NCBI GenBank assembly: GCA_964501785.1
Contig: CAZCUD010000002.1
Span: 197,836-261,835, forward strand
DNA from: an uncultured Bifidobacteriaceae bacterium
GTDB lineage: Bacteria > Actinomycetota > Acidimicrobiia > IMCC26256 > PALSA-555
Length of the DNA: 64,000 bases
Reading direction: 5' to 3'
Position 1 is the first letter of the stretch, and each line of letters starts with the position of its first letter. Position numbers and translations under genes: made by a program. The notes under the pieces are model-generated. The model searched no databases, was not told the origin of the DNA, and worked only from the letters and a program-made list of their open reading frames with translations. Below, piece by piece: positions 1-64,000 of the stretch.

Positions 1-65
1 TCGCCGAGCGACTGGTCGCGAGGGCTGCAGCTGGACACGAGCGGCTCCGGACACCACCGGCGGAA

Positions 66-81
66 GTGAACACAGGTTAAC
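66..81. promoter_or_regulatory. candidate operator GTGAACACAGGTTAAC upstream of first ACAD
   Basis: Semi-palindrome 12 nt before the ATG at 94; 15/16 identical to the reverse complement of 2629-2644. Confidence 0.55.
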
Positions 82-93
82 GTACGCCGCCGG

Positions 94-1323
94 ATGGAGC
101 TCACCGACACCCCCGAAGCCGCGGCCTTCCGTGCCGAATGCCGCGCGTGGCTCGAGGCCAACGCGCGCCGCCGTCCCGAAGCCACCGTCAGCAGCGTCAC
201 CGGGGTCCTCGGCGCGGAGATCGACAGCGAGGAGTCGCTCAAGCGTGCTCGCGACTACCAGCGCCGTGCGGCCGCGGACGGCTGGGCTGCAGTCGGCTGG
301 CCACGCGAGTTCGGCGGTCGTGGTGCGAGCTTCATCGAGCAGATCGTGTTCGGCGACGAGGCGTCGCGCTTCGACGTCCCGGACCACGTGTTCCGCATCG
401 GCGTCACGATGGGTGGGCCGACGGTGATCGCGCACGGCACCGACGACCAGCGGGCGCGTTGGCTGCCTCCGTTGCTGACCGGCGAGGAGATCTGGTGCCA
501 GCTGTTCTCCGAGCCCGGCGCGGGCTCCGACCTCGCGGGCCTCCGCACGACGGCGGTCCGGGACGGTGACGAGTGGATCGTGAACGGGCAGAAGGTGTGG
601 TCGTCGGGCGCGCACTACTCGCGCCGCGGGATGCTGCTCGCCCGGACCGACCCCGACGTCCCCAAGCACGCCGGCATCACCTACTTCCTCGTCGACATGC
701 AGACTCCGGGCATCGAGGTCAGACCCCTCCGCCAGATGACGGGGGCGGCGCACTTCAACGAGGTGTTCTTCACCGACGTGCGCGTGCCGGACCACGATCG
801 CCTCGGCGACGTCGACGACGGATGGCGCGTCGCACAGACGACGCTGCTCAACGAGCGCGCGTCGATCGCCGAGCTCATCGGCGCGTCCAACCCCGCGCTG
901 CCGCTCGTGGAGCTCGCGCGGCAGGCATCCCTCGATGGACGACCCGGCATCGAGGACGCGCGCGTGCGTCAACGCCTCGCGCTCACGTACACGGAGGGCG
1001 AGATCCTCCGCTACGTCGGGATGCGGATCGTCTCCGCGTTCTCACGCGGCGCCTTCCCGGGACCGGAGGCGTCGATCGCGAAGCTCGCGATGGCCGACCT
1101 GCTCCGCACCACGCACGACCTCGCCCTCGCGCTGCTCGGTCCCGCGGCTGCGGCCGAACCCAGCGACTGGGCCGTGGGCTTCCTCGCCGCGCCGTCGGTG
1201 CGCATCGCCGGTGGCTCCGACGAGGTGCAGCGCAACATCATCGGCGAGCGGGTGCTCGGGCTCCCCAAGGACCCCGGATGGTCCAAGGACACCGCGTTCC
1301 GCGACCTGCCCGCCAACGGTTGA
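94..1323 (+). CDS. acyl-CoA dehydrogenase (FadE family)
   Basis: WCQLFSEPGAGSDLA, NGQKVWSS, FNEVFF and IAGGSDEVQRNIIGERVLGLP are typical ACAD motifs. Confidence 0.95.
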   Translation: MELTDTPEAAAFRAECRAWLEANARRRPEATVSSVTGVLGAEIDSEESLKRARDYQRRAAADGWAAVGWPREFGGRGASFIEQIVFGDEASRFDVPDHVFRIGVTMGGPTVIAHGTDDQRARWLPPLLTGEEIWCQLFSEPGAGSDLAGLRTTAVRDGDEWIVNGQKVWSSGAHYSRRGMLLARTDPDVPKHAGITYFLVDMQTPGIEVRPLRQMTGAAHFNEVFFTDVRVPDHDRLGDVDDGWRVAQTTLLNERASIAELIGASNPALPLVELARQASLDGRPGIEDARVRQRLALTYTEGEILRYVGMRIVSAFSRGAFPGPEASIAKLAMADLLRTTHDLALALLGPAAAAEPSDWAVGFLAAPSVRIAGGSDEVQRNIIGERVLGLPKDPGWSKDTAFRDLPANG

Positions 1324-1340
1324 GCGCGGCGCCTCACGCG

Positions 1341-2576
1341 TCAGTGGCCGAGCTCGTTCCAGGGGACGTCGCGGTCGACCGCCGGCTCCTTCGGCAGGCC
1401 CAGGACCCGCTCACCGAGGATGTTGCGCGAGATCTCGGTCGTCCCGCCGCCGATGGTCGATCCCCGCGTCGTGAGGAAGCCCTTCTGGAGATCGACCTTC
1501 TCGTCGGGACCGAGGGCGGTCTCCCCGATCACGTCGGGGCGGCGCATCTCGTAGTCGGAGATCAGCATGCCCTCGGGACCGAGCAGGTTCACGACGAGCT
1601 CGAACGCGCGCTGCTGGTGCTCGCTGACCATCAGCCGCCCGATCGAGCCCTCTGGTCCGGGGGTCCCCTGCTCGCGCGCCTGCTCCGCACGCAACATCGT
1701 CAGACGCACGATCTCGCTCTCGATCCACAGATCGACGAGCGCGTCACGACGCACGGGGTCGCGCGCCTCGGGTCGGAGCGCGTTCCACACACGGATCGCA
1801 TGACGGACGACTCCTCCCTCCCGTCCGGTGAGCTTTCCGACGCGCCCGAGCATGACGCGCTCGTTCATCAGGGTCGCGATCGCGACGTTCCAGCCGTCGC
1901 CGACCTCGCCGATGCGCTGCGAGTCGGGGATGCGGGCGTCCGTGAAGAAGATCTCGTTGAACTCCGCCTCGCCGGTCATCTGGCGCAGCGGACGCACCTC
2001 GACGCCCGCTTGGTGCATGTCGATGTAGAAGTACGACAGACCCTTGTGCTTCGGAGCGTCGGGATCGGTACGCGCAAGGAGCAGCCCCCAACGCGCGACG
2101 TGTGCCATGCTCGTCCACACCTTCTGGCCGTTGATGACCCACTCGTCGCCATCACGAGCCGCGCGTGTCGCGAGCGCAGCGACGTCCGAGCCTGCGCCCG
2201 GCTCGCTGAACATCTGGCACCAGATCTCTTCGCAGGTGAAGTCGGGTCGGAGCAGCCGCTCCTGCTGCTCCTCGGTGCCGAACGCGACCAGGGTCGGTCC
2301 CGCCATGCCGACGCCCATCATGTTGACGAGCAGGTTCGACGGCGCGCCGGCGCGCATCAGGTGCTCGTCGACGATGTCCTGCAGACCTGGATCGACCCCG
2401 AGCCCGCCCTTGCCCTCGGGAAACTGGATCCAGGCCAGGCCCAGGTCGAACTGCGCCCCCCAGAACTCGCGCACCGGCGTCGTGGCCGGGGGGTGGGAGC
2501 GCAGCAGCTCGGCGACCCGCTCCTCGACCGCGCCGACCTCATCGGTCGCCTCGCCGGGTCGCACGTCGATCGCCAC
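1341..2576 (-). CDS. acyl-CoA dehydrogenase (FadE family)
   Basis: WCQMFSEPGAGSDVA, NGQKVWTS and IGGGTTEISRNILGERVLGLP. Start placed at GTG 2576 after a GGAGG-like RBS. Confidence 0.95.
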   Translation of the reverse strand: MAIDVRPGEATDEVGAVEERVAELLRSHPPATTPVREFWGAQFDLGLAWIQFPEGKGGLGVDPGLQDIVDEHLMRAGAPSNLLVNMMGVGMAGPTLVAFGTEEQQERLLRPDFTCEEIWCQMFSEPGAGSDVAALATRAARDGDEWVINGQKVWTSMAHVARWGLLLARTDPDAPKHKGLSYFYIDMHQAGVEVRPLRQMTGEAEFNEIFFTDARIPDSQRIGEVGDGWNVAIATLMNERVMLGRVGKLTGREGGVVRHAIRVWNALRPEARDPVRRDALVDLWIESEIVRLTMLRAEQAREQGTPGPEGSIGRLMVSEHQQRAFELVVNLLGPEGMLISDYEMRRPDVIGETALGPDEKVDLQKGFLTTRGSTIGGGTTEISRNILGERVLGLPKEPAVDRDVPWNELGH

Positions 2577-2628
2577 TGCACACCCTCCTGACGTGCGCCA
2601 CCGGCGCGTGCGCACGAACCGGGCCATA

Positions 2629-2644
2629 GTTAACCTGCGTTCAC
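2629..2644. promoter_or_regulatory. candidate operator GTTAACCTGCGTTCAC in the divergent ACAD/amidase region
   Basis: Near-identical inverted copy of 66-81. Confidence 0.55.
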
Positions 2645-2719
2645 CTGGGTGTCAACGGAGCCCGGATCGAGAGTCACGTCGTGACCACGGGACACGTGAC
2701 CTGACGAGGAGGGGGGTAG

Positions 2720-4132
2720 ATGGGAGACGACGAGCTCGCGTACACGCCCGCGCTCGAGCAGGCCGCGCTCGTGCGCACCGGCGAGGTGTCACCGACGGAG
2801 CTCGTCGCGCAGACGCTCGCTCGCATCGAGGCGCTGAACCCGCAGCTGGATGCCTTCCTCACGGTCGCGGCCGACCAGGCGCACGCCGCCGCACGTGACG
2901 CCGAGGCGCGACTCGCCGAGGGAGGCGACCTCCCACCGTTCCTCGGCGTCCCGATCTCGATCAAGGACCTCAACGACACCGCCGGGATCCGCACGACGCA
3001 CGGCACCGCGACCTGGCACGACCGCGTGCCGACGCGCGATGACGAGGTCGTCCGGCGCATCCGGCGGGCCGGCTTCGTCATCGTCGGCAAGACGAACACC
3101 CCGGAGTTCGGCTCACGATCGACCACGGAGTCACCCGCATACCCGACGGCGCGCAATCCATGGGACTCGACCAGGACGCCGGGCGGCTCGTCGGGCGGCG
3201 CGGGTGCCGCCGTCGCCGCGGGCATGGGTTCCGTCGCGCAGGGCTCCGACGGTGGTGGGTCGATCCGCATCCCGTCGGCGTGGTGTGGTGTCTTCGGGAT
3301 CAAGCCCTCTCGGGGCCGCGTCTCGAACGCGCCGGGACCCCTGAGCTGGAACTCGGTGAACGGTCCGCTCGCGCGCACCGTCGCCGACGCCGCCGCGCTC
3401 CTCGACGTGCTCTGCGGGCCCGCCGAGGGCGACGCCTGGTGGCTCCCCCTGCCCGAGCGCCCGTACCTCGACGAGGTCGGAGTCGCGCCGGGCCGCCTCC
3501 GCGTCGCCTGGACCACCGAGCATCCTGACCCGGAGCTCGAGGTCGAGCCCGCGTGGCGCGTCGGTGTCGAGCGAACGGCGCGGCTGCTCGCCGACGCCGG
3601 ACACGAGCTCGTCGAGGCCACACCGCCGCGCCTCGACCTCGCTTCGCTAGCGCTCGTTCCTGCGAGCGCGACTGCTGCTCGCCCCGACCTGCCCCCGGTC
3701 GACACGCTCGACCTGCCGAACCAGACGCTGGTCACGATCTCCGCGGCCGCGAGCGCGGTCGACCTCGTGACGTCGCAACGACGTCTTCAGGAGGAGACCC
3801 GGCGTGCCGTCGAGTTCTTCCGCGACCACGACGTGCTCCTCACGCCCACGCTCGCGGGAGGGCCGCCGCCGCTCGGCACGAAGGTCATGGGGGCCGAGGA
3901 CTGGGAAGGGATGTTCGAGGTGCTCCAGATCGTCGCCTTCACCCCGACCTGGAACATCACGGGCCAGCCCGCCGTGGCGGTGCCCGCCGGCTTCGACGAC
4001 GACGGCCTGCCGGTCTCGGTCCAGCTCGTCGGCCGCCCTGCCGACGAGGCGACGCTCGTGCGGCTCGCGAGCCATCTCGAAGCCGTGGCACCGTGGCGCG
4101 ACGAGCGCCCACCGATCGGAGGGAATGCATGA
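2720..4132 (+). CDS. amidase (amidase-signature family)
   Basis: GVPISIKD (Lys), GGSSGG and GSDGGGSIRIP (Ser-cisSer-Lys triad). Confidence 0.95.
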   Translation: MGDDELAYTPALEQAALVRTGEVSPTELVAQTLARIEALNPQLDAFLTVAADQAHAAARDAEARLAEGGDLPPFLGVPISIKDLNDTAGIRTTHGTATWHDRVPTRDDEVVRRIRRAGFVIVGKTNTPEFGSRSTTESPAYPTARNPWDSTRTPGGSSGGAGAAVAAGMGSVAQGSDGGGSIRIPSAWCGVFGIKPSRGRVSNAPGPLSWNSVNGPLARTVADAAALLDVLCGPAEGDAWWLPLPERPYLDEVGVAPGRLRVAWTTEHPDPELEVEPAWRVGVERTARLLADAGHELVEATPPRLDLASLALVPASATAARPDLPPVDTLDLPNQTLVTISAAASAVDLVTSQRRLQEETRRAVEFFRDHDVLLTPTLAGGPPPLGTKVMGAEDWEGMFEVLQIVAFTPTWNITGQPAVAVPAGFDDDGLPVSVQLVGRPADEATLVRLASHLEAVAPWRDERPPIGGNA

Positions 4133-5718
4133 CGGCACCGGCGTCGATCACGTCACTGACCATCGGCGACCTCATCCGAGAGCAGGCTGCGGCGATCGGA
4201 GACCGCACCGCCTTCACGTACGAAGGCGCCGACGTGAGCTATGCGCAGCTCGACGCTGCCGCGAGCAAGGTCGCGAACGCACTCATCGCCGAGGGCATCG
4301 GGCCCGGCGATCGCGTCGCGATCCTCGACAAGAACACGCTGGAGCTCTTCGAGCTGCTGTTCGGGACCGCGAAGATCGGTGCGGTGCTGTGCCCGGTCAA
4401 CTGGCGACTGACGCCGCCGGAGGTCACCCACGTCGTCAACGACGCGCAGACGAAGCTGCTCGTCGTCGGCCCCGACTTCTACTCGGTGCTCGACGAGTGC
4501 GAGCGCGACCTGACCACCGTGCAGCGCATCTTGGCGGTGGGCGATCACCCACGCCACGACACGTACGCGGACTGGCGCGACGCGCAACCCGACACCGATC
4601 CGGGCGTCACCACCGAGCCCGACGACGTGGCGATCCAGTTCTACACGTCGGGCACGACCGGGCTGCCGAAGGGCGCGATGCTCTCCAGTCGCAACCTGGC
4701 ATCGCTCGTTGCACCTGCCAACGAGGCGCTCGGGCTCGGCGACGACACCGTGAGCCTCGTCGCGATGCCGCTCTTCCACGTCGCCGGCGCGGGTTGGGCG
4801 CTGTTCGGGCTCTACAACGGTGCGCGCAACGTGATGCTGCGCGAGGTCGACCTGCCCGCGATCCTCGCCGCCATCTCGGAGCACCGGATCACCCACGCCG
4901 TGCTCGTGCCTGCCGTCATGCAGTTCCTGCTGATGACCCCGGGCATCGAGGATCTCGACTGCTCGTCGCTGCGCCTGATCGTCTACGGCGCGTCGCCGAT
5001 CGCCGAGGAGGTGCTCATCGCGTCGATGGACCGCTTCGGCTGCGACTTCGTGCAGGCGTACGGCCTCACCGAGACGGGCGGCGGTGTCGTGCTCCTGCAC
5101 CCCGAGGACCACGACCCGGGCGGCCCGCGGTCCCATCGACTCCAGGCGGCGGGACGACCGATGCGTGGTGTCGAGCTGCGCATCGTCGGCGACGCCGACG
5201 TGGAGCTGCCGACGGGCGAGATCGGCGAGGTCTGGATCAGGTCGCCGAGCACGATGCTCGGCTACTGGAACCAGCCCGACGCCACAAGCGCCGCGATCAC
5301 CGCGGACGGCTGGTTCCGCTCCGGTGATGCCGGCTTCGTCGATGCCGACGGCTACCTCTACATCCGTGACCGCGTCAAGGACATGATCATCTCGGGTGGT
5401 GAGAACGTCTACCCGGCCGAGGTCGAGAGCGCGCTCATGGCACATCCTGCGATCGCCGACGTCGCGGTCATCGGCGTGCCCGACGACCGGTGGGGCGAGA
5501 CCGTGAAGGCCATCGTGGTGCCCGCGACCGGCGCCGATGCCGATCGCGCGGCGCTCGAGCGCGACGTGCTGGCGTGGAGCCGAGACCGACTCGCCGGCTA
5601 CAAGTGCCCGACCTCGATCGACTGGATCGAGATGCTGCCGCGCAACCCGTCAGGGAAGATCCTCAAGCGTGAGCTGCGCGCGCCGTACTGGGACGGTCAC
5701 GATCGCCAGGTGAGCTGA
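4129..5718 (+). CDS. long-chain fatty acid-CoA ligase (FadD family)
   Basis: YTSGTTGLPKG, AYGLTE, WFRSGDAG, DRVKDMIISGGENVYP and PRNPSGKILK. ATG 4129 overlaps the amidase stop. Confidence 0.95.
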   Translation: MTAPASITSLTIGDLIREQAAAIGDRTAFTYEGADVSYAQLDAAASKVANALIAEGIGPGDRVAILDKNTLELFELLFGTAKIGAVLCPVNWRLTPPEVTHVVNDAQTKLLVVGPDFYSVLDECERDLTTVQRILAVGDHPRHDTYADWRDAQPDTDPGVTTEPDDVAIQFYTSGTTGLPKGAMLSSRNLASLVAPANEALGLGDDTVSLVAMPLFHVAGAGWALFGLYNGARNVMLREVDLPAILAAISEHRITHAVLVPAVMQFLLMTPGIEDLDCSSLRLIVYGASPIAEEVLIASMDRFGCDFVQAYGLTETGGGVVLLHPEDHDPGGPRSHRLQAAGRPMRGVELRIVGDADVELPTGEIGEVWIRSPSTMLGYWNQPDATSAAITADGWFRSGDAGFVDADGYLYIRDRVKDMIISGGENVYPAEVESALMAHPAIADVAVIGVPDDRWGETVKAIVVPATGADADRAALERDVLAWSRDRLAGYKCPTSIDWIEMLPRNPSGKILKRELRAPYWDGHDRQVS

Positions 5719-5751
5719 AGGGCCAGACGCGCCCGCGCTGCAGGGGTCGTG

Positions 5752-5797
5752 GTGGGCGATAGAGGATTTGAACCTCTGACCTCTTCCGCGTCAAGGA
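5752..5797 (-). repeat. att site: displaced 3' half of tRNA-Val(GAC), 46-bp direct repeat with 30629-30674
   Basis: GTGGGCGATAGAGGATTTGAACCTCTGACCTCTTCCGCGTCAAGGA is identical at both positions. Confidence 0.97.
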
Positions 5798-5901
5798 CGT
5801 CAGGGGGTTCCATGGCATCGCCGCGTTCGGCGCGAATTGTCGCTTGACCTGCGAAAACACTGTGCAGCACTTCGCGTCGGTCATCGCCGTTTTTCGTTCT
5901 C

Positions 5902-5922
5902 CCGCGGCCCAGCCGCGGCCCA
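5902..5922. repeat. candidate integrase arm-binding sites, 2 x CCGCGGCCCA (11-bp period)
   Basis: The same 10-mer occurs three times at 30538-30569 at the other end of the island. Confidence 0.7.
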
Positions 5923-6086
5923 AGAGAAGGCGCCGTACACGGGGGGGCTTCGGTGATGAGCGAGCGCGGCGAACGCGCCGCCGGCCGCGAGCGCTGGCAG
6001 CGCGCAGCACGCGGCCGTGGCCACGACTGCGAGCACTCGGATTCCGGCTCGTCTGGGGCCTCGCTCTCCTTCATCGTCGGCCGCCC

Positions 6087-7466
6087 TCACGCCGCGCAGC
6101 ACGAGAGCTGCTCGATCGGCGTGGTGAACGACTGGGCCACAAGCTTGAGCGCTTCGCTCATCGTCAGATACGGCGCCCACGTGCTGGCCACGTCGCTAAC
6201 GGTGAGCCCGAACTTGATCGCATACACGCCGGCCAGGATGAGCTCACCGGCACCGTCGGCGAGGGCGTGCACGCCGAGAACCTCGCCGCTGTCGCGGTCG
6301 GCCACGAGCTTGATCGCGCCGCGCGTGTCGCGATTCACCAGTGCGCGGGGCACGTTGTCGAGCTCGAGCAAGCGGCAGTCACAGGCATGCCCGGCGGCGA
6401 CCGCCTCGGACTCGGTGAGCCCCGCGCTCGCGAGCTGGGGATCGGTGAACACGACGTCGGGCAGCCCGGTGTAGTCCACCGCGTCGTGCGTGCCGCGCAA
6501 CGCGTTGCGCGCCGCGGCGTGGCCCTGCGCGGCGGCGACGTAGACGAACTGCGGTCCGCCGGTCACGTCGCCGGCGGCGAAGACATGGGGGTTGGAGGTT
6601 CGTAGAGTGTCGTCGGTGGTGATGAAGCCGCGGCGGTCCAGCTCGACACCCGCCGCGGTCACATCCAACTCGTCGACGCGGGCCTGGCGTCCGGTTGCGA
6701 CCAGGACCGCGTCGCCTTCCACCGCGGTGCCGCGGTCTGTTCGCACCACGCGCGTATCACCATGACGCTCGACGGTCGCGGCCCGGGCATTGACGACGCT
6801 GATGCCCTCTTCGAGCAGGATCGCTCGCAAGCGGCTGGCAAGCTCGGGCTCGGCTCGAGGGGCCACACGCCCGATGATGGTGACCTGCGCGCCGAGGTGA
6901 GCGAACAGCTGGCTCTGCTCCAGGCCGACGAAGCCCCCGCCGATGGTGACGAGGCGCCGGGGCAGTGTGGTCCGGTCCATGGCGGTGGTCGAGGTCAGAA
7001 AGCCGGCCTCACCCAGCCCGGGCACGTCGGGGATGGTCGGCTCCGCGCCGGTGGCGATCACAGAGGCGCCCGCCTGCAGCTCGGCACCGCCGACGGCCAA
7101 CGTGGTCGGATCCTTGAATGTGGCTTGGTCGTGGATGATCTCGAAGCCGTAGTGCTCCGCGAGATCCAGGTACTTGCGTTGGCGTAGGTCCCCGATCAGC
7201 TCGTCCTTCTGGGTGATCAGCGCGGCGAGGTCCACCGGGCCCACGCTGGTTGGAACTCCTGCGAAGGGATGCGACGCCGCCTGGTGGTACGTGTGCGCCG
7301 CCGCGAGCAACGTCTTGGACGGAACGCAACCGATGTTCACGCACGTGCCGCCCACGGTGGCGCGTTCGATCATCACCACGCGTGCACCGAGGCGACTGCC
7401 TTCGATCGCGGCCGCGAACGCAGCGCCACCCGACCCGATGATCGCCAGATCGGCATCGTGTCGCAC
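6087..7466 (-). CDS. merA: mercuric reductase without N-terminal NmerA domain
   Basis: IIGSGGAA FAD motif, GGTCVNIGCVPSK redox pair, WAPYLTMSEALKL and C-terminal SCCAA. Confidence 0.95.
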   Translation of the reverse strand: MRHDADLAIIGSGGAAFAAAIEGSRLGARVVMIERATVGGTCVNIGCVPSKTLLAAAHTYHQAASHPFAGVPTSVGPVDLAALITQKDELIGDLRQRKYLDLAEHYGFEIIHDQATFKDPTTLAVGGAELQAGASVIATGAEPTIPDVPGLGEAGFLTSTTAMDRTTLPRRLVTIGGGFVGLEQSQLFAHLGAQVTIIGRVAPRAEPELASRLRAILLEEGISVVNARAATVERHGDTRVVRTDRGTAVEGDAVLVATGRQARVDELDVTAAGVELDRRGFITTDDTLRTSNPHVFAAGDVTGGPQFVYVAAAQGHAAARNALRGTHDAVDYTGLPDVVFTDPQLASAGLTESEAVAAGHACDCRLLELDNVPRALVNRDTRGAIKLVADRDSGEVLGVHALADGAGELILAGVYAIKFGLTVSDVASTWAPYLTMSEALKLVAQSFTTPIEQLSCCAA

Positions 7467-7477
7467 GGCGCCGCCCC

Positions 7478-7837
7478 CTAGATCCAGTCCGGGCCGATGC
7501 GCTCGCACGACACCAAGTGGTCGCAGTGCTCGCTCGCCATCACCCGCGCCGCGTCAACCAGGCCGCGCACCCGCTCGTCACGAACGCGATAGATCACTTG
7601 ACGTCCCTGGCGGTCTGCGTCGACGAATGCGCACCAGCGCAAGCACGCCAGATGATTCGACACCCGACTCTGCGGGCAGCCGAGCGCCTCGACCAGCTCC
7701 GACACCGTCCGCGGACCCTCGATCAGCAACCCGAGGATCCCCAACCGCGTCGGATCCCCCAGCACGCGAAAGAAGCGCGCGGTGGCGACGTCGAGCCTCT
7801 CGCTGGCTTGCAGAGTCGCGGCCATCTCCCGCACCAT
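7478..7837 (-). CDS. ArsR/SmtB family metal-sensing repressor, CmtR-like
   Basis: LGDPTRLGIL and SNHLACLRWC plus C-terminal Cys residues. Start is 7837 or 7825; the ORF-track extension to 8680 is a shadow. Confidence 0.9.
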   Translation of the reverse strand: MVREMAATLQASERLDVATARFFRVLGDPTRLGILGLLIEGPRTVSELVEALGCPQSRVSNHLACLRWCAFVDADRQGRQVIYRVRDERVRGLVDAARVMASEHCDHLVSCERIGPDWI

Positions 7838-7864
7838 ATAACAGGCAATCCTGATATAACAAGC
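7836..7864. promoter_or_regulatory. divergent promoter/operator between ArsR gene and MFS gene
   Basis: AT-rich patch with imperfect IR TATAACAGG-CAAT-CCTGATATA and direct repeat ATATAACA(G/A)GC; only ~30 bp separate the two starts. Confidence 0.6.
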
Positions 7865-7867
7865 CTG

Positions 7868-9106
7868 GTGTTGGAGCTGTTCGCGCGCCGACGCGACTTT
7901 CGCCAGCTGTTCCTCGCGCACGCTGTGTCGCGTGCCGGCGATGCCTTCAACGCGGTGGCGCTCGTGGTGCTGGTTCTGGAGCTCACGGACTCGAGCCTGG
8001 GGGTCGCGGGGGCGGTCGCGTTCGAGGTCGTGGCGGTGTTGCTGTTCGGCGTGGTCGCAGGGTTGTTCGTCGATCGCTATCCGCGGCGGGAGGTCATGGT
8101 GATCGCTGACCTCACCCGGGCGGTGCTGGTCGGCGCGCTCGCTGTGTTCTCGGGGTCGCTGGTGCTGGCATTCGTCGTCGCGTTCGGGGTGTCGCTCGGC
8201 GGCGTGGTGTTCAATCCGGCCGCCGCGTCGCTGGTGCCTGAGACCGTCACCCGCAACGAACTGGTGCGGGCGAACGCGACGCTGTGGGCGACGGGCGTGA
8301 CGCTCCAGATCGCCATGGCGCCACTGGCGGGAGTCCTCATCGCGACCGTCGGGGTGGGCGCCGCCTTCGCCGTCAACGCTGCGTCCTTTGCGGGATCGGC
8401 GATCCTGCTGGTGGGCCTGCGCGCGGGCAGGACTCCTGCGTCCATGGAGCCCGTCGGCTGGCGCGCGGCGCTCGCCGGCGTCCACGAAGTACGCGCCCAT
8501 CCGCTGTTGCGTCGCCTCTCGGTTGCGCAGCTGCTCGCCGCGCTCTCGGCCGGCGCGACCAGCGGGCTCCTCGTGGTGTTGGCCCGTGAGCGCCTCGGAA
8601 CCGACTCCGCCGGCTTCGGGTTCCTGCTCGGCGCGATCGGGGTCGGCGCCGTCGCCGGGACGCTCCTGTTGGCACGCCACATACGCCCGGGAGTACGGGG
8701 ATGGCTGTTTGGCCCGCTCGCCGGACGCGGCCTCGTCGACCTCGGCCTGGCCACCACGACCAGCCCCGCGCTCGCCGGCGGTCTCCTCGCCGTCTACGGC
8801 GCCGGCACCTCGACCGGCACGATTGCCTTCCAGTCGACACTCCAGACCGAGACCGACGCCGAACGCCGCGGACGCGTGTTCGCGTTCTTCGACATCCTCT
8901 GGGGCAGTGGGCGGCTCGTCTCACTCGGAATCGGGGGCGTTCTCGCCGATGTGCTCGGCGTACGGGCCGTCTACTACGCGGGCGGCGTGGTCCTGGTGCT
9001 CGCGGCCCTCACCGGTTTCCGATCCCCGCTCCTTCGCACGACGGCTCGGGGCCGCGGTCGTGGGGACCCGGCGGCACCCGCCGCTCCGCCCGAACCGCTC
9101 GGATGA
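7868..9106 (+). CDS. MFS transporter
   Basis: About 12 hydrophobic segments, GLFVDRYPRREVM motif A and FRQLFLAHAVS N-terminus. Confidence 0.9.
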   Translation: MLELFARRRDFRQLFLAHAVSRAGDAFNAVALVVLVLELTDSSLGVAGAVAFEVVAVLLFGVVAGLFVDRYPRREVMVIADLTRAVLVGALAVFSGSLVLAFVVAFGVSLGGVVFNPAAASLVPETVTRNELVRANATLWATGVTLQIAMAPLAGVLIATVGVGAAFAVNAASFAGSAILLVGLRAGRTPASMEPVGWRAALAGVHEVRAHPLLRRLSVAQLLAALSAGATSGLLVVLARERLGTDSAGFGFLLGAIGVGAVAGTLLLARHIRPGVRGWLFGPLAGRGLVDLGLATTTSPALAGGLLAVYGAGTSTGTIAFQSTLQTETDAERRGRVFAFFDILWGSGRLVSLGIGGVLADVLGVRAVYYAGGVVLVLAALTGFRSPLLRTTARGRGRGDPAAPAAPPEPLG

Positions 9107-9340
9107 CGCCTGATCACCAGCGGCGTGCGCCCAGGCGCGGGTAAGGGACGAAACCGTCCGTCCGGTGTTGTGGCCGAGCGCGGCACGGTTGGTCGCTGTT
9201 CGGGGTTGATGCGTCCTTCGAAGGTGATCGCGAACGCGCTGAATGCGGGCTCCCCCGGATCGGCAGTCATCGTGTCGAACCTGCCCGGCGGGACGACACC
9301 GGCGTTCTGGCCTCGCTCGAGGTGGATCGCCGTCCGCGTC

Positions 9341-9357
9341 AACGATGGTCTGTAGTA
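9341..9357. promoter_or_regulatory. BlaI-type box AACGAT-N5-GTAGTA
   Basis: One of five similar boxes; 12 nt upstream of ATG 9370. Confidence 0.7.
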
Positions 9358-9369
9358 GCAACGTCGGGA

Positions 9370-9771
9370 ATGACCTTGGCGTGGACCACCCAGAACGTCT
9401 ACCGCAATGCCCTGGTCTTCGTGGTTGTGGGCACTGCGCTGGCGGTGCTGCTGGCCGTGGTGGGGTTGCCACCGGTGAGCATTCATGGGCCACAGCACTT
9501 CGTCGGAGTGATGGACCCCCTGTGTGGGATGACGCGTGCCGTGCGAGCGCTGGCGCGTGGGGAGCTCGGTGTCGCGTGGGCCTACAACCCGGCGAGTTTC
9601 GTGCTTGGGCTCGCGGCGGTCGGCGTTGTCGTCGCGAGCGTCGTCGGCTGGGTTGTGGGGCGTTGGCCGACGATCCGGCTGGTGCGGCCGGATCTCGCGC
9701 GGGCGGTTGCGCTGGTGCTGGTCGCCGTGCTCTGGGTGAATCAACAGTCACATGCAGCTCGGCTCGCGTGA
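9370..9771 (+). CDS. DUF2752-like small membrane protein
   Basis: DPLCGMTRA resembles the DUF2752 CPxCGMTRA motif; YNP motif; 3 TM segments. Confidence 0.7.
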   Translation: MTLAWTTQNVYRNALVFVVVGTALAVLLAVVGLPPVSIHGPQHFVGVMDPLCGMTRAVRALARGELGVAWAYNPASFVLGLAAVGVVVASVVGWVVGRWPTIRLVRPDLARAVALVLVAVLWVNQQSHAARLA

Positions 9772-9779
9772 GCGCGGGC

Positions 9780-9796
9780 GACTACGGTTCGTAGTA
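9780..9796. promoter_or_regulatory. BlaI-type box GACTAC-N5-GTAGTA
   Basis: Upstream of the TlpA gene; contains TACGGT (TANNNT -10). Confidence 0.75.
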
Positions 9797-9823
9797 GCAG
9801 CATCGGGAGTTGCGGCGGCGATC

Positions 9824-10372
9824 ATGCGACGACGGTGGGCGGTGCTCGTCGGTGGGCTGGCGCTCGCCGGCCTCGTGATCGCTGGGGTCGTGCTGTCGCT
9901 CGACGAGGTTTCCAGCGATCGTCCCTCTGCGCCGCGCGTCGGGGGTGGCCTGGGGTCGGTCCCCGACGTCGTGCTCGAGGATCTTCGCGACTCGGCGGGC
10001 ACGGTGTCGCTCGGCGAGCTTCGGGGTCGACCATTGGTGGTGAACTTCTTCGCGTCGTGGTGTGCGCCGTGTCGCCGGGAGATGCCCGCGTTCCAAGCTG
10101 TCCACGAGGACACCGCGGGTGTGGTGCGGTTCCTCGGCATCGACAACCAGGACATCCGCGGCGATGGCTTGGCGTTGGTGCGCGAGACGGGGGTCGAGTT
10201 CCGTCTGGGTTTCGATCCTGAGGGTGACGCGGCCCGCGCGTTCGGCGTGTTGGGCATGCCCACGACGGTGTTCGTCTCCGCGGACGGCGAGATGCTCGAG
10301 CGTGTGTCGGGTGAGATGTCGGAGACGGATCTTCGCGAGACGATCCGTCGCTTGTTCGGCGTCGACTCCTAG
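9824..10372 (+). CDS. TlpA/ResA family thiol-disulfide oxidoreductase
   Basis: N-terminal TM anchor, VNFFASWCAPCRREMP and GMPTTVF (cis-Pro loop). Confidence 0.92.
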   Translation: MRRRWAVLVGGLALAGLVIAGVVLSLDEVSSDRPSAPRVGGGLGSVPDVVLEDLRDSAGTVSLGELRGRPLVVNFFASWCAPCRREMPAFQAVHEDTAGVVRFLGIDNQDIRGDGLALVRETGVEFRLGFDPEGDAARAFGVLGMPTTVFVSADGEMLERVSGEMSETDLRETIRRLFGVDS

Positions 10373-10992
10373 CCGGGCGGCCGAGTGCGGTAGTCGCGCT
10401 CGTTGCGTTCGGCGCGGGTGCGGCCCGCGAGCACGTCGGCGAGGATGTCGTCCAGGGTCGTCGGGCCGACGGCTCCCACGACCTTGGCCATCACCACCCC
10501 GTTCGGCGCGACGACGTAGGTCTCGGGAACGCCGCGGACGCCGTAGTCGATGGCGGCGCGGCTGTCCGGATCGACCGCTTGGGGGAACGTGAGCCCGAAC
10601 TCGGTGCGGAACTGCCGGGCCGCGTCGGTCGAGTCGTTCCACACGATGCCGATAACCGTGGCACCGTCGGTGGCATGGCGCACCTGGAACGACTCGAGAC
10701 GGGGTGCCTCCTCGCGGCACGGCACGCACCACGACGCCCAGAAGTTGACGACCACTGGGCGACCGACGTAGTCCGAGAGTCGGACGCGTCCGCCGTCGAG
10801 TCCCGGGAGGTCGAAGTCGGGGGCCGGCTTGCCGATGAGGGGTGAGTCGGAGAGGCGGGCATCGTCACCCAGCTGAAGCGCGAACACAGTGCCGAACACA
10901 CCGATGAGCACCACGGCGGTGGTGAGGGCGATCCAGCGAATCGGGTGGCGCGTCGGCGCCGCGACAGGCGATGGAGTGGCTGTCGTGGTCAT
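10369..10992 (-). CDS. TlpA/ResA family thiol-disulfide oxidoreductase
   Basis: [23 protein letters not shown] and GVPETYV. Confidence 0.92.
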
Positions 10993-11717
10993 ACCGGGGG
11001 CCAGCCAAGGCGGGCGAACTCGCGCTGGAGCGGGATGAAGAGACGTAGCCATGCGCCGGTGACGAACAGCATGCCGACCGCGACCAGGAAGACGCCGCCG
11101 ACGATCTCGACCTGCCGCGCGTTGCGTCGCAACCATCCGAGCGCGCCCCTCGCGCGCGCGAACCCGAGTGCGAGCGCAATGAACGGGACGCCCAAGCCAA
11201 GGGCGTAGAGCGCGAGCAGGATCGCGCCCCACGCGACCGTCTCTGTCGCCGCCGCGATCGTGAGAAGGCTGGCGAGCACTGGGCCGATGCAGGGCACCCA
11301 ACCGAAGGCAAACGCCATGCCGACCGGGAACGCCGACCGAGGCCCGCGGGCGAAGCGCCCGAGATCGAGGCGTCGTTCTCGTTCGAGCCACGGCACCCGC
11401 ACCGCACCGATAGTGGCCAGTCCGACGAGGATGAGGACGAGTCCCGCGACTCGAGTGATCTCGGGGAGGTTCCGGATCAGGACCGCGCCGATCAGCGCCG
11501 TCGAGGCGCCGAGCGCGGTGAAGACGAGCGTGAATCCTGCCACGAACAGCAGCGCCGCGCGCAGCGTCACACGGCGTGCGTGCTGCGCGTCGAGCTCGGC
11601 GACCGGCAGCCCCGACACGAACGATAGATAGCTCGGCACCAGCGGGATGCAGCACGGCGAGGTGAAGGAGATCATGCCGGCCGCGAACGCGGCGACCGGG
11701 AGCGTCAACCACGCCAT
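10989..11717 (-). CDS. ccdA: cytochrome c biogenesis / disulfide transport protein CcdA
   Basis: SFTSPCCIPLVPSYL and AFGWVPCIGPVL conserved Cys motifs; 6 TM segments. Confidence 0.92.
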   Translation of the reverse strand: MAWLTLPVAAFAAGMISFTSPCCIPLVPSYLSFVSGLPVAELDAQHARRVTLRAALLFVAGFTLVFTALGASTALIGAVLIRNLPEITRVAGLVLILVGLATIGAVRVPWLERERRLDLGRFARGPRSAFPVGMAFAFGWVPCIGPVLASLLTIAAATETVAWGAILLALYALGLGVPFIALALGFARARGALGWLRRNARQVEIVGGVFLVAVGMLFVTGAWLRLFIPLQREFARLGWPPV

Positions 11718-11719
11718 CA

Positions 11720-11736
11720 AACGACGCAGCGTAGTA
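11720..11736. promoter_or_regulatory. BlaI-type box AACGAC-N5-GTAGTA
   Basis: 2 nt from the ccdA ATG. Confidence 0.75.
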
Positions 11737-11767
11737 GCATAGGTGCTGGCGTCGCAGATCGCTGTCG

Positions 11768-12718
11768 TCAGCCGCCGCCGCAGCAGCGGGCTGCAACCGC
11801 GGCCGCGACAGCCGGCATGTTGGCAAGGCACTGTGCGAGTGCTGCCACGCCGATCCCGCCGAGCGCGCTCACTCCGATCCACGCCGCGATTCCGCGCGTC
11901 GGCGTCGCGGCGGGAGCCGGACCGGCAAGGGCATCGAGGCGCTCCGCGAGGGCATCGACGTTCTCTAGGCGTGCCCCGGCGGAAGTGGCCGGGGTGACAC
12001 CCCAGGCGGCGGCGAGCAGCGCGCTGCGGAGCGCCGTGCGCCGGGTGCTGTCGGTGCCGGTCGCTTCCTCGTCGGCCCAGCGTTCCAGCGCCACCCGCAG
12101 CACGGCGGTGCTGGTACGGGCACCGGGGAGCTTCCCGAGCAGGCGATCGATGGTGCTGGCGAGCCGCAGGTAGCGGTGATGCCGGTGGCGGAGGTGGCTC
12201 AGCTCGTGGCGCAAGATCGTCTCGAGCTCGGCCGAGGACAATGATTCGACGAGCCGCTCGGAGACCACGATCTGAGCCGCGGGGCGATCGACGCTGTAGG
12301 CGAGAAGCTGGTCGACGGGAATGATCGCGACGTCGTGGCCCGCGACCACCTGGTGCAGGGCGAGCCAGGGCTCGACGTACGCCGCGTGCGGCCCGAGCCG
12401 TGCAGTGGTGCGCCACTGGATCAGAAGCGCGGCGATCAAGACCACGAACACGCTCACCGCTACGGCGGGGACCGTGCCGCCGGCGGGAAGACCAAAGGCC
12501 CGCTGACAGGCTGCTGCCAGCTCGGGCCAGCCCGCGGCGCGGAACGTGCTCGGCAGCAGCGTCGTCATCACCGCCGTCGAGAGGCCCACGAGACCCAGCG
12601 CGAGCGACGTGGCGGTGATACGGGCTCGCAGGGGTGGCAGGAGACGGCGGTTCCATGCGGCGCTGGCACCGGGCAGCCACAGCGCGCTGGCTCCGACCGC
12701 GACCAGGAGCCAGGTCAT
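11768..12718 (-). CDS. M56/M48-family membrane zinc metallopeptidase (BlaR1-like, no penicillin-binding domain)
   Basis: HELSH (HExxH) and ERWAD; ATGA overlap with the upstream BlaI gene; C-terminal CC. Confidence 0.88.
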   Translation of the reverse strand: MTWLLVAVGASALWLPGASAAWNRRLLPPLRARITATSLALGLVGLSTAVMTTLLPSTFRAAGWPELAAACQRAFGLPAGGTVPAVAVSVFVVLIAALLIQWRTTARLGPHAAYVEPWLALHQVVAGHDVAIIPVDQLLAYSVDRPAAQIVVSERLVESLSSAELETILRHELSHLRHRHHRYLRLASTIDRLLGKLPGARTSTAVLRVALERWADEEATGTDSTRRTALRSALLAAAWGVTPATSAGARLENVDALAERLDALAGPAPAATPTRGIAAWIGVSALGGIGVAALAQCLANMPAVAAAVAARCCGGG

Positions 12719-13080
12719 CGCCACGACCTCAGTTGGCGCGCGAGCTCGGCGCGCTCAGCATCCGTGAGCACCGCGACGAGGCCTCCGATTGCTCCCGCAC
12801 GATCGGAAGTCGCGGCCAGGATCTCGGACAGGCGCTCCGCGGTGTACTCGGACCGGCTCTGGAGCGGCCGATACGCGAACGCCCGCCCCGCGCGTTGGCG
12901 CTCGAGAATCCCCTTGTCATACAGGCGCACCAGCACCGTGAGCACGGTGGTGTAAGCCAGCGCGGGGCGTCGGGGCAGACGCCGGTGGACCTCGGTTGGG
13001 GTGTGCCAGCCCTCGTCGTCCCAGAGGATCTCGAGCACCGCGGCTTCGAGCTCGCCGAACCCACGTTGATGCCGCGCCAC
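12715..13080 (-). CDS. BlaI/MecI/CopY family repressor
   Basis: GELEAAVLEILW, LAYTTVLTVLVRLYDKG and GRAFAYRP, as in mycobacterial BlaI. Confidence 0.92.
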   Translation of the reverse strand: MARHQRGFGELEAAVLEILWDDEGWHTPTEVHRRLPRRPALAYTTVLTVLVRLYDKGILERQRAGRAFAYRPLQSRSEYTAERLSEILAATSDRAGAIGGLVAVLTDAERAELARQLRSWR

Positions 13081-13166
13081 GCTCGCTCTCGACTCCTTTG
13101 GATCCACTGCTGCTGAATGCTGGCCGGCAGGGGTTCCGAGGCCGGCCGGGAATCGCGGCCCGACGT

Positions 13167-13183
13167 TACTACGGTGCGTCGTT
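13167..13183. promoter_or_regulatory. BlaI-type box TACTAC-N5-GTCGTT
   Basis: Between the divergent blaI-like gene and copCD; contains TACGGT (-10-like) just before the copCD start. Confidence 0.75.
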
Positions 13184-13184
13184 G

Positions 13185-15272
13185 ATGACATCGCCTGGCG
13201 CGCGTGGGCTTCGACCTGCGGTCACGTTCGCGGTGGCCCTGACGGTGCTCATCCTGGTCGGGTCCGCACCGGCTGGCGCACACGCGACGCTGGTCGACTC
13301 GACGCCCGAGGCGGGCGCGCAGCTCGTCAGCCCGCCGGGCATCGTCGTGTTGCGCTTCGGCGAGCCGCTGATCGAGCAGCTCTCGAGCGCGACGGTGGTC
13401 GACCCAAGCGGTCGGGAGCACACCGCGAGCGCGTCCGCGAGACGGGAGATCCGGATCCGTGTCGCGGCGACCGAGCCCGGGATCTATCGAGTCGAATGGA
13501 CGACGGTCAGTCCGCTCGATGGGCACACGCTTGACGGGAGCTTTCGCTACGGCGTCGGCGTCGATCCCGGTCCCGGGGCCGCCGGCGAGACAGCCGTAAA
13601 GCCGGGCGCGCGGGATCTGGTGCTCGCGGCCGCCCGGGCGCTGGAGTACGCGGGCTTGCTGTTCGCTATTGGCGCACTTGCGCTGATGGGCCTGGTCCGC
13701 GCCGATGCTCGCTTCGCATGGGTTCGCCCGCCGGTGCGGGCGGGCCTGATCGTCGCGCTGGTCGGGGGGGTCGTCATCGTCGCGGGTGAGATGCTCTCGG
13801 CGGGGGTCGGATCGCTCGCAGGAGCCAGCGCGTACTTGGGGACCAGCCAGGGCATCGGCCGGGGCGCCCGGGTCGTGGTCGCGGCGCTCGCCGTGGCGGC
13901 GTGGACCACAGGCCACCGGTGGGCCACCGTCGTACTCGTCGTCGCGGCCGTTGCGCTGCTGAGCGGTGCGGGGCACGCCGCGGCGGCCGATCCGGCATGG
14001 CCCGCGGTGCTGGCCGACGCCGCGCACCTCGGCGCGGCTGGTGTGTGGGCGGGCGGTGCCGCGGCGCTGGTGACGCTGCGGCCACCGGGTGGCTGGCGTG
14101 GTGATCCGGCGGCGATGTTCCTGGCTCGGTTCGCGCCGATGGCGCTGGTCGCGTTCACCGTGACGGTCGCGTTCGGCACCGTACGCGCAGCTCAAGAGCT
14201 CACCGACCCTGGCGATGTCGTGACGACGACGTACGGCAACGTACTGATCGCCAAGCTCGCGCTGGTCGGTGCCATGGTGGGGCTGTCGTTCCGTGCCTGG
14301 CGACGCCGCGCCCGCACCGGGCGCGCTGAAGTCGTGCTCGTTGTCGGCGTCGTGGTCTTGGCGGGCCTGCTCGCTGCGTTCCCGCTCCCGCCCCGGCGAC
14401 TCGCCGACGCCGACGCCGCGCTCGCGCCGCCCGTCGGTGACACGGCCCTTCCCGAGCCCGACGACTTGACGTTCGGCAGCAGCATCGACGAGACGCTGGT
14501 CGCGCTGACCTTGCGCCCCGCGCGACCGGGGCGCAACCGGATCCTCGTATACCTCCAGCCGCTCGACACCGCCGTGAGCGCGATCAGTGCCGCCGTGACC
14601 GTCGACGGGCAGCGACTCGACCTCGACGCTTGCGGGTCGTCGTGTCGCACCACCGCGCTGACGCTCCGCGGTGGCGAGACCGTCGAGCTCGCGCTGCGCG
14701 GCCCCGGCGCGACCGGCACGACGACGTTTGCCATCCCTCCGTTGCCCGCACCCGAGGCCGACGCCGCGCTCGCACGAGTCGACGCACGCATGGCGGCGCT
14801 TCGGAGCCACGAGCTCGACGAGGTGTTCGGGCCAGGTCCGCCGATCGTTCGCTCGCATTGGACGATCGCCGCCCCGGCTCGCCTCCACATCGAGTTCGCC
14901 AACGGCGCCGAGACGATCCGCATCGCCGACACGACTTACCGTCGCGACTTACCCGACGGCCCTTGGACGACGAGCACGAGCCCACGGCTGCAAGTGCCGC
15001 AGTACATCTGGGACGTCCCGATCCGCACGAACGCGCGCATCGTGGGCAGGGAGAACGTCGACGGAATCGATACTCAGGTCGTGTCGTTCGTGGGTGCCGT
15101 TGCGCCCGGGCTGACTCCGATCTGGTACCGGTTGTGGGTCGACCCGAGCGGGCTCGTTCACCGGGCTCAGATGCGCACGACGGGCCATTTCATGGACCGT
15201 GAGTACTCGGGTTTCGATCAGGCCGTCGCGATCGAGCCACCAGTGCAAGTCGGACCGGGCCCGCGCCGGTGA
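13185..15272 (+). CDS. CopC-CopD fusion with extra C-terminal extracytoplasmic domains (last one LolA/LppX-like)
   Basis: Signal peptide then HATLVDSTP...DGHTLDG (CopC); CopD TMs with GHAAA and HLGAAGVWAGG; soluble C-terminal region. Confidence 0.85.
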   Translation: MTSPGARGLRPAVTFAVALTVLILVGSAPAGAHATLVDSTPEAGAQLVSPPGIVVLRFGEPLIEQLSSATVVDPSGREHTASASARREIRIRVAATEPGIYRVEWTTVSPLDGHTLDGSFRYGVGVDPGPGAAGETAVKPGARDLVLAAARALEYAGLLFAIGALALMGLVRADARFAWVRPPVRAGLIVALVGGVVIVAGEMLSAGVGSLAGASAYLGTSQGIGRGARVVVAALAVAAWTTGHRWATVVLVVAAVALLSGAGHAAAADPAWPAVLADAAHLGAAGVWAGGAAALVTLRPPGGWRGDPAAMFLARFAPMALVAFTVTVAFGTVRAAQELTDPGDVVTTTYGNVLIAKLALVGAMVGLSFRAWRRRARTGRAEVVLVVGVVVLAGLLAAFPLPPRRLADADAALAPPVGDTALPEPDDLTFGSSIDETLVALTLRPARPGRNRILVYLQPLDTAVSAISAAVTVDGQRLDLDACGSSCRTTALTLRGGETVELALRGPGATGTTTFAIPPLPAPEADAALARVDARMAALRSHELDEVFGPGPPIVRSHWTIAAPARLHIEFANGAETIRIADTTYRRDLPDGPWTTSTSPRLQVPQYIWDVPIRTNARIVGRENVDGIDTQVVSFVGAVAPGLTPIWYRLWVDPSGLVHRAQMRTTGHFMDREYSGFDQAVAIEPPVQVGPGPRR

Positions 15273-15320
15273 GCGCTGGCGCGCTCTGGCGCACGATTGG
15301 ACCCTGGACCGCACCGATGC

Positions 15321-15337
15321 TACTACGCACCGTAGGA
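15321..15337. promoter_or_regulatory. BlaI-type box TACTAC-N5-GTAGGA
   Basis: Upstream of the 15385-17458 operon. Confidence 0.7.
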
Positions 15338-15384
15338 TGTCGGCTGGCGGTGGGACCGCCCCGGAATCGAAGAGGAGGCGCCCA

Positions 15385-15588
15385 GTGGACGCGATCGTGG
15401 TCTTGCTTCCCGCGTTGGTATGTGGAGCGATGATGGTCGGCTGCGCCGTGATGATGTCGCGCATGCACGGCGGCGCCTCGCACAAGGGTGCCGAGGATTC
15501 GGTGGACCCCGACGAGGTGAAGCGACTTCGTCAGGAGGTCGCGCAGTTGCGTGCCGAACAAGACGAGCGCGTCCCCCACCGCCGGTGA
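15385..15588 (+). CDS. small Met/Cys/His-rich membrane protein with coiled-coil tail
   Basis: GAGGAGG RBS before GTG 15385; LVCGAMMVGCAVMMSRMHGG. Confidence 0.7.
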   Translation: MDAIVVLLPALVCGAMMVGCAVMMSRMHGGASHKGAEDSVDPDEVKRLRQEVAQLRAEQDERVPHRR

Positions 15589-16472
15589 GCGCTCCGCGCC
15601 GACCGCGCCGTGGCCTAGCACGTTGCCGCCGGGGCACCGCGCTCGCTGTCGCGTTCGTCTCCATGCTGGCAGCCGGGACGATCAGCGGGTTCGCGACCGG
15701 CGGCGCGTACGCGCCCACGCGAGACGGCTTCGTCGGCCCGGATCTGCATTCGCTGGTCGTCGCACCCGACGAGCCGTCGCGGCTCTTCGTGGGGGGCCAC
15801 GACGCGGTTGCGACCTCGATCGATGCGGGAGGACGGTGGCGCCCGATCCGCTCGCTCAAACGAGCTGACGCGATGGGCTGGGGATTTGCTGGTGAGACCG
15901 TCTGGGTCAGCGGCCATCCTGGGCTGAACCGCTCGGACGACGGTGGGCGGACCTTCCGGCGCACCAACGCAGGTTTGCCCAACACCGACGTGCACGCGTT
16001 CGGAGCCAGCGGCTCGATCCTCTACGGCGCGTCGCCGGCCGTCGGCGTGTTCGCATCCGCCGACGACGGCCGCACTTGGCAGCTGCGCTCGGGCCGGGCT
16101 GGACAAGGCTTCTTCGGTCGCATGGTCGTGGATCCCACTGATCCCGAGCACGTCCTGGCCGCCGACGCGTCGAACGGGCCGGTGGAGAGCCGCGACGGCG
16201 GGCGCACGTGGTTTCGTCTCGGCGGGCTCGACTCCGCGGTGTGGCTCAGCGCGTCGAGAGACCTCTCGTTCCTCGTCGCGTCGGGGCCGGCTGGGGTTGC
16301 GGCGAGCGCCGACGCGGGCCAGACCTGGAGCCGGTTGGGTATCCCCAAAGCCGCGCTCCTCGTCGAGCTCGAACCCGACCAACCACAGACCATGTACGCG
16401 GCGGCCAACATCGACGAGCGCGCGCGCGTGTGGGTGAGCAACGACGCGGGCGCCACCTGGAAGCGCACCTGA
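15585..16472 (+). CDS. secreted beta-propeller with BNR/Asp-box repeats
   Basis: Six SxDxGxTW-type boxes (SIDAGGRW, SDDGGRTF, SADDGRTW, SRDGGRTW, SADAGQTW, SNDAGATW); DLHSL motif. Confidence 0.85.
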   Translation: MSAPRRPRRGLARCRRGTALAVAFVSMLAAGTISGFATGGAYAPTRDGFVGPDLHSLVVAPDEPSRLFVGGHDAVATSIDAGGRWRPIRSLKRADAMGWGFAGETVWVSGHPGLNRSDDGGRTFRRTNAGLPNTDVHAFGASGSILYGASPAVGVFASADDGRTWQLRSGRAGQGFFGRMVVDPTDPEHVLAADASNGPVESRDGGRTWFRLGGLDSAVWLSASRDLSFLVASGPAGVAASADAGQTWSRLGIPKAALLVELEPDQPQTMYAAANIDERARVWVSNDAGATWKRT

Positions 16473-16477
16473 AGACC

Positions 16478-17458
16478 ATGCGAGGACGACCGATCATGGC
16501 GACGATCGCCGGGTTCGTCGTCGTCATGACCGCGACGGCTCAGAACGAGGTCGCAGCGACCAGCGCCGCGCGCGCCCGGCCGCGCATCGCCGCGGAGTTC
16601 GCCAGCTACGACCGAGCCATTGACCGATCCCAGCGCGTCCTCGTCGGCCTCCTCACCGACGACGGACGAACACTTGCGTTCGGCACGGTGACCTTTCGCT
16701 TCGCGTACCTCGGAACCCCCTCCGACCCGATCCGCAACCCGGAACTGAGCCCGCCCGCGCGCGCGAGTTTCCGGCCGCTACCGGGTGAGACCGCCCAGGG
16801 CACTGGGCCCCGCATCGTCGCCGGTTCGCTGACCACCGGGCTCTACGGCGTCGACGACGCGCGCTTCGATCGCCCCGGGCTCTGGCAGGTCGTCGTCCGC
16901 GGCCGCGTCGACACGCGTCGGTTCAGCGCTCGATCGACGTTCGAAGTCGAGGAACGACCGCAGGTTCCCGCCGAGGGCGACCCTGCTCCCCGAACCGCGC
17001 ACTCCGTCATCGAGACCCCGGGTGTGGACCCAGCAGCGCTTGACTCGCGCGCCGACACACTCGACGGCATCCCCGACCCCGAGCTGCACCGCGAGACGAT
17101 CACCGACGCGCTCGCCGCCGGCCGACCCCTCATGGTCGTCGTCTCCACCCCCACCTACTGCACAAGCCGCTTCTGCGGACCGATCACCGACGCAGTCGAC
17201 GACCTCGCCCTCCGATTCGGAGACCGGATGGCCTTCGTCCACCTCGAGGTCTGGCACGACCACGACGCCGGCATCGTGGGTCCCCCCGCGGCTGACTGGG
17301 CCCGTCCCCGGGGCGGCCGCGATACCGACCTGCGCGAACCCTGGGTTTTCGTCGTCGACACCGCCGGCATCATCCGCGCTCGCTTTGACAACCTCGCCAC
17401 CGAAGTGGAGCTCCGGGGCGCAATCGAAGCGCAACTCGTCACGATAGTCACACCCTGA
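16478..17458 (+). CDS. exported protein with C-terminal thioredoxin-like domain (Cx4C)
   Basis: STPTYCTSRFCGP, FVHLEVW and EPWVFVVD. Confidence 0.7.
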   Translation: MRGRPIMATIAGFVVVMTATAQNEVAATSAARARPRIAAEFASYDRAIDRSQRVLVGLLTDDGRTLAFGTVTFRFAYLGTPSDPIRNPELSPPARASFRPLPGETAQGTGPRIVAGSLTTGLYGVDDARFDRPGLWQVVVRGRVDTRRFSARSTFEVEERPQVPAEGDPAPRTAHSVIETPGVDPAALDSRADTLDGIPDPELHRETITDALAAGRPLMVVVSTPTYCTSRFCGPITDAVDDLALRFGDRMAFVHLEVWHDHDAGIVGPPAADWARPRGGRDTDLREPWVFVVDTAGIIRARFDNLATEVELRGAIEAQLVTIVTP

Positions 17459-17873
17459 GCCGCAGACCGTCCGCCGGCCATCCCGTTCGAGAGCGAGGGA
17501 TCACCGCGGCGCCGCGATCGCGACGGGGCGTACTCCCCGCTCGTTAGAACGTCGGTGTCGCATTGATGGAATTGGTTGACAGCGGTACCGCGCGCGAGCG
17601 GCGGAAGTCGATGCCTGCGACAACGCGTGCGACCGAGTAGAGGCGCGTCGCATCGAGGAACCACGGGCGACCCAGGGACGACGTCTCGCAGCGATGCGCC
17701 GGTCTTTGGCTACTCCCCGCGACGCTTTTACCGGACGCGGGGTCCTGACAGGACAACACCCGCTAGACCCGAGTGGTCTGTCTGAATGGTCGGGAGGGCA
17801 TCGCGTGCCTCGCGATCGTGCTCCGCGAAACATCAGGATCTCGGCTCTCACGAGTAGGAGCGGCTCTTGCAGA

Positions 17874-17894
17874 TATCATCGGTCGATTCCGATG
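17874..17894. promoter_or_regulatory. -10 (TATCAT) plus operator IR CATCGG-N6-CCGATG for ArsR-ATPase operon
   Basis: TANNNT at 17874-17879; perfect 6-bp IR at 17877-17894 overlapping the first ATG. Confidence 0.6.
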
Positions 17895-18236
17895 TATTCG
17901 CGGAAGACCACGATGGGGGCACCGGCGACAGACATCCAGCTGGTCGCGAAGCTGCTGCGCGGGTTCGGTGATCCGCTCCGCTTGGCAATCCTCGACGCCC
18001 TGGCCGACGGCGAGTGTCGCGTCACCGATCTGGTGCACCGGCTGCACAGCTCGCAGGGCAATGTCTCCGGGCACCTGGCCTGCCTTCGGGACTGTGGGCT
18101 CGTGGCCGACCGCCCCGAGGGCCGTCAGACCTTCTATCGAATCGCGGGTCCCGAGGTGGTCGCCGTGCTTCGCGCCGCGGAGCAGCTGCTGAGCGCGCAT
18201 GGTCGGGAGATCGCGCTGTGCGCGAACTACCGCTGA
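17892..18236 (+). CDS. ArsR/SmtB family repressor, CmtR-like
   Basis: FGDPLRLAIL and SGHLACLRDCG plus a C-terminal Cys. Start is 17892 or 17913. Confidence 0.9.
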   Translation: MYSRKTTMGAPATDIQLVAKLLRGFGDPLRLAILDALADGECRVTDLVHRLHSSQGNVSGHLACLRDCGLVADRPEGRQTFYRIAGPEVVAVLRAAEQLLSAHGREIALCANYR

Positions 18237-20164
18237 TGCCAGTGACGGGCGCGGATCGCCCAGGGCATGGACGGCTGCGTGTCTGGCAGAGCCGTGAGGT
18301 GCAGTGGTCCGCGGCGTCGGGGGCACTCCTGGCCGCCGGGTATCTCGGATCGTGGGTCGGCCTGTCCGACACGGCCGCGACCGCGATCTGGATCGTCTCG
18401 GTGCTCGCCGGCGCGCGCTTCTTCGCGATCGAAGCGATGCGCGAGCTCTTCGGCAAGTGGCAGGTCGACATCGAGCTGCTCATGACGGTGGCGACCATCA
18501 CCGCGGGCGCGCTCGGTCTGTGGGAGGAAGCCGCTGCGCTGGCCTTCTTGTATTCGATCTCCGAAGCGCTCGAAGAATTCACCGAGGACAAGACTCGCGG
18601 CGCGATCGAAGCGCTGATGGACCTCGCCCCGAAGCGCGTCACGCGGCTCACCGAGCACGGCGACGAAGAGATCGAGCTCGAACAACTTGCAGTCGGCGAC
18701 CAGTTTCGGGTCCGTCCCGGTGAGAGCGTCGCGACCGACGGAATCGTCGAGAGCGGCAAAACAAGCCTCGACGAGTCCGCGATCACCGGCGAATCGATCC
18801 CTGTCGAGAAGAGTCCAGACGACCAGGTCTTCGCAGGCACACTCAACACGACCGGCGCGCTGATCGTCCGAGCCACCACCACGAGTGCCGAGAACACGCT
18901 CGCGAAGATCGTCAGCCTCGTCGCAGAGGCACAAGAAGCAAAAGGTCGAAGCGAACAGTTCCTGACCCGCTTCGCACGTGTCTACTCCCCGGCGGTGCTC
19001 CTATCAGGTGCGGTCGTCGCGGTCGTCGGCGGAACGGTGACCGACGACTGGGGCACCTGGATCGAGCGAGCAGCCACGGTCATAGTCGCCGCCGCGCCCT
19101 GTGCCCTCGTCATCTCGGTTCCGATCACCTACGTCGCCGCGATCGGCAACGCCAGCCGCCGGGGAATCCTCATCAAGGGCGGCATCTACCTCGAAGAGCT
19201 CGCCCAGGTACGCGTCATCGCGCTCGACAAGACAGGAACACTGACTAGAGGCGAACCCGCAGTCGTCGCCGCCCACTGCGGACCCGGCGTCGACGAGGCG
19301 ACACTGCTCGGAGCCGCCGCAGCAGTCGAGATCCACTCCGAGCATCCGCTGGCGACTGCTATCGTCGCCGCGGCACGGGTCCGCTCCATCGATCCCCTGG
19401 CCTCGACCCAGTTCCGAGCGATGACCGGAGCCGGCGCCGAAGCAACGATCAACGGAAGGCGCGTATCGGTCACTTCACCGCAGTACGCGACCGAACATGA
19501 CATCGACCTCGACGGTCTGAGCCCGATCGTCCCCCGCGAGCAGCGCGAAGGGCGCACCGTCGTTGTCATCGTCCGAGACCACCGACCCTTGGGCATTCTC
19601 GCCATCGCCGACATGCTCCGGCCCGGAGCACGCGACGCCATGGCAACGCTTCACCGCTACGGCATCGAGCGGCTCGTCATGCTCACCGGCGACAACAAGC
19701 TAACCGCCGAGCGGATCGGTGCCGCCGCGGGCATCAACGAGGTTGAAGCCGAGCTGAGTCCAGCTGACAAGGCCCGCCTGGTGGCGGACATGGCTGCGGA
19801 AACGCACGTCGCCATGGTCGGGGACGGCGTCAACGACGCACCGGCCTTGGCAGCCGCCTCGGTCGGCATCGCGATGGGGACCGCCGGCAGCGACGTCGCC
19901 CTCGAGACCGCCGATGTCGCACTCATGGCCGACGACCTCACCAAGCTCACCACAGCGCTGGACATCGGACGCAGAACCCGTCGCGTCGTTCACCAGAACC
20001 TCATGCTCGGCATCGGCATCCTCGTCCTCCTGGTCCCCGGCGCGCTCGCCGGGCTGTTCGCCCTCCCCATCGCCGTCCTCGCGCACGAGCTCTCCGAGCT
20101 GGTCGTCATCCTCAACGGCACGCGCCTCGCTCGAACCAACCAAGAAGGCCTGAAAGGGCGATGA
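18236..20164 (+). CDS. heavy-metal P1B-type ATPase (Cd/Zn/Pb, CtpG/CadA-like, no N-terminal MBD)
   Basis: TGES, APC in the metal-binding TM helix, DKTGT, SEHP and GDGVND; TGATG coupling to the repressor. Confidence 0.93.
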   Translation: MPVTGADRPGHGRLRVWQSREVQWSAASGALLAAGYLGSWVGLSDTAATAIWIVSVLAGARFFAIEAMRELFGKWQVDIELLMTVATITAGALGLWEEAAALAFLYSISEALEEFTEDKTRGAIEALMDLAPKRVTRLTEHGDEEIELEQLAVGDQFRVRPGESVATDGIVESGKTSLDESAITGESIPVEKSPDDQVFAGTLNTTGALIVRATTTSAENTLAKIVSLVAEAQEAKGRSEQFLTRFARVYSPAVLLSGAVVAVVGGTVTDDWGTWIERAATVIVAAAPCALVISVPITYVAAIGNASRRGILIKGGIYLEELAQVRVIALDKTGTLTRGEPAVVAAHCGPGVDEATLLGAAAAVEIHSEHPLATAIVAAARVRSIDPLASTQFRAMTGAGAEATINGRRVSVTSPQYATEHDIDLDGLSPIVPREQREGRTVVVIVRDHRPLGILAIADMLRPGARDAMATLHRYGIERLVMLTGDNKLTAERIGAAAGINEVEAELSPADKARLVADMAAETHVAMVGDGVNDAPALAAASVGIAMGTAGSDVALETADVALMADDLTKLTTALDIGRRTRRVVHQNLMLGIGILVLLVPGALAGLFALPIAVLAHELSELVVILNGTRLARTNQEGLKGR

Positions 20165-20618
20165 CGTCCGACCGGCAGCCCAGCGCGAAGACCGTTCGAC
20201 GCGCTCGCTTCGTGCCCGCCGCGGCTACTCCTGGCTCACCCGCTTCTACGATCCGGTACTCAGGATCACGACGCGCGAACACGCTTTACGAGCCACCTCC
20301 TCGAACGATTTGAACTCGATACCGCGTCCTCGCATCTCGACATCCGGCTGCGGAACCGGGACGTTCGCCGTCATGGCGAAGCAAGCCAACCCAGCACTTC
20401 GCGTCGTCGGACTCGACGCCGATCAAGACATGCTCTGCAAAGCACGGTGTAAAGCCCTCAAAGCCGGCGCCGACGTCGACTGGATCGAAGGCTCAGCTAC
20501 GCAGATTCGAGTCGTGAACGGGTCGTCGATCGCGTCGCATCGAGTTTGCTCTTTCACCACCTCGAACACGACGCCAAACTCGATGATGTTGCGCACCCAA
20601 CTGCCAGTGCGGCGCTGA
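20161..20618 (+). pseudogene. frameshifted, truncated class I SAM methyltransferase
   Basis: RFVPAA / YSWLTRFYDPVLR / GCGTGTFAVMAKQANPALRVVGLDAD fall in different frames; the C-terminus decays. Confidence 0.7.
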
Positions 20619-20855
20619 ACTCGCGGTGAGCGCCCGCGTGCGGTGAACACGTATGCCTGGCCCCGATTCGATTGCCGCATGCCGAACAGCACCGCGCCAG
20701 AACCGGATTCGCGATCGTGCGCATCGTGCGCGAGTTCTGCACGCTCGACGAGACGTGGGAACTCAGAGCGATCCTCGGGCGACTACCTCCGAGCGAGCGC
20801 CGACCAGGATCCTGTGGAACCGGGGGACCGGATGCGACCTGAGAAGGGAGGAACG

Positions 20856-21218
20856 GTGCGTCATCTCGTGAGTGCCGTCGCGCTGTTGGCATTGGTCGGT
20901 ACCGCATGTGGCAGCGGTGACGGTGGGCAGACGACTGGCCCGGCTTCGCCAAAGCCCACCGGTGCGCAGGCACAGGACGCCGAGCTCGCGCGGGGCCGCG
21001 CGGTCTTCGTGAACAACTGCGCGCGCTGTCACGGCGCGCGCGGTGAGGGGGGCATCGGCGTGCAGCTCTCGGACGGTCGCGTGTCGAGCCGGTACCCGGA
21101 CATCGACGACCAGATCGCCGTCATCAGCGGCGGGAAGAACGCGATGCCGTCGTTTGGTGGTGACCTGACTCCCGAGCAGATCCGGGCCGTCGCCCGTTAC
21201 GAGCGCGAGGTCCTCTGA
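20856..21218 (+). CDS. lipoprotein c-type cytochrome (monoheme)
   Basis: GGGAGG RBS, lipobox-like VGTAC, CARCH heme motif and NAMPSF axial Met. Confidence 0.9.
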   Translation: MRHLVSAVALLALVGTACGSGDGGQTTGPASPKPTGAQAQDAELARGRAVFVNNCARCHGARGEGGIGVQLSDGRVSSRYPDIDDQIAVISGGKNAMPSFGGDLTPEQIRAVARYEREVL

Positions 21219-21228
21219 GGCCGACCAG

Positions 21229-23130
21229 GTGACGACACCGCTCAGCCGCTCTGGACCGCGACGCGTCGGCCGACGTGCCGGCGTCGTTGTCGCGGCAGCG
21301 CTCGTCGCGGTCGTGGCGCTGGCATCGCCGGCCTCGGCGCACGCGGTGCTCGTGTCGTCCACGCCGAACGCCGCGCAGGTCCTCGATGCGAGCCCAGACG
21401 AGGTCACCCTCGACTTCAGCGAGGCGGTCGAGGTGAACCTCGGCTCCGTCCGGCTCTACGACGAGGAGGGGAACCGCCTCGACCTCGGCGACATCTCCAC
21501 CGGACCCGACGACGTCGTGCACGCCACCGTGCCCGAAGAGCTCGGCGAGGGGTCGTACGTGGTCACCTGGCGGGTGATCTCCGCTGACGCACACCCCATC
21601 CGAGGCGCGTTCACGTTCCAGATCGGCACCGGGTCGGACGCGACGAGCCCGCGGCTCGAGGACCTCGCGCGCCAGCTCACCGACGAACAGACCGGTGATC
21701 GCGTCGTCGGGGTGCTTCTCGGAATCGCTCGCTGGGGCGTGTTCGCCGGCATTGCGGCACTCGTGGGTGGGCTCGTGTTCGTGTCACTGGTCGATCGTCA
21801 GGCGCGCCACGCCCGACGGGCCCGCCGCCTCGTGTGGGGCGGGTGGGCACTCTGCTTCAGTGCGACCGCAGTCGGCCTGCTGCTCCTCGGACCGTACGGC
21901 GCGGGGGTGGGGTTGGGCGACGTGCTCGACTCCGTCTTGCTTCGTGACGTGCTGGGCAGTCGCTACGGGCTCGCGTGGCTCATCCGTCTCGTCGTGTTGC
22001 TCGCCGCGATTCCGCTGGTACGCATGCTCCTCGGGTCACAAGCCGACGCGCGCCGCCACCCTCGATGGGTCGCGCCCCTCAGCGGGATCGGTCTGGGTGT
22101 CTTGCTCGCGATCACCGTCGCGCTCGCGGGTCACGCGACGACAGGCGACTACATTGAGGCCGCGTTCGCGGCCGACGTGCTGCACGTCGTATCGATGGCG
22201 GTGTGGGTCGGCGGCCTCGCGGTGCTCACGTTCGTCACTCTCGGCTCGAAGGACGTCGCGCGTCTCGAGAGGGTGCTGCCCCGCTGGTCGCAGGTGGCGC
22301 TCATCTCCGTCGCCGTCGTCATCGCCACCGGCACGTTCCAAGGCTGGCGTCAGGTGCGCGTCCTCGATGCACTGCGAGAGACCGAGTATGGGCGGCTGCT
22401 GATCGTCAAGCTCATCGTCGTCCTCATCATGCTGCTCTTCGCGTTCCGCGCCCGCCAGATCGTCGGCCTGCTCCACTGGTGGTGGACCGAACCATCGGCG
22501 CAGCAGTCGACACGCGATCGCAGCCATCGCGACGCGCCGGACGAAGTCCTCACCGTCCGGGGTGGCGTCGATGACGACAGCACAGGCAACGATCGGGGCG
22601 CTGCGGCCGAGTACAGCGACGGGGACGATGACACGAGAAACGACAACGACCCCGACGACGACGAGTGGGTCGATGACGGGCGCGAGCTGCGCCTCCTGCG
22701 CCGCGGCGTCACCGTAGAGGTCGTTCTCTCCGTGCTCGTACTCGTGGTGACCGCACTCCTCGTGAACTCGGTCCCCGCGGAGACCGCTCGCGACCTCACC
22801 GCGGAGGGCGCGACGGGGGTTCGGCTCGAATCGGCGGACCTGTCAGTCGAAGTCGATGCCGCGCCCGCGCGAGCAGGTGCCAACGACATCCACGTATACA
22901 CACTCAGTCCCGCAGGCAGCCCCGTCCCCGTCGACGAGCTAACGCTCACGCTCGAGCTGCCCAAACTCGACGTCGCGCCGATCAACGTGCCGCTGCGCAT
23001 GCTCACCTCGTTCCACGGCTACTCCCCTGGGTTCGACATCCCCATCGCGGGCGACTGGCACGCCACCGTCAAAGCCCGCCTCGACGACTTCAACCAGACG
23101 ACCCTGGAAGGGACGCTCGAGATCCGCTGA
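21229..23130 (+). CDS. CopC-CopD fusion copper-resistance protein
   Basis: HAVLVSSTP...DAHPIRG (CopC); GHA and HVVSMAVWVGG (CopD); acidic loop; C-terminal soluble domain. Confidence 0.9.
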   Translation: MTTPLSRSGPRRVGRRAGVVVAAALVAVVALASPASAHAVLVSSTPNAAQVLDASPDEVTLDFSEAVEVNLGSVRLYDEEGNRLDLGDISTGPDDVVHATVPEELGEGSYVVTWRVISADAHPIRGAFTFQIGTGSDATSPRLEDLARQLTDEQTGDRVVGVLLGIARWGVFAGIAALVGGLVFVSLVDRQARHARRARRLVWGGWALCFSATAVGLLLLGPYGAGVGLGDVLDSVLLRDVLGSRYGLAWLIRLVVLLAAIPLVRMLLGSQADARRHPRWVAPLSGIGLGVLLAITVALAGHATTGDYIEAAFAADVLHVVSMAVWVGGLAVLTFVTLGSKDVARLERVLPRWSQVALISVAVVIATGTFQGWRQVRVLDALRETEYGRLLIVKLIVVLIMLLFAFRARQIVGLLHWWWTEPSAQQSTRDRSHRDAPDEVLTVRGGVDDDSTGNDRGAAAEYSDGDDDTRNDNDPDDDEWVDDGRELRLLRRGVTVEVVLSVLVLVVTALLVNSVPAETARDLTAEGATGVRLESADLSVEVDAAPARAGANDIHVYTLSPAGSPVPVDELTLTLELPKLDVAPINVPLRMLTSFHGYSPGFDIPIAGDWHATVKARLDDFNQTTLEGTLEIR

Positions 23131-23152
23131 CCGCACTCACGCTCCTTCGAGA

Positions 23153-23362
23153 TCAATCGTCGCGTCGAGTCTCGAGCCAACGCTCGATGTCGCTGGAGCG
23201 GTAGCGGACGTGTCGTCCGATCCGATGGCCGAGGGGTCCTTGGCGTTGGTACCGCCATCTGTAGATCGTGGCGATGGGAACGTCGAGGTACGCGGCGAGC
23301 TCGGCGATGCTCCACAGTTGCTCGCCACCTCGATCGGGTTGCTGGGGCCGGGTTCTGGGCAT
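23153..23362 (-). CDS. excisionase-like HTH protein (AlpA/HTH_17)
   Basis: LWSIAELAAYLDVPIATIYRWR...GRHVRY. Confidence 0.85.
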   Translation of the reverse strand: MPRTRPQQPDRGGEQLWSIAELAAYLDVPIATIYRWRYQRQGPLGHRIGRHVRYRSSDIERWLETRRDD

Positions 23363-23401
23363 GTTGGCCTTCCGTGAGTCGGCTGAGCGAGTCGAAGGCA
23401 G

Positions 23402-23938
23402 TCAGCGCATTACCTCGAGCTGATGCGTGAGGAGCGCGGCGATGGTGTGGCTCCGAGTCGAGTCGAGGTGTTCGACGAGAGCGTCGATCGCTGCGCGCTC
23501 CGCGTTTGAGAGCACCAGCGTGACGGGGGTTCGCCCTTGAGGTCGTTGCACGAGACGTCGCGGCGCGGCCACTCGGCTCTCTTCAACGAGTCGGTCGCGC
23601 TGGTCTTGGTACGCGACCATGACGAGATCTGCGAGCGCATAGCCGTCACGAGTGAGAGACCGGACGCGTTCGGCGATCTCCACGGGCAGTGTGAGGCCCA
23701 CCTTGTGGCGTGGATCGCCGCGCGTCGGTGCCGGCGGGACGGGGCCGAGCGGGCTCCGGCGAGGTGGAGCCTTGTCACCCGCGGCGGGGGCCTTTGGGTG
23801 CTCACGAACCCCCGCAGGCGATTCGTCCACGCGTGTCGCACGCCGGTCGGGTGCGGCATCGGGCTCGGGGGCCTCGTCGTCGGCCGAGTCGCGACCGACG
23901 CGAAAGCCGGAGAGTTGGCCTTGGGTGAGGCGTGGCAT
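23402..23938 (-). CDS. ParA partner with two predicted ribbon-helix-helix units
   Basis: Starts 2 nt after the parA stop. Disordered N-terminus, then KVGLTLPVEIAERV..ALADLV and PVTLVLSNAERAAIDAL..STRSHTIAALL. Confidence 0.65.
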   Translation of the reverse strand: MPRLTQGQLSGFRVGRDSADDEAPEPDAAPDRRATRVDESPAGVREHPKAPAAGDKAPPRRSPLGPVPPAPTRGDPRHKVGLTLPVEIAERVRSLTRDGYALADLVMVAYQDQRDRLVEESRVAAPRRLVQRPQGRTPVTLVLSNAERAAIDALVEHLDSTRSHTIAALLTHQLEVMR

Positions 23939-23940
23939 GC

Positions 23941-24762
23941 TCAGCGGATGCGCTGCAGGATCTCGTCTGCCAGCGCGACGTAGTCGCCGGCCAGCGTCCG
24001 CGCACCTGTTGCGAGGCTGCGTGTCTCACGCGCGGCGCGCGCATACTCGAGCGCGACCAGCCCGTGGCGTGATTGGTCGATCGCTCCGCGTTCGGACGCT
24101 CGAACGATCGAGTCGAAGACGACCTGTCGATCGCCGAACGCTTGCTGGAGTTCCTCGCGGGCCTGGCTGCGTATCCGTGTCGCCGCGGTCGAGATAGCGA
24201 ACAGGACGACGCCGGCGAGCTCGCCCGTCGGGAGGCCACTCAGGGAGAGCGCGCTCAGTCGTTCGGAAACACGACTGAGGCCGAGGAGGCTCTTGTCGTC
24301 GGCCTTCGTCGGGACGACGATCCAGTCGGCGGCGACCAATGCCGCGTCTTCGAGCAGGCCTCCCGCGGGTGCGGTGTCGATCACTGCAACGTCGTAGCGA
24401 CTGGCAGCGGTATCGAGGGCGCGAACGACGTCGTGGATCGGGGCGTCGGGCTGGCGATGCGCTTGCGCGGTGAGCGCGGCGGCGAGTTGGTCGGTGCGCG
24501 CGCCGGCGGCGACGAGATCGAGATTGGGTCGGACGTCGGAGATTGGTGTGACCGATGTGCCGCCTTGGATTGCGAGGCTGAGCGCGAGACCTTGGTCGGT
24601 GTCTTCGATGCCGAGATCGACCGCCAGGTTGCCTTGGGCGTCGAGGTCGAGCGCGAGCACCCGGTGGCCTTGTGTCGACCAGACGACGGCCAGGTTGCTG
24701 ACGCACGAGGTCTTGCCGCAGCCGCCCTTGCCGTTGACGACCGCGATGATGGTCGGAGCCAT
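23941..24762 (-). CDS. parA: ParA family ATPase
   Basis: Deviant Walker A KGGCGKTS, LDLDAQGNL and IDTAP; GAGGAG RBS. Confidence 0.92.
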   Translation of the reverse strand: MAPTIIAVVNGKGGCGKTSCVSNLAVVWSTQGHRVLALDLDAQGNLAVDLGIEDTDQGLALSLAIQGGTSVTPISDVRPNLDLVAAGARTDQLAAALTAQAHRQPDAPIHDVVRALDTAASRYDVAVIDTAPAGGLLEDAALVAADWIVVPTKADDKSLLGLSRVSERLSALSLSGLPTGELAGVVLFAISTAATRIRSQAREELQQAFGDRQVVFDSIVRASERGAIDQSRHGLVALEYARAARETRSLATGARTLAGDYVALADEILQRIR

Positions 24763-24944
24763 CGCTCCTCCTTCGACTGGGACGAACGCCATCGGGAGTT
24801 CGTGCTCTTGCCCCAATGTGCGTTCGCGACTCGAAACCCCACACCCGATCGTCCGGTTGCTTCGCGGCGCGCACTCACAAGATGACGCGCCGCGGGTGAC
24901 CATGCGCCTGCCACGTGGCGAGCGTCTGGGCGCCAGATGGTTCG

Positions 24945-27803
24945 CTACAAGCCGAGACCGAGGTCGAGGTCGAGGTCGAGATCCAGATCAGCGGGCCCGG
25001 GAGCGATCTCGAGTGCGAGTGGATCACGAGCGATGGTCAGGCCCGCGAGTCGTTCGTGGTACTCGACGAGTGCGTCTCGTTCGACGCCAGGTGGTGTGTC
25101 GGTGAGAAGGGTTCTGGTCTCTCGGATCCGGGTGTGCAGGACCTCGGGCTGCTCAGGGTGTGCGAGATTGCGGCGCAGCACGCTGTGCGCGGCCCAGTCG
25201 GGTCGCTCGTGGTGGGTGACCTGGGCGAGGACCTCTGCGGGGCTCGGCATCGGATCGACGTGTCCGTGCGCGGTGTCGCGGTCGGCTTCCGGTTCGCAGA
25301 TCGCATAGGCGTGGTTGGCGTGGCGGCCGCGGCTCAGCGCGACGTAGAGCTCGTTTCCGTAGGTTGTCGGCGTGACGAGGACGTGACTCTCGTCGACAGT
25401 CAGGCCTTGAGCGCTGGCGATCGTGGTCGCGTAGGCCAGGCGCACGTGCGCGGCGACGTAGTCGGCGGGCAGCTCGACGCGTGCCCCGTGACGCGAGTGC
25501 TCGGCGGTGAGGGTGCCTCGGTGCTCGTCGAGCGCGACGACGCGCCAACGGTCGTGGTTGCGGACGTGGTCGGCGGCTGCGGGCCCGTAGCGCAGGCCTC
25601 GGTCGTTGCGGCGCGTCTCGATCTGGTCGCCGATCCCGATGGTCTGGCTCCCGGTCGGGGTGGCGAGCCGCAGCCCGCCGGGGGCGATCTGGCCGACCGC
25701 GACCCGGGCGGCGCGGGCTCGAGCGGCGAGCGCGTCGACGTTTCGGTGATCGGGAGCGAGCATGATCGTGTCGACGCCGGCGTGGTGGGCGTTCCACCAC
25801 CGTTCGAACAGCGCACGCGTCGCGTCTGCTTCGGAGCCGCCGTGGACGCGTCCATGGGCCCGGAACGGCATCAACCAGGCGCCGTCGCCACGGCGAAGCT
25901 TCGCCAGCGCGGCCGCTTCCCATTCATGGTGGAAGCGGTGCGTGGCGCGCAACTCGATCGCCCCGAGGTCTTCAGCGAGGGCCGCGAACATCCCGCCCGC
26001 GGCGCGGATCGCACCGAGCTGGCGGTCGTCACCAACGAGGACGAGCTTGGCTGCGGCGGCTCCGACCGCGCTCACGAGTCGGTCCAGATCACGGGTTGCG
26101 ACCATGCTGGCCTCGTCGACGATGACGACGTGGCGCGCCGAGAGCCGCCACGTCTCGGGCGCCGTGCCCCGTTCGTTCCAGTCCAGGAACTTCGCGAGCG
26201 TGTCGGCGGTGACCCCTGCTTCGGTCCGCAGGATCTGCGCCGCGACGGCAGTGTGCGCGAGACCCACGACGCGGTACCCCGAGCCATACCAGGCGCGCGC
26301 GGCAACTCGCACCAGGCTCGTCTTGCCCGACCCGGCCGGCCCGATGACGGTCTCGACCCGTCGCCCTCGGACTGTGAGGAGTCTCAGCGCGGCCAGCTGA
26401 TCGGGTCCGGGCGGGCGAGCCTCGGCCGCGACGGCCCGGTCGAGCAGCGCGGCGTCGACGACCCCGATGCGGGCCACACGCCCGACCGCGGCCGTGTGGA
26501 GGATCCGGCCCTCGACGGCGAGCAGGTCGCGTGTCGTGTAGCGGATCTGCTGGGGCGGATCCCAGACGCTCCAGCCGTCGCGGCGCACCAGCGCCGGTGG
26601 CACCTCGGCACGGGTGGGCGCGTGCAGACACACCACCTCGCGATCCGCGAGCAAGTTGTCCACAGCCATCTCCACAAGGCCGAGGACTCCTTCGGCCGTC
26701 CCGCCGCCGACGTCGAGCGGATCGAGGTCCCGGGCGATCACCTGGACCAGATCGCGACGCGCGAACGTCGCCCGCTGCGCCGTCACTTCGCCAAGCACGG
26801 CTGCCGGAGCGTGGCGGGGCGGGCGCTCCGCCCGCTGGAGCGCGTCGTGCACCAGCGAGGCTGGCTCGTATCCCAAGGCACGAACCTCTGTGGCCCAGCG
26901 AGCGTGGAGCGCCTGATCGCCAACGGCGGTGTGGGCCTTGGGCGCCCGCGTGGCCAGCACTGCCAGGCGCGAGACGCGGCGGCGCTCGTCGGGCTCGAGG
27001 GGTCGAGCCAGCGCGGCCTCGAGCTCGGCGACCTTGGCCTGCACGGCCGGCTCGATCTGGCTCGCTCGTGTGCTGAACCGTGCCAGGACGTCCTCGGGCA
27101 TGCCGACCAGTTCGGCCTGGCCGTGCTCGCTCACCGGTTCCCACTCGACGCCCAGACGACGGGTCAGCTCGGATCGAAGCGCGGCCTGGTACAGCATCCC
27201 GGCGGTCTTGGCCTCGGCGTAGAGCGCGCGACCGTCCAGGGCGCGCCACGATCCGTCGCGGGGATCGCGGACCTTGTTCAGGATCAAGCAGTGCGAGTGC
27301 AGCTGCGGGTCGAGCGCCCGACTGGTCCGATGCTCGAAGCGCGCCACGACTAGACCATCGGTGTCGACGACCATCGTGCCGTTGTGGCCGCGTCGCGTCA
27401 GCGCCGCGTGCTCTTCGAGGTAGCCGAGACCCGCATCCTCGACCGCAGCGACGTGCGCCGCCTTCACGACGGCCCGCAGGTCCGGACCGCCGAGCGCGAA
27501 TAGGACCGACACCGACTTCGGCGCCGAGAACGTCGCGTCGAAGCCGGCGACACCATCCGGACTGCGCCAGCCCGTTCCCAACGGCACACCCGTGTGCGGG
27601 TGACGCGCCTCGCCGAACGCGCGCCGCAGCGACTCGGCGTCGGCCTCCCCCACGACACCTGCCGAACCCGCGCCGCGCCCGGACCAGACGCCGGGCGCCT
27701 CGCCGGTCCCCGCGTAGTAGTCCTCCAGGCCACTACCGACCTCACGCGCGTAGTACTCCCACGCGGACGCGCCCATCCGACCGATGCTCAGCACCAGCGA
27801 CAC
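24945..27803 (-). CDS. MOBF (TrwC/TraI-like) relaxase fused to RecD-like SF1 helicase
   Basis: YY..EDYY, FDATFSAPKSVS and DPQLHSHC (HUH); helicase GPAGSGKT, DEASM, GDDRQL and AQGLTVD; DLDLDLDLGLGL tail. Confidence 0.95.
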   Translation of the reverse strand: MSLVLSIGRMGASAWEYYAREVGSGLEDYYAGTGEAPGVWSGRGAGSAGVVGEADAESLRRAFGEARHPHTGVPLGTGWRSPDGVAGFDATFSAPKSVSVLFALGGPDLRAVVKAAHVAAVEDAGLGYLEEHAALTRRGHNGTMVVDTDGLVVARFEHRTSRALDPQLHSHCLILNKVRDPRDGSWRALDGRALYAEAKTAGMLYQAALRSELTRRLGVEWEPVSEHGQAELVGMPEDVLARFSTRASQIEPAVQAKVAELEAALARPLEPDERRRVSRLAVLATRAPKAHTAVGDQALHARWATEVRALGYEPASLVHDALQRAERPPRHAPAAVLGEVTAQRATFARRDLVQVIARDLDPLDVGGGTAEGVLGLVEMAVDNLLADREVVCLHAPTRAEVPPALVRRDGWSVWDPPQQIRYTTRDLLAVEGRILHTAAVGRVARIGVVDAALLDRAVAAEARPPGPDQLAALRLLTVRGRRVETVIGPAGSGKTSLVRVAARAWYGSGYRVVGLAHTAVAAQILRTEAGVTADTLAKFLDWNERGTAPETWRLSARHVVIVDEASMVATRDLDRLVSAVGAAAAKLVLVGDDRQLGAIRAAGGMFAALAEDLGAIELRATHRFHHEWEAAALAKLRRGDGAWLMPFRAHGRVHGGSEADATRALFERWWNAHHAGVDTIMLAPDHRNVDALAARARAARVAVGQIAPGGLRLATPTGSQTIGIGDQIETRRNDRGLRYGPAAADHVRNHDRWRVVALDEHRGTLTAEHSRHGARVELPADYVAAHVRLAYATTIASAQGLTVDESHVLVTPTTYGNELYVALSRGRHANHAYAICEPEADRDTAHGHVDPMPSPAEVLAQVTHHERPDWAAHSVLRRNLAHPEQPEVLHTRIRETRTLLTDTPPGVERDALVEYHERLAGLTIARDPLALEIAPGPADLDLDLDLDLGLGL

Positions 27804-27829
27804 TCACAGCACGCAGGCGGGCGCCTCCC

Positions 27830-27856
27830 GCATCGACGATGCAACTGTCTGTCGCC
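27830..27856 (+). other. candidate oriT/nic: GCATC-GAC-GATGC AACTGTCT^GTCGCC
   Basis: Hairpin plus TGTCT, 27 nt upstream of the relaxase start; same layout as R388 nic as recalled (GCACC-GAAA-GGTGC GTATTGTCT^ATAG). Confidence 0.55.
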
Positions 27857-28467
27857 TCCTTGATCGTGGGCCGCGAGATGGGTTGAAAGGGCGAGTAGCG
27901 AAACGGCCGGGTGCTCGCGCTGACGGGTGCCATCGCTGGCAGTGACGTGATCGCGGCGGGAGGTTCGTCAAGAGCCGCGGTCGTTGGATTGCCGCCCGCT
28001 CGGTGTTGCGAAGCGACGCGCGCCGACGCGCGCTGCTGCGAATGAACGCCGAACGAGGCGCGCGCGTGGCGATCGATCATGAGCGTGCGGTCGTGAAGCG
28101 CGCCGACGTGTTCCAAACATCGCGCGAGGTCGCGACGCGCGCGCGAGCGCTGCCCAAATCGACCCGCGAGTTGAGCGTCAGGCGATCGACATTGTCCCGT
28201 TCACGCGTCGCCCGACCGGTCGGTCGCCCGGGCAAGTCGGTTGAGCGTGATGCCGAACCTGGCTTCCACCGATTCCAGATCAGCGATGGACCTGACACGA
28301 CCGTCGTATCGAAGTCGACGGCGCGAGAATCGGCGATCCACTCGCCCGGCGGAGTTGATCGCGACCAGCCCGCCAACACGCGAGTCGAGACGATGCGGGA
28401 GCGCCTCAGAACGCGCTGCGGCTTGATCGCGCCGCGGCGCCCGACAACTTCAGGTATGCCCTGTTTG

Positions 28468-28857
28468 TCAGACGGTCTCGACGGAGCATCGAGAGCCGGG
28501 CGCGTTGGCAAGTCGACGGTCGGCGGTGAGGAGCGGGCAACCGAGCGCTTCGGCCAAGCCGACGTAGCACGCGTCGTACGACGTGATGTTGTTCCGCAGC
28601 GCCCAGGCCCGGCGGAGCAGTGGCCCGGTTGGGTACACGACCAGCGGAAGGCCGAGGAGGTCCTCGATCGCCGCGTTCGCTTGCCTGGTCGACAGCAAAT
28701 CCGCGCCGGCTTGGCGCCTGATCACGGACATGACCTCGATGCGAAGGAGGTCAGGACCGGCGATGGTCTCGCCTCTGAGTCGAGAGCGGAACGCGTCACC
28801 ATCGGCACCGCCGTCGGCGACGACGGGGGCGATCACTGATCCATCAACGACGAGCAC
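28468..28857 (-). CDS. vapC: VapC-type PIN toxin
   Basis: VLVVDGS (Asp), RIEV (Glu), SYDACY (Asp) and LLTADRRL. Confidence 0.9.
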   Translation of the reverse strand: MLVVDGSVIAPVVADGGADGDAFRSRLRGETIAGPDLLRIEVMSVIRRQAGADLLSTRQANAAIEDLLGLPLVVYPTGPLLRRAWALRNNITSYDACYVGLAEALGCPLLTADRRLANAPGSRCSVETV

Positions 28858-29074
28858 GGTCGGCGTCGAGCGCGGAGATGGCATCCCGACGGGAGAGACG
28901 ACCCTTGGAACGGTGTTCGATTCGTTCGAGCATCTCGTCGAGGGTCGGTGTGTCGGCGATCGCGACGAGTTGTGCCGCCAGGAACTGTTGGAGGGACTGT
29001 CCGGCGAGCTCGGCCCGGCGAATCAGCGCCTCGTGGATGTCATCCGGGACATCTCGGACCTGAATGTTTGGCAT
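28844..29074 (-). CDS. FitA-like RHH antitoxin
   Basis: MPNIQVRDVPDDIHEALIRRAELAGQSLQQFL; overlaps vapC. Confidence 0.88.
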   Translation of the reverse strand: MPNIQVRDVPDDIHEALIRRAELAGQSLQQFLAAQLVAIADTPTLDEMLERIEHRSKGRLSRRDAISALDADRARR

Positions 29075-29092
29075 GCATGCATAGTACATGCA
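29074..29092 (-). promoter_or_regulatory. leaderless promoter/operator of the TA operon
   Basis: TACTAT -10 (29086-29081) 6 nt before the ATG, inside IR TGCATG-N7-CATGCA. Confidence 0.65.
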
Positions 29093-29423
29093 CAACAGGC
29101 ATGGCGCAACGAGCAGGAGCGATTGGCCGCCGACCTCACGCCAGCCACCGGGGCTCAAATTCGTATTGCCCAACGGATCGGGTCGCGCGCGTGTAGATCC
29201 CGACGGCGCGAGCGCGCGATCCAAGGGTTCGATGCAAGGCGCTGCGCACCCACGCAGAACGTTCAGCGTGCGCGACAAGAATGCGCGCTCGACGCTTCAC
29301 AAGCCTCGACGAGCGTGTCATCAATGTCGCCGGTAGCCGAGTGCCGCGCCCGCCGTGGGAACGGCCCCACGGCGGACACAGCGGCTCTGCGGACCACGCA
29401 CGTTGGCCGACGAGGAGGAAGTC

Positions 29424-30626
29424 ATGCCGCACGTCGAACGGCGGCGTCGTGGCGACGCGAACGTCTGGCGCGCTCGGTATCGCGGACCCGACGGGCGCGA
29501 ACGGTCCCGAACCTTCACCCGAAGGACTGACGCCGAAGCATTTCTGGCCACCGTCGAGACAGCGAAGCTGCGCGGCGAGTGGCGCGACCCGGCCTTGGGG
29601 CGTACGCGCTTCGAGGACTTCGCGGCCCATGTCGAGGCGACGCGTCTGAACCGTCGCGCGACGACGCGGGCTCGCGACGCCACGCTGATGCGCACGCGTG
29701 TGCTGCCGGCGTTCGGGACGCGACCCATCCTCACGATCACGTCAACCGACGTGAAGGCCTGGGTCGCCTCACTGGAAGCCGCGGGGTTGGCGTCGAGCAC
29801 GATCCGGATCTGCTACCAGCTCCTGGCGCGGGTGTTCACCGAGGCCGTCGACGCCGGTCTCATCGCTACGTCACCATGTCGCCGCGTCGCGCTGCCGGCC
29901 GATGTGCGGCGCGAGCCTGCGCTGCTCACGCCCGACGACGTGTCCCGGGTCGCCGGGGTCATCGAGCCCCGATACCGCGTCTTGATCCTCGCCGCGGCCT
30001 ACACCGGCTTGCGATGGGGCGAGCTCGCCGGCCTGCGCGTGAGCCGAATCGACTTCCTGCGTCGACGCATCGACGTCGCCGAGATCCTGATCGAGGTCGA
30101 CGGCGCGCTGAGCTTCGGTCCGCCCAAGACGCGCAGCTCACGCGCCAGCGTGAGCTTCCCGCCCTTCCTCGCCGACGAGCTCGCTGCCCAGGTCGCCGGG
30201 TTCCCAGACCCCGACCGTCAACGCGGCCTGATCTTCACCAGCGACGACGGCACGCCCCTGCGCCGGTCGAACTTCCGTCGACGCGTCTGGCTGCCCGCCG
30301 TTGAAAGCGCCGGACTCCCCTCTCGGGCGCGCTTTCACGATCTGCGCCACGCGTGTGCGTCATGGCTGATCCACCAGGGCGCGAACCCGCTCGAGGTCGC
30401 GGCGAAGCTGCGCCACGCGCGCGTCACGACCACGCTCGCGACGTACGGTCACCTGTTCCCGGGCACCGACGACCGCCTCGATGCGCTCCTCGCGGAGACG
30501 TTCGCGCGCGCTGACACGGGCGTCAGCGAGGAATCTCCCGCGGCCCCACCGCGGCCCAGCCGCGGCCCAGCACACTTGAGGACGCGCGTCAGCGGCGCAA
30601 AAAGCGCCGTTGACCAGCATGTTTAG
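29424..30626 (+). CDS. int: tyrosine integrase of the tRNA-Val island
   Basis: GAGGAGG RBS; TGLRWGE (R), HDLRH and YGH (Y), with LRH in place of the usual LGH; stops 2 bp before att. Confidence 0.95.
   Translation: MPHVERRRRGDANVWRARYRGPDGRERSRTFTRRTDAEAFLATVETAKLRGEWRDPALGRTRFEDFAAHVEATRLNRRATTRARDATLMRTRVLPAFGTRPILTITSTDVKAWVASLEAAGLASSTIRICYQLLARVFTEAVDAGLIATSPCRRVALPADVRREPALLTPDDVSRVAGVIEPRYRVLILAAAYTGLRWGELAGLRVSRIDFLRRRIDVAEILIEVDGALSFGPPKTRSSRASVSFPPFLADELAAQVAGFPDPDRQRGLIFTSDDGTPLRRSNFRRRVWLPAVESAGLPSRARFHDLRHACASWLIHQGANPLEVAAKLRHARVTTTLATYGHLFPGTDDRLDALLAETFARADTGVSEESPAAPPRPSRGPAHLRTRVSGAKSAVDQHV
30538..30569. repeat. candidate integrase arm-binding sites, 3 x CCGCGGCCC(A/C) (11-bp period) inside int 3' end
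   Basis: Matches 5902-5922. Confidence 0.7.
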
Positions 30627-30629
30627 GTG

Positions 30630-30701
30630 TGGGCGATAGAGGATTTGAACCTCTGACCTCTTCCGCGTCAAGGAAGCGCTCTCCCCCTGAGCTAATCGCC
30701 C
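30630..30701 (-). tRNA. tRNA-Val(GAC), CCA not encoded
   Basis: GGGCGAT acceptor stem, CTTCC-TTGACGC-GGAAG anticodon arm and GGTTCAAATCC T arm. Confidence 0.96.
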
Positions 30702-30765
30702 GTCAAGGGACCCGCCAGGTTACCAGCGGCGCCTCTCGGTCACTGCACCCGTCCCGAGATGCCGA

Positions 30766-33318
30766 TCACTCGGTGGCGATCGCGTCCAGCACGTCGAGGC
30801 GGCTCGCCCGCCATGCGGGGTACAGCGCGGCGACGATCCCGGCGACCATCGACAAGACGACGAAGATCGCCAGCTGGCCCACCGGGACGCGCACCTGGGT
30901 GATGCCCTGCGACTCGAGCGAGATCGTGAACACCCATCCCCACACGAGGCCGAGGACCGTGCCGACGAGTCCACCGAGGAGCGCCACGATGACCGACTCC
31001 CCGCGAACCATGCGTCGCACCTGACGTCGGGTCGTGCCGACGACGCGCAGCAGGCCGAGCTCTCGGGTCCGTTCGAACACCGACAAGGCGAGCGTGTTCA
31101 CGATGCCGAGGACCGCGATGAGCTCGGCGAGGAGCAGCAGCGCGACGGTCACCGCGAGGAAGCGGTCGATCGCGCGCTCCTGCTCGTCCTTGTACTCCTC
31201 GCGGGTCAGGACGTCGATGTTGGGGAAGTCGTCGCCGAGCGCCTGCCGGATCGCGACCCGGGCAGCGCCGGTGTCGCCGTCGGTCGCCGACACGTAGACC
31301 AGCGAGTCCTGGTCGTCGGGGCCGAACCCCCGCTCGTACGCGGGCTGGGCGACGACGAACGGCACCGGGAACCCGCCGGTGAAGTCCTCCTGCTCGTAGA
31401 TGCCCGCCACGCGCAGCGGGAAGAACCCGCGCGGGAACTGCACCGCGCGGGTCTCGCCGACCTCGAGACCGAGACGCTCGGCGGTGTCGCGATGCACGAG
31501 CATGCCGTCGTCGCCCATGTCGCCGATGCTCCCCCGGCGCACGCGAAGGTCGACGACGTCGCCGAGCGCATCCGGGTCCACACCGGCGACGGTCTCCTCC
31601 CCCAGGTCGACGCGCACGTTGCCGAAGCGGAACGAGGCGACGGCATCCAGCTCGGGCAGGTCGCGGAGACGATCGGCGACCTGGGGCGAGAAGCCCGCGA
31701 ACTGCTGCGCCTTCAGCACGTAGTCGGCGCGGATCCCGCGGTCGACCGCCTCGGCGACCGACGCCTTCGCCGACTCCCCGAAGATCGCGACGAGCCCCAC
31801 CAGCGCGAGCCCGACGACGAGGGCCGACGCGGTCGCGGCGGTTCGACGGGGATTGCGCATCGCGTTGCCGCGGGCCAGCGTGCCGGTGACCCCGATCAGG
31901 CGCAGCGGTCGCCCGAGCCCTCCTGCGAGTGGCCGAGCGAACGTCGCGAGCAGCACGACGACACCGAAGAAGAGGAGGAGCGCGCCGAGCGCGACGAGCC
32001 AGATCTCGTCGGTGACGTCGACCGCGGCCCGCGATCGGTCCACACCGATCACGAGGCACGGGATGCTCGCGAGCACGAGGAGCGTTCCGAGGATCCGGCG
32101 TCGGCGGAACGGGCGCGGACGCTCCGGCTGCACGTCGTCGATCGCCGCGATCGGCGGGATCCGCGCGGCGCGCACGGCCGGGATCACCGACGATGCGACC
32201 GTGACCAGGACGCCGACGGCGAGCGAGGCGATGATCGTGCGCTCCGCGACGACGAGCGCGCCGTCCGGCACGTCGAAGCCGAGGCTCGAGACCAGCGCGA
32301 GCAACAGCGCGGCGAGCCCGACGCCTGCGGCGAGCCCGAGCAGCGATGCCACGAAGCCGACGAGTGCGGCCTCGAGCACGACCGCGACGACGACCTGCCG
32401 TCCGCTTGCACCCATTGCCCGGAGCAACCCGAACTCACGGGTCCGCTGCGCCACCAGGATCGAGAACGTGTTGAAGATGATGAACGCGCCGACCACGAGG
32501 CCGATGGCCGCGAAGCCGAGCAGCAGCTGCGTGAGCAGCGAGAAGAACTCGGTGAAGTCGCTGCTGCGATCGGCGGCGAACTCGCTCGCCAGGTTCACCT
32601 CGTAGGCGGCACCGAGCTCCGCGCGCAGCCGCTCCTGGATCGCCGCGTTCGACGCGCCCGGCGCCGCCGTCACGTTGACCGCGTCGACCATGCCGGGGGC
32701 GCCGAACACCCGTTGCGCGGTCTGGAGGTCGAACGCGGCGAACGTGACGGCGAGCGCGTCGAGCTGGTTGCCGAAGCCGAAGAGCCCGACGATCTCGAAC
32801 CGCTCCTTGGGCCCCTCGAGCAGGACGTCGACCTCGTCGCCGACCTCGAAGCCGTGGCGCGCCGCGGTGCCGGCGTCCATCGCGACCTCGCCGTCGGCCT
32901 CCGGCGCGCGCCCCTCGCTCAGGCGGAGCGGCTCGTCCGCGTCGGGCGCCTGCGACCAGGTGATGCCGATGGTCGGCGCGCCCCCGTTCTGGATGCTCTC
33001 GCCCTCCGGGTCGACGAACTGCGCGTAGTCCTCGAGCACGCCGTAGGCGGAGCCCACGCCCTCGACGCCGCGCACCTGACGGACCAGCGACGCGGGCGCC
33101 CGGTCACGCTCACCGTCGCCGCCGAAGGGGGCGCGAGGGCGCACGACGACGTCGACCCCCTCGACGGTTCGGTCGAAGAAGGTCTGGAACGACGCGTCGA
33201 GCGTGTCGGTGAGGGTGTAGGTGCCGGCCACGAAGCTGACGCCGAGCAGCACCGAGAGCGCGGTCAGGGCCAAGCGCACCTTGCGCGCGAGCAGCCCTCG
33301 GATCGTGGCCTTCCACAT
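30766..33318 (-). CDS. ABC transporter permease with two FtsX-like domains
   Basis: NTFSILVAQRTREFGLLRAMGA and NTLALSVFERTRELGLLR; 850 aa. Confidence 0.92.
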   Translation of the reverse strand: MWKATIRGLLARKVRLALTALSVLLGVSFVAGTYTLTDTLDASFQTFFDRTVEGVDVVVRPRAPFGGDGERDRAPASLVRQVRGVEGVGSAYGVLEDYAQFVDPEGESIQNGGAPTIGITWSQAPDADEPLRLSEGRAPEADGEVAMDAGTAARHGFEVGDEVDVLLEGPKERFEIVGLFGFGNQLDALAVTFAAFDLQTAQRVFGAPGMVDAVNVTAAPGASNAAIQERLRAELGAAYEVNLASEFAADRSSDFTEFFSLLTQLLLGFAAIGLVVGAFIIFNTFSILVAQRTREFGLLRAMGASGRQVVVAVVLEAALVGFVASLLGLAAGVGLAALLLALVSSLGFDVPDGALVVAERTIIASLAVGVLVTVASSVIPAVRAARIPPIAAIDDVQPERPRPFRRRRILGTLLVLASIPCLVIGVDRSRAAVDVTDEIWLVALGALLLFFGVVVLLATFARPLAGGLGRPLRLIGVTGTLARGNAMRNPRRTAATASALVVGLALVGLVAIFGESAKASVAEAVDRGIRADYVLKAQQFAGFSPQVADRLRDLPELDAVASFRFGNVRVDLGEETVAGVDPDALGDVVDLRVRRGSIGDMGDDGMLVHRDTAERLGLEVGETRAVQFPRGFFPLRVAGIYEQEDFTGGFPVPFVVAQPAYERGFGPDDQDSLVYVSATDGDTGAARVAIRQALGDDFPNIDVLTREEYKDEQERAIDRFLAVTVALLLLAELIAVLGIVNTLALSVFERTRELGLLRVVGTTRRQVRRMVRGESVIVALLGGLVGTVLGLVWGWVFTISLESQGITQVRVPVGQLAIFVVLSMVAGIVAALYPAWRASRLDVLDAIATE

Positions 33319-33450
33319 GCGCTGCCATCATTGCCCTGCCGGTCCCCGCTCCGGGGGCACGGAACCACCTCGGTGCGTCGCTCGACCCACCCCACGACGG
33401 TGAGCGACGCAACGAGGATGTGGGTGCACGCAAGGAGTGGAGGGACGAGC

Positions 33451-34251
33451 ATGGGGTTGTTGGAGGGGTGTCGAGCGGTGGTGACCGGCGGGGGCTCGGG
33501 CATCGGGGCGGCGACCTGCCGGCGCATGGCCGCCGAGGGCGCCGCGGTCGCGGTGCTCGACATCGACGAGGCATCGGCGAAGGCCGTCGCCGACGAGGTC
33601 GGTGGCACCGCGCACGGCGTCGACGTCACCGACTACGACGCCCTCGAAGCCGCGGTCCGCGACTCGGCGAGCACGCTCGGCGGGCTGACGACGCTCTTCA
33701 ACAACGCGGGCAGCTCGTCGATGTCGGCCCTGCACGAGTGGGACCTCGCCGAGTGGGACCGGATCGTCCGCCTCAACCTGACCGGCGTCTTCCACGGCTT
33801 CCGGGCCGCGGTGCCGCTCATGCTCGAGACGGATCCGCCCCCCGCGGGACGGTCGATCGTGTCCACGTCGTCGATCAGCGGCACCCGTCCGGCGGCCGGC
33901 GAGGCTCCCTACGCCGCGGCGAAGGCGGCGGTCGCGTCGCTCAGCGCGACCGCGGCGCTGGAGTACGGCCCGGCCATCCGGGTCAACGCAGTCGCGCCGG
34001 GGATGATCCACACCGGCCTGACCGACATCCTGCTCACCGGCTTCGACTGGACCGTCCCGCACATGGTCGAGAAGACCCCGCTCGGCCGCATCGGTGCGCC
34101 CGAGGACATCGCCGATGTCGTCGTGTTCCTCTGCTCCGATCTCGCTCGCTTCGTGACCGGCCAGAACCTCGTCGTCGACGGCGGGATGACCCTCCACGGC
34201 GCCGGCGTCGACGGGCTCTACGACCGGTTCCGCCAGTACCTCGAGAGCTGA
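33451..34251 (+). CDS. SDR family oxidoreductase
   Basis: TGGGSGIG, NNAG, YAAAK and GQNLVVDGG. Confidence 0.95.
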   Translation: MGLLEGCRAVVTGGGSGIGAATCRRMAAEGAAVAVLDIDEASAKAVADEVGGTAHGVDVTDYDALEAAVRDSASTLGGLTTLFNNAGSSSMSALHEWDLAEWDRIVRLNLTGVFHGFRAAVPLMLETDPPPAGRSIVSTSSISGTRPAAGEAPYAAAKAAVASLSATAALEYGPAIRVNAVAPGMIHTGLTDILLTGFDWTVPHMVEKTPLGRIGAPEDIADVVVFLCSDLARFVTGQNLVVDGGMTLHGAGVDGLYDRFRQYLES

Positions 34252-34420
34252 GCCGACGGCCCGGGCACGCCCCGGCCTGCCCCCCAGATCTGCCCACGAG
34301 CCCGAAACCCAACGGGAGGCCACTTCGCGCCCAAAGTGACCAACTGCACTCAAGTCCTCACGCAGAGTGGTCGATTCCCCTCACGGCTGGGAGCCAGAGC
34401 CGTCGAGAGGGGCGATCACA

Positions 34421-34954
34421 ATGGTCACGAAGCAGACGAAGCGGTCGAAGCGGACGAAGCGCCTCGGCATCGCCGCAGCAGCACTCGCCATCGCCGGGGT
34501 CGGAGCGGCCTGCACGCCGTCGCCGGCTCCCGCGCCACCCGCCGCCGCGTCACGGCCGGCCTGTGGCCCGGGCGGTCCGCCCGATGCCACCACGAGCACG
34601 ATCTACAACCTCACGAACTCGAGCCGCGGCGCCGCCGGGCTCGGAGGCCTCGCGTGGAGCCGGCAGCTGTACTGCCTGGCCAACGAGTGGAGCTCCAACA
34701 TGGCGGCCCAGGGGCGCATGTACCACCGCGACCTCAACTCCGCGATCCGCTCGCCGGGCTACAACAACTTCCGCACCCTGGGCGAGAACGTCCTCTACGG
34801 GCCCGCGGGGATGACCGGCGACGCCATGCACAACGCCTGGATGAACTCGCCCGGCCACCGAGCGAACATCCTCTCGGGTGCCTTCAGCCAGTTCGCCGTC
34901 GCCACCTGGACCTCGGGCGGCACCGTGTGGGCGACCGAGAACTTCGGCGGCTGA
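34421..34954 (+). CDS. CAP/SCP domain lipoprotein
   Basis: Lipobox-like GAAC, GENV and WMNSPGHRANIL. Confidence 0.9.
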   Translation: MVTKQTKRSKRTKRLGIAAAALAIAGVGAACTPSPAPAPPAAASRPACGPGGPPDATTSTIYNLTNSSRGAAGLGGLAWSRQLYCLANEWSSNMAAQGRMYHRDLNSAIRSPGYNNFRTLGENVLYGPAGMTGDAMHNAWMNSPGHRANILSGAFSQFAVATWTSGGTVWATENFGG

Positions 34955-35072
34955 CGCCGAGCACTCACGACACCTGACCTCTCGACGGACGACGCCTCAG
35001 CACGTCGAGCGGGCTCCGGCCCGCTGGGCGTGCCGAGCGTCGCGTCCGGGCTCGGTTCGTCGAGCGGCCGGG

Positions 35073-35369
35073 TCAGTGGTGGGGGCTGTCGGCGGTGTCG
35101 AGGTCGTGCGCAGCGACGAGCGACCCGGCCCATCCCCCGAAGAACGCGCCGGCGAACGCGCCGACGACGGCCGCGATGCTGAGGGCCGACGCCCAGGAGC
35201 CGGTGAAGATCGACGACGCGAGCGCGATCGCGACGAGCCCCATCCAGATCACGACGCAGATCGGGACCGCGACCGCCACGCCGACGGCGATCGACTTCAC
35301 CAGCTTGCGCTCGGCGACCTGGATCGGCTCGAGCGCCGCTTCGGGACGGACTGCGACGTCAGTGGTCAT
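35073..35369 (-). CDS. small 2-TM membrane protein coupled to cysC
   Basis: Two hydrophobic helices; overlaps the cysC stop. Confidence 0.6.
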
Positions 35370-35976
35370 GGGCGGGGAGGATATCCGCCGCGTCGAGCGC
35401 GGCCAGGATCCGTTCGGCCGCGCTCGCCGGCGACGTCGACGCCGACTCGACGACGAGCTCCGGCGCCAGCGGCGGCTCGTACGGATCGTCGATGCCCGTG
35501 AAGCCGGGCAGGTCGCCCGCGCGCGCCTTCGCGTAGAGGCCCTTCGGATCGCGTGCCTCGCACACGTCGAGCGGCGCGTCGACGAACACCTCGACGAAGG
35601 GCAGGCCCGCCGCCGCGTGGAGCGCCCGGGCGTGGTCGCGCCCGGCGCGATAGGGGCTGATGACCGGCACCAGCACGATGAGCCCCGCGTCGGCGAGCAA
35701 CCGAGCGACCTCGGCGATGCGGCGCACGTTCTCGGCACGGTCCTCGGCGGAGAACCCGAGATCGCCGTTCAGGCCGTGGCGGACGTTGTCGCCGTCGAGC
35801 GTGTAGGTGAGCCGACCGTCCGCGACCAGACGCTGGTTGAGCGCGGAGGCGACGGTGGACTTGCCCGACCCCGACAGGCCGGTGAGCCACACCGTCGCAC
35901 CTGCCACACCGGCGGCCCGCCAGCGATCTTCGCGGGGCACGCCGTCGTCGTGCCAGACGACGTTGGGGCTGCTCAC
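35359..35976 (-). CDS. cysC: adenylyl-sulfate kinase
   Basis: [29 protein letters not shown] and DPKGLY. Confidence 0.97.
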
Positions 35977-35980
35977 CGAC

Positions 35981-37240
35981 TCAGGGGGTGCTCTGGGTGC
36001 CGAGCACCATCCCCGCGCCGACGGTCTCGAAGGTCCCCTCGTCGACGAGGATGAAGCTGCCCGTCGCCCGGTTGCGGCGGTACTCGTCGACGAACAGCGG
36101 CACCGTCGTGCGCAGGGACACGCGACCCATGTCGTTCATCGCGAGCGCCTTGTGCTGCTCGTCGCGGTGCAGCGAGTTGACGTCGAGCCGGTAGTGGAGG
36201 TCTTGCACCTTGGCCCGCGCGGTGCGGGTCGTGTGCTTGATCGCGTACACGGTGCCGGGCTGCATCGGGCGCTCGCTGAACCAGCAGACCATCGCGTCGA
36301 CGTCTTGCGTAGCGGTGGGCGTGTTGTTGGGGCGACAGATCATGTCGCCCCGACTGATGTCGAGATCGTCCGCGAGGCGGATGCTCACCGACATCGGCGG
36401 GAACGCCTCGGTCACGGGCCCGCCGTAGCGGTCGATGCCCGCGACCGTGGTCGTGAAGCCGCTGGGCAGCACCATGACCTCGTCGCCGGGGCGGAACATG
36501 CCGCTGGCGACCTCGCCGGCGTACCCCCGGTAGTCGTGATGGTCGTGGCTCATCGGCCGGATCACGTACTGCACGGGGAAGCGGGCGTCGATCAGGTTGC
36601 GGTCGGACGCGATGTAGATGTGCTCGAGGTGGTGCAGCAGGGTCGGCCCCTCGTACCAGGGCATGTTCGGCGAGTGCGACACGACGTTGTCGCCGAGCAG
36701 CGCCGAGACGGGGACGAACGTGAGGTCGTCGATGTCGAGCTTGGCCGCGAACTCCGAGAACTCCGCGCTGATCACGTCGAACCGCCGCTCGTCCCAGTCG
36801 ACCAGGTCCATCTTGTTGACGCAGAGCACGAGGTGCTTCACCTGGAGGAGGCTCGCGATCACCGCGTGGCGGCGGGACTGCTCGACCACGCCGTTGCGCG
36901 CGTCGACCAGGACGAGGGCGAGGTCGGCGGTCGACGCACCGGTGACCATGTTGCGCGTGTACTGGATGTGTCCGGGGGTGTCGGCGATGATGAACTTGCG
37001 TCGAGGAGTCGCGAAGTATCGGTACGCGACGTCGATCGTGATCCCCTGCTCACGTTCGGCCCGGAGCCCGTCGGTGAGCAGCGCGAGGTTCGTGTAGTCG
37101 AACCCGCGGTCGCGTGACGTGCGCTCGACGGCCTCGAGCTGGTCTTCGAAGATCTGCTTCGTCTCGAGCAGCAGGCGACCGATCAGCGTCGACTTGCCGT
37201 CGTCGACCGACCCCGCCGTCGCGAACCGCAGCAGCTCCAT
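35981..37240 (-). CDS. cysN: sulfate adenylyltransferase subunit 1
   Basis: [32 protein letters not shown] and NKMD. Confidence 0.97.
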
Positions 37241-37242
37241 GA

Positions 37243-38148
37243 CTAGAAGTAGCCCTCGCGCTTGCGGTCTTCCATGCCGGCCTCGGAGATGCGGTCGTCG
37301 GCCCGGGTCGCGCCCCGCTCGGTGACGGTGGACGCCGCGACCTCGGCGATCACGGCCTCGACGGTCGCCGCGCTCGACTCGACGGCGCCCGTGCACGACG
37401 CATCGCCGACGGTGCGGAAGCGCACGGTGCGCTCCTCGGGAACCTCGCCGTCCATGACCGTGACGAACGGCGTGACCGCGAGCAGCATCCCGTCGCGCTC
37501 GAACACCTCGCGACGGTGCGCGTAGTAGATGGAGGGGAGCTCGACCTCGTCGTCGGCGACGTACTGCCAGATGTCGAGCTCGGTCCAGTTGCTCAGGGGG
37601 AACACGCGGATGTGCTCACCCTTGCGGTGACGCCCGTTGTAGAGGTTCCACAGCTCGGGGCGCTGGTTCTTCGGGTCCCACTGCCCGAAGTCGTCACGGA
37701 ACGAGTAGACGCGCTCCTTGGCTCGGGCCTTCTCCTCGTCGCGCCGCCCTCCCCCGAACACGGCGTCGAACCCGTGCTCCTGGATGGCGTCGAGCAGGGT
37801 GACGGTCTGGAGGCGGTTGCGGCTCGCCCGCGGCCCGGTCTCCTCGACGACCCGACCCTTGTCGATCGACTCCTGCACCGAGGCGACGACGAGCTGGATG
37901 CCCAGCTCGGCGACTCGCCGGTCCCGGTAGTCGATCACCTCGTCGAAGTTGTGACCGGTGTCGACGTGCATGACGGGGAACGGCACCCGCGCGGGCCAGA
38001 ACGCCTTCTCGGCGAGCCGGAGCATCACCGCGGAGTCCTTCCCGCCGGAGAACAGCAGGACCGGGCGCTCGAACTCGGCGGCGACCTCACGGAAGATGTG
38101 GATCGACTCGGACTCGAGCTCGTCGAGGTGGGAGAGCTGGGTCGTCAT
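37243..38148 (-). CDS. cysD: sulfate adenylyltransferase subunit 2
   Basis: FSGGKDS, WDPKNQRPELW and MEDRKREGYF. Confidence 0.97.
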   Translation of the reverse strand: MTTQLSHLDELESESIHIFREVAAEFERPVLLFSGGKDSAVMLRLAEKAFWPARVPFPVMHVDTGHNFDEVIDYRDRRVAELGIQLVVASVQESIDKGRVVEETGPRASRNRLQTVTLLDAIQEHGFDAVFGGGRRDEEKARAKERVYSFRDDFGQWDPKNQRPELWNLYNGRHRKGEHIRVFPLSNWTELDIWQYVADDEVELPSIYYAHRREVFERDGMLLAVTPFVTVMDGEVPEERTVRFRTVGDASCTGAVESSAATVEAVIAEVAASTVTERGATRADDRISEAGMEDRKREGYF

Positions 38149-38201
38149 GGGGGTACCGATCGTACCGGGCGGGCGCACGGGCGAGCCGTACGCTCCGGGA
38201 C

Positions 38202-38903
38202 ATGTCGGCGGAGACCCGTTCGGGCGAGTCGTTCGAGGGCCAGACCGAGGTCACCGTCCTGGCCAACGCCGACGACGCGGACGCGGGGCTCGTGGGGGCG
38301 GCGCTCGCAGCCCGCGGGTTCCGGCTGACGACGCTGCACCGAGAGGCCGACCGCTGGCCCGACAAGGTGCGGACGGCGCTGCTCGTCGTCCTGGGCTCCG
38401 AGTGGTCCGTCTACGCCGACGCGTTCGCCGACGCCGTCGACCGGGAACGCGGCTTCGTCGCGGCCGCGGTCGAGGCCCACGTCCCCGTGCTCGGGATCTG
38501 CTTCGGCGCGCAGATGCTCGCCGCGGCACTCGGAGGCGAGGTGCGCCCGGCCGACCGCGAAGAGGTCGGCTGGCACGAGGTCCGTCCCGAACCCGGCGCC
38601 GCGGACGCGATCACCGCCGGCCCGTGGTTCCAGTTCCACCGCGACACCTTCACGCTGCCGCCCGCGGCGCGGCTGCTGGCGACCTCCGACGTCGGCCCGC
38701 AGGCGTTCTCGTACGGCTCTGCGCTGGCCGTGCAGTTCCACCCGGAGGTCACGCCCGGCATCGTCGCCCGTTGGGCTGCTGGCGACCCCGAGCCAGTCGC
38801 GCGCGCGGGCCTCAGCGCCGACGACCTCGTCGCCCGCACCGACGCCGAGCAGGACCGAGCCGCGGTCGCCGCCGCCCGCCTCGTCGACCTCGTGCTCGCG
38901 TAG
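38202..38903 (+). CDS. class I glutamine amidotransferase-like protein
   Basis: LGICFGAQ nucleophile elbow and QFHPE. Confidence 0.88.
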   Translation: MSAETRSGESFEGQTEVTVLANADDADAGLVGAALAARGFRLTTLHREADRWPDKVRTALLVVLGSEWSVYADAFADAVDRERGFVAAAVEAHVPVLGICFGAQMLAAALGGEVRPADREEVGWHEVRPEPGAADAITAGPWFQFHRDTFTLPPAARLLATSDVGPQAFSYGSALAVQFHPEVTPGIVARWAAGDPEPVARAGLSADDLVARTDAEQDRAAVAAARLVDLVLA

Positions 38904-38985
38904 GGTTGCCCTGGTTGCGTCGCTCACCGTCGTGGGGCGGGTCGAGAGACGCATCGAGTGGTTCGAGCGAGCCGGGGGGAAGGTC

Positions 38986-40119
38986 ATGGCGCTCATCGAC
39001 TGCGATCAGCACCTCTACGAGCCGCGCGCTCTGTGGCGCGAGCACGCCGACCCCGCGGAGCGCGACGACGCGCTCGTCATCGTGGACGACGAGCTCGGCT
39101 ACCCGTGGATCACCTGGCGGGGCGAGCGCCTGGGCATGGCCGACGTGCAGCAGCCCGGCGAGACCGACGAGCTCGGCGAGCGCCGCAACCGGCGGCTCGC
39201 AGGTAGAGCGCCGGACTACCGCTACGACGAGCGGCTCCCCGACGACTTCTGGGATCCGGCTGCTCGTGCCGCGCGCGTCCGCGACATGGGCTTCGACGCC
39301 GCGGTCTGCTTCCCCAACTTCGGACTCCTGTGGGAACGCAGGGTCGGCGTCGATCTGCCGTCGTTGCGCACGAACATGGGCGCGTGGAACCGCTGGTGCA
39401 CGTCGGTGGTCCATGACGGCGCGGGCGCGCTCCACCCGGTCGCGCACCTGACCCTGCGCGACCTCGACTGGCTCGACGACCAGCTCGGGCAGCTCCAGGC
39501 GGGAGGCGTCCGGCTCGCCATGATCGCCCCGTCGCTCGTCGACGGGAAGCCCCCGTCGCATCCCGATCTCGAGCGCGCCTGGCGGTCGTTCGTCGCGCAC
39601 GGCGTGACCCCGGTGTTCCACGTCGCCGACCAACCGCGCGTGTTCGACGACGCGTGGTACACCGACGACGGCGAGGAGGCGCTCGTCAACATCACCGAGT
39701 CGGTGTTCTTGTGGACGCCGGCCGCGCTCGCGATCACCGACCTGATCGTCAACGGCGTGTTCGAGCGCATCCCCGAGCTGCGGATCGGCGTCGTCGAGCT
39801 GTCCGCGATCTGGGTGCCCCAGTACCTCATGATGCTCGACGGCGGGTACGACTTCACGAGCAAGCTCAACGGCACCGTGCCCGTGCCGTTGTCGATGCGC
39901 CCGAGCGACTACTTCCGTCGCCACGTGCGCGTCGCCGCGTTCTCCTACGAGCTGCCCGCCCGGCTCGAGCGTCAGGCCGGCGACCTCTTCATGTGCTGCA
40001 GCGACTACCCGCACTCCGAGGGAACGGCGACGCCCATCGCCGACTACGAGCGCACCGGCGCCTCCCCCGCCGACCACGCCGGGCTCTTCGGCGCGAACCT
40101 CGAGTCGCTCCTCGTCTGA
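38986..40119 (+). CDS. amidohydrolase_2 family protein
   Basis: IDCDQH, FH, VVELSAIW and SDYPHSEG. Confidence 0.88.
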   Translation: MALIDCDQHLYEPRALWREHADPAERDDALVIVDDELGYPWITWRGERLGMADVQQPGETDELGERRNRRLAGRAPDYRYDERLPDDFWDPAARAARVRDMGFDAAVCFPNFGLLWERRVGVDLPSLRTNMGAWNRWCTSVVHDGAGALHPVAHLTLRDLDWLDDQLGQLQAGGVRLAMIAPSLVDGKPPSHPDLERAWRSFVAHGVTPVFHVADQPRVFDDAWYTDDGEEALVNITESVFLWTPAALAITDLIVNGVFERIPELRIGVVELSAIWVPQYLMMLDGGYDFTSKLNGTVPVPLSMRPSDYFRRHVRVAAFSYELPARLERQAGDLFMCCSDYPHSEGTATPIADYERTGASPADHAGLFGANLESLLV

Positions 40120-40128
40120 GCAGTCGTG

Positions 40129-41739
40129 TCAGGTGACCTGCTCCTTCGCCCACGCGTAGTCCGGCTTGCCGGCGGCGTTGCGGGGGATCCGGTCGACGAT
40201 CAGCAGTGCCCGCGGCACCTTGTACCCCGCGAGCATCGCTCGGCAGTGCGCGTCCAGCTCGTCGAGCGTCGGCGGCCGATCGTCCACGGCCTGCACGACG
40301 GCCACCACCCGCTCACCCCAGCGATCGTCGGGAGCGCCGACCACGACCGCGTCGAACACGCCGTCGTGCGACTTGAGCACCGCTTCGACCTCGTCGGGAT
40401 AGACCTTCTCGCCCCCGGTGTTGATGCACAGCGAACCGCGACCGTGCAGGTGGACCGTGCCATCGGCGTCGATCGACGCCATGTCGCCCGGCAGCGTGTA
40501 CCGCTCACCGTCGATCGTCACGAACGTGCGTGCCGACGCCTCGGGATCCTTGTAGTACCCGAGCGGCGAGCGGCCTCTGGTGGCGAGGCGCCCGACCGCC
40601 CCGGTCCCCGGCGGGATCGGCCGCATCGAGTCGTCGACGACGATCGTGTCGGGCTTCGACGCGAACGTGAGCGACGGCGGAGCCGTGGCGCCCTGCGGCG
40701 TCACCGACACCGCTTGGCTCGGTGACTCCGACGAGCCGATCGCCTCGAGCACGACCGCCACCGACGGCATCGCGGCGAGCAAGCCGTCCTTCACGTCGCT
40801 CGAGAGGATGCTCCCGCCCGACCCGAGGAGGCGCACCGACGACGTGTCCCAACGATCCGGCTCGGCGCGCAGCGCGTCGAGCAGCGGACGGGCGGTCGCG
40901 TCACCGACGAGCGTGAGCATCCCGACCCGCTCGCGCGCGACGAGATCGAGCAGGTGCACGACGTCGAACGACGACGCGTCGTAGAGGACCAGGGTCCCGG
41001 CCCCGAGCAACGTGCCGAGCGCGAGCCACTGACCGCTCGCATGCCCGAGCGGACCGAGCGACAGCGCCACGAACTCCCCGGGCCCAGGGTCGTCGGGCGG
41101 CAGGAACACACCGATCCGCTGGTTCCGGTTGGCCAGCGTGACGGGAACGAGCTGCTCGGGCGCGCCGAGCGGCTCGCCGCCGGGGTTCCCGCCTCCGATC
41201 GCGGTGAAGAAGATGTCTTCGTGGCGCCACACGACGCCCTTCGGACGCCCGGTCGTGCCGCCCGTATAGAGGATGTAGTGATCGTCACCGGAACGGCGGC
41301 CGAAGTCGCGCACCGGCGACTCGGCGGCCAGCGCAGCGTCGTAGTCGCCGTCATCTCCCGTGCACAGCACCCACCGGCGCGGGCTCGCGACGTCGGCCGG
41401 AGCCGCAGGTCGCGACCCGTCCATCACGATGCCGACGACGTCGGCGTCATCGACGACGTCGACCACCTCGGCCGCGACGTACCGGTCGTTCACGTTGATC
41501 GGCACCGCCCGCAGCTTGAACGCTCCGAGCATGGCCTCGAGGAACTCCGGACACGATCGCAGGTAGAGCCCGACGTGCTCACCCGCCTGCACGCCACGCG
41601 TTCGCATCGAGTGCGCGGCGCGGGTCGCGCGCTCGTCCAGCTCTGCGTAGGTGAGGCGCTCGTCACCGTGGACGACGGCGACGCGCTCGGGCACCGCGTC
41701 CGCGATCGCCTCGAACAGGTCGGCGAGGTTCCACTGCAA
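40129..41739 (-). CDS. acyl-CoA synthetase (FadD19-like)
   Basis: WNLADLFEAIAD, YTGGTTGRPKGV, GYYKDP and GGEKVYPDEVE. Confidence 0.92.
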   Translation of the reverse strand: MQWNLADLFEAIADAVPERVAVVHGDERLTYAELDERATRAAHSMRTRGVQAGEHVGLYLRSCPEFLEAMLGAFKLRAVPINVNDRYVAAEVVDVVDDADVVGIVMDGSRPAAPADVASPRRWVLCTGDDGDYDAALAAESPVRDFGRRSGDDHYILYTGGTTGRPKGVVWRHEDIFFTAIGGGNPGGEPLGAPEQLVPVTLANRNQRIGVFLPPDDPGPGEFVALSLGPLGHASGQWLALGTLLGAGTLVLYDASSFDVVHLLDLVARERVGMLTLVGDATARPLLDALRAEPDRWDTSSVRLLGSGGSILSSDVKDGLLAAMPSVAVVLEAIGSSESPSQAVSVTPQGATAPPSLTFASKPDTIVVDDSMRPIPPGTGAVGRLATRGRSPLGYYKDPEASARTFVTIDGERYTLPGDMASIDADGTVHLHGRGSLCINTGGEKVYPDEVEAVLKSHDGVFDAVVVGAPDDRWGERVVAVVQAVDDRPPTLDELDAHCRAMLAGYKVPRALLIVDRIPRNAAGKPDYAWAKEQVT

Positions 41740-41827
41740 GGTCGGCTCGCCTCCCCCTCCGGCCGCGGCGCGACGGTGCGAAACTACCGTCGTGGTCGCC
41801 GGCCCCGTCACCGCCGTGGACCGGTCG

Positions 41828-43123
41828 ATGCTCGTCGGCCCCGACGGCATCGTCCCGAAGGAGCGCTACCTCTCACGCGAGTTCCTCGTCGCGGAGCTCG
41901 AGCGGATGTGGTCGCGCGTCTGGCAAGTCGCGGGCCGCGAAGAAGAGCTGACCGATGCGGGCGACTACCTCGAGTACGGCATCGGTGACGAGTCGGTGCT
42001 CGTCACCCGCGGGCACGACGGTCGGCTCCACGCGTTCCACAACTCGTGCCTGCATCGAGGGACCCGTCTCGCCGACGGATGCGGCCGCTTCGACGCGACG
42101 GAGGATGGCGGTGACGTGCGCTGCCCGTACCACGCGTGGCGCTACGCGCTCGACGGGCGCCTCGTCGAGGTCGTCGATCCCGACGAGTTCCCCGACCTCT
42201 CCGAAGGGCTCGCGCTCGCTGCGGTGCCCGTCGACACCTGGGGTGGCTTCGTGTGGATCTGCCTCGACGCCGACGCGCCACCACTGCTCGAGTACCTCGA
42301 TCCTCTTCCCGCGCTCCTCGCCCCGTACCGCCTCGAGGAGTACCGGTTCCGGGCGTACCTGACGACGGTGCTGCCCGCGAACTGGAAGGTCGTCGTCGAG
42401 GCCTTCGCCGAGGGCTACCACGTCCAGGGCACGCATCCTCAGACGCTGCCGTGGGTTGACGACGTCGGGATCGAGTACGAGCAGTTCGACACCCACGCGC
42501 ACTACGGACGGATCGCCGGGGCTCGGCGCGTGCTGCGCGGCAGCCCGCGGCTCGGTCTCGCCGACGACGAGTTCGACGAGGGCGAGATCCTGCTCGGCAT
42601 GGTCGCCGGCCTCGGCGGCGCGTTCCTCGGCGACGAGCGCGCCGTGGTCGAGGAGCTGCGCACGTCCGGGCTCGGGCGCGGCGAGCTCCTCGGTGCGTAC
42701 CAGCACCGCCGACGCGAGCTGCTCGCGGCGCGTGGCTTCGACGTCTCGGGGCTCGAGCTGGAGCAGATGACGAGCGCCGACGACGTGCTCTTCTTCCCCA
42801 ACCTGATCGGACCCATCTACCCCGGGAGCGCGATCCTCTTCCGGATCCGCCCCCACGGCACCGATCCCGATCTCGCGGTCAAGGACACATGGGTGCTCGA
42901 GTGGCCCGATCCCGACGCAGAGTGGGAGATGCCACCGCGCAAGCGTTGGGACGACTGGACCGACCACGACTGGGGCCGCATCACAGAGCAGGACTACTCG
43001 AACATGGCTCGGGTCCAGGAGGGCATGAAGTCGCGCGGCTTCAGCGGCGCGCGACTCGCGACCCGCCAGGAGAGCAACATCGCCCACCTGCACCGGGTCA
43101 TCGACCGCTACCTGACGACCTGA
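41828..43123 (+). CDS. Rieske non-heme iron oxygenase alpha subunit
   Basis: CLH...CPYH Rieske ligands, EGYHVQGTH mononuclear Fe site and EQDY. Confidence 0.93.
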   Translation: MLVGPDGIVPKERYLSREFLVAELERMWSRVWQVAGREEELTDAGDYLEYGIGDESVLVTRGHDGRLHAFHNSCLHRGTRLADGCGRFDATEDGGDVRCPYHAWRYALDGRLVEVVDPDEFPDLSEGLALAAVPVDTWGGFVWICLDADAPPLLEYLDPLPALLAPYRLEEYRFRAYLTTVLPANWKVVVEAFAEGYHVQGTHPQTLPWVDDVGIEYEQFDTHAHYGRIAGARRVLRGSPRLGLADDEFDEGEILLGMVAGLGGAFLGDERAVVEELRTSGLGRGELLGAYQHRRRELLAARGFDVSGLELEQMTSADDVLFFPNLIGPIYPGSAILFRIRPHGTDPDLAVKDTWVLEWPDPDAEWEMPPRKRWDDWTDHDWGRITEQDYSNMARVQEGMKSRGFSGARLATRQESNIAHLHRVIDRYLTT

Positions 43124-43143
43124 GACCTGGTCGCGTGGGCTTC

Positions 43144-44163
43144 CTACGCGACCAACGAGCGGAGCACCTTGGTGACGGGGTTCTTGGCCCTCCACGCGAG
43201 GTCGGGGAACAGTCCGAGCTCGTGGAAGACGAGGGCCAAACGCACCTGGATGCAGGCCGCGCGCACTCCGCCCCATGCCTCGTACCAGTCGGCGTCGCGG
43301 ATCCCGCGACCGAGTCGTGAGCCGTAGCGCGCGATGGTGCCCTCGCGCTCGGGGAACCCCGGCAGCGGCTCCGTGAACGACAGCGCGGTCCGGTCGAGGA
43401 ACAGGTACCAGCCGAGGTCGAGCTCGGCGGGTCCGAGGACTGCCATCTCCCAGTCGAGCACGCAGATCGGCGCGAGGTCGTCGCCGTAGATCATGTTGCC
43501 GAGGCGAGCGTCACCCCACACGAGCCCCCGTTCCGCCGACTCCGGTCGATGGGCCACGCACCACGCGAACGCGTCTTCGAGCACGCCGATTCGCTCGCCG
43601 TCGGCCGCCCAGTCGAGGTACGTCCGCCACCATCCGAGCTCCTGGGCGATCGGATCGTCGCCGTGCTCCGGTCGGTCGAGGAACCCGAGGCGTGCCGCGT
43701 CGACGTCGACGCGGTTGATCAGGGCCATCATGTCGATGCTCTTGTCGTGCAACCCACGTTGGCTCTGCGCGGGAAGCTCCTTCACCCAACCCTCGAAGTG
43801 GTGGCCGGGATTGTCGGGCGGGATGCGACCGTCGACGCGCGTCATCACGTAGAACGGCCGCCCCAGCACCGCCTCGTCCGGCTCGTCCCAGAGCACCTCC
43901 GGCACCGGCACCTCCGAAGCGGAGGCGAGGCCGCGCATGATGGCGACCTGCCGGCCGAGGTCGTAGTCGGGGAAGATCGGCGTCCCGGCAGGCGCCATCC
44001 GCAGGACCAGCCCTCGCGGCCCGTCCCCCCAGTCGGCCTCGAGGAGCTGCGTCTCGTTCGACAGGCCACCGAGGGTCGGTGACTCGAACCGCCCGACCTC
44101 GACCGGCCCACCGACCTTCTCGGCGAGCCATGCCCCGAAGCGTGACCCGACGTCGTCCGTCAT
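43144..44163 (-). CDS. APH-family phosphotransferase (ACAD10/11 N-domain-like)
   Basis: GGLSNET, WGDARLGN and LDWEMA. Confidence 0.9.
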   Translation of the reverse strand: MTDDVGSRFGAWLAEKVGGPVEVGRFESPTLGGLSNETQLLEADWGDGPRGLVLRMAPAGTPIFPDYDLGRQVAIMRGLASASEVPVPEVLWDEPDEAVLGRPFYVMTRVDGRIPPDNPGHHFEGWVKELPAQSQRGLHDKSIDMMALINRVDVDAARLGFLDRPEHGDDPIAQELGWWRTYLDWAADGERIGVLEDAFAWCVAHRPESAERGLVWGDARLGNMIYGDDLAPICVLDWEMAVLGPAELDLGWYLFLDRTALSFTEPLPGFPEREGTIARYGSRLGRGIRDADWYEAWGGVRAACIQVRLALVFHELGLFPDLAWRAKNPVTKVLRSLVA

Positions 44164-44232
44164 CGCTCCGTCGCCCATCGCCGCATCGTACGGAGCGTCT
44201 CGACCGGCGGGCGACGCGCAAGACTGCCGCCC

Positions 44233-45399
44233 GTGGAAGACCCGTCGATCGGACCGCTCGTCCCCGCCGACGAGACGCTGCTGCACCAGACCGTCGACAC
44301 GTTCGCGTCGGTCGCGACCCCCGACGTCAACTGGACCGAGAAGCTCTGGCTCCAGGCGTGCGCGCTCGACGGGTCGCTCCAGGTGTGCTTCGGGCTCGGC
44401 AAGTACACCAACCGGAACGTCCTCGACGCGTTCGGAGGGGTGTCACGCGGGACGGAGCAGTGGACCGTCCGTGGCTCCCGTGCGCTGCACACCGACCGCG
44501 AGCGCACGGGCGTCGGCCCACTCGACTACGAGGTGGTCGAACCGATGCACGCGGTGCGGATCCGCCTCGACGGCAACGAGGTGCAGCCGATCTCCTTCGA
44601 CATCACCATCGAGGGCGCGGTCCCTCCGCGCATGGAAGACCGAGAGCTGCACCGCTCACCCCACGCCAACCGCGTCATCAACGACGTCGTGCGGTACCAC
44701 CAGACGGGCACCGCGAGGGGGTGGGTACGGGTCGACGGTGCGCGCGTGGAGGTCACCTCGGGCTGGGCCGGCACCCGAGACCACTCCTGGGGCGTCCGCA
44801 TGCAGGTCGGCGACCCGCTCCGCGACCTCGAGCCACCGGCACGGATCCGCGACCCGCGCTCGTTCACCAGCTGGGCACCGTGGCTGTTCGAACGTCCCGA
44901 CGGATCGCGCTACGCGTCGTTCCACTACTACATGGAGTCGAACCTCCCGGGGGCTCCCCCCAAGCGGCTCCGCGGCGGCATCGAGCACCCGGACGGCTCC
45001 GAAGACCCGTTCGTCGACGCCCGTCTCGACCTGCGCTTCGACGACACGAACCGTCGCATCCTCGGCGGCACGATCACCTTCGTGATGGAGGACGGGAGTG
45101 AGCGCCCGCTCACGATCACGCCGGCATCGAGCGGCACCGGGTTCCACCTCGGCACGGGCCTCTACTTCGGCCTCGACGGCGCACGTCACGGGCAGTGGCG
45201 TGGCGAGCTCCATGTCGATGGCGACCACTACTCGGCGTGCGACACCCTCGAGGTCGCACGCACGATCCACCAGCACCGAGACGCGGTGGTCCTCGTCGAC
45301 GACCCGGTCGGCGGCGGGAAGGGTGGCGGTTCGATGCAGACGATCGCCATCGGCGCGTTCCCCGAGATGGGCTTGCGTCTCGAGTCGACGTTCGTCTGA
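44233..45399 (+). CDS. uncharacterised protein with tocopherol-cyclase/hydratase-like motifs
   Basis: WTEKLW, YHQTG and RDHSWG; coding-like codon usage. Confidence 0.65.
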   Translation: MEDPSIGPLVPADETLLHQTVDTFASVATPDVNWTEKLWLQACALDGSLQVCFGLGKYTNRNVLDAFGGVSRGTEQWTVRGSRALHTDRERTGVGPLDYEVVEPMHAVRIRLDGNEVQPISFDITIEGAVPPRMEDRELHRSPHANRVINDVVRYHQTGTARGWVRVDGARVEVTSGWAGTRDHSWGVRMQVGDPLRDLEPPARIRDPRSFTSWAPWLFERPDGSRYASFHYYMESNLPGAPPKRLRGGIEHPDGSEDPFVDARLDLRFDDTNRRILGGTITFVMEDGSERPLTITPASSGTGFHLGTGLYFGLDGARHGQWRGELHVDGDHYSACDTLEVARTIHQHRDAVVLVDDPVGGGKGGGSMQTIAIGAFPEMGLRLESTFV

Positions 45400-45490
45400 T
45401 CGAGAGCCGTCAGGTCTCGTTCAGGTGACCGTCGCGATCGCGTAACGCCCAGCGCACGACTCGGGCGCCTTCGTCCCCTACGGTCGCCGC

Positions 45491-45868
45491 ATGGTCTCGA
45501 AGGGCGAGGGCTCGCGCTGGCGCTTCGCAGCCCGCGCCGTCACCGCGATCGCACTGCTCCTCGGCTCCTTCGCGGTCGCGGGGGCAAGCGGATCGGCAGC
45601 GCTCCCCCACTGGGACGTCCTCGCCGGCGCCGAGGTGACCGGCGCGACCACGCACTCGCACCTCCAGGACTCTGTACCGCCGACGTCTCCCGACGGCGTC
45701 ACGAAGCGCGCACCGCTGGACCTGTACGTCCTCGTGGGCGCCTTGGGTCTCGCGCTCGTCGCGGCGGTGCGTCGTCGCCAGCGCGACGTCGCACCAGCTG
45801 TTCCGCGTCGACACGCGGCTGCGTTCGTCCGGCGACGTGGTCCACCGCTCGGCCTCCGTCCCGTCTGA
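45491..45868 (+). CDS. small exported/membrane protein ending in RRRGPP
   Basis: Signal peptide, TM helix and RGPP 6 residues from the C-terminus. Confidence 0.55.
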   Translation: MVSKGEGSRWRFAARAVTAIALLLGSFAVAGASGSAALPHWDVLAGAEVTGATTHSHLQDSVPPTSPDGVTKRAPLDLYVLVGALGLALVAAVRRRQRDVAPAVPRRHAAAFVRRRGPPLGLRPV

Positions 45869-45948
45869 CGCGCGCCGGGTCGACACCGACTCGGTGCGTC
45901 CGCTCACCCGACGTGGCACGCCCACGTCGCGGACGGAGGAAACTCACG

Positions 45949-46500
45949 ATGTCTGGCATCGACGCGTCGGTGCCACGCAGCGAGGTCGCGGTCGACCGCA
46001 TCTCGGTGGAGCTCCTGCGCTGGCCCGATGAGGCCGAACGTGCGCACGAGCTCGCCGGGGCCGGTCGCCCCTGCCTGCTGCTCGTGGCCGAAGACGCCGA
46101 ACCACCGACCGAATGGGGTCGCCTGACCGACTGGATCAGGGTCCCGGCCGACGACCTCGACCTGTGGAGCCGCGTCGCGGCCCTCCAGTGGCGCACGAAG
46201 CTCGCCGCGCGCCCCACGATCGACGAGTCCGACCTCCTCTGGCGGGGCACGGAGTGGGTCGCGCTGTCGCCGATCGAGGCGGCGGTGCTGCGCGCGCTCC
46301 TCGAGTCGACCGGCACCGTGCTCAGCCGCCGGCGACTGGGCGCCGCGGGCTGGACCGACGGCCCACCGTCGCCGCGGTCCGTCGACACCTACGTGAAGCG
46401 GCTGCGGCGCCGCATCGAGGGCCTGGGCCTGCGCATCCACACCGTTCGCAGTCGCGGCTACATGCTCGAGGTCGAAGGCCTGGAGCACGCCGACGCCTGA
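45949..46500 (+). CDS. OmpR-type winged-helix regulator without canonical receiver
   Basis: GGAGGA RBS; LSPIEAAVLRAL, SVDTYVKRLRRRI and TVRSRGY. Confidence 0.8.
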   Translation: MSGIDASVPRSEVAVDRISVELLRWPDEAERAHELAGAGRPCLLLVAEDAEPPTEWGRLTDWIRVPADDLDLWSRVAALQWRTKLAARPTIDESDLLWRGTEWVALSPIEAAVLRALLESTGTVLSRRRLGAAGWTDGPPSPRSVDTYVKRLRRRIEGLGLRIHTVRSRGYMLEVEGLEHADA

Positions 46501-46571
46501 TCGGAGCGCTCAGAGGTTGGTGCGGGCATCCTCGGCGACCATCGCGTGGACCGCTTCGGCGACCGCGGGGT

Positions 46572-47060
46572 TCAGAGCGCCTTGTAGTACCGGACGAGCG
46601 GCAAGGCCGTGAAGCCGGCCGCCTCGTAGGCGGCGCGTGCAGGCGCATGCCCCGGATCGCCGCCGGTCGCGACGGCGGCGAGCGGGAGCCCCTGCTCGGC
46701 GATCCACTCGACCGCGTGGTCGGTGAGGCGCGCGGCGATCCCCCGCCGTTGATGCCCGAGGTCGACGGCGAGCATGTGGATCTCCCCCTCGTGGTCGTCA
46801 CGGTGCAGCACCACCGAGACGAATCCCACCGGAGCATCGGCCGCGTCCGTAGCGACCCACGTGGTCATCGCCGGGTCGTTGCAGGTCGCCTCGACGGCCG
46901 CGGCCTGCAGACCTTCCCAGCCGTCGGGGTGCATCCGGGCGAACATCTCGGCACCCAGCACGGTCTCGAGCGATTCGAAGACCGGCGCCCACGCCCGCAC
47001 CGCGAAGTCGACGACGATCGGTACGTCGTCGGAGGTGAGCCGTCGGATGGTCGCTGACAT
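46572..47060 (-). CDS. GNAT acetyltransferase
   Basis: LAVDLGHQRRGIA, PARAAYEAAGF. Confidence 0.9.
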   Translation of the reverse strand: MSATIRRLTSDDVPIVVDFAVRAWAPVFESLETVLGAEMFARMHPDGWEGLQAAAVEATCNDPAMTTWVATDAADAPVGFVSVVLHRDDHEGEIHMLAVDLGHQRRGIAARLTDHAVEWIAEQGLPLAAVATGGDPGHAPARAAYEAAGFTALPLVRYYKAL

Positions 47061-47083
47061 CCCGACAGCCTGACACCGTGCGA

Positions 47084-48211
47084 CTACGCCGACACAGGGA
47101 CTTTCAGGTCATAGAGCCGCGCGCAGTTGCGCCACGCGATGTCGTCGCGCACCTCATCGCTCAGGTGCGCTGTGTGCTCGGCGAGCACCTGCTGCGAGTT
47201 CGGGAACGTGGAGTCCGAGTGGGGATGGTCGTTGGCCCACATCAAGCGTTCGTGGTTCATGAGGTGCGTGGTCTGGAACGCGACCCAGTCGTCCTGGAAC
47301 GTCACGTACACGTGCTCGCGGAAGTACTCGCTGGGCTTGCGGTCGAGGTCGCCGGCACCGAGCCAGTTGCGGTGTCGCTCGACCGCATGATCAGCGCGAT
47401 ACATCCAGTGCGGCACCCACCCGGCGTCGGCCTCGACGCAGACGATCCGCAGGTCGGGCACACGGTCGAACACGCGGCCGAAGATGAGCGTCCCGATCAT
47501 GTCCTGGCAGCTGCGGATGATGCCGAAGAACCCGTTCATCTTCGGACCGCGGAACTCGGTGCTCCCGAGGTGGGCTGCACCGCCGGTGAGGATGTGGAAC
47601 GACACCGGCAGGTCGAGCTCGACCGCGGCGCGCCAGAACGGATCCCAGCGTGGATCGTCGTAGTCACCCTCGTCGACGCACGCCGGATAGCCCGGGAGCA
47701 TCACACCGCGCAGACCGAGGGCCTTCATCTGCTCGAGATCGTCGATGCCCTCGGCGACGCTGCGCAGCGCGGTCTGCCCGACACCGATGAGACGGTCGGG
47801 CGCGGCCGACGAGAACTCCGCCATCCACTGGTTGTAGGCCTGGAAGCAGGCGTGCTTGTAGTCGGCATCGGGGTGGTTGCACAGGAGCATCCCGACCGAC
47901 GGGTACAGCACCTCGACGAGCACGCCGTCGCGCTCCTGCTCGGCGAGGCGCGCCTTCGGATCCCAACCACCGGCGTGCAGCTCGTCCCATCCGACGTGGA
48001 TGAACGGGCTGATCTGGTCCCACGACCGGCCGGCCGCGGCGATCATGCCGTACGGGATCGTCGACGCCCCGTTGTCGACCGACATCGCCGCGCCCATCGT
48101 GTCGTCGGTGACCGCGACCGGCGCGCGGTCTCGAAACGCCGGGTCGATGTACGGCAGGTAGCAGTCGCCCGGCTCGGTCACGTGCGAGTCGGCGGAGATG
48201 GCGGTGATCAC
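47084..48211 (-). CDS. amidohydrolase_2 family protein
   Basis: SADSH, SFH, VEADAGW and ANDHPHSD. Confidence 0.88.
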   Translation of the reverse strand: MITAISADSHVTEPGDCYLPYIDPAFRDRAPVAVTDDTMGAAMSVDNGASTIPYGMIAAAGRSWDQISPFIHVGWDELHAGGWDPKARLAEQERDGVLVEVLYPSVGMLLCNHPDADYKHACFQAYNQWMAEFSSAAPDRLIGVGQTALRSVAEGIDDLEQMKALGLRGVMLPGYPACVDEGDYDDPRWDPFWRAAVELDLPVSFHILTGGAAHLGSTEFRGPKMNGFFGIIRSCQDMIGTLIFGRVFDRVPDLRIVCVEADAGWVPHWMYRADHAVERHRNWLGAGDLDRKPSEYFREHVYVTFQDDWVAFQTTHLMNHERLMWANDHPHSDSTFPNSQQVLAEHTAHLSDEVRDDIAWRNCARLYDLKVPVSA

Positions 48212-48262
48212 GGTCGCCGATCGTAGGCAGGACCTGCCGGCCGAGGTGGCAGGATCGCCCCG

Positions 48263-49000
48263 GTGCCTCCCATCGCCCGTCCACTCCCCGGTCTCGACGA
48301 GGGGTCGGGGCCCGCCATCCTCCTGCTGCACGGGTTCGGGATGGACCCGGAGGCGTACCGGCCCACCGTCGAGCTCCTCGCGCGTCGGACGCGAGTGGTG
48401 GCGCCCGACCTGTTCGCCCTGCCGGAGCGCTGGACCTACCTCCACGCGCTCGACTGCCTCGAGGCGACGCTCGACGCGGCCGGCCTGGACCGGGTGACGG
48501 TGCTGGGCCACTCGTTCGGCGGGGCGCTCGAGCTCGGCTTCGCTGCCCGTCGGCCCGAGCGAGTGGTCGAGTGCGTGTTCAGCGACACGCTCGCCCTGGA
48601 CGAGCGCCTCTCGCTCGCGATCGAGGCCGTGCACCCGCTCGGCATCGCGCGCATGGTCACCCGTCGCGCCATCGGCGCGTTCGTCCACACGACCGCCACG
48701 CATCCGCTCCAGCTCGCGCGCGCCGCGCTCTGGGCCTTCGCGCACGATCGCGATCCGGAGATCGACGACATCGTCCGCGCAGGTGTCCCGTGCCACGTGC
48801 TCTGGGCCGAGCGCGACACGATCCTGGCGCGCGCCGACGGACAGGCGTTCGCCGACCGGCTGCACGCGACGTTCACCGTCGCCGAACGCCCCGCCGGGTA
48901 CGCGCCGATCGACCACGACTGGATGTTCGACGACCCCGAGCTCTTCGTCGCACACCTCGAGGCGCTCCCGCTCGCCGCGCCGGTCGGCCGTCGATCGTGA
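48263..49000 (+). CDS. alpha/beta hydrolase
   Basis: LLHGF, GHSFGG nucleophile and late His (IDHDW). Confidence 0.88.
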   Translation: MPPIARPLPGLDEGSGPAILLLHGFGMDPEAYRPTVELLARRTRVVAPDLFALPERWTYLHALDCLEATLDAAGLDRVTVLGHSFGGALELGFAARRPERVVECVFSDTLALDERLSLAIEAVHPLGIARMVTRRAIGAFVHTTATHPLQLARAALWAFAHDRDPEIDDIVRAGVPCHVLWAERDTILARADGQAFADRLHATFTVAERPAGYAPIDHDWMFDDPELFVAHLEALPLAAPVGRRS

Positions 49001-49671
49001 TCACCCAGATCTACGGGATCACGACACCGGCCGACGCCGCAGTCGTCGCCGCGCTCGGCCCCGATCACGTCGGAGTCGTGGTCGACGAGGGCATCGACAC
49101 CTGGGACTCCGTCGACGAGGCGACGGCCCGTGCGATCGTGCGCGAGCTCGGCGGGTGCCGCGTCGTCGCGCTCTCGCTCTCCACCGATCGCGATCGGGTG
49201 CTGCGCACGGTGGACACCCTGGCGCCCGCCATCGTGCACCTCGCACGGGCCGTCGGCGGGCTCGGCGTCGACGGGGTGGCTTCGTTGCGCGACGCCGTCG
49301 CCCCCGTCGAGGTGATGACGACGATCCCGGTGCGCGGACCCGACGCGGTCGAGGATGCACGCTCCTTCGCACCCGCCAGCGACTGGTTGCTCCTCGACAC
49401 CGCCCATCCCGACACCGGCGTCGTCGGCGCTTCGGGGCTCACCCACGACTGGTCGTGGAGTCGCGCAGTCGTGGACGCGGTCGCCCGGCCCGTCCTGCTC
49501 GCCGGCGGACTCGGGCCCGACAACGTCGCCGAGGCGATCGCCACGGTTCGCCCGGCCGGCGTCGACTCGGAGACCCGCACCAGCCGCGACGACGACCGCC
49601 GCCGCAAGGATCCCGCACGGGTCCGCCGCTTCCTCGAGCTCGCCCGAGCAGCAGCGCCTCACGAGGTGTGA
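48997..49671 (+). CDS. phosphoribosylanthranilate isomerase (TrpF)-like protein
   Basis: QIYGIT, LLDT, GASGLTHDW, LAGGLGPDNV and GVDS; GTGA overlap with the hydrolase. Confidence 0.8.
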   Translation: MITQIYGITTPADAAVVAALGPDHVGVVVDEGIDTWDSVDEATARAIVRELGGCRVVALSLSTDRDRVLRTVDTLAPAIVHLARAVGGLGVDGVASLRDAVAPVEVMTTIPVRGPDAVEDARSFAPASDWLLLDTAHPDTGVVGASGLTHDWSWSRAVVDAVARPVLLAGGLGPDNVAEAIATVRPAGVDSETRTSRDDDRRRKDPARVRRFLELARAAAPHEV

Positions 49672-49757
49672 CGACCGACACACCCCCTGACCGATAAGCG
49701 CCCCTCCCCCGGTTCGTCAGGAACGACGAACGGGAAGCACGACGAGGGAGGGCCCCG

Positions 49758-50162
49758 ATGGCAGCACCGAGCAGCACCACCGAGATCACCACTGCGACCG
49801 GTCGGCGAGCAGAGCAGCGCTACCGGCCCGAGCCCACGGCGCCGGCACAGGCCCGGGCGTTCGTCGACGAGTTCCTGACGTCGGTCGGAGCCCCGGAGCT
49901 GGACGAGCGGGCCGAGCTGCTGACGGCCGAGATGGTCGCCGACGCCGTGCGGCACGCGCCCTCGCAGGTCGTCGTGCGGATCGCCTTCGACCGCGGCGGG
50001 CTGCGGGTCGAGATCAGCGACGACCCCGGCATCATCGCCGACCCCGCGGCCGGCAAGGCCGACCGTGAGCGCACCAGGCGCCACGCCGACACGATGGCGA
50101 GCCGGTGGGGCTCGAGCTACACCCGCGACACGACCACGACCTGGTTCGAGCTGGCCGCCTGA
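49758..50162 (+). CDS. RsbW-like/HATPase_c ATP-binding regulatory protein
   Basis: ARAFV, LLTAEMVADAVRH, LRVEISDD and WFEL. Confidence 0.75.
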   Translation: MAAPSSTTEITTATGRRAEQRYRPEPTAPAQARAFVDEFLTSVGAPELDERAELLTAEMVADAVRHAPSQVVVRIAFDRGGLRVEISDDPGIIADPAAGKADRERTRRHADTMASRWGSSYTRDTTTTWFELAA

Positions 50163-50258
50163 GCGACGTCCGCCGCGGTCTCGTCCGGTCCGCGCCCCCG
50201 ATCCGGAGAGGCTCCGCTACCCTCGCCGCCGCATCGGACGCCAGACGATCACGGAGGC

Positions 50259-51269
50259 ATGGTGCGCAGTCTCGTCAGAGCACTGGTGGGGGTGATGGTG
50301 CTCGCGACGGCGTTCGTGCTCCCCCTCCCCTCGGCCGGTGCGCAGGAGCTCGAGTGCAACGGCTCGGCGGCGCTGTGCGACCGGAGCCTCGGCGAGGTCG
50401 CCTTCGCCACCTCCCACAACTCCATGTCGTCGTCGGCGGCCGGGTTCCAGGGCCCGAACCAGGGTGCGACGGTCGCGGATCAGCTGCGCGACGGGATACG
50501 CGGCTTCCAGATCGACGCCTACCGCGGCGCGCCCCGTGGGTCTCGGATCTGGACCGACCTCGACGGCATCGTGGAGCGCAAGGCGAGCGAGCTCCCCCGA
50601 CCGCTGCTCGCGCTCGCGCGCCAGACCCATCGCCGGCTCGGCGCGCCCCCCGACGACGTCGAGCGCGAGGTGTACCTCTGCCACACGCTCTGCGAGATCG
50701 GCGCGACACCGATGCGGGAGTTCGCCGACGACGTCAAGGCGTTCCTCGACGAGAACCCGAGCTCGGTGCTCCCGATCGTGATCGAGGACTACGTGGCGCC
50801 CGAGGAGCTCATGCAGGTGTTCACCGACGCCGGCCTCGCGTCGGAGCTGCTCGAGGTGCAGCCCGGAGCACCGCTCCCGACGCTGGGCGAGATGATCCGG
50901 TCGGGCAAGCGTCTCTTCGTCACCCTGGAGTTCGGCGACGGCGGTCCGGCGCTCTCCAACGCGTTCGCCGGGCTCGTCGAGGAGACTCCGTTCAACTTCC
51001 CTCGGGGTCGCGACCTGCGGAAGCCGCAGTCGTGTGCTCCGCACCGCGGCGTCGACGGATCGCCGGTGTTCCAGTTCAACCACTGGGTCACGCCCGCACG
51101 ACGGCGCGGGATCAGCGAGATCAACGAGCAGATGCTCCGTGAGCGCGTCGCGGCCTGCAGGGAGGCCCGCGGTCGGCTCCCGACGCTCGTCGCCGTCGAC
51201 TTCGCCGAGACAGGCGACGTCCTCGACGTCGTGGACGAGCTGAACGGGATCGCCGCACCCACCGGGTAG
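50259..51269 (+). CDS. secreted PI-PLC-like phosphodiesterase
   Basis: CNGSAALCDR, TSHNS, QLRDGIRGFQID, YLCH and NHW. Confidence 0.8.
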   Translation: MVRSLVRALVGVMVLATAFVLPLPSAGAQELECNGSAALCDRSLGEVAFATSHNSMSSSAAGFQGPNQGATVADQLRDGIRGFQIDAYRGAPRGSRIWTDLDGIVERKASELPRPLLALARQTHRRLGAPPDDVEREVYLCHTLCEIGATPMREFADDVKAFLDENPSSVLPIVIEDYVAPEELMQVFTDAGLASELLEVQPGAPLPTLGEMIRSGKRLFVTLEFGDGGPALSNAFAGLVEETPFNFPRGRDLRKPQSCAPHRGVDGSPVFQFNHWVTPARRRGISEINEQMLRERVAACREARGRLPTLVAVDFAETGDVLDVVDELNGIAAPTG

Positions 51270-51278
51270 GGTCCGCGC

Positions 51279-51716
51279 ATGAGCGTGATCGTCGCCGTGG
51301 ACGGCTCCGACGTCGCACTCGAAGCAGCCACCAAGGGCCTCGAGCTCCTCGGCCGCCCCGACGACACGGTGATCGTCACCGTGGTGCCCGCCGCGGACCC
51401 GATGATCGTGACGGGCACCGGCATGGCCGGCGGCACGATGTCCGAGCAGGACTACGAGCGGCTCCGGGAGGCGACCCAGGACGAGGGCGAGTCAGTGGTC
51501 GCCGCCGCGGCCACGGCCTTGGGGATGCCCGGGGCGGAGACCCGGGTGCTCCAGGGCGACGCGGCCCGCACCCTCTGCGAGCTCGCCGAACAGCTCTCGG
51601 CCCGAGCGATCGTCATCGGCTCACGAGGGCGCGGCGGCGTCGCACGGGCGCTGCTCGGGTCGGTGTCCGACCACGTCGTGCGCAACGCCCCCTGCCCGGT
51701 GGTCATCACCTCGTAG
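51279..51716 (+). CDS. universal stress protein
   Basis: VAVDGS; GSRGRGG..LLGSVSDHVVRNAPCPV. Confidence 0.95.
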   Translation: MSVIVAVDGSDVALEAATKGLELLGRPDDTVIVTVVPAADPMIVTGTGMAGGTMSEQDYERLREATQDEGESVVAAAATALGMPGAETRVLQGDAARTLCELAEQLSARAIVIGSRGRGGVARALLGSVSDHVVRNAPCPVVITS

Positions 51717-51969
51717 CGAACGTCCGGGGCGGGCGGCTCGCGGCGCCCGGCGCACGCGAGTCGAAAGAGAAGGTGACGACCAGCAGGCCCGCCCCCGTGA
51801 GCACCGCCACGTCTGTGCACGTTCGCAAGCGGAGGACGTTCGGGCGGATCCGCTCGGTATGGGCGAACGTGCGCAGCGTCGGACCTGCTGGCCGTCGGAG
51901 CGGAGACTGCCTGGGCCGGGTTGTGGGCCCGTGTCCGATCCATGACGGTTCTGCGCGATCGCGCCCCGA

Positions 51970-52680
51970 TCACTGACGGGGCCGGCGGAATCCCACCGAG
52001 CCGTGGCGCCCCGTCGGGCGGAGGGTGACCGTGAGGGCCCCCGCGTGCGTCTCGTGCTTGCGCCCGGCGCCGACGACCTCGGCCAGAGTCGCGGCCGACC
52101 GGGCGACGGCCTCCTCGACGGTGTCGGTGCCGACGTCGTAGAGGGTGAGGTGGTTGGGGCCGACTCGCCGGCGCGGCACCCGACGCCAGCGCGACATCGC
52201 CCGGAAGGCACCGCACGACAGCATGTCGGGGACGTGCTGATCGTCGTACCAGGCATCCCACTCGGCCTCCCGGCCCGGGTCGTTGCACAGCACGTGGGTG
52301 AGGATGTGACCGCGCAGCGCCGCCGAAGGCTCGGGCTTCACGCCGTACCGGCCGTGGGCCTCGAAGACGTCGGCACCCACCGCCACGTGCGCGGGGTGGA
52401 CGTCGCCTGCCGCGCGGAGCCGATCATCGGCCGCGAGGACTCGAGCCGCCTGGTCCGAGACGTCGGGCGCGTCGAGCTCGTAGATCGTCACGTGGGTGAA
52501 GCCGATCCCCGGCATGCCGGGCTCGGGGCGCGCGGTCAGCTCGAACCGGGTCGCGATCCACGCGCCGTCGTCCGCGCACAGCGCGGGGACGTGCACGTCC
52601 TCCTCCCACCGGTCCCACGCGGCTTCGTCGGCCGCCCGGTTGCACTTCGCGTACGCGACCAGCAGCCCCGTCGTCGTCAT
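51970..52680 (-). CDS. tandem dimeric alpha+beta barrel protein (EthD/DUF4286-like)
   Basis: Two repeats of C-N...W..W...HVP. Confidence 0.65.
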   Translation of the reverse strand: MTTTGLLVAYAKCNRAADEAAWDRWEEDVHVPALCADDGAWIATRFELTARPEPGMPGIGFTHVTIYELDAPDVSDQAARVLAADDRLRAAGDVHPAHVAVGADVFEAHGRYGVKPEPSAALRGHILTHVLCNDPGREAEWDAWYDDQHVPDMLSCGAFRAMSRWRRVPRRRVGPNHLTLYDVGTDTVEEAVARSAATLAEVVGAGRKHETHAGALTVTLRPTGRHGSVGFRRPRQ

Positions 52681-52846
52681 CGCCGACGACGGTAGCGGCG
52701 CGCCGATCGGCGAGAGCGTGCTCGCCCGGCGCGGACCGCACGGCCAGTTCGACCTTCGCGTGCACCGGAGATCCCGGGCGCTGCGTCGGCGCGGTAGTAC
52801 CGTGAGGGCGTCCCGGTCGGATCGACCGCGGGAACGGGGGCGGACA

Positions 52847-53821
52847 GTGCGCGCAGGTGCCAGGGCGGGAGCGCTCCTCACGATCTCGGCACTCGCGATC
52901 CTCGGGGCGGTGCCCACCGTCGCGCGTGCCGGCGCGGCGACGGTGACCGAGACGTTCGCCACCCCGGGGACACACCTCTTCACCGTGCCCGCCGGCGTCA
53001 CCGAGCTCACCGTCCTCGTCGACGGCGCCGCCGGTGGAGCCGGGTTCGAGAACGCCGCGCCCGCCGGGCTCGGAGGCCGCACCGTCTCGGTCATCGAGGT
53101 CGTGCCCGGCGAGGTGCTCCAGATCAACGTCGCCGCGCAGGGCGGTGCTGCACCCGCAGTCGATGTCGGTGGCACCGGCGGCTCCGGCGGGGCAAGTGGC
53201 GACGCGTCCGGCGGCACCGGTGGCGCGTCACCGGCCCAGGGCGGCGCGGGTGCCGGTGGCGGCGGTGGGGGGAGCTCGGACGTCCGCGCCTCGCCCTACG
53301 CGCTCTCCGACCGGCTGCTCGCCGCGGGGGGCGGCGGCGGCGCAGGCGGTGGTCTCGACACCGGCGGGGAGGGACCGTTCGACGGGCAGGCGGGCGGCGA
53401 CGGTGGCGGCACCGCGGGGGTCGACGGTGAGGGCGCGTCCATCTGTGGCGCCCCGCCACCCCCGACCGAGGGCGGTGGGGGCGCGACCCAGAGCGGACCG
53501 GGCATCGGGTGCGGCGCCGCTGACGACGGCGAGCTCGGGCTCGGCGGCGACGGGCTGACCAGCCTCAACACCGGCGCCGGGCAGGGCGGCGGCGGTGGCG
53601 GCGGCGGCCTCTACGGCGGGGGCGGCGGCTTCACCAACGACAGCCCCGGTGGCGGTGGCGGCGGGGGTGGCTCCGGCCTGTGCACGGGGACCTGCGAGAC
53701 GTTCGCCGCCGGCGTGCAGGCCGGCGACGGCGTCGTGACGATCACCTACGTGCTGCCACCCGACCCACCGGCGCCGACACCGCTCGTCCCGCTGGTCGTC
53801 GAACCGCGCTTCACCGGCTGA
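52847..53821 (+). CDS. secreted glycine-rich (ALK/LTK-type) domain protein ending PRFTG
   Basis: Signal peptide; FTVPAGVT, GAGGGGGGSSDVR and GDGVVTITY; Pro-rich tail. Confidence 0.8.
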   Translation: MRAGARAGALLTISALAILGAVPTVARAGAATVTETFATPGTHLFTVPAGVTELTVLVDGAAGGAGFENAAPAGLGGRTVSVIEVVPGEVLQINVAAQGGAAPAVDVGGTGGSGGASGDASGGTGGASPAQGGAGAGGGGGGSSDVRASPYALSDRLLAAGGGGGAGGGLDTGGEGPFDGQAGGDGGGTAGVDGEGASICGAPPPPTEGGGGATQSGPGIGCGAADDGELGLGGDGLTSLNTGAGQGGGGGGGGLYGGGGGFTNDSPGGGGGGGGSGLCTGTCETFAAGVQAGDGVVTITYVLPPDPPAPTPLVPLVVEPRFTG

Positions 53822-53888
53822 ACCTCTCCCACGCGCTTGCGCGCCGGGTTGCCCCGTGCTCCGATGTGGCGGGGCGGCGAGAGGACGA

Positions 53889-54443
53889 ATGATGCGGCAC
53901 GCGTTCCGAGCGCTCTCGCTCGTCTCCACCATGGTCTTGCTCACCGCGGGGACCTTGGTCGCCATCGCGACTCCCGGCGGCGCGCAGGAGATCGTCGCCA
54001 CCGACTGCGGGTCGAAGACCTACCGCTTCCTCTTCTGGCCCGACGGGCACGGCGCGCTGAAGTCCGTCCCCCACCCGGCCACAGACGTCCCGCACCTCGA
54101 CGTCTACTCCGGCACGGGCAAGAAGTTCTCCGACGCGCAGAACGTCGCGTACGCCGACGGCGTCTCCGCCACGACCGGCGCCGCGTGCACACCGACCGCG
54201 CTCCCCGGCAGCGGCAGCGCGACGCTGAAGAGCAACTTCGGGAAGCCGAAGATGCTGGTCTGCAAGTTCCCGTCGAACCCGACCTTCGTCGCGATCCCCG
54301 AGTCGACCGTCGAGCTGCCCAGCCTCTCGGCGACCGTCGACGACGCGCTCGCGGTGCACGCGCAGATGGGATCGTCGGCCGAGGTCGCGTCGACGATCGA
54401 CTACGACGGAAAGCTCTGCAAGCTTAAGAAGTCGCCGAAGTAG
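53889..54443 (+). CDS. secreted hypothetical protein (4 Cys)
   Basis: Signal peptide, GAGG RBS and coding-like codon usage. Confidence 0.7.
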   Translation: MMRHAFRALSLVSTMVLLTAGTLVAIATPGGAQEIVATDCGSKTYRFLFWPDGHGALKSVPHPATDVPHLDVYSGTGKKFSDAQNVAYADGVSATTGAACTPTALPGSGSATLKSNFGKPKMLVCKFPSNPTFVAIPESTVELPSLSATVDDALAVHAQMGSSAEVASTIDYDGKLCKLKKSPK

Positions 54444-54498
54444 TCGCTCGGTCGAACCTCGAAGGTCCGCTGCGTCGGATCGGGCTCACGACATCAGG

Positions 54499-55611
54499 AT
54501 GGTGCGCGACCTAGCGTCACCGTTCGTGGACATGACGCCGTTCGTCGACGCGGGGTTCCTCGATCCGTCGGCTCCGGACGCGGACACCACGGCGATGCTC
54601 GAGTATCTCCACGGCTTGGGCGTCCCCGTCGACGAGCTGCTCGCCGAGTTCCACGCCGGCGACATCCACTCCGCCGGCGTCACCCATCTGCTCCGTGACG
54701 GTGACCTGTCTGCCGCGCAAGCTGCAGAGCTCCTCGACGAGAGCCCCGATCGTGTGCTCGCGCTGTACCGCGTGCTCGGGGTGGCGCTGCCCGACGTCCA
54801 TGCTCCGCGCTTGCGGCGCGACGAGGTGGACGCGATGCGAACGCTCCTCGCCGCGAGCGACGCGATGGGCGGGGAAGAAGCCGACGAGATCCTCCGGGTC
54901 GCTTCCTCTGCGCTGACCCAGGTCGCCGAGGCCGTCGTCGCGACGTTCGTCGGCGGAATTGACGCTCGCGCCGCCGACGACGCGTCGATCCCCCATCTCG
55001 CCCGAGCCCAGATGACCCAGGTCATGGCCGAGGCCGGGCTCGAGCTTGGCCGCATGCTGGGCCTGCTCTTCCGCTACCACGTCTGGGCGGCCGTCGAGCG
55101 CCAGCGCGCGTCCATGGCCGAAGCGTCCAACCGGCACACGCGCGCCATGGCGATCGGGTTCGTCGACCTCGTCGGCTTCACCCCGCTCACCTCCGAGATG
55201 TCTGCCGACGAGCTCGTCGCGTTCGTCGGGAGGTTCGAGGCACGTTCGCGCGACATCGCCGGCGCGGCCGGTGGGCGGGTCGTCAAGACGATCGATGACG
55301 AGGTGATGGTGTCGGCACTGACCGCCGACTCCGGGCTGGCGATCATGCTCGCCCTCATCGCAGAGTTCCGCGCGTCGGGCACCACGCCCCGAGGTGGCAT
55401 GGCCGCCGGCGCCGTGGTCAGCCGGCACGGTGACTACTTCGGGTCGATCGTCAACCTCGCGTCACGCCTGGTCGACGAAGCGGTCCCCGGCGAGGTGCTC
55501 GTCGACGTCGACTCCGCGCAGCAGCTGACGGCGACGCGCTACGAGCCCGCCGGTCGTCGAAGTCTCAAGGGCTTCGCCGACCCGGTCCGAGTCGTGTCCG
55601 TCTCCGTCTGA
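54499..55611 (+). CDS. class III adenylate/guanylate cyclase with N-terminal regulatory domain
   Basis: GFVDLVGFT, KTIDDEVM and DYFGSIVNLASRL. Confidence 0.9.
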   Translation: MVRDLASPFVDMTPFVDAGFLDPSAPDADTTAMLEYLHGLGVPVDELLAEFHAGDIHSAGVTHLLRDGDLSAAQAAELLDESPDRVLALYRVLGVALPDVHAPRLRRDEVDAMRTLLAASDAMGGEEADEILRVASSALTQVAEAVVATFVGGIDARAADDASIPHLARAQMTQVMAEAGLELGRMLGLLFRYHVWAAVERQRASMAEASNRHTRAMAIGFVDLVGFTPLTSEMSADELVAFVGRFEARSRDIAGAAGGRVVKTIDDEVMVSALTADSGLAIMLALIAEFRASGTTPRGGMAAGAVVSRHGDYFGSIVNLASRLVDEAVPGEVLVDVDSAQQLTATRYEPAGRRSLKGFADPVRVVSVSV

Positions 55612-55647
55612 AGCACTCGCGCGTGCGGTGTGGCAGGCGGAAGCGCC

Positions 55648-56247
55648 CTACGCGGGACCTGCCTGCGCGATCACATCGAGCTCCGCGTCCAATCGCTCGG
55701 CCGACAGCTCGCCGAACGCGACCCGGGCCGACCCGTCGGGCTGCACGAACACCCACGCGGGCTGACCGAGCACGCGGAATCGGCGCCAGAGGCTGCCGTC
55801 GTCGTCCACGGTGTGCGGGAGGAAGCCGAGCGAGTACTGGTCGACGAACTCCCGCATCGCGTCGCGGTCGTCCCGGCCCGCCATCCCCACGATCGGCACC
55901 TGGTCGGCTCGTCGTCGAGCGACCTGCTCCACCCCGGGAGCCTCCCGGTTGCACGGCGTGCACCACGGCGCCCAGAACCAGAGCGCCACGCCGCGGTCGC
56001 GGTACTCGTCGCCGCGCAACGTGCCGCCGTCGAGGAGTGGCGCCTCGAACTCGAACACTTCGGGGATCTCGATGGCGCCGAGCTCGGCCGCACCCGGGAA
56101 CGAACGGAGCTCGGTCGCTCCCGAGGATGATCCGGCCTCCGACGGCGACTCGTCATCACGGCCGGAGGTCGCGGCCACCACGATCGCGCCGACGACCACG
56201 AGGATCCCGCCGGCGAGGAGGATGCGGACCCACAGGCGAGACGGCAT
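55648..56247 (-). CDS. TlpA/DsbF-like thioredoxin
   Basis: TM anchor, WFWAPWCTPCNREA and GQPAWVF. Confidence 0.9.
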   Translation of the reverse strand: MPSRLWVRILLAGGILVVVGAIVVAATSGRDDESPSEAGSSSGATELRSFPGAAELGAIEIPEVFEFEAPLLDGGTLRGDEYRDRGVALWFWAPWCTPCNREAPGVEQVARRRADQVPIVGMAGRDDRDAMREFVDQYSLGFLPHTVDDDGSLWRRFRVLGQPAWVFVQPDGSARVAFGELSAERLDAELDVIAQAGPA

Positions 56248-56358
56248 GCCGCGAGGGTTCGGAGCCGACCCGCGGGCCGGATGATGCGAGACGTCGAGGT
56301 GACCGCGACCCGACGCAGATACATTTCCGCTCGGCTCAGGGAGTCGAAGGGGGTACAG

Positions 56359-57033
56359 GTGAAGAAGGCGGCGGTCGTCCTGCTCGTGTCCGGCGTCGGG
56401 TGGATCGTGCTCTACTCCGCCAGCTTCACCGCTCTCGGAGGCTCGGTCCCGACCGTCGAGTCGAGCGGTCGCGAGATCGTCGAATGGTTCACCGATCACG
56501 CGACGAACGCCCAGGTCTACGCGTGGACGGCGACGTTCGCGGCGCTCGCGCTCACCGTCTTCGGCGGCGTGGGAGCGAACCTCCTCCCCAAGCCCAACCG
56601 CTACGTCTTCTTCGGCGGGGTGTTGGGTTGGGTCATCACGGGGCAGGTGCAGGCCTGGTTCTGGGCGGGCCTGGCACTGCACCCCGGAGATCTCGACCCG
56701 GCCACGGCTCGCACGATCTTCGACATCCCGCAGTACTGGGGTCCGATCGTGAACGGATCAACCATGACCATGGCCGCGGCACTCGTCCCGCTCGCGTTCG
56801 GCGCGTCGCGGCTCATCCCTCGCTGGCTCGGATGGCTGAGCGTCGTCTTCTTCGTCGAGCAGGGCATCGAGACGATCACCGTGTTCGGCAAGAGCGGCTT
56901 CATCGCGCCGGGCGGCGCCATGAACCTCTACCTCGGTGGCGCGATCGGCATGGCCTGGGTGATCGGCCTGCTGTGCTGGGGCGTCAAGCGGGCGAACCTG
57001 GACGAGTCGCGGCTCGACCACGGTCGGACCTGA
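56359..57033 (+). CDS. multi-pass membrane protein, unknown function
   Basis: 6-7 hydrophobic segments. Confidence 0.7.
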   Translation: MKKAAVVLLVSGVGWIVLYSASFTALGGSVPTVESSGREIVEWFTDHATNAQVYAWTATFAALALTVFGGVGANLLPKPNRYVFFGGVLGWVITGQVQAWFWAGLALHPGDLDPATARTIFDIPQYWGPIVNGSTMTMAAALVPLAFGASRLIPRWLGWLSVVFFVEQGIETITVFGKSGFIAPGGAMNLYLGGAIGMAWVIGLLCWGVKRANLDESRLDHGRT

Positions 57034-57257
57034 CCCTCGCACACCCTCCGCGGGGACCAGACTGCGGAGCGGTGTCGGGACCAGCGGTCACACATGCGCG
57101 GCGGGGCGTTGCCGGAGTCGGCGCGGGACTCTGGACCATCGACGGGACGGTGATCGCCGGGTCACCCGGACGCGAGCAGCTGCCCAAACGATGATCCCGG
57201 CCACCGCGTCGCGGTGAAGACCTTCGACGCACTCTCGCTCCACGTTGCCCCCAGAGA

Positions 57258-57833
57258 GTGAGCGTGGACATGAACGGTGCCACCGCGCTCGTCCAGGCCG
57301 GAACCGAGTTTCGTCCCCGGCTGTCGCTCGTGTCACCGTCCGACTGGGCGCGGCCCACGCCGTGTGACGACTGGTGCGTCCGCGACCTCGTCGATCACGT
57401 TGTCGGCGGCAACTTCCGATACGTCATGATCCTGGGCGGTCATGACAGCGATGCCGTCGTCGCGACCCGCACCGAGGACTGGTTGGAGGCGGGTGCCATG
57501 TCGGCGTTCGACCTCGGCCTGCGCGCCGTCACCGAGGCCTTCGCTCGACCAGGAGTGCTCGCGGCTCGGGTTGAGCACCCCAAGGTCGGTACCGTGACCG
57601 GCGCACAGCTCCGCGTGCTCCGGGTCAACGAGCTGGCGGTGCACGCATGGGATCTCGCCCAGGCCATTGGTGCTGCCGAACAGCTCGCCGGGCCCCTCAG
57701 CCAGTGGCTGTACGAACAGCTCCAACCGCTGCGATCGACGCTCGGCCTCCACCGGGAGCCTCGGCGGCTCTCGCCGGCGAACGTGACCAGTCAGGACCGG
57801 CTGCTCGCGCTGCTCGGCCGGCAACCAACGTGA
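57258..57833 (+). CDS. TIGR03086/MDMPI-like metal-binding protein
   Basis: PTPCDDWCVRDLVDHV and ELAVHAWDLA. Confidence 0.88.
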   Translation: MSVDMNGATALVQAGTEFRPRLSLVSPSDWARPTPCDDWCVRDLVDHVVGGNFRYVMILGGHDSDAVVATRTEDWLEAGAMSAFDLGLRAVTEAFARPGVLAARVEHPKVGTVTGAQLRVLRVNELAVHAWDLAQAIGAAEQLAGPLSQWLYEQLQPLRSTLGLHREPRRLSPANVTSQDRLLALLGRQPT

Positions 57834-57974
57834 ACCAGCGACCCGCAGCCACGTCAACGCGCGCCACGCAGCCGGCGACCGTCGCAACGGGACCTCCCCC
57901 GAATGAGGTCGACTTCCGTGGTGTTCTAGTGGGCCACGCGGCGAAAGCAACGGTTGGTGGCGCGGCGCCCGCGC

Positions 57975-58559
57975 TCAGCGCTCACTGAGGGACCGCAGCT
58001 CCTCGGGAGCCCACGCGGGCCACGTCGGCGCTTCCACGAGCGCACCTCGCTCGAAGCGCGCGACGATCCGATACGGCGACGCCGCGGCGGTGTTGTCGTA
58101 GACCAACACTTCGTCGACGATCCCGATGGCGTCCGCGACGAGCGCCCACAGACGCTGGTAGCGCCCGCGGATCTTCTCCTCCGGCACGGCGTGTCCGCCA
58201 TGCTCGACGCGCTGAGCGACCCGCGCGACGGCGAGCGCTTCCGGGACCATCACGACGTGCAACGTGACGAGGTAGCCCGCGTCTCGCGCCGAACGCACGA
58301 GGTCGAGCTTCGACTCGTGCGAGAAGACGGTCTCCGCGATGAACGAGCGTCTCGAAGCGATGAGCCCGTCGCGCTCCTCGGCAGCGAGCCGCGCGGCCTC
58401 GTACGCGTTGCGCGCCGCATCCTCGGGCCAACGTCGCGCCGCGATGACATCCGCGTTCACGAATGGCAGGTGCGTCGTGGGCTCGATCACCCGCTCGCAG
58501 AGGAGTGACTTCCCCGCACCGTTCGGCCCGACGACCAGGTGCAGGACCGGGTCGCGCAC
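57975..58559 (-). CDS. zeta-toxin/P-loop kinase family toxin
   Basis: GPNGAGKS, FVNADVIA, FIAETVF, RVAQRVEHGGH and YDN. Confidence 0.88.
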   Translation of the reverse strand: MRDPVLHLVVGPNGAGKSLLCERVIEPTTHLPFVNADVIAARRWPEDAARNAYEAARLAAEERDGLIASRRSFIAETVFSHESKLDLVRSARDAGYLVTLHVVMVPEALAVARVAQRVEHGGHAVPEEKIRGRYQRLWALVADAIGIVDEVLVYDNTAAASPYRIVARFERGALVEAPTWPAWAPEELRSLSER

Positions 58560-59056
58560 TACGCGCGCCTTCGACCGGCCTTCTTCGTCGTCGCCTTCTT
58601 CGACGCAACCTTCTTCGCGGTGGTGCCCTTCGGTGTGCTCGCCGCGCGACGTGTCGTGGCCTTCGCGCCGTTCCCCCGCCGCGTCTGACGCTTGCGCGCC
58701 GGAGCGGGCTCGCTGCGCTCGACGACGGCACCATCGGCATCGAGCTCGACCCAGCGCCGACCCTCGGCGGCGAGCTCATCGGCGAGGTCGAGCGAGCTCC
58801 GCACCTCGTCCATCCGCGCCGACCACTCCGCGCGGACGATGGCCTGCTCCTTGGCGCTCAGCCCGTCGTAGGAGCGGCTGCCGGCGAGCACCTCGTTGAT
58901 GTCGCGCAGCGAGAGCGCACCCGACGCCTCGATCTCCCGCCCGATGCGAGCCCAATGCGCCACCTGCTGGGAGGCGCTCCGGCTCTGCGCCTCGCCCGCG
59001 AGCTTGGCCGAGGCGTACAGGTCGTCGTCGATGCGAGCCGGGGACGTCGTGGCCAT
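58559..59056 (-). CDS. RHH (ParD-like) antitoxin with Lys/Ala-rich tail
   Basis: RIDDDLY..SRSASQQVAHWARIGR; TAGTG overlap with the toxin. Confidence 0.82.
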   Translation of the reverse strand: MATTSPARIDDDLYASAKLAGEAQSRSASQQVAHWARIGREIEASGALSLRDINEVLAGSRSYDGLSAKEQAIVRAEWSARMDEVRSSLDLADELAAEGRRWVELDADGAVVERSEPAPARKRQTRRGNGAKATTRRAASTPKGTTAKKVASKKATTKKAGRRRA

Positions 59057-59152
59057 CCGGGGACCTCCGTTCCTCGATCGCTCCAACTGTAGCAATCTGC
59101 AACATCCTTGCGCGGAGCGCCTCCTCCTCGCGGGAGGCCAGCCGACGCGAAG

Positions 59153-59176
59153 CAGCGGCCTCCGAAGAGGCCGCTG
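59153..59176 (-). terminator. hairpin downstream of displaced tRNA-Gly fragment
   Basis: CAGCGGCCTC-4nt-GAGGCCGCTG, a perfect 10-bp stem. Confidence 0.7.
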
Positions 59177-59187
59177 CGTCAGGGATC

Positions 59188-59232
59188 TGGAGCGGACGAC
59201 GGGATTCGAACCCGCGACCCTCACCTTGGCAA
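59188..59232 (-). repeat. att site: 3' half of tRNA-Gly(GCC), 45-bp direct repeat with 62807-62851
   Basis: TGGAGCGGACGACGGGATTCGAACCCGCGACCCTCACCTTGGCAA is identical at both positions. Confidence 0.97.
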
Positions 59233-59375
59233 CCAGATAAGAGCCGGTCGTCCGTCGGTGTCCGTTGCGTGTGTGCAGGTCGTGCCTCTGCGTTGCCGTG
59301 CGACTTCGACGCCGCCGTACGCGATTGCGCTCTATCGATTTGGCAACAGCACTCTGCCAGACGGCGGCGGTCGAT

Positions 59376-59879
59376 CTATTCATCCAGCAGGCGCAACTCG
59401 GTGAGCACGTCATTGGCCGCGGAGAAGAGTTTCGAAAGGGGCACATCACCGCGGATCAGGTCATCAGGAGCCGCGACCGCCGTATAGCCACCTGAGAGCG
59501 TCAGCACCTGGAAGCGGACGCTTCCTGCGGTTGGAAGCGGGAAGCGCGTCGTCGGCTCGAACAGATCGAGCACCGCTTCAGCCTGAGCGACCACACGTTT
59601 GCTGAGAAGCGCGACGCGCGCGTGCTCGCCACCGCCGATCACCCCGCCGCCCGTCGAGAGATAGAGGCTCGTCGTCCCATCGGAGAGGGAAACGAGAGTC
59701 GAGGTTCCCTCATCGTGGGCAATCTCAGTGAGAACACAGAACACTCGCCCGGGATCCGAGGAGTCGAAGCCGAGGTCGCGTGCGTCGGTTCGAAGTATCA
59801 GGTCGCGGAGATCACCGTACGGCGACGAAGACCCAGCCGACTCTTGGCGCCGGTTCTTCCTCTTCCCGAAGAAGGCCAC
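59376..59879 (-). CDS. hypothetical protein (167 aa)
   Basis: GGAGG RBS before GTG; DGTTSLYLSTGGGVIGGGEH. Confidence 0.7.
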   Translation of the reverse strand: MAFFGKRKNRRQESAGSSSPYGDLRDLILRTDARDLGFDSSDPGRVFCVLTEIAHDEGTSTLVSLSDGTTSLYLSTGGGVIGGGEHARVALLSKRVVAQAEAVLDLFEPTTRFPLPTAGSVRFQVLTLSGGYTAVAAPDDLIRGDVPLSKLFSAANDVLTELRLLDE

Positions 59880-60056
59880 ATCGCCTCCGTCTCCCAGCGC
59901 TAGCGGATGAACGCCGCAGCTTCTCATCGAGCGCCTACAGGCGACGCGCAAACGCAGGCCTGAAAAGACGAACCCGCATGGGAATACACCTTTGCACGTC
60001 CCGCCCCTTCGGGCGGGACGTGCTCGCGAGCAACTCCGCGCGGACGTCCCTCCGGG

Positions 60057-60503
60057 CTAGAGATCTGGGTGGATCAGTTGAAGCGAAGGAAACTCTCGGC
60101 TCATGGTCTCGAAGTGCTTGAGGTTGTTCGTCAACACGGGCAGCGGCTCGGGCTGCGCGAGCGCGCTCGCGGCAACCCACATGTCGTTTGCGCCGCTGTC
60201 ACCGAACTGACCGCGGAACTTGGCGTGCAACTTCGCCCACCAGAGCGCGACGGCGTAGTCGACTGGAATGATCAAGTGACGCCGGATAAAGCCTTCGAGC
60301 GCGTCGCGCCTGCGTGCACCGAGCCGGATCACCTCCGCGGCGCCAAGCAGCTCACCGACCGAGGCGAACGCAAGGCACAACACGTGACCCTGCAAGAAGG
60401 GCGTGAAACGGTCCCTTGCCGCGCCTTCGCGTTCAAAGTGGACGTAGCTGGCTACGTCGGTGTCGACCAACAGGGGTCCGGGCGGAACGTCCTCGGGGGT
60501 CAC
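60057..60503 (-). CDS. PIN domain (VapC/FitB-like) nuclease
   Basis: LVDTDV, SVGEL, ANDMWVAASA and LTNNLKHF. Confidence 0.9.
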   Translation of the reverse strand: MTPEDVPPGPLLVDTDVASYVHFEREGAARDRFTPFLQGHVLCLAFASVGELLGAAEVIRLGARRRDALEGFIRRHLIIPVDYAVALWWAKLHAKFRGQFGDSGANDMWVAASALAQPEPLPVLTNNLKHFETMSREFPSLQLIHPDL

Positions 60504-61417
60504 GGGATCGCGTCAAGGAACGCCGCCGCCTCGTCCTCTGACGTTTCACCGTCAAACAACTCGTTCGGGTCGGCGACCTCGCTGATGCCCTGTTCGTTGG
60601 CTAGCTCCGCGATGGTTCGGCCCCGCCAGAACGCCTGACCGCCATCGTCAAGGACCTCGAGCTGTTCGGGCCGAACGAGCCTGCGGAGCTCCACGCTGGT
60701 AATACGACCGGTGCGAGGGTCGTACGCGACCACGCCCTGCAATTCGGTTTGGCGGCGGAGCCAAGTTTGGATCTCGTCGGCCTGGGCCTCATCGAATGCC
60801 ACTGGGACCCGGGTGTTATCGCTGGTCCGCACATGCGCGGTGTGTGACTCGAAATCCGCCTCGACCAAGGTTCCGACCACCCGATCCTCGCGTGCGGGTC
60901 GCTCACGAGCGCTGCGCCGTCGTTCCCGAAGTTGCACGACCTTTTCGGCATCCAATTGCGCCGACCGGCGACCCCGTCGCCGCGGGCGGCCAAGCGTCAC
61001 AGTCAGCCGTTCGTAGCGACTGCCGATTCCCAGCTCCTCGCCGAGAAGCGTGACCGCGTCCACGACGCGGTCATCCGCCGGCGACGAAGGATTGTCCACC
61101 AGCGCCAAGAGGTCAGCAGCAGCCAATTCCCCGAGGTGCATGTCCTCAAGATCGAGTTCATCAAGCCCGGCGCTCAACTCGGGGAGTTCAAGCTCCGCCA
61201 CAAGGCTTCCGCTTGAGATCCCGCGAAAGATCAGGTGTGTCGTCGCCTCAATTGCACCACCACGCCTCCCAGTCCGGGCCCGCCGGCCGACGCGCGCCTC
61301 GGCCGCCCGTGCGACAGCACGCTCTGTGCCCTCAAGCAGTCGAGCGACGTCCGTTGCCGGAATCGCTCCAATCCGGGCACTGGGCCCTTCAAGCCGCGCT
61401 TGGATGATCTCGCCCAT
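60500..61417 (-). CDS. hypothetical ~305 aa protein translationally coupled to the PIN gene
   Basis: GTGA overlap with PIN; acidic C-terminal tail. Start may be further upstream (61531). Confidence 0.75.
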   Translation of the reverse strand: MGEIIQARLEGPSARIGAIPATDVARLLEGTERAVARAAEARVGRRARTGRRGGAIEATTHLIFRGISSGSLVAELELPELSAGLDELDLEDMHLGELAAADLLALVDNPSSPADDRVVDAVTLLGEELGIGSRYERLTVTLGRPRRRGRRSAQLDAEKVVQLRERRRSARERPAREDRVVGTLVEADFESHTAHVRTSDNTRVPVAFDEAQADEIQTWLRRQTELQGVVAYDPRTGRITSVELRRLVRPEQLEVLDDGGQAFWRGRTIAELANEQGISEVADPNELFDGETSEDEAAAFLDAIP

Positions 61418-61523
61418 GCGAGTGATCGTCGCAGATGGTCGCCTTGCACGCACGACGTCTTCTCCTGGCTGACCCCTCGCAGCTTCGACCCTAGGGGTCC
61501 CCTGTGACAGGAGATCCACCCCC

Positions 61524-62657
61524 TCAGCCATCCGCTTCATCAAGAAGCCGGCCCAACAGATCCGCAGCCTTGTGATCCGTCGCCGCGATGAAGTGCGAGT
61601 ACACGTTGAGAGTTGTTGACGCCCTTGCGTGTCCGAGGCGGCCGGCCACGGTGGAGATGGGAACGCCGGCGGCGAGGAGCGTCGTCGCGACGTAGTGGCG
61701 CAGGTCGTGCAGCCGCACATGTTCGAGACCTGCAGCACGCCGTAGACGGCCGAATCGATTCGTCACGCCGTCCGGGCGCCAGGGCTTCGCGCCATCCGGC
61801 TCGAACGAGAACACGAACGATCTGCCGGCGATCGAGATCCCTGCCTGGTTCGCGCGGACCTGGGACCGGTCCGCGTGGGATCTCAGGAGGTCCGTGACGG
61901 ACTCGTCGATGGCGACCCGGTAGGCGCGCCCGTTCTTGGTGCCCTTGAGCACGACGCCGTTGGGACCGTCGACGACGCCGCGAGCGAACAGGATCGACCT
62001 CCCATCGAGGTCGACGTCGCGCCATTGGAGCCCGCACATCTGACTCCGGCGCGCTCCCGTCGACGCGGCGAGGCGCAGGTAGCAGTGCAGGTCGGGATCC
62101 TCGGTCTCGGCGAGCGCGAGCAGCCTCGCCATGTCGCTCGGACTCGGCGGCACGATCTCGGGTGCGGTCTCCTTGGGCAACGTCGCGAGCGCGGCCGGGT
62201 TCGTCGTGAGCCAGCCCCACTTGAGGCCCTGCTGCAGTGCTCGCCGCAGCACGGCATGGATGCGGCGCACGGTTGCAGGCGAGAGGGACTTCCCTCGCCT
62301 ACCGCCGGACGCCCGCAGCTCTGCGTAGAGCAGGTCGACGTCGTGCACGCCGAGGCTCCGGACCGCGACGTCGCCGATGCGCGGCTTCAGGTAACAGTCG
62401 ATGACGCTGCGGTGCTGCACGACGGCCCACGGCGTCCACGACGACTCGGCGATCTCGAACCACCGCTCGAGGAGCTCCCCGACCGTCTCGCCCTCGTGCT
62501 CGTCGGCCTCGACGACCAGGCGGGCGAGCTCGCGCTCGGCCTCGCGCTTGGTCCCTCGCACCGACCGGCGCAGGTACTTCCGACGTCCCTCGGCGTCGAC
62601 GCCGGCGTAGGCGACGATCTCCCAGGCCTTGCCCCGCTTGCGCATGTGGCCTCGCAC
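61524..62657 (-). CDS. int: tyrosine integrase of the tRNA-Gly islet
   Basis: TGARRSQ (R), HDLRH, RLGH and VYSH (Y). Confidence 0.95.
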   Translation of the reverse strand: MRGHMRKRGKAWEIVAYAGVDAEGRRKYLRRSVRGTKREAERELARLVVEADEHEGETVGELLERWFEIAESSWTPWAVVQHRSVIDCYLKPRIGDVAVRSLGVHDVDLLYAELRASGGRRGKSLSPATVRRIHAVLRRALQQGLKWGWLTTNPAALATLPKETAPEIVPPSPSDMARLLALAETEDPDLHCYLRLAASTGARRSQMCGLQWRDVDLDGRSILFARGVVDGPNGVVLKGTKNGRAYRVAIDESVTDLLRSHADRSQVRANQAGISIAGRSFVFSFEPDGAKPWRPDGVTNRFGRLRRAAGLEHVRLHDLRHYVATTLLAAGVPISTVAGRLGHARASTTLNVYSHFIAATDHKAADLLGRLLDEADG

Positions 62658-62729
62658 GGCCGCTCCTCCCGGCCAACCCGGTGGAGCGCCGGTCTCTCAA
62701 GGCGTTCGAGCGGCCGACATGCCCACACT

Positions 62730-62750
62730 TGATTGGCAGAGTGATTGGCA
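62730..62750. repeat. candidate arm sites 2 x TGATTGGCA (12-bp period)
   Basis: TGGCAGAGTG at 62734-62743 is the exact inverse of CACTCTGCCA at 59350-59359 near the other end. Confidence 0.5.
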
Positions 62751-62769
62751 ATCGCGCCCGGACGCGAAG

Positions 62770-62793
62770 CAGCGGCCTCCGGAGAGGCCGCTG
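62770..62793 (-). terminator. hairpin downstream of tRNA-Gly
   Basis: Perfect 10-bp stem, same as 59153-59176. Confidence 0.7.
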
Positions 62794-62806
62794 ACCTGCG
62801 CATTCT

Positions 62807-62882
62807 TGGAGCGGACGACGGGATTCGAACCCGCGACCCTCACCTTGGCAAGGTGATGCTCTACCAACTGAGCCACGTCCGC
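62807..62882 (-). tRNA. tRNA-Gly(GCC)
   Basis: GCGGACG acceptor stem, TCACC-TTGCCAA-GGTGA anticodon arm, GGTTCGAATCC T arm and encoded CCA; 76 nt. Confidence 0.97.
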
Positions 62883-63005
62883 GTGAGGCATCGAGGATAG
62901 CGCCCGGGAGCCCCTGGAGCGCATGGCGCCCGGACCCCTCCAAGCGCATGCTCCGGACGGCGACCGGGTATCCCGAGACGGACGCGACGCTCGGAGGTGA
63001 GTGCC

Positions 63006-63332
63006 ATGCCCCCTCGTGCATGGAGCGACAAGCGAGAACGCCAGTACGACCACATCAAGGACAGCCTCGAGGACCGCGGCTACGACGACGACACCGCCGA
63101 GGAGATCGCGGCCCGCACCGTCAACAAGGAGCGGGCGCGCGCGGGCGAGTCGAAGACGGCGAGCAAGACGTCGACCGATGACCTCTCCTCGGGTCGCCGT
63201 GGCGGCCTCCGCTCCCACAAGGGCGCAGGCGGGCGGACCTACGACCAGCTGTACGAGGAGGCCAAGGACAAGAACATCCGCGGCCGCTCGAAGATGAGCA
63301 AGAAGGAGCTCGAGCGGGCAGTGGGGCGCTGA
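63006..63332 (+). CDS. small basic protein with Rho-N-like C-terminal motif
   Basis: KRERQYDHIKDS; TYDQLYEEAKDKNIRGRSKMSKKELERAV. Confidence 0.8.
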   Translation: MPPRAWSDKRERQYDHIKDSLEDRGYDDDTAEEIAARTVNKERARAGESKTASKTSTDDLSSGRRGGLRSHKGAGGRTYDQLYEEAKDKNIRGRSKMSKKELERAVGR

Positions 63333-63334
63333 GC

Positions 63335-63544
63335 ATGCCGCAGACGACCGCCGCCGGGACCACGATCCCCGACGAGCTCGCGATCGCGCTGGCGGCCAAC
63401 GAGACCGCCCAGATCGCCTTCGACCATCTCGACCCGGCCCAACAGCGGGAGTGGGCCTCGCACGTGGACGATGCCGTGCAGCAGGACACCCGTCAGCGCC
63501 GAGCCGCGGAATGCGTCGAAGCGCTGACGCGGGGCGAGCCCTAG
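63335..63544 (+). CDS. YdeI/OmpD-associated domain small protein
   Basis: IPDELAIAL..AFDHLDPAQQREW..TRQRR. Confidence 0.7.
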   Translation: MPQTTAAGTTIPDELAIALAANETAQIAFDHLDPAQQREWASHVDDAVQQDTRQRRAAECVEALTRGEP

Positions 63545-64000
63545 CTCGGGAAGTCGACCACGTTGAGGGCGAGCGGCAGCTCGTTGCGGCGCGGGCCCGG
63601 CGCGGGCTCTTCGACGAAGCCGTCGTCCCCGAACGAGCCCACCACGTCGAAGTCGCTGATCTCGTAGGGCCAGTTGGTCGCGGCGAGTGGTGCCGGCCCG
63701 CGCATCACGTGGAAGTGCAGGTGCGGCTCGCTCGAGTTGCCGGTGCTGCCGAGACGACCGATCACCTCGCCGCGCTTCACCCGGTCGCCCTCCTCCACCG
63801 AGATCGAGTCCGGCTTGGCGTGGCTGTACAGCGCGTAGAAGCCGTCACCGAGATCGAGGATCACCGAGTTGCCGGCGAGCCGTTCGATCGGCAGTCCCTC
63901 GGGCAGCTCCTGTGGCGTGCCCTCCTCGAGCTCGTCGACGACCGACACGACCGTCGCGTCCGCGACCGCGAGCAGCGGCTCGTCGTACGCGAGGTACGAC
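63541..64000 (-). CDS. M23 family peptidase, C-terminal part (gene runs off the window)
   Basis: YSH and GSTGNSSEPHLHF. Confidence 0.85.
   Translation of the reverse strand, partial: SYLAYDEPLLAVADATVVSVVDELEEGTPQELPEGLPIERLAGNSVILDLGDGFYALYSHAKPDSISVEEGDRVKRGEVIGRLGSTGNSSEPHLHFHVMRGPAPLAATNWPYEISDFDVVGSFGDDGFVEEPAPGPRRNELPLALNVVDFPS

Follow-up and report, generated by a model that had tools for sequence, protein, structure and literature searches.

A gene pair encoding a ParA-type ATPase and a 178-aa partner, lodged between the relaxase and excisionase genes of an integrated element, is homologous to a coupled two-gene cassette of actinobacterial plasmids with iterated repeats upstream. Because of this homology the pair is, on sequence grounds, of plasmid-partition origin (type I with a ribbon-helix-helix (RHH) ParB, 'Ib-like'). 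The initial annotation had left a choice between partition of an excised circle and a VirC-like device serving a foreign conjugation machine, and the plasmid homology tilts this choice toward partition. We give about an even chance to the reading that the two proteins form a type-I RHH-ParB partition pair acting on the excised, relaxase-replicated circle. It draws on the observed gene content and integrity, borders, synteny, translational coupling, domain architecture and plasmid-cassette homology. With similarly middling confidence, the minus-strand block at 23153-27856 is taken as the mobility and maintenance operon of the element. The features of the window, the whole 64,000-nucleotide stretch that was analysed, are listed below.

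5752-5797, no strand assigned: left attachment-site repeat, attR-like; repeats the 3' part of tRNA-Val exactly over 46 bp
5844-23130, no strand assigned: cargo, mercury/copper resistance and redox genes (Pfam scans, ORF translations)
23153-23362, minus strand: excisionase Xis, 69 aa, last gene of the module (HTH_17 1.5e-13; TIGR01764 excisionase)
23402-23938, minus strand: 178-aa ParA partner (AlphaFold2, family alignment, RHH profile matches)
23941-24762, minus strand: ParA/Soj-type deviant Walker A ATPase, 273 aa from the likely start (Pfam AAA_31 2e-26, CbiA)
24763-24944, minus strand: relaxase-parA spacer, 182 bp, with small inverted repeats and without an iterated array
24945-27803, minus strand: MOBF (TrwC/TraI-type) relaxase fused to an SF1B helicase, 952 aa (Pfam, NCBIfam, motifs)
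27828-27851, plus strand: candidate oriT nick region, reading CCGCATCGACGATGCAACTGTCTG, about 25-50 bp upstream of the relaxase start
28468-29278, minus strand: VapBC-type toxin-antitoxin pair (Pfam PIN 8e-11, FitA-like_RHH 2e-6)
29355-30626, plus strand: tyrosine integrase, 423 aa (Pfam Phage_integrase 9e-20)
30629-30701, minus strand: tRNA-Val(GAC) (ARAGORN); bases 30629-30674 are the right attachment-site repeat

The island of 24.9 kb is delimited by exact 46-bp direct repeats at tRNA-Val (5752-5797 and 30629-30674; pattern search and alignment), and none of this kind is expected by chance in the pattern search. The integrase gene, whose product is 77% identical to that of the related locus L003, ends 2 nt short of the tRNA-Val 3' end. 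By Pfam, the cargo encodes MerA-like, ArsR (two copies), MFS, DUF2752 and redoxin/TlpA-CcdA-like proteins, together with BlaR1/BlaI-like proteins, CopC-CopD (two copies), a BNR protein, a P-type ATPase and a cytochrome c. The VapBC-type pair, a PIN toxin (28468-28884) with an RHH FitA-like antitoxin inside 28844-29278, is likely an addiction module, and tblastn found no match to it in the related loci L002 and L003. Pfam scans of all sizeable ORFs inside the island revealed no T4SS, T4CP, FtsK/TraB, Rep or HTH-ParB protein, which bears out the inventory given in the initial annotation. The sole unassigned stretch is the ~600 bp upstream of the relaxase (27860-28468), with poor coding statistics. 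With its att repeats, integrase, Xis and relaxase, and with no transfer machinery found, the island is by its sequence features an integrative mobilizable element (IME) inserted in tRNA-Val, non-conjugative and carrying metal resistance, as had been diagnosed. The earlier remark that the element type is poorly described is also fair, based on a review which, as of 2017, knew of no canonical IME with a MobF relaxase and of one actinobacterial IME, no more (PMC5704250).

The relaxase, ParA, 178-aa protein and Xis genes first reported for the mobility block are all there, intact and co-oriented on the minus strand. The relaxase matches Pfam TrwC (8e-82) and AAA_30 (4e-51) as well as NCBIfam MobF (5e-76), and its catalytic motifs are intact (YY17-18, YY29-30, FSAPKSVS, HRTSRALDPQLHSH and the Walker A GSGKT); identity to the closest plasmid homologues is 32-36% at most. 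In the 24-bp candidate oriT element, the palindrome GCATC-nnn-GATGC is followed on the plus strand by AACTGTCTG. In all six loci that cover the region, its 22 specified bases occur without change and at no other place, and the flanking DNA diverges among those six. The hairpin is thermodynamically unremarkable. This conserved element upstream of the relaxase is a putative nick region.

The parA reading frame is open to 24903 (23941-24903). The true start is most likely at 24762 (MAPTIIAVVNGKGGCGKT), based on the alignment with L002, L003, L011 and L014 and on the GGAGGAG ribosome-binding site just before it. All Walker motifs are there, and identity among the loci holding a whole ParA is 64-77%. 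The nearest PDB neighbours of ParA are 8ray ParA, pSM19035 delta and Soj; the partner of delta, omega, is an RHH protein, so this proximity counts for partition. The spacer between relaxase and parA, 370-450 bp long in L002, L003, L012 and L014, contains the inverted repeats ACGAAC-N12-GTTCGT (24780-24803) and CGCGGCGCG-N14-CGCGCCGCG (24863-24894), and possibly holds an internal promoter or operator. Small inverted repeats were all that was found in the spacer and upstream of the relaxase in the window, with no iterated centromere-like array; a repeated motif, GCCCGCG, is present six to seven times in L002 and L003 only.

The 178-aa protein taken alone has no sequence match in Pfam, NCBIfam or the PDB. 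Its predicted layout comprises a conserved N-terminal peptide (residues 1-15), a disordered Pro/Arg-rich linker (~16-65) and a DNA-binding RHH domain (~66-178). In the alignment of 13 family members, the first 15 residues (MxRLxxxQLxGFRxG) are near-invariant, the next ~50 hypervariable, and the RHH domain conserved. ParA-partner adaptors such as ParG and omega have the same tail-linker-RHH layout. The AlphaFold2 model, built from a 5-sequence alignment and of moderate confidence (mean pLDDT 55; 65-77 in both unit blocks; <50 at residues 13-78), shows two beta-alpha-alpha units, E79-83/H85-96/H101-121 and E138-142/H144-160/H165-176. Nearly all PDB matches of a 17-sequence family profile are RHH proteins, and both units are hit; Pfam RHH_1 is found at E<=1 in 12 of the 17 members. 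The model, the profile matches and the TraY fold, each weak singly, agree on a single-chain double RHH protein. The disordered N-terminus and two RHH-like units originally proposed are supported by the model topology and by the PDB and Pfam matches.

The relaxase-ParA-RHH-Xis order is found in nine of nine related loci whose contig reaches upstream into parA (L001-L003, L010-L012, L014, L016 and L019, out of 14 loci that encode a clear RHH-protein relative), and L017 retains the 3' end of ParA at a contig edge. In the window, 2 nt separate the parA stop codon from the RHH start codon; the gap is 2-3 nt in all related loci, and Xis is kept downstream of the RHH gene in all of them. Amino-acid identities of 50-79%, with open reading frames throughout, indicate selection. 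The suggestion that ParA works together with the small protein as a pair was right, given this spacing and the near-invariant peptide on its variable linker.

The closest plasmid ParAs (38-40% identity) are those of Gordonia pGKT3, Paenarthrobacter pTC1, Nocardioides pNOCA01, R. fascians pGS01 and Glutamicibacter, Pseudonocardia and Microbacterium plasmids. Each parA is followed by an overlapping or abutting ORF of 180-220 aa whose product shares the three-part architecture of the island protein: two RHH units preceded by a Pro-rich linker and, at the N-terminus, a short motif (hydrophobic-x-G-[LF]-[KR]). Alignment of the island and plasmid partner families with hhalign gave a probability of 96% and an E of 2.4e-9, the 100 aligned columns covering both RHH units; with shuffled columns all ten controls gave E>=0.06, and the reversed control gave 0.15. 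There is also a weak alignment (E 1e-3) between pCE2 ParG and the first RHH unit of the plasmid-partner profile. The plasmid partners are unannotated, some RefSeq calls are too short, and a limited literature search found no experimental study of them. Type-Ib centromeres are iterated repeats upstream of parA, and the plasmid cassettes carry 10-13-bp iterated repeats at this position. These cassettes stand alone with their repeats, often as genes 1 and 2 of the record (AAur_pTC10001/10002 in Paenarthrobacter aurescens pTC1), whereas the island pair is embedded between relaxase and xis without an iterated array.

Known RHH-adaptor partition systems resemble the island pair: their ParA is small and lacks an N-terminal HTH, and the gene immediately after it encodes an adaptor that joins a flexible N-terminal tail to an RHH DNA-binding domain. 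Unlike the pair described here, which belongs to an integrated element without a Rep gene or identified centromere repeats, these systems use adaptors of 70-120 aa with one RHH that form homodimers (for example pCXC100 ParB, PMC3074162). The island adaptor would hold both RHH halves in one chain, one molecule being equivalent to one 'dimer'.

We propose that the pair was captured from actinobacterial plasmids and that the 178-aa protein may be a DNA-bound adaptor, its C-terminal half, a full RHH 'dimer' in one chain, binding a site on the element. The N-terminal peptide on its flexible linker would contact ParA and stimulate its ATPase. Once the operon is turned on, Xis and the integrase would excise the island as a circle; the relaxase would nick the conserved site that precedes the relaxase gene and, aided by its helicase, drive rolling-circle replication. 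Nucleoid-bound ParA-ATP and the adaptor would then spread the copies so that one is kept per daughter cell, with VapBC punishing loss. A toxin-antitoxin module on the element fits this theme of maintaining an extrachromosomal phase. Finally, the circle would re-integrate, or the type IV secretion system of a helper element would export the relaxase-bound strand.

Several points weigh against partition. The island has no Rep gene, and rolling-circle replication of an IME by a MOBF relaxase is an assumption. The gene pair is inside a transfer/excision operon, not beside a replicon; the window has no centromere array; the model is moderate and its fold matches are non-significant. Moreover, MOBF relaxosomes normally require an RHH accessory protein, such as TraY/TraM or TrwA (PMC12117103), and the 178-aa protein is the sole candidate for one in the conserved backbone.

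Such an accessory role is the core of an alternative that we regard as possible but on balance unlikely, in which a plasmid pair was repurposed for transfer as a VirC1/VirC2- or TraY-like relaxosome device. F TraY, and VirC2 at overdrive, bend or mark oriT for the relaxase. The double-RHH protein would do likewise beside the nick, and ParA, recruited via the N-terminal peptide, would assemble the relaxosome and carry it to a foreign conjugation coupling protein; a dual role, with one DNA-bound adaptor serving partition and transfer, is included here. Relaxase, pair and xis follow one another in a single co-oriented block that has no terminator-like site, and the invariant 24-bp element lies directly upstream of the relaxase gene. 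The homologous plasmid cassette does not adjoin a relaxase and has the iterated repeats that the IME family lacks. F TraY works alongside a MOBF relaxase and is a monomer whose single chain contains a complete RHH dimer fold (PMC12117103). In the PDB, TraY gives the fold neighbours closest to our model, and a viral RHH protein is also among the nearest; neither is significant (TraY: 101-112 columns, E 0.9-7, TM 0.34-0.42). However, the 178-aa family has no sequence similarity to TraY, which is without a long disordered N-terminus with a conserved peptide and without a ParA partner. Also against this alternative, no binding site near oriT was identified, the element has no T4CP or T4SS, and homology was demonstrated with plasmid cassettes that are linked to parA and carry centromere-like arrays.

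In the Agrobacterium Ti plasmid, a ParA-like ATPase gene is followed 2 nt later by one for a ~200-aa protein, beside the relaxase genes virD1/D2. The N-terminal part of VirC2 is disordered, and its C-terminal domain is a double RHH in a single chain. The earlier term 'VirC1/VirC2-like module' is thus apt for the architecture, and family membership was rejected: Pfam scans gave no VirC1 or VirC2 hit for either ParA or the 178-aa protein, the similarity of ParA to VirC1 is confined to the P-loop, and the 178-aa family profile does not match VirC2. The VirC resemblance is, by analogy, architectural only, and VirC works with the MOBQ-type VirD2 and a resident VirB/D4 T4SS.

It is rather improbable that the 178-aa protein is mainly a regulator that represses or activates the relaxase-parA-xis block and sets the excision frequency, with ParA an accessory or a leftover of a captured plasmid cassette. 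Many RHH proteins are transcriptional regulators, and type-Ib centromere-binding proteins double as operon repressors. The RHH gene is directly upstream of xis (overlapping it in L001), small inverted repeats lie just upstream of parA, and truncated remnants of RHH and Xis persist without ParA in L009 and L013, as does a full RHH gene in L018. However, these ParA-less loci look like deletion remnants, with the RHH N-terminus missing in two of the three, and ParA is intact and conserved elsewhere. The near-invariant peptide and the coupled translation speak for a protein that partners ParA stoichiometrically and not for a stand-alone regulator. That the pair is an inert relic of an integrated plasmid fragment is very improbable: the absence of a Rep gene and centromere array and the decayed copies (a relaxase frameshift in L003, truncations in L009 and L013) would fit, but the five-gene backbone (int, relaxase, parA, RHH, xis) is intact at 50-79% identity in many independent loci with differing cargo, the att repeats are exact and the catalytic motifs are intact.

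Partition of an excised circle, the reading that we prefer, has precedents in integrated elements with plasmid-type segregation genes. PAPI-1 Soj acts on a transient circular ICE form. Excised-form partition is established for SXT/R391, in which SrpMRC acts on the transient circular, relaxase-replicated ICE (PMC4489591), and relaxase-dependent replication is established for ICEs (PMC5704250). Those are self-transmissible ICEs of Proteobacteria, the SXT system being actin-type (type II), whereas the present island is a non-conjugative actinobacterial IME with a Walker-type ParA and a double-RHH adaptor. What is new is the homology of its pair to a cassette of ParA and a 'hypothetical protein' that is carried, unannotated, on many actinobacterial plasmids.

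The G+C content of the window is about 70%. The 3′ 46 bases of its tRNA-Val gene (30629-30674) recur exactly at 5752-5797, where the chance expectation for such a repeat is none. These exact repeats therefore delimit an integrated element of 24,923 bp. Every sizeable ORF between the repeats was translated and scanned against Pfam, which gave this content:

5.8-23.1 kb: cargo, comprising a MerA-like reductase, two ArsR proteins, an MFS transporter, redoxin/TlpA-CcdA-like proteins, a BlaR1/BlaI-like pair, CopC-CopD (twice), a heavy-metal P-type ATPase and a cytochrome c
23153-23362, minus strand: Xis
23402-23938, minus strand: 178-aa protein
23941-24762/24903, minus strand: ParA
24945-27803, minus strand: MOBF relaxase-helicase
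28468-29278: VapB/PIN pair
29355-30626, plus strand: tyrosine integrase, 3′ end 2 nt from tRNA-Val
30629-30701, minus strand: tRNA-Val(GAC)

The approximately 600 bp located 5′ of the relaxase gene appear to be non-coding. Two ORFs at 27742-28116 (minus strand) and 28003-28839 (plus strand) were rejected as extra genes based on their poor codon-position GC and zero family matches, with conservation only where they overlap the relaxase start. Scanning for sigma-70 promoters and intrinsic terminators returned zero sites. Among the sizeable ORFs of the island, Pfam scans and translations revealed neither a T4SS or coupling protein nor FtsK/TraB, Rep or an HTH-ParB, and the inventory in the initial annotation, which listed no T4CP/T4SS, FtsK/TraB, Rep or ParB, was correct. 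With a tyrosine integrase abutting tRNA-Val, exact 46-bp repeats, an Xis, its own intact MOBF relaxase without coupling protein or mating-pair genes, and a candidate oriT, the element, judged from its sequence, fits the canonical definition of an IME. A review from 2017 knew of no canonical IME with a MobF relaxase and gave a single actinobacterial IME (PMC5704250). The earlier view that this type of element is poorly described is supported up to that date and is provisional beyond it.

Several independent studies of wastewater, activated sludge and digesters yielded metagenomes (runs X1-X4) with short contigs of 2-6x depth that match the island backbone (window 21000-32000) without any difference, which indicates circulation of the element or its host in these environments. 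The window also holds a tiny second integrated element at 59189-62838, where the 3′ end of a tRNA-Gly gene (62808-62838) is repeated exactly at 59189-59219. It has a tyrosine integrase (61524-62657, minus strand), a PIN-domain protein (60057-60503, minus strand), ORFs with zero family matches, and a G+C content down to 64-66%; a ParD-like ORF (58559-59449, minus strand) overlaps its left repeat.

Pattern scans yielded three genomic and 12 metagenomic loci related to the island, and a clear relative of the 178-aa RHH protein is encoded at 14 of these. The gene order relaxase-ParA-RHH-Xis is present at all nine loci whose contig extends from the RHH gene into parA (L001-L003, L010-L012, L014, L016 and L019), and a further locus, L017, keeps the 3′ end of parA at the contig edge. 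Amino-acid identity across the related loci is 59-79% for the relaxase, 64-77% for ParA, 50-57% for the RHH protein and 62-74% for Xis. At L002 and L003 the integrase gene is directly upstream of the relaxase gene and divergent from it, and this layout therefore reduces the minimal backbone to five genes (int, MOBF relaxase, parA, adaptor and xis). Copper cargo is found in L002.

Three related loci, L009, L013 and L018, are ParA-less remnants, decayed or rearranged copies of the family. An N-terminally truncated RHH gene and xis are all that remains at L009 (3096-3732) and L013 (3360-4186), the latter directly after a tRNA gene and beside housekeeping genes; L018 (1369-1959) has a full RHH gene with parA missing upstream. 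It is noted that L002 and L003 are diverged family copies about 600 kb apart on one 1.04-Mb MAG contig (CAWGDC010000001.1), and that the L003 relaxase gene is split by a frameshift (5872-6918 / 6920-8692). The contig of L001 (CAMDCC010000051.1), from a MAG labelled Bifidobacterium breve, has a G+C content of 67%, carries the IME backbone and is probably mis-binned.

The relaxase has the tyrosine pairs YY17-18 and YY29-30 at its N-terminus, the 3-His motif HRTSRALDPQLHSH of the HxDxxxxxHxH type, and a fused SF1B helicase in which both Walker A (GSGKT) and Walker B were found, as is characteristic of MOBF enzymes. It scores 256 bits with the NCBIfam MobF model (cut-off 100), and its nearest plasmid relatives are just 32-36% identical. 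The C-terminus (window 24945-24990) is an acidic Asp-Leu repeat (...ADLDLDLDLDLGLGL) with a similar tail in L001, which could be a coupling-protein recognition tail or mere low-complexity sequence. Directly 3′ of the relaxase stop is a palindrome (CATCTGGCGCCCAGACG / CGTCTGGCGACCAGATG) common to the window and L001.

Upstream of the relaxase gene, a 24-bp block at window 27828-27851 (coding strand CAGACAGTTGCATCnnCGATGCGG) is invariant and unique at the six of six loci that include this region, and the DNA flanking it has diverged among the same loci. On the plus strand the block reads GCATC-nnn-GATGC and then AACTGTCTG, which we take to resemble the layout of R388, a hairpin followed by ATTGTCT|AT at the nick. 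A comparable layout is also found 5′ of mobF on pCE2 and on an Iamia plasmid. We consider the block a candidate oriT, with a cut predicted after ...AACTGTCT on the plus strand and a polarity in which the relaxase gene would be last into the recipient. Folded as ssDNA, its palindrome has a z of -0.59; it is short and its hairpin is not outstanding.

ParA has a deviant Walker A motif, VNGKGGCGKTS (KGGCGKT), of the KGGxxK[ST] form and lacks an N-terminal HTH; Pfam AAA_31 and CbiA match the protein and an HTH match is absent. Its start is likely at 24762, because the alignment of related loci and a GGAGGAG ribosome-binding site point to this position, which gives a protein of 273 aa and leaves a 182-bp spacer between the relaxase stop and parA. 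The parA stop is followed after 2-3 nt by the start of the RHH gene in the window and at all related loci, so that the adaptor gene lies directly 3′ of parA and would be co-expressed with it.

The 178-aa protein alone has zero matches in Pfam, NCBIfam or PDB sequences and four representatives only among 1.84 billion clustered proteins. Nothing was returned by tblastn against PLSDB or by a first scan of genome contigs with single-sequence patterns, and a look-up placed the exact sequence of the protein in zero contigs. A single-sequence AlphaFold model consisting of helices only (pLDDT 49) was discarded. With an alignment of five sequences, AlphaFold2 predicts disorder for residues 13-78 and two strand-helix-helix units at 79-121 and 138-176 (pLDDT 65-77), connected in one chain by a linker of 15-30 residues. 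Just two strands are present in this model, one per unit, and they would pair as an RHH ribbon because DSSP assigns a strand only with a partner. In Foldseek, the top PDB neighbours of the model come from the F-plasmid relaxosome, whose chains E, F and G are TraY (E 0.9-7), and its best neighbour in the viral library is an annotated RHH protein; all of the fold matches are non-significant (E 0.2-7). TraY is a monomer that holds the whole RHH dimer fold (PMC12117103). With a profile built from 17 sequences of the enlarged family, RHH proteins made up 10 of 11 PDB matches (NikR, CopG, MazE9, VapB26 and others), split between unit 1 and unit 2 at E 0.04-1, and Pfam RHH_1 was matched at E<=1 by 12 of the 17 members (best 4e-4). 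Aligning unit 1 to unit 2 with hhalign places the β-strand and helix A in register, without reaching significance. PDB matches obtained with a small profile (polysaccharide lyase, antibody light chains) were regarded as chance.

These lines are individually weak and convergent, and a single-chain double RHH is the best reading of the profiles and the predicted model, in which the protein would serve as an RHH DNA-binding adaptor of the type Ib kind. The tandem-RHH fold proposed in the initial annotation thus agrees with the two-unit topology from AlphaFold2 and with the RHH profile matches, and gains no significant support from the Foldseek comparison to TraY. The N-terminal peptide MARL[ST][QE]SQL[AST]GFR[VILT]G shows almost no variation among 13 full-length members; the next ~50 residues are hypervariable and Pro/Arg-rich, and the RHH domain is conserved. 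The invariant R3 and R13 of this peptide, which is carried on the disordered linker, would fit an arginine-finger stimulation of the ParA ATPase.

The nearest plasmid ParAs, which are 38-40% identical to the island ParA, also have a partner gene, an ORF of 180-220 aa that overlaps or abuts the parA stop. They are found on Gordonia pGKT3, Microbacterium plasmid B, Paenarthrobacter pTC1 (genes 1 and 2 of the record), R. fascians pGS01, Nocardioides pNOCA01, Glutamicibacter pGnB68 and a Pseudonocardia plasmid. The partners have an N-terminal motif (..G[LF][KR]..), a Pro/Ala-rich linker of 60-100 residues and two strand-helix-helix units that end ..SRSxLxxAALxAYL. When the island and plasmid partner families are aligned profile to profile, the probability is 96% and E is 2.4e-9 over 100 columns including both units, compared to E of at least 0.06 for ten column-shuffled controls and 0.15 for the reversed one. 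This homology and the shared layout indicate that the island ParA/RHH pair is a member of a ParA-adaptor family of plasmids and has its origin there. All of the plasmid partners are annotated as 'hypothetical', and two were called ~100 residues short. At the plasmid loci L022 (1043-1621, NC_018583.1) and L004 (5912-6577, NZ_CP012699.1) the annotated proteins of 116-117 aa are ~75-105 codons short of the ORFs of 192 and 221 aa, respectively, which begin at the parA stop; the N-terminal motif and linker are consequently absent from the database proteins.

Iterated 10-13-bp repeats are located 5′ of the plasmid parA genes, with GCACTACCGCGCT present three times, twice over, in pNOCA01 and CTTGCAATCT at least three times in the Microbacterium plasmid. 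The arrays upstream of parA at the plasmid loci, including ATGCAT-containing units, are:

L029, 157-205 and 427-475: repeat arrays
L004, 4788-4916: repeat array
L030, 179-367: repeat array

They probably serve the double-RHH partners as centromere/operator sites and have the look of type Ib. It should be mentioned that a Tad-like block (SAF-domain protein, unknown ORF, CpaF-type ATPase and TadB/C-like proteins) directly follows the ParA and double-RHH cassette in L004 (6593-10870) and L030 (2172-3963), and that a 'conjugal transfer protein' precedes the cassette in L004.

Adaptors of type Ib systems are small, have a single RHH and build their DNA-binding unit by homodimerisation. In contrast, the island adaptor has two RHH in one chain, the feature that makes it a type Ib variant. 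No array of the iterated repeats typical of type Ib operons was found in the window spacer 24763-24944 or in 27860-28470, where degenerate sites could escape the search, and the spacers across related loci have zero shared or repeated k-mers. GCCCGCG is present six to seven times in both orientations at L002 (8661-8913) and L003 (8686-9088), within the 370-450-bp relaxase-parA spacer and ~8-fold over the locus background; the enrichment is limited to these two loci and the motif is missing from the spacers of the window and L001. GCGATC looked enriched 5′ of the relaxase gene and was rejected as a site, being common throughout the window (3.5x, matched by other stretches).

Partition of the excised circle by ParA and the double-RHH adaptor is the reading that we favour, and we give it an even chance of being right. 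It is favoured by the homology to the plasmid cassettes, by an N-terminal peptide of the adaptor type, by the presence of a TA module and by precedents from ICEs, in which partition and relaxase-driven replication of excised forms have been described (PMC4489591, PMC5704250).

A VirC- or TraY-like role in the relaxosome, a dual role included, is possible but distinctly less probable. The virC1 and virC2 genes of pTiC58 are likewise 2 nt apart and lie beside virD1/D2. The initial annotation of a VirC1/VirC2-like module holds with respect to architecture, the 2-nt spacing and the neighbouring relaxase. It does not extend to family membership: PF07015 and PF07181 gave no match, BLASTP of ParA against VirC1 aligns the P-loop only (37 aa), ParA matches the type Ib ParA of pCE2 slightly better than VirC1, and hhalign of the RHH profiles against VirC2 gives E 0.24-0.55. 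The likeness to VirC lies in the architecture and the neighbouring genes and does not reflect a common family. The 178-aa protein has no match to Pfam TraY, and hhalign of its family against TraY gives E 0.012-0.08. In favour of a relaxosome role, MOBF relaxosomes normally use an RHH accessory (PMC12117103) and the island backbone holds no other candidate for one; the pair has been relocated into the relaxase-xis block; and an iterated array was not found in the island or most related loci, the repeats of L002 and L003 apart. By analogy to VirC, the module, which adjoins the relaxase gene and the invariant upstream motif, may bind a cis element at the nick site and promote relaxase processing and recruitment to a T4CP. 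A mainly regulatory role of the RHH protein is improbable, and a relic with an inert partition pair is very improbable.

IMEs, MOBF relaxases and type-I RHH partition pairs are known kinds. A ParA partner that is a single-chain double-RHH adaptor looks new, as do its wide unannotated presence on actinobacterial plasmids and its placement in the transfer/excision operon of a MOBF IME; 'undescribed' is provisional here. We consider it unlikely, though worth stating, that these systems form a distinct, widespread and hitherto unannotated type-I subclass in Actinobacteria and that, in this IME family, with the pair wired into the relaxase-xis operon, the adaptor doubles as centromere protein and as the RHH accessory of the MOBF relaxosome (the TraY/VirC2 role), linking segregation of the excised circle to its delivery to the conjugation machinery of another element.

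About half of the PLSDB plasmids are without an identified partition system (PMC13245405), and on plasmids of Rhodococcus, Gordonia, Nocardioides and Arthrobacter relatives the adaptor is annotated as 'hypothetical' or too short. A single-chain RHH 'dimer' acting as ParA adaptor, if true, would be a new structural solution that alters stoichiometry and permits asymmetric DNA sites. The five-gene backbone moves mercury and copper resistance cargo, and the family offers a tractable case for distinguishing active upkeep of the excised form from a ParA-type ATPase reaching a helper secretion machine.

What the first reader, a model, noticed from the sequence alone, without database searches (positions are those of the whole stretch)
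59233..62806. 3.6-kb integrase islet carrying a PIN toxin with an oversized multidomain partner: candidate new defence system
Seen: the only cargo is a ~305-aa protein, a PIN nuclease with intact acidic residues (GTGA-coupled to it) and a 167-aa unknown. The large protein has an N-terminal alpha/beta region (RGISSGSLVAELEL), a beta-rich OB-like part (VVGTLVEADFESHTAHVRT...LQGVVAYDPRTGRITSVEL) and an acidic tail (FWRGRTIAELANEQGISEVADPNELFDGETSEDEAAAFLDAIP). It has no RHH/AbrB/Phd N-terminus. Known: VapB antitoxins are ~70-90 aa and neutralise through acidic C-terminal tails; tRNA-integrated islets are hotspots for anti-phage systems, and several TA-like defences use a sensor-antitoxin. Inference: a sensor fused to an antitoxin tail releases a tRNA/rRNA-cleaving PIN on phage infection (abortive infection). 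I cannot assign it to a named system.
Basis: partly seen in the sequence, partly recalled or inferred. Interest (0 to 1): 0.8.

Follow-up and report, generated by a model that had tools for sequence, protein, structure and literature searches.

The report
PIN toxin with large OB-fold partner
A 3.6-kb mobile islet inserted at a glycine tRNA gene carries a PIN ribonuclease gene coupled to a 305-residue partner from an uncharacterised family; the pair looks like a toxin-antitoxin module with an unusually large antitoxin, and a role in phage defence is possible but unshown.

Summary
An exact 45-nt repeat of the tRNA-Gly(GCC) 3' half bounds a low-GC 3.6-kb islet. The islet carries an intact tyrosine integrase, a 305-aa protein, a 148-aa PIN nuclease (GTGA stop/start overlap) and an unrelated 167-aa gene.

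The 305-aa protein has no Pfam, NCBIfam or PHROG match. It belongs to a family of about 300-aa proteins (781 clusters at 50% identity) from uncultured Actinomycetota, Dormibacterota and Chloroflexota. A co-diverging PIN gene or its remnant lies immediately downstream in every locus long enough to show it, nearly always with an NTGA overlap.

AlphaFold2 predicts three parts:
- a confident N-terminal alpha/beta domain with no PDB neighbour;
- a canonical OB fold;
- a strongly acidic, low-confidence C-terminal tail.

Best reading: a VapBC-like type II toxin-antitoxin module with a new multidomain antitoxin, carried by tRNA-targeting islets.

The "sensor-antitoxin defence" idea is not excluded. 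31 of 33 family members are remote homologues of PADLOC's untested candidate PDC-M32A. The N-domain fold recurs in PDC-M02B, the partner of a DUF4365 nuclease. However, the window proteins match no system, genomic contexts are mixed, and nothing has been tested. It is a new variant of a known kind, of moderate interest.

The parts
62807..62882 (-). tRNA-Gly (anticodon GCC), the integration target; its 3' half (62807-62851) is one copy of the 45-nt att repeat
   Evidence: ARAGORN; direct repeat D1
59188..59232 (.). Second copy of the 45-nt repeat (100% identical duplicate of the tRNA 3' half); far boundary of the islet
   Evidence: the repeat finder D1, spacing 3619 nt
62761..62793 (.). 33-nt GC-rich hairpin just downstream of the tRNA; duplicated with 1 mismatch at 59144-59176, so the repeated att region extends beyond the tRNA
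   Evidence: the repeat finder D2, 97% identity; sequence read
59144..59176 (.). Second copy of the 33-nt hairpin, outside the far att repeat
   Evidence: the repeat finder D2
61524..62657 (-). Tyrosine integrase, 377 aa, apparently intact (the R...HxxR...Y region is readable in the translation)
   Evidence: PF00589 6.8e-24; phrog_1 integrase 1.3e-63; XerC/D-like NCBIfam hits
60500..61417 (-). 305-aa partner protein (putative large antitoxin). N-terminal alpha/beta domain, residues 1-172 (61417-60902). OB fold, about residues 176-250 (60892-60668). Acidic tail, residues 251-305 (60667-60503).
   Evidence: Start agrees with homologues. No Pfam, NCBIfam or PHROG hit. AF2 pLDDT 85.6 full length and 90.2 for the N-domain alone. 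Foldseek OB hits. Tail charge -13.
60057..60503 (-). 148-aa PIN-domain nuclease (VapC-like); its GTG start overlaps the partner's TGA stop (GTGA)
   Evidence: PF01850 1.5e-6; VapC NCBIfam models; best PDB sequence matches are tRNA(fMet)-specific VapC, 3tnd at 1.4e-7; D14, E51 and D106 invariant in the family
59994..60023 (-). Perfect 13-bp GC-rich hairpin (GAAG loop) 34 nt after the PIN stop codon. Probable end of the two-gene operon; no U-tract.
   Evidence: strand folding centroid structure, z = -2.76; not called by the T-tract terminator scan
59376..59879 (-). 167-aa protein of unknown function. Separate cargo gene, not part of the module.
   Evidence: 57 homologues of about 170 aa, none annotated; they occur alone in unrelated contexts; never found next to the pair in other loci

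Best explanation
The module is the two genes at 61417-60057. It is a VapBC-like type II toxin-antitoxin pair in which the usual 70-90-aa VapB is replaced by a 305-aa protein of a new family. That protein has a novel N-terminal alpha/beta domain, an OB fold and a roughly 55-residue acidic tail.

Proposed mechanism:
1. The two proteins are made from one translationally coupled operon. The coupling (stop/start overlap) is shown.
2. The acidic C-terminal tail, disordered on its own, folds onto the PIN dimer and blocks its active site. This is inferred from analogy with VapB tails, the charge, the low model confidence and the gene order.
3. If the partner is lost, degraded or displaced, the PIN cleaves an RNA essential for translation, most likely a tRNA. 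This is inferred from its closest solved relatives, the tRNA(fMet)-specific VapCs.
4. The N-domain and OB fold provide oligomerisation and nucleic-acid binding, for autoregulation and/or for sensing a trigger. This step is inferred and is the least certain.

The pair is selfish cargo of a 3.6-kb tRNA-Gly integrative islet, which it would stabilise. Any anti-phage activity would come on top of that and is unproven.
For: - Islet anatomy: tRNA, 45-nt exact repeat, integrase and a GC dip.
- The PIN is VapC-like, with three invariant catalytic acidic residues.
- The partner family is conserved and uniform in architecture: 43 close homologues and 781 clusters at E<=1e-3, nearly all about 300 aa and without fused domains.
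- A homologous PIN gene or its remnant follows immediately in all 18 genome loci and in the metagenome loci. The NTGA stop/start overlap is present in most.
- Identities of partner and PIN co-vary across loci (r = 0.70), so the two are inherited as a unit.
- The tail is strongly acidic (typically -7 to -13). It is the least conserved part of the protein (37% mean pairwise identity against 48% for the OB fold) and the least confidently modelled (pLDDT 49-75), as expected for a fold-on-binding toxin-binding region.
- Decay is asymmetric. The PIN is deleted or truncated in L011, L012 and L023 while the partner gene persists. I found no locus with an intact PIN and a missing partner.
- The distribution is patchy and context-independent, with frequent association with integrases and tRNAs. 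L003 is a 6.1-kb tRNA-Pro islet. L013 has tRNA-Ser, integrase and the pair in that order. L018, L019 and L005 have tRNA genes adjacent. L029 has an integrase and an excisionase-type HTH gene.
- A large multidomain VapB has an experimental precedent, VapB52 (PMC13273310).
Against: - No experiment and no complex model: binding of the tail to the PIN is inferred only.
- The tail profile matches no known antitoxin in Pfam or the PDB.
- The fourth canonical acidic residue of the PIN is His in this protein, so activity is not guaranteed. However, the PIN.COG1487 group, which contains 3tnd, is listed with 2-4 acidic residues (PMC5499597).
- I found no conserved operator-like palindrome upstream of the family's genes, so autoregulation by DNA binding has no support.
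- The OB fold has an invariant acidic strand (E-A-D-F-E), which is unusual for a nucleic-acid-binding face.
- About 250 residues of well-folded, conserved domains are more than neutralisation alone needs. The partner therefore probably does something further that this explanation does not specify.
Confidence: 0.55

Rival explanations
1. Sensor-antitoxin abortive-infection system. The N-domain and OB fold detect a phage-derived cue such as ssDNA, RNA or a phage protein. Detection removes the tail from the PIN, by conformational change or degradation, and the freed PIN cleaves tRNA or rRNA and aborts the infection.
For: - 31 of 33 family members hit the PADLOC candidate PDC-M32A, colinearly over about 200 residues, with a best E-value of 3e-11.
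- 15 members hit PDC-M02B weakly and 7 hit PDC-M63B weakly.
- The N-domain model matches phage LE1 protein Q6NE06 (Foldseek E 7e-5, TM-score 0.65 normalised to the query). That gene is PDC-M02B (1e-64), and its operon partner is a DUF4365 nuclease, PDC-M02A. The same module therefore appears with different small nucleases, as expected of a regulator or sensor.
- These candidates were found embedded in BREX, DISARM and type I RM loci (10.1101/2024.01.29.577857).
- Some neighbours are defence genes or lie on mobile elements: a ResIII helicase with an N6_N4 methylase (L027), a TIR_2 protein (L001), MNT/HEPN (L003) and Mrr_cat (L029).
- VapB52 shows that a large VapB can be triggered by ssDNA (PMC13273310).
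- The OB fold resembles ssDNA- and RNA-binding OB folds.
Against: - The window protein itself scores only 0.002-0.04 against PDC-M32A, and the PIN matches neither PDC-M32B nor any other PADLOC model.
- The PDC systems are untested. PDC-M63AB gave no defence phenotype in its native E. coli host (10.1101/2024.12.20.629700).
- Many loci sit among housekeeping or metabolic genes.
- The link to PDC-M02B rests on fold and weak HMM hits only; hhalign of the family profile against LE1-0037 found nothing.
- No peptidase, HTH or other recognised signalling domain is present.
- The family was not found in plasmid, phage or IMG/VR collections.
Confidence: 0.25
2. This is a two-subunit ribonuclease rather than a toxin-antitoxin pair. 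The OB-fold protein is an RNA-binding specificity or scaffold subunit that recruits the PIN to a particular RNA, for processing or quality control, and the complex is the active form.
For: - The OB fold resembles IF1, eIF1A and S1-type RNA-binding OB folds.
- The pairing is strict and the two proteins co-diverge.
- Several loci lie among housekeeping genes such as ribosomal proteins L28 and L32, and plsX.
- PIN domains act together with OB or S1 domains in RNA-processing enzymes. This is general knowledge and was not tested here.
Against: - The distribution is patchy rather than that of a core gene, and the pair is carried on integrase and tRNA islets.
- PIN-only decay occurs in several genomes.
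- The acidic, poorly ordered tail and the gene order (partner first, stop/start overlap) are the signature of an antitoxin.
- The invariant acidic E-A-D-F-E strand on the OB fold argues against a classical RNA-binding face.
Confidence: 0.12
3. The pair is an inert remnant. The module is decaying cargo of a defunct islet and no longer functions in this genome.
For: - The fourth PIN acidic residue is replaced by His.
- PIN genes are degraded in some relatives.
- No empty-site allele was found that would show the islet is currently mobile.
Against: - Both reading frames are intact and full length, and the start/stop coupling is preserved.
- The att repeats are 100% identical over 45 nt and the integrase is intact.
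- The His variant is shared by a whole subclade with otherwise conserved PINs: L003, L004, L008 and L026.
Confidence: 0.05

Closest known systems
VapBC type II toxin-antitoxin modules, especially the tRNA(fMet)-specific VapC of Shigella/Salmonella/Haemophilus/Leptospira (PDB 3tnd, 6sd6, 5ed0; NCBIfam NF047863, NF010285)
   Same: - The toxin is a roughly 140-aa PIN domain of the same sequence group (E 1e-7 to 5e-8).
- The partner gene is upstream and translationally coupled.
- The partner has an acidic C-terminal region.
- The module sits on a mobile element.
   Different: - The partner is 305 aa, not 70-90 aa.
- It has no RHH, AbrB, Phd or HTH domain. It has a novel alpha/beta domain and an OB fold instead.
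- Its tail has no detectable sequence similarity to known VapBs.
- The fourth PIN acidic residue is His here.
VapBC52 of Mycobacterium tuberculosis (PMC13273310)
   Same: - A PIN toxin neutralised by an unusually large multidomain VapB.
- The extra domains are proposed to couple a nucleic-acid signal (ssDNA) to toxin release.
- It comes from an actinobacterium.
   Different: - VapB52 is 415 aa, with an IrrE/ImmA-type HEXXH peptidase and an HTH motif, and it cleaves itself.
- The window protein has no HEXXH motif (read directly from the sequence), no peptidase hit and no HTH hit. It has an OB fold instead.
- In VapB52 the N-terminal domain is the critical binding element. Here the C-terminal tail is the candidate.
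PADLOC phage-defence candidate PDC-M32 (component A), from 'guilt-by-embedding' (bioRxiv 10.1101/2024.01.29.577857)
   Same: - The N-domain and OB core of the family is a remote, colinear homologue of PDC-M32A (31 of 33 members; best 3e-11; roughly residues 50-257 of both).
- Both are two-gene cassettes.
   Different: - The PDC-M32A profiles are about 375 positions long against 305 aa here, and the C-terminal regions differ.
- The window protein itself scores only 0.002-0.04.
- The PIN does not match PDC-M32B.
- PDC-M32 is untested, and I could not establish what domain its B component carries.
PADLOC candidate PDC-M02 (DUF4365 nuclease plus a roughly 380-aa partner), for example Leptospira phage LE1 genes LE1-0038 and LE1-0037
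   Same: - The N-terminal domain fold is shared (Foldseek E 7e-5, TM-score 0.65 normalised to the query).
- 15 family members give weak HMM hits to PDC-M02B.
- The partner is a small nuclease in the same operon.
   Different: - The nuclease is a DUF4365 domain, not a PIN, and it is encoded upstream rather than downstream.
- No profile-level similarity to LE1-0037 itself was found.
- PDC-M02B is 380 aa, and I did not show that it contains an OB fold.
Small tRNA-targeting integrative islets carrying toxin-antitoxin cargo
   Same: Tyrosine integrase next to a tRNA gene, a direct repeat of the tRNA 3' half, a deviating GC content and toxin-antitoxin cargo. A second case is L003, a 6.1-kb islet at tRNA-Pro that also carries MNT/HEPN.
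   Different: - It is exceptionally small (3.6 kb) and has no recognisable excisionase.
- Current mobility is not shown.

Membership tests
VapBC type II toxin-antitoxin | Toxin is a PIN domain with the conserved acidic catalytic residues | tested here: met
   PF01850 above the gathering score. D14, E51 and D106 are invariant in the family. The fourth position is His130 in the window protein and Asp in most relatives. The PIN.COG1487 group is listed with 2-4 acidic residues (PMC5499597).
VapBC type II toxin-antitoxin | Antitoxin gene immediately upstream in the same operon, usually overlapping the toxin start | tested here: met
   GTGA overlap in the window. An NTGA overlap is present in most homologous loci.
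VapBC type II toxin-antitoxin | Small (about 70-90 aa) antitoxin with an N-terminal RHH, AbrB, Phd/YefM or HTH DNA-binding domain | tested here: not met
   The partner is 305 aa with no such domain in Pfam or NCBIfam. The model shows a novel alpha/beta domain and an OB fold.
VapBC type II toxin-antitoxin | Antitoxin binds and neutralises the toxin; the toxin alone arrests growth | not testable with these tools
   Only indirect support: an acidic, low-confidence tail and PIN-only decay in L011, L012 and L023.
VapBC type II toxin-antitoxin | Autoregulation through an operator upstream of the operon | tested here: inconclusive
   No shared palindrome was found in 22 upstream regions. Only short 5-bp-arm palindromes can be read in the window's 106-nt spacer.
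VapBC52-like (peptidase-HTH antitoxin) | IrrE/ImmA HEXXH metallopeptidase and HTH in the antitoxin | tested here: not met
   The 305-aa sequence contains no HEXXH motif. No peptidase or HTH family hit.
PADLOC PDC-M32 | Component A matches a PDC-M32A model | tested here: inconclusive
   The window protein scores E = 0.0023 and 0.039, covering the OB region only. 31 of 33 family members match, with a best E of 3e-11, colinearly. This is remote homology, not membership.
PADLOC PDC-M32 | Adjacent gene matches PDC-M32B | tested here: not met
   The window PIN and four homologous PINs give no PDC-M32B hit at E<=0.1.
PADLOC PDC-M02 | DUF4365 nuclease (component A) next to a roughly 380-aa component B | tested here: not met
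   The nuclease here is a PIN, not DUF4365. Component B similarity is limited to the N-domain fold and weak HMM hits.
tRNA-integrated genomic islet | Tyrosine integrase adjacent to a tRNA gene, with a direct repeat of the tRNA 3' part at the far end | tested here: met
   45-nt exact repeat 3619 nt apart, with the integrase next to the tRNA.
tRNA-integrated genomic islet | Base composition differs from the flanks | tested here: met
   GC 0.63-0.66 inside against 0.70-0.72 outside.
tRNA-integrated genomic islet | Presence/absence polymorphism (an empty attB site in relatives) | tested here: inconclusive
   Two exact-match scans of metagenome contigs for the reconstructed empty site found nothing. 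Exact matching would find only very close relatives.

The most novel reading that the evidence does not exclude
The N-terminal alpha/beta domain, with or without the OB fold, is a previously unnamed regulatory or sensor module. It would be shared by a superfamily of two-gene nuclease systems: this PIN-linked family, PDC-M32, PDC-M02 with its DUF4365 nuclease, and PDC-M63. In this reading it holds different small nucleases inactive and releases them on sensing an infection cue, much as the Panacea domain serves as a promiscuous antitoxin. The window module would be the PIN-armed, actinobacterial branch of a new class of abortive-infection systems.
Probability: 0.2. Interest if true: 0.75.

Novelty: new variant of a known kind. 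Interest (0 to 1): 0.5.

Why it matters
If the pair works as proposed, it adds a second architecture of large, multidomain VapB antitoxin. This one is built on an OB fold and a domain with no solved structural relative. It also defines a sizeable unannotated protein family: 781 clusters at 50% identity, with no Pfam, NCBIfam or PHROG model. All members found so far come from uncultured Actinomycetota, Dormibacterota and Chloroflexota.

The remote links to PADLOC candidates PDC-M32A and PDC-M02B suggest that the same module partners with different small nucleases. That would make it a useful handle for understanding how toxin-antitoxin-like nucleases are regulated or triggered.

The practical consequence is a clear set of experiments: test toxicity and rescue with full-length, tail-only and tail-less partner; test nucleic-acid binding by the OB fold; challenge with phage. 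If the module is only an addiction cassette on a mini-islet, it is an ordinary though structurally unusual toxin-antitoxin pair.

Tried and rejected
- Sequence searches of the full-length family profile and of the tail-only profile against the PDB gave only chance-level hits. A per-member Pfam scan of the tails and of the full-length proteins gave no consistent family.
- Foldseek of the N-domain model against the PDB found nothing (best E 0.84). I therefore dropped the idea of assigning it to a known fold.
- The weak uS13/S18 match around the 'GIGxRY' motif (E 0.15) was treated as chance. The model puts a helix-to-strand transition there, not a helix-hairpin-helix.
- I looked for variant architectures among the longer or partial hits of the representative search (P0137, P0149, P0172, P0088, P0053, P0164, P0157, P0051). 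No extra Pfam domains were found.
- Repeating search for homologous proteins with the alignment did not reach beyond the first search because of the candidate cap.
- tblastn of three family members against the plasmid and phage collections, even at E<=1, gave no match. A pattern scan of IMG/VR also gave no relative.
- I tried to learn what PDC-M32B is. The supplement of the PDC paper gives only family numbers, FAM_01821>>FAM_00608. The S. meliloti prophage paper gives only E-values. This remains unresolved.
- hhalign of the family profile against LE1-0037 gave no signal. The PDC-M02B link is therefore structural and weak-HMM only.
- A search for a conserved operator palindrome upstream of the operon found none.
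- The sigma-70 promoter and T-tract terminator scan of the islet found nothing above the shuffled expectation.
- Two exact scans of metagenome contigs for an empty attB site found none.
- I considered folding a linker-joined fusion of the tail and the PIN to imitate a complex.
- The 167-aa gene was rejected as a third component of the system.

Full report
**1. The observation**

ARAGORN finds tRNA-Gly(GCC) at 62807-62882 on the minus strand. An exact 45-nt copy of its 3' half lies 3619 nt away at 59188-59232. A 33-nt GC-rich hairpin just beyond the repeat is also duplicated with one mismatch (59144-59176 and 62761-62793). GC falls from about 0.70-0.72 in the flanks to 0.63-0.66 inside.

All genes are on the minus strand:
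- a 377-aa tyrosine integrase, 62657-61524 (PF00589, 6.8e-24; phrog_1, 1.3e-63);
- a 305-aa protein, 61417-60500;
- a 148-aa PIN protein, 60503-60057, whose GTG start overlaps the preceding TGA stop;
- a 167-aa ORF, 59879-59376.

The ATG at 61417 is the start supported by the N-termini of homologues.

**2. The PIN**

The PIN passes the Pfam PIN threshold. Its best matches among NCBIfam models and solved structures are the tRNA(fMet)-specific VapC endonucleases (NF047863 at 4.9e-8; 3tnd at 1.4e-7).

In an alignment of 22 PINs from homologous loci, D14, E51 and D106 are invariant. The fourth canonical position aligns with E119 of Shigella VapC. It is Asp in most members but His130 in the window protein and its closest relatives, L003, L004, L008 and L026. 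The PIN group that contains 3tnd is catalogued with 2-4 acidic residues (PMC5499597), so this does not argue strongly against activity.

**3. The large partner**

It has no significant hit in Pfam, NCBIfam or PHROGs. No consistent weak Pfam hit appears across 33 family members.

It is not an orphan. A first search found 43 homologues of 37-59% identity, all about 300 aa and all unannotated. An exhaustive profile search found 781 clusters (at 50% identity) at E<=1e-3, of which 167 are at E<=1e-30. Longer or partial hits carry no additional Pfam domains.

In species-representative genomes the family occurs only in uncultured MAGs. These are Acidimicrobiia, Nitriliruptoraceae, Gaiellaceae, Acidothermaceae, Solirubrobacteraceae, Dormibacterota and Chloroflexota. 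It was not found in the plasmid, phage or IMG/VR collections.

**4. Predicted structure**

AlphaFold2 with the family alignment gives a mean pLDDT of 85.6.
- Residues 1-172 (305-aa numbering) form an alpha/beta domain. Modelled alone it reaches pLDDT 90.2 and pTM 0.86. Foldseek finds no PDB neighbour for it (best E 0.84).
- Residues of about 176-250 have the canonical OB topology: three strands, a helix, two strands. They match IF1, eIF1A, RPA14/32, Stn1-Ten1 and S1-like domains. The E-values are modest (about 6e-3 and weaker), but the probability is about 1 and target-normalised TM-scores reach 0.69.
- The last 55 or so residues are helical segments of low confidence (block means 49-75).

Invariant features include a TGRRG loop in the N-domain and an E-A-D-F-E strand at the start of the OB fold. 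The tail carries a net charge of -13 here and typically -7 to -13 in relatives. It is the least conserved segment.

**5. Linkage to the PIN**

In all 18 genome loci and all informative metagenome loci, a homologue of the same PIN, or its remnant, begins at the partner's stop codon. In most it overlaps as GTGA, ATGA or TTGA.

Pairwise identities of partner and PIN are correlated across loci (r = 0.70). Three loci have a PIN with a single frameshift, which may be assembly error. In L011, L012 and L023 the PIN is truncated or internally deleted while the partner gene remains. I saw no locus with an intact PIN and no partner. That asymmetry is what a toxin-antidote relationship predicts.

**6. The third gene**

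The 167-aa protein belongs to a separate family of about 170-aa hypothetical proteins (57 hits). Elsewhere they stand alone, next to an ArsR-type regulator and a GGDEF-EAL protein, or among unrelated genes. The family is never next to the pair in other loci. A perfect 13-bp hairpin follows the PIN stop codon. The system is therefore two genes, not three.

**7. Genomic context**

The pair behaves as mobile cargo.
- L003 is a 6.1-kb islet bounded by a 40-nt exact repeat of tRNA-Pro. It also carries an integrase fragment and an MNT/HEPN pair.
- L013 has tRNA-Ser, an integrase and the pair in the same order as the window.
- In L018 the pair starts 160 nt after a tRNA-Gly(GCC). L019 and L005 also have adjacent tRNAs.
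- L029 lies beside an integrase and an excisionase-type HTH gene, with an Mrr_cat gene nearby.
- L001 lies near a D5 primase and a TIR_2 protein.
- L027 follows a ResIII helicase and an N6_N4 methylase.
- Other loci lie among ordinary genes: ribosomal proteins and plsX (L004), NUDIX and acetyltransferases (L005), the hut operon (L026), assorted enzymes (L030).

This patchy, context-independent distribution is typical of toxin-antitoxin modules. It gives only weak support for a defence-island association.

**8. Relation to catalogued defence candidates**

The window proteins do not hit any PADLOC model convincingly. The partner scores 0.0014-0.04 and the PIN hits nothing relevant.

Scanning all 33 aligned family members changes the picture. 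31 match PDC-M32A models, with a best E of 3e-11, colinearly over roughly positions 50-257 of a 375-position profile. That span covers the N-domain and the OB fold. Fifteen match PDC-M02B weakly and seven match PDC-M63B weakly, through the first 100 or so residues.

Independently, the N-domain model matches three uncharacterised phage proteins in BFVD (E 6.5e-5 to 1.3e-3; query-normalised TM-score 0.52-0.65). One is Leptospira phage LE1 Q6NE06. It is the only 381-aa ORF annotated in the 50 kb of the LE1 record that I read, LE1-0037. LE1-0037 is PDC-M02B (1e-64). The gene just upstream, LE1-0038, is PDC-M02A, a DUF4365 domain. DUF4365 is listed among the nuclease domains associated with short prokaryotic Argonautes (PMC10810196).

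The PDC systems are untested candidates found embedded in BREX, DISARM and type I RM loci (10.1101/2024.01.29.577857). PDC-M63AB gave no phenotype when deleted in its native E. coli host (10.1101/2024.12.20.629700).

The partner is therefore a distant relative of components of catalogued but unvalidated candidates. The N-domain seems to recur beside different small nucleases. hhalign of the family profile against LE1-0037 found nothing, so that particular link is structural only. I could not determine what PDC-M32B is.

**9. Mechanism**

The best-supported reading is a VapBC-like type II module.
- Shown: PIN identity; translational coupling; strict, co-diverging linkage; multidomain partner with an OB fold and an acidic, poorly ordered tail; mobile-element carriage.
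- Inferred: the tail binds and occludes the PIN active site; free PIN cleaves a tRNA or another translation RNA; the pair stabilises the islet.
- Open: what the 250 residues of conserved, folded N-domain and OB fold do. They may provide oligomerisation and operator binding, but no conserved palindrome was found. They may instead sense a nucleic-acid or protein trigger.

VapB52 of M. tuberculosis is an experimental precedent for a large VapB whose extra domains couple ssDNA to toxin release (PMC13273310). Its domains (HEXXH peptidase and HTH) are absent here. I put the toxin-antitoxin reading at about 0.55, the dedicated sensor-antitoxin defence reading at about 0.25, a non-toxic RNA-processing complex at about 0.12, and an inert remnant at about 0.05.

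**10. Novelty and verdict**

The toxin and the islet are ordinary. The partner is a new, sizeable, unannotated family with a domain that has no solved structural neighbour. The combination of a PIN with an OB-fold partner did not surface in a full-text search.

It fails the 'small antitoxin with a DNA-binding domain' criterion of classical VapB and the partner criteria of PDC-M32 and PDC-M02. I therefore file it as a new variant of a known kind: a VapBC-like toxin-antitoxin module with a novel large antitoxin. It is not a member of a named defence system, and it is not categorically new. Interest is moderate (0.5). A specialist would want the complex structure and the toxicity and rescue tests. 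The case would rise sharply if the shared N-domain proved to be a general nuclease-controlling sensor.

Noticed in passing
window 57978-59056 (minus strand): A second toxin-antitoxin pair lies immediately outside the far att repeat. It consists of a ParD_like antitoxin (PF11903, 2e-17; 165 aa with a Lys/Ala/Thr-rich basic tail) at 59056-58559 and a Zeta_toxin/AAA_33 P-loop kinase (PF06414, 5e-14; 194 aa) at 58559-57975. The tRNA-Gly locus is thus flanked by two unrelated toxin-antitoxin modules.
   Followed up: partly
window 59144-59176 and 62761-62793: The 33-nt hairpin downstream of the tRNA is duplicated along with the tRNA 3' half (1 mismatch). An 11-nt versus 13-nt unrelated spacer lies between hairpin and repeat. 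The element's att region therefore covers about 90 nt and includes a copy of the tRNA's terminator-like hairpin.
   Followed up: no
L003, L004, L008, L018, L026, L030: 6-10 nt upstream of the partner's start codon: Many homologous loci have a TANNNT box (TACGCT, TAGGCT or TACGGT) ending 6-10 nt before the ATG or GTG. This suggests an own promoter and leaderless transcripts. The window copy lacks an obvious box before ATG 61417. It has an AGGAG 8 nt before the alternative GTG at 61453.
   Followed up: no
window 59376-59879 (minus strand): The 167-aa cargo gene belongs to a conserved, unannotated family of about 170-aa proteins (57 hits, no Pfam). Elsewhere it is found next to an ArsR-type HTH gene with AHSA1, and next to a GAF-GGDEF-EAL protein. 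Its function is unknown.
   Followed up: partly
L003:3592-9728: A 6.1-kb islet is bounded by a 40-nt exact repeat that covers the 5' half of tRNA-Pro, with an adjacent 45-nt repeat of 84% identity. It carries an integrase fragment, the partner-PIN pair and an MNT/HEPN pair. The repeat covers the 5' rather than the 3' half of the tRNA, which is unusual.
   Followed up: partly
L011:2991-3416, L012:6918-7197, L023:6917-7111: In these loci the PIN gene is truncated, internally deleted or reduced to its first 15-54 codons, while the partner gene is retained. L009, L016 and L024 have single frameshifts that could be assembly errors.
   Followed up: partly
L035 (Leptospira phage LE1, BX571876) 38735-40413, minus strand: LE1-0038 (176 aa, DUF4365) and LE1-0037 (381 aa) are a complete PADLOC PDC-M02 A/B pair on a temperate phage, with E-values of 7.6e-51 and 9.9e-65. 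The record annotates LE1-0037 as a hypothetical protein and gives LE1-0038 no product name.
   Followed up: partly
L018:5764-5839 and L023:145-220: The same tRNA species as in the window, tRNA-Gly(GCC), lies 160 nt upstream of the pair in L018 with no integrase between them, and 5.8 kb upstream in L023. This may reflect decayed islets at the same kind of target.
   Followed up: no
window 60503-60667 (tail of the partner): Two of 25 tails give weak hits to the Pfam helix-hairpin-helix motif (E 0.036) around the conserved 'ELAxEQGV' segment. This is probably chance, but the segment is the best conserved part of the tail.
   Followed up: no
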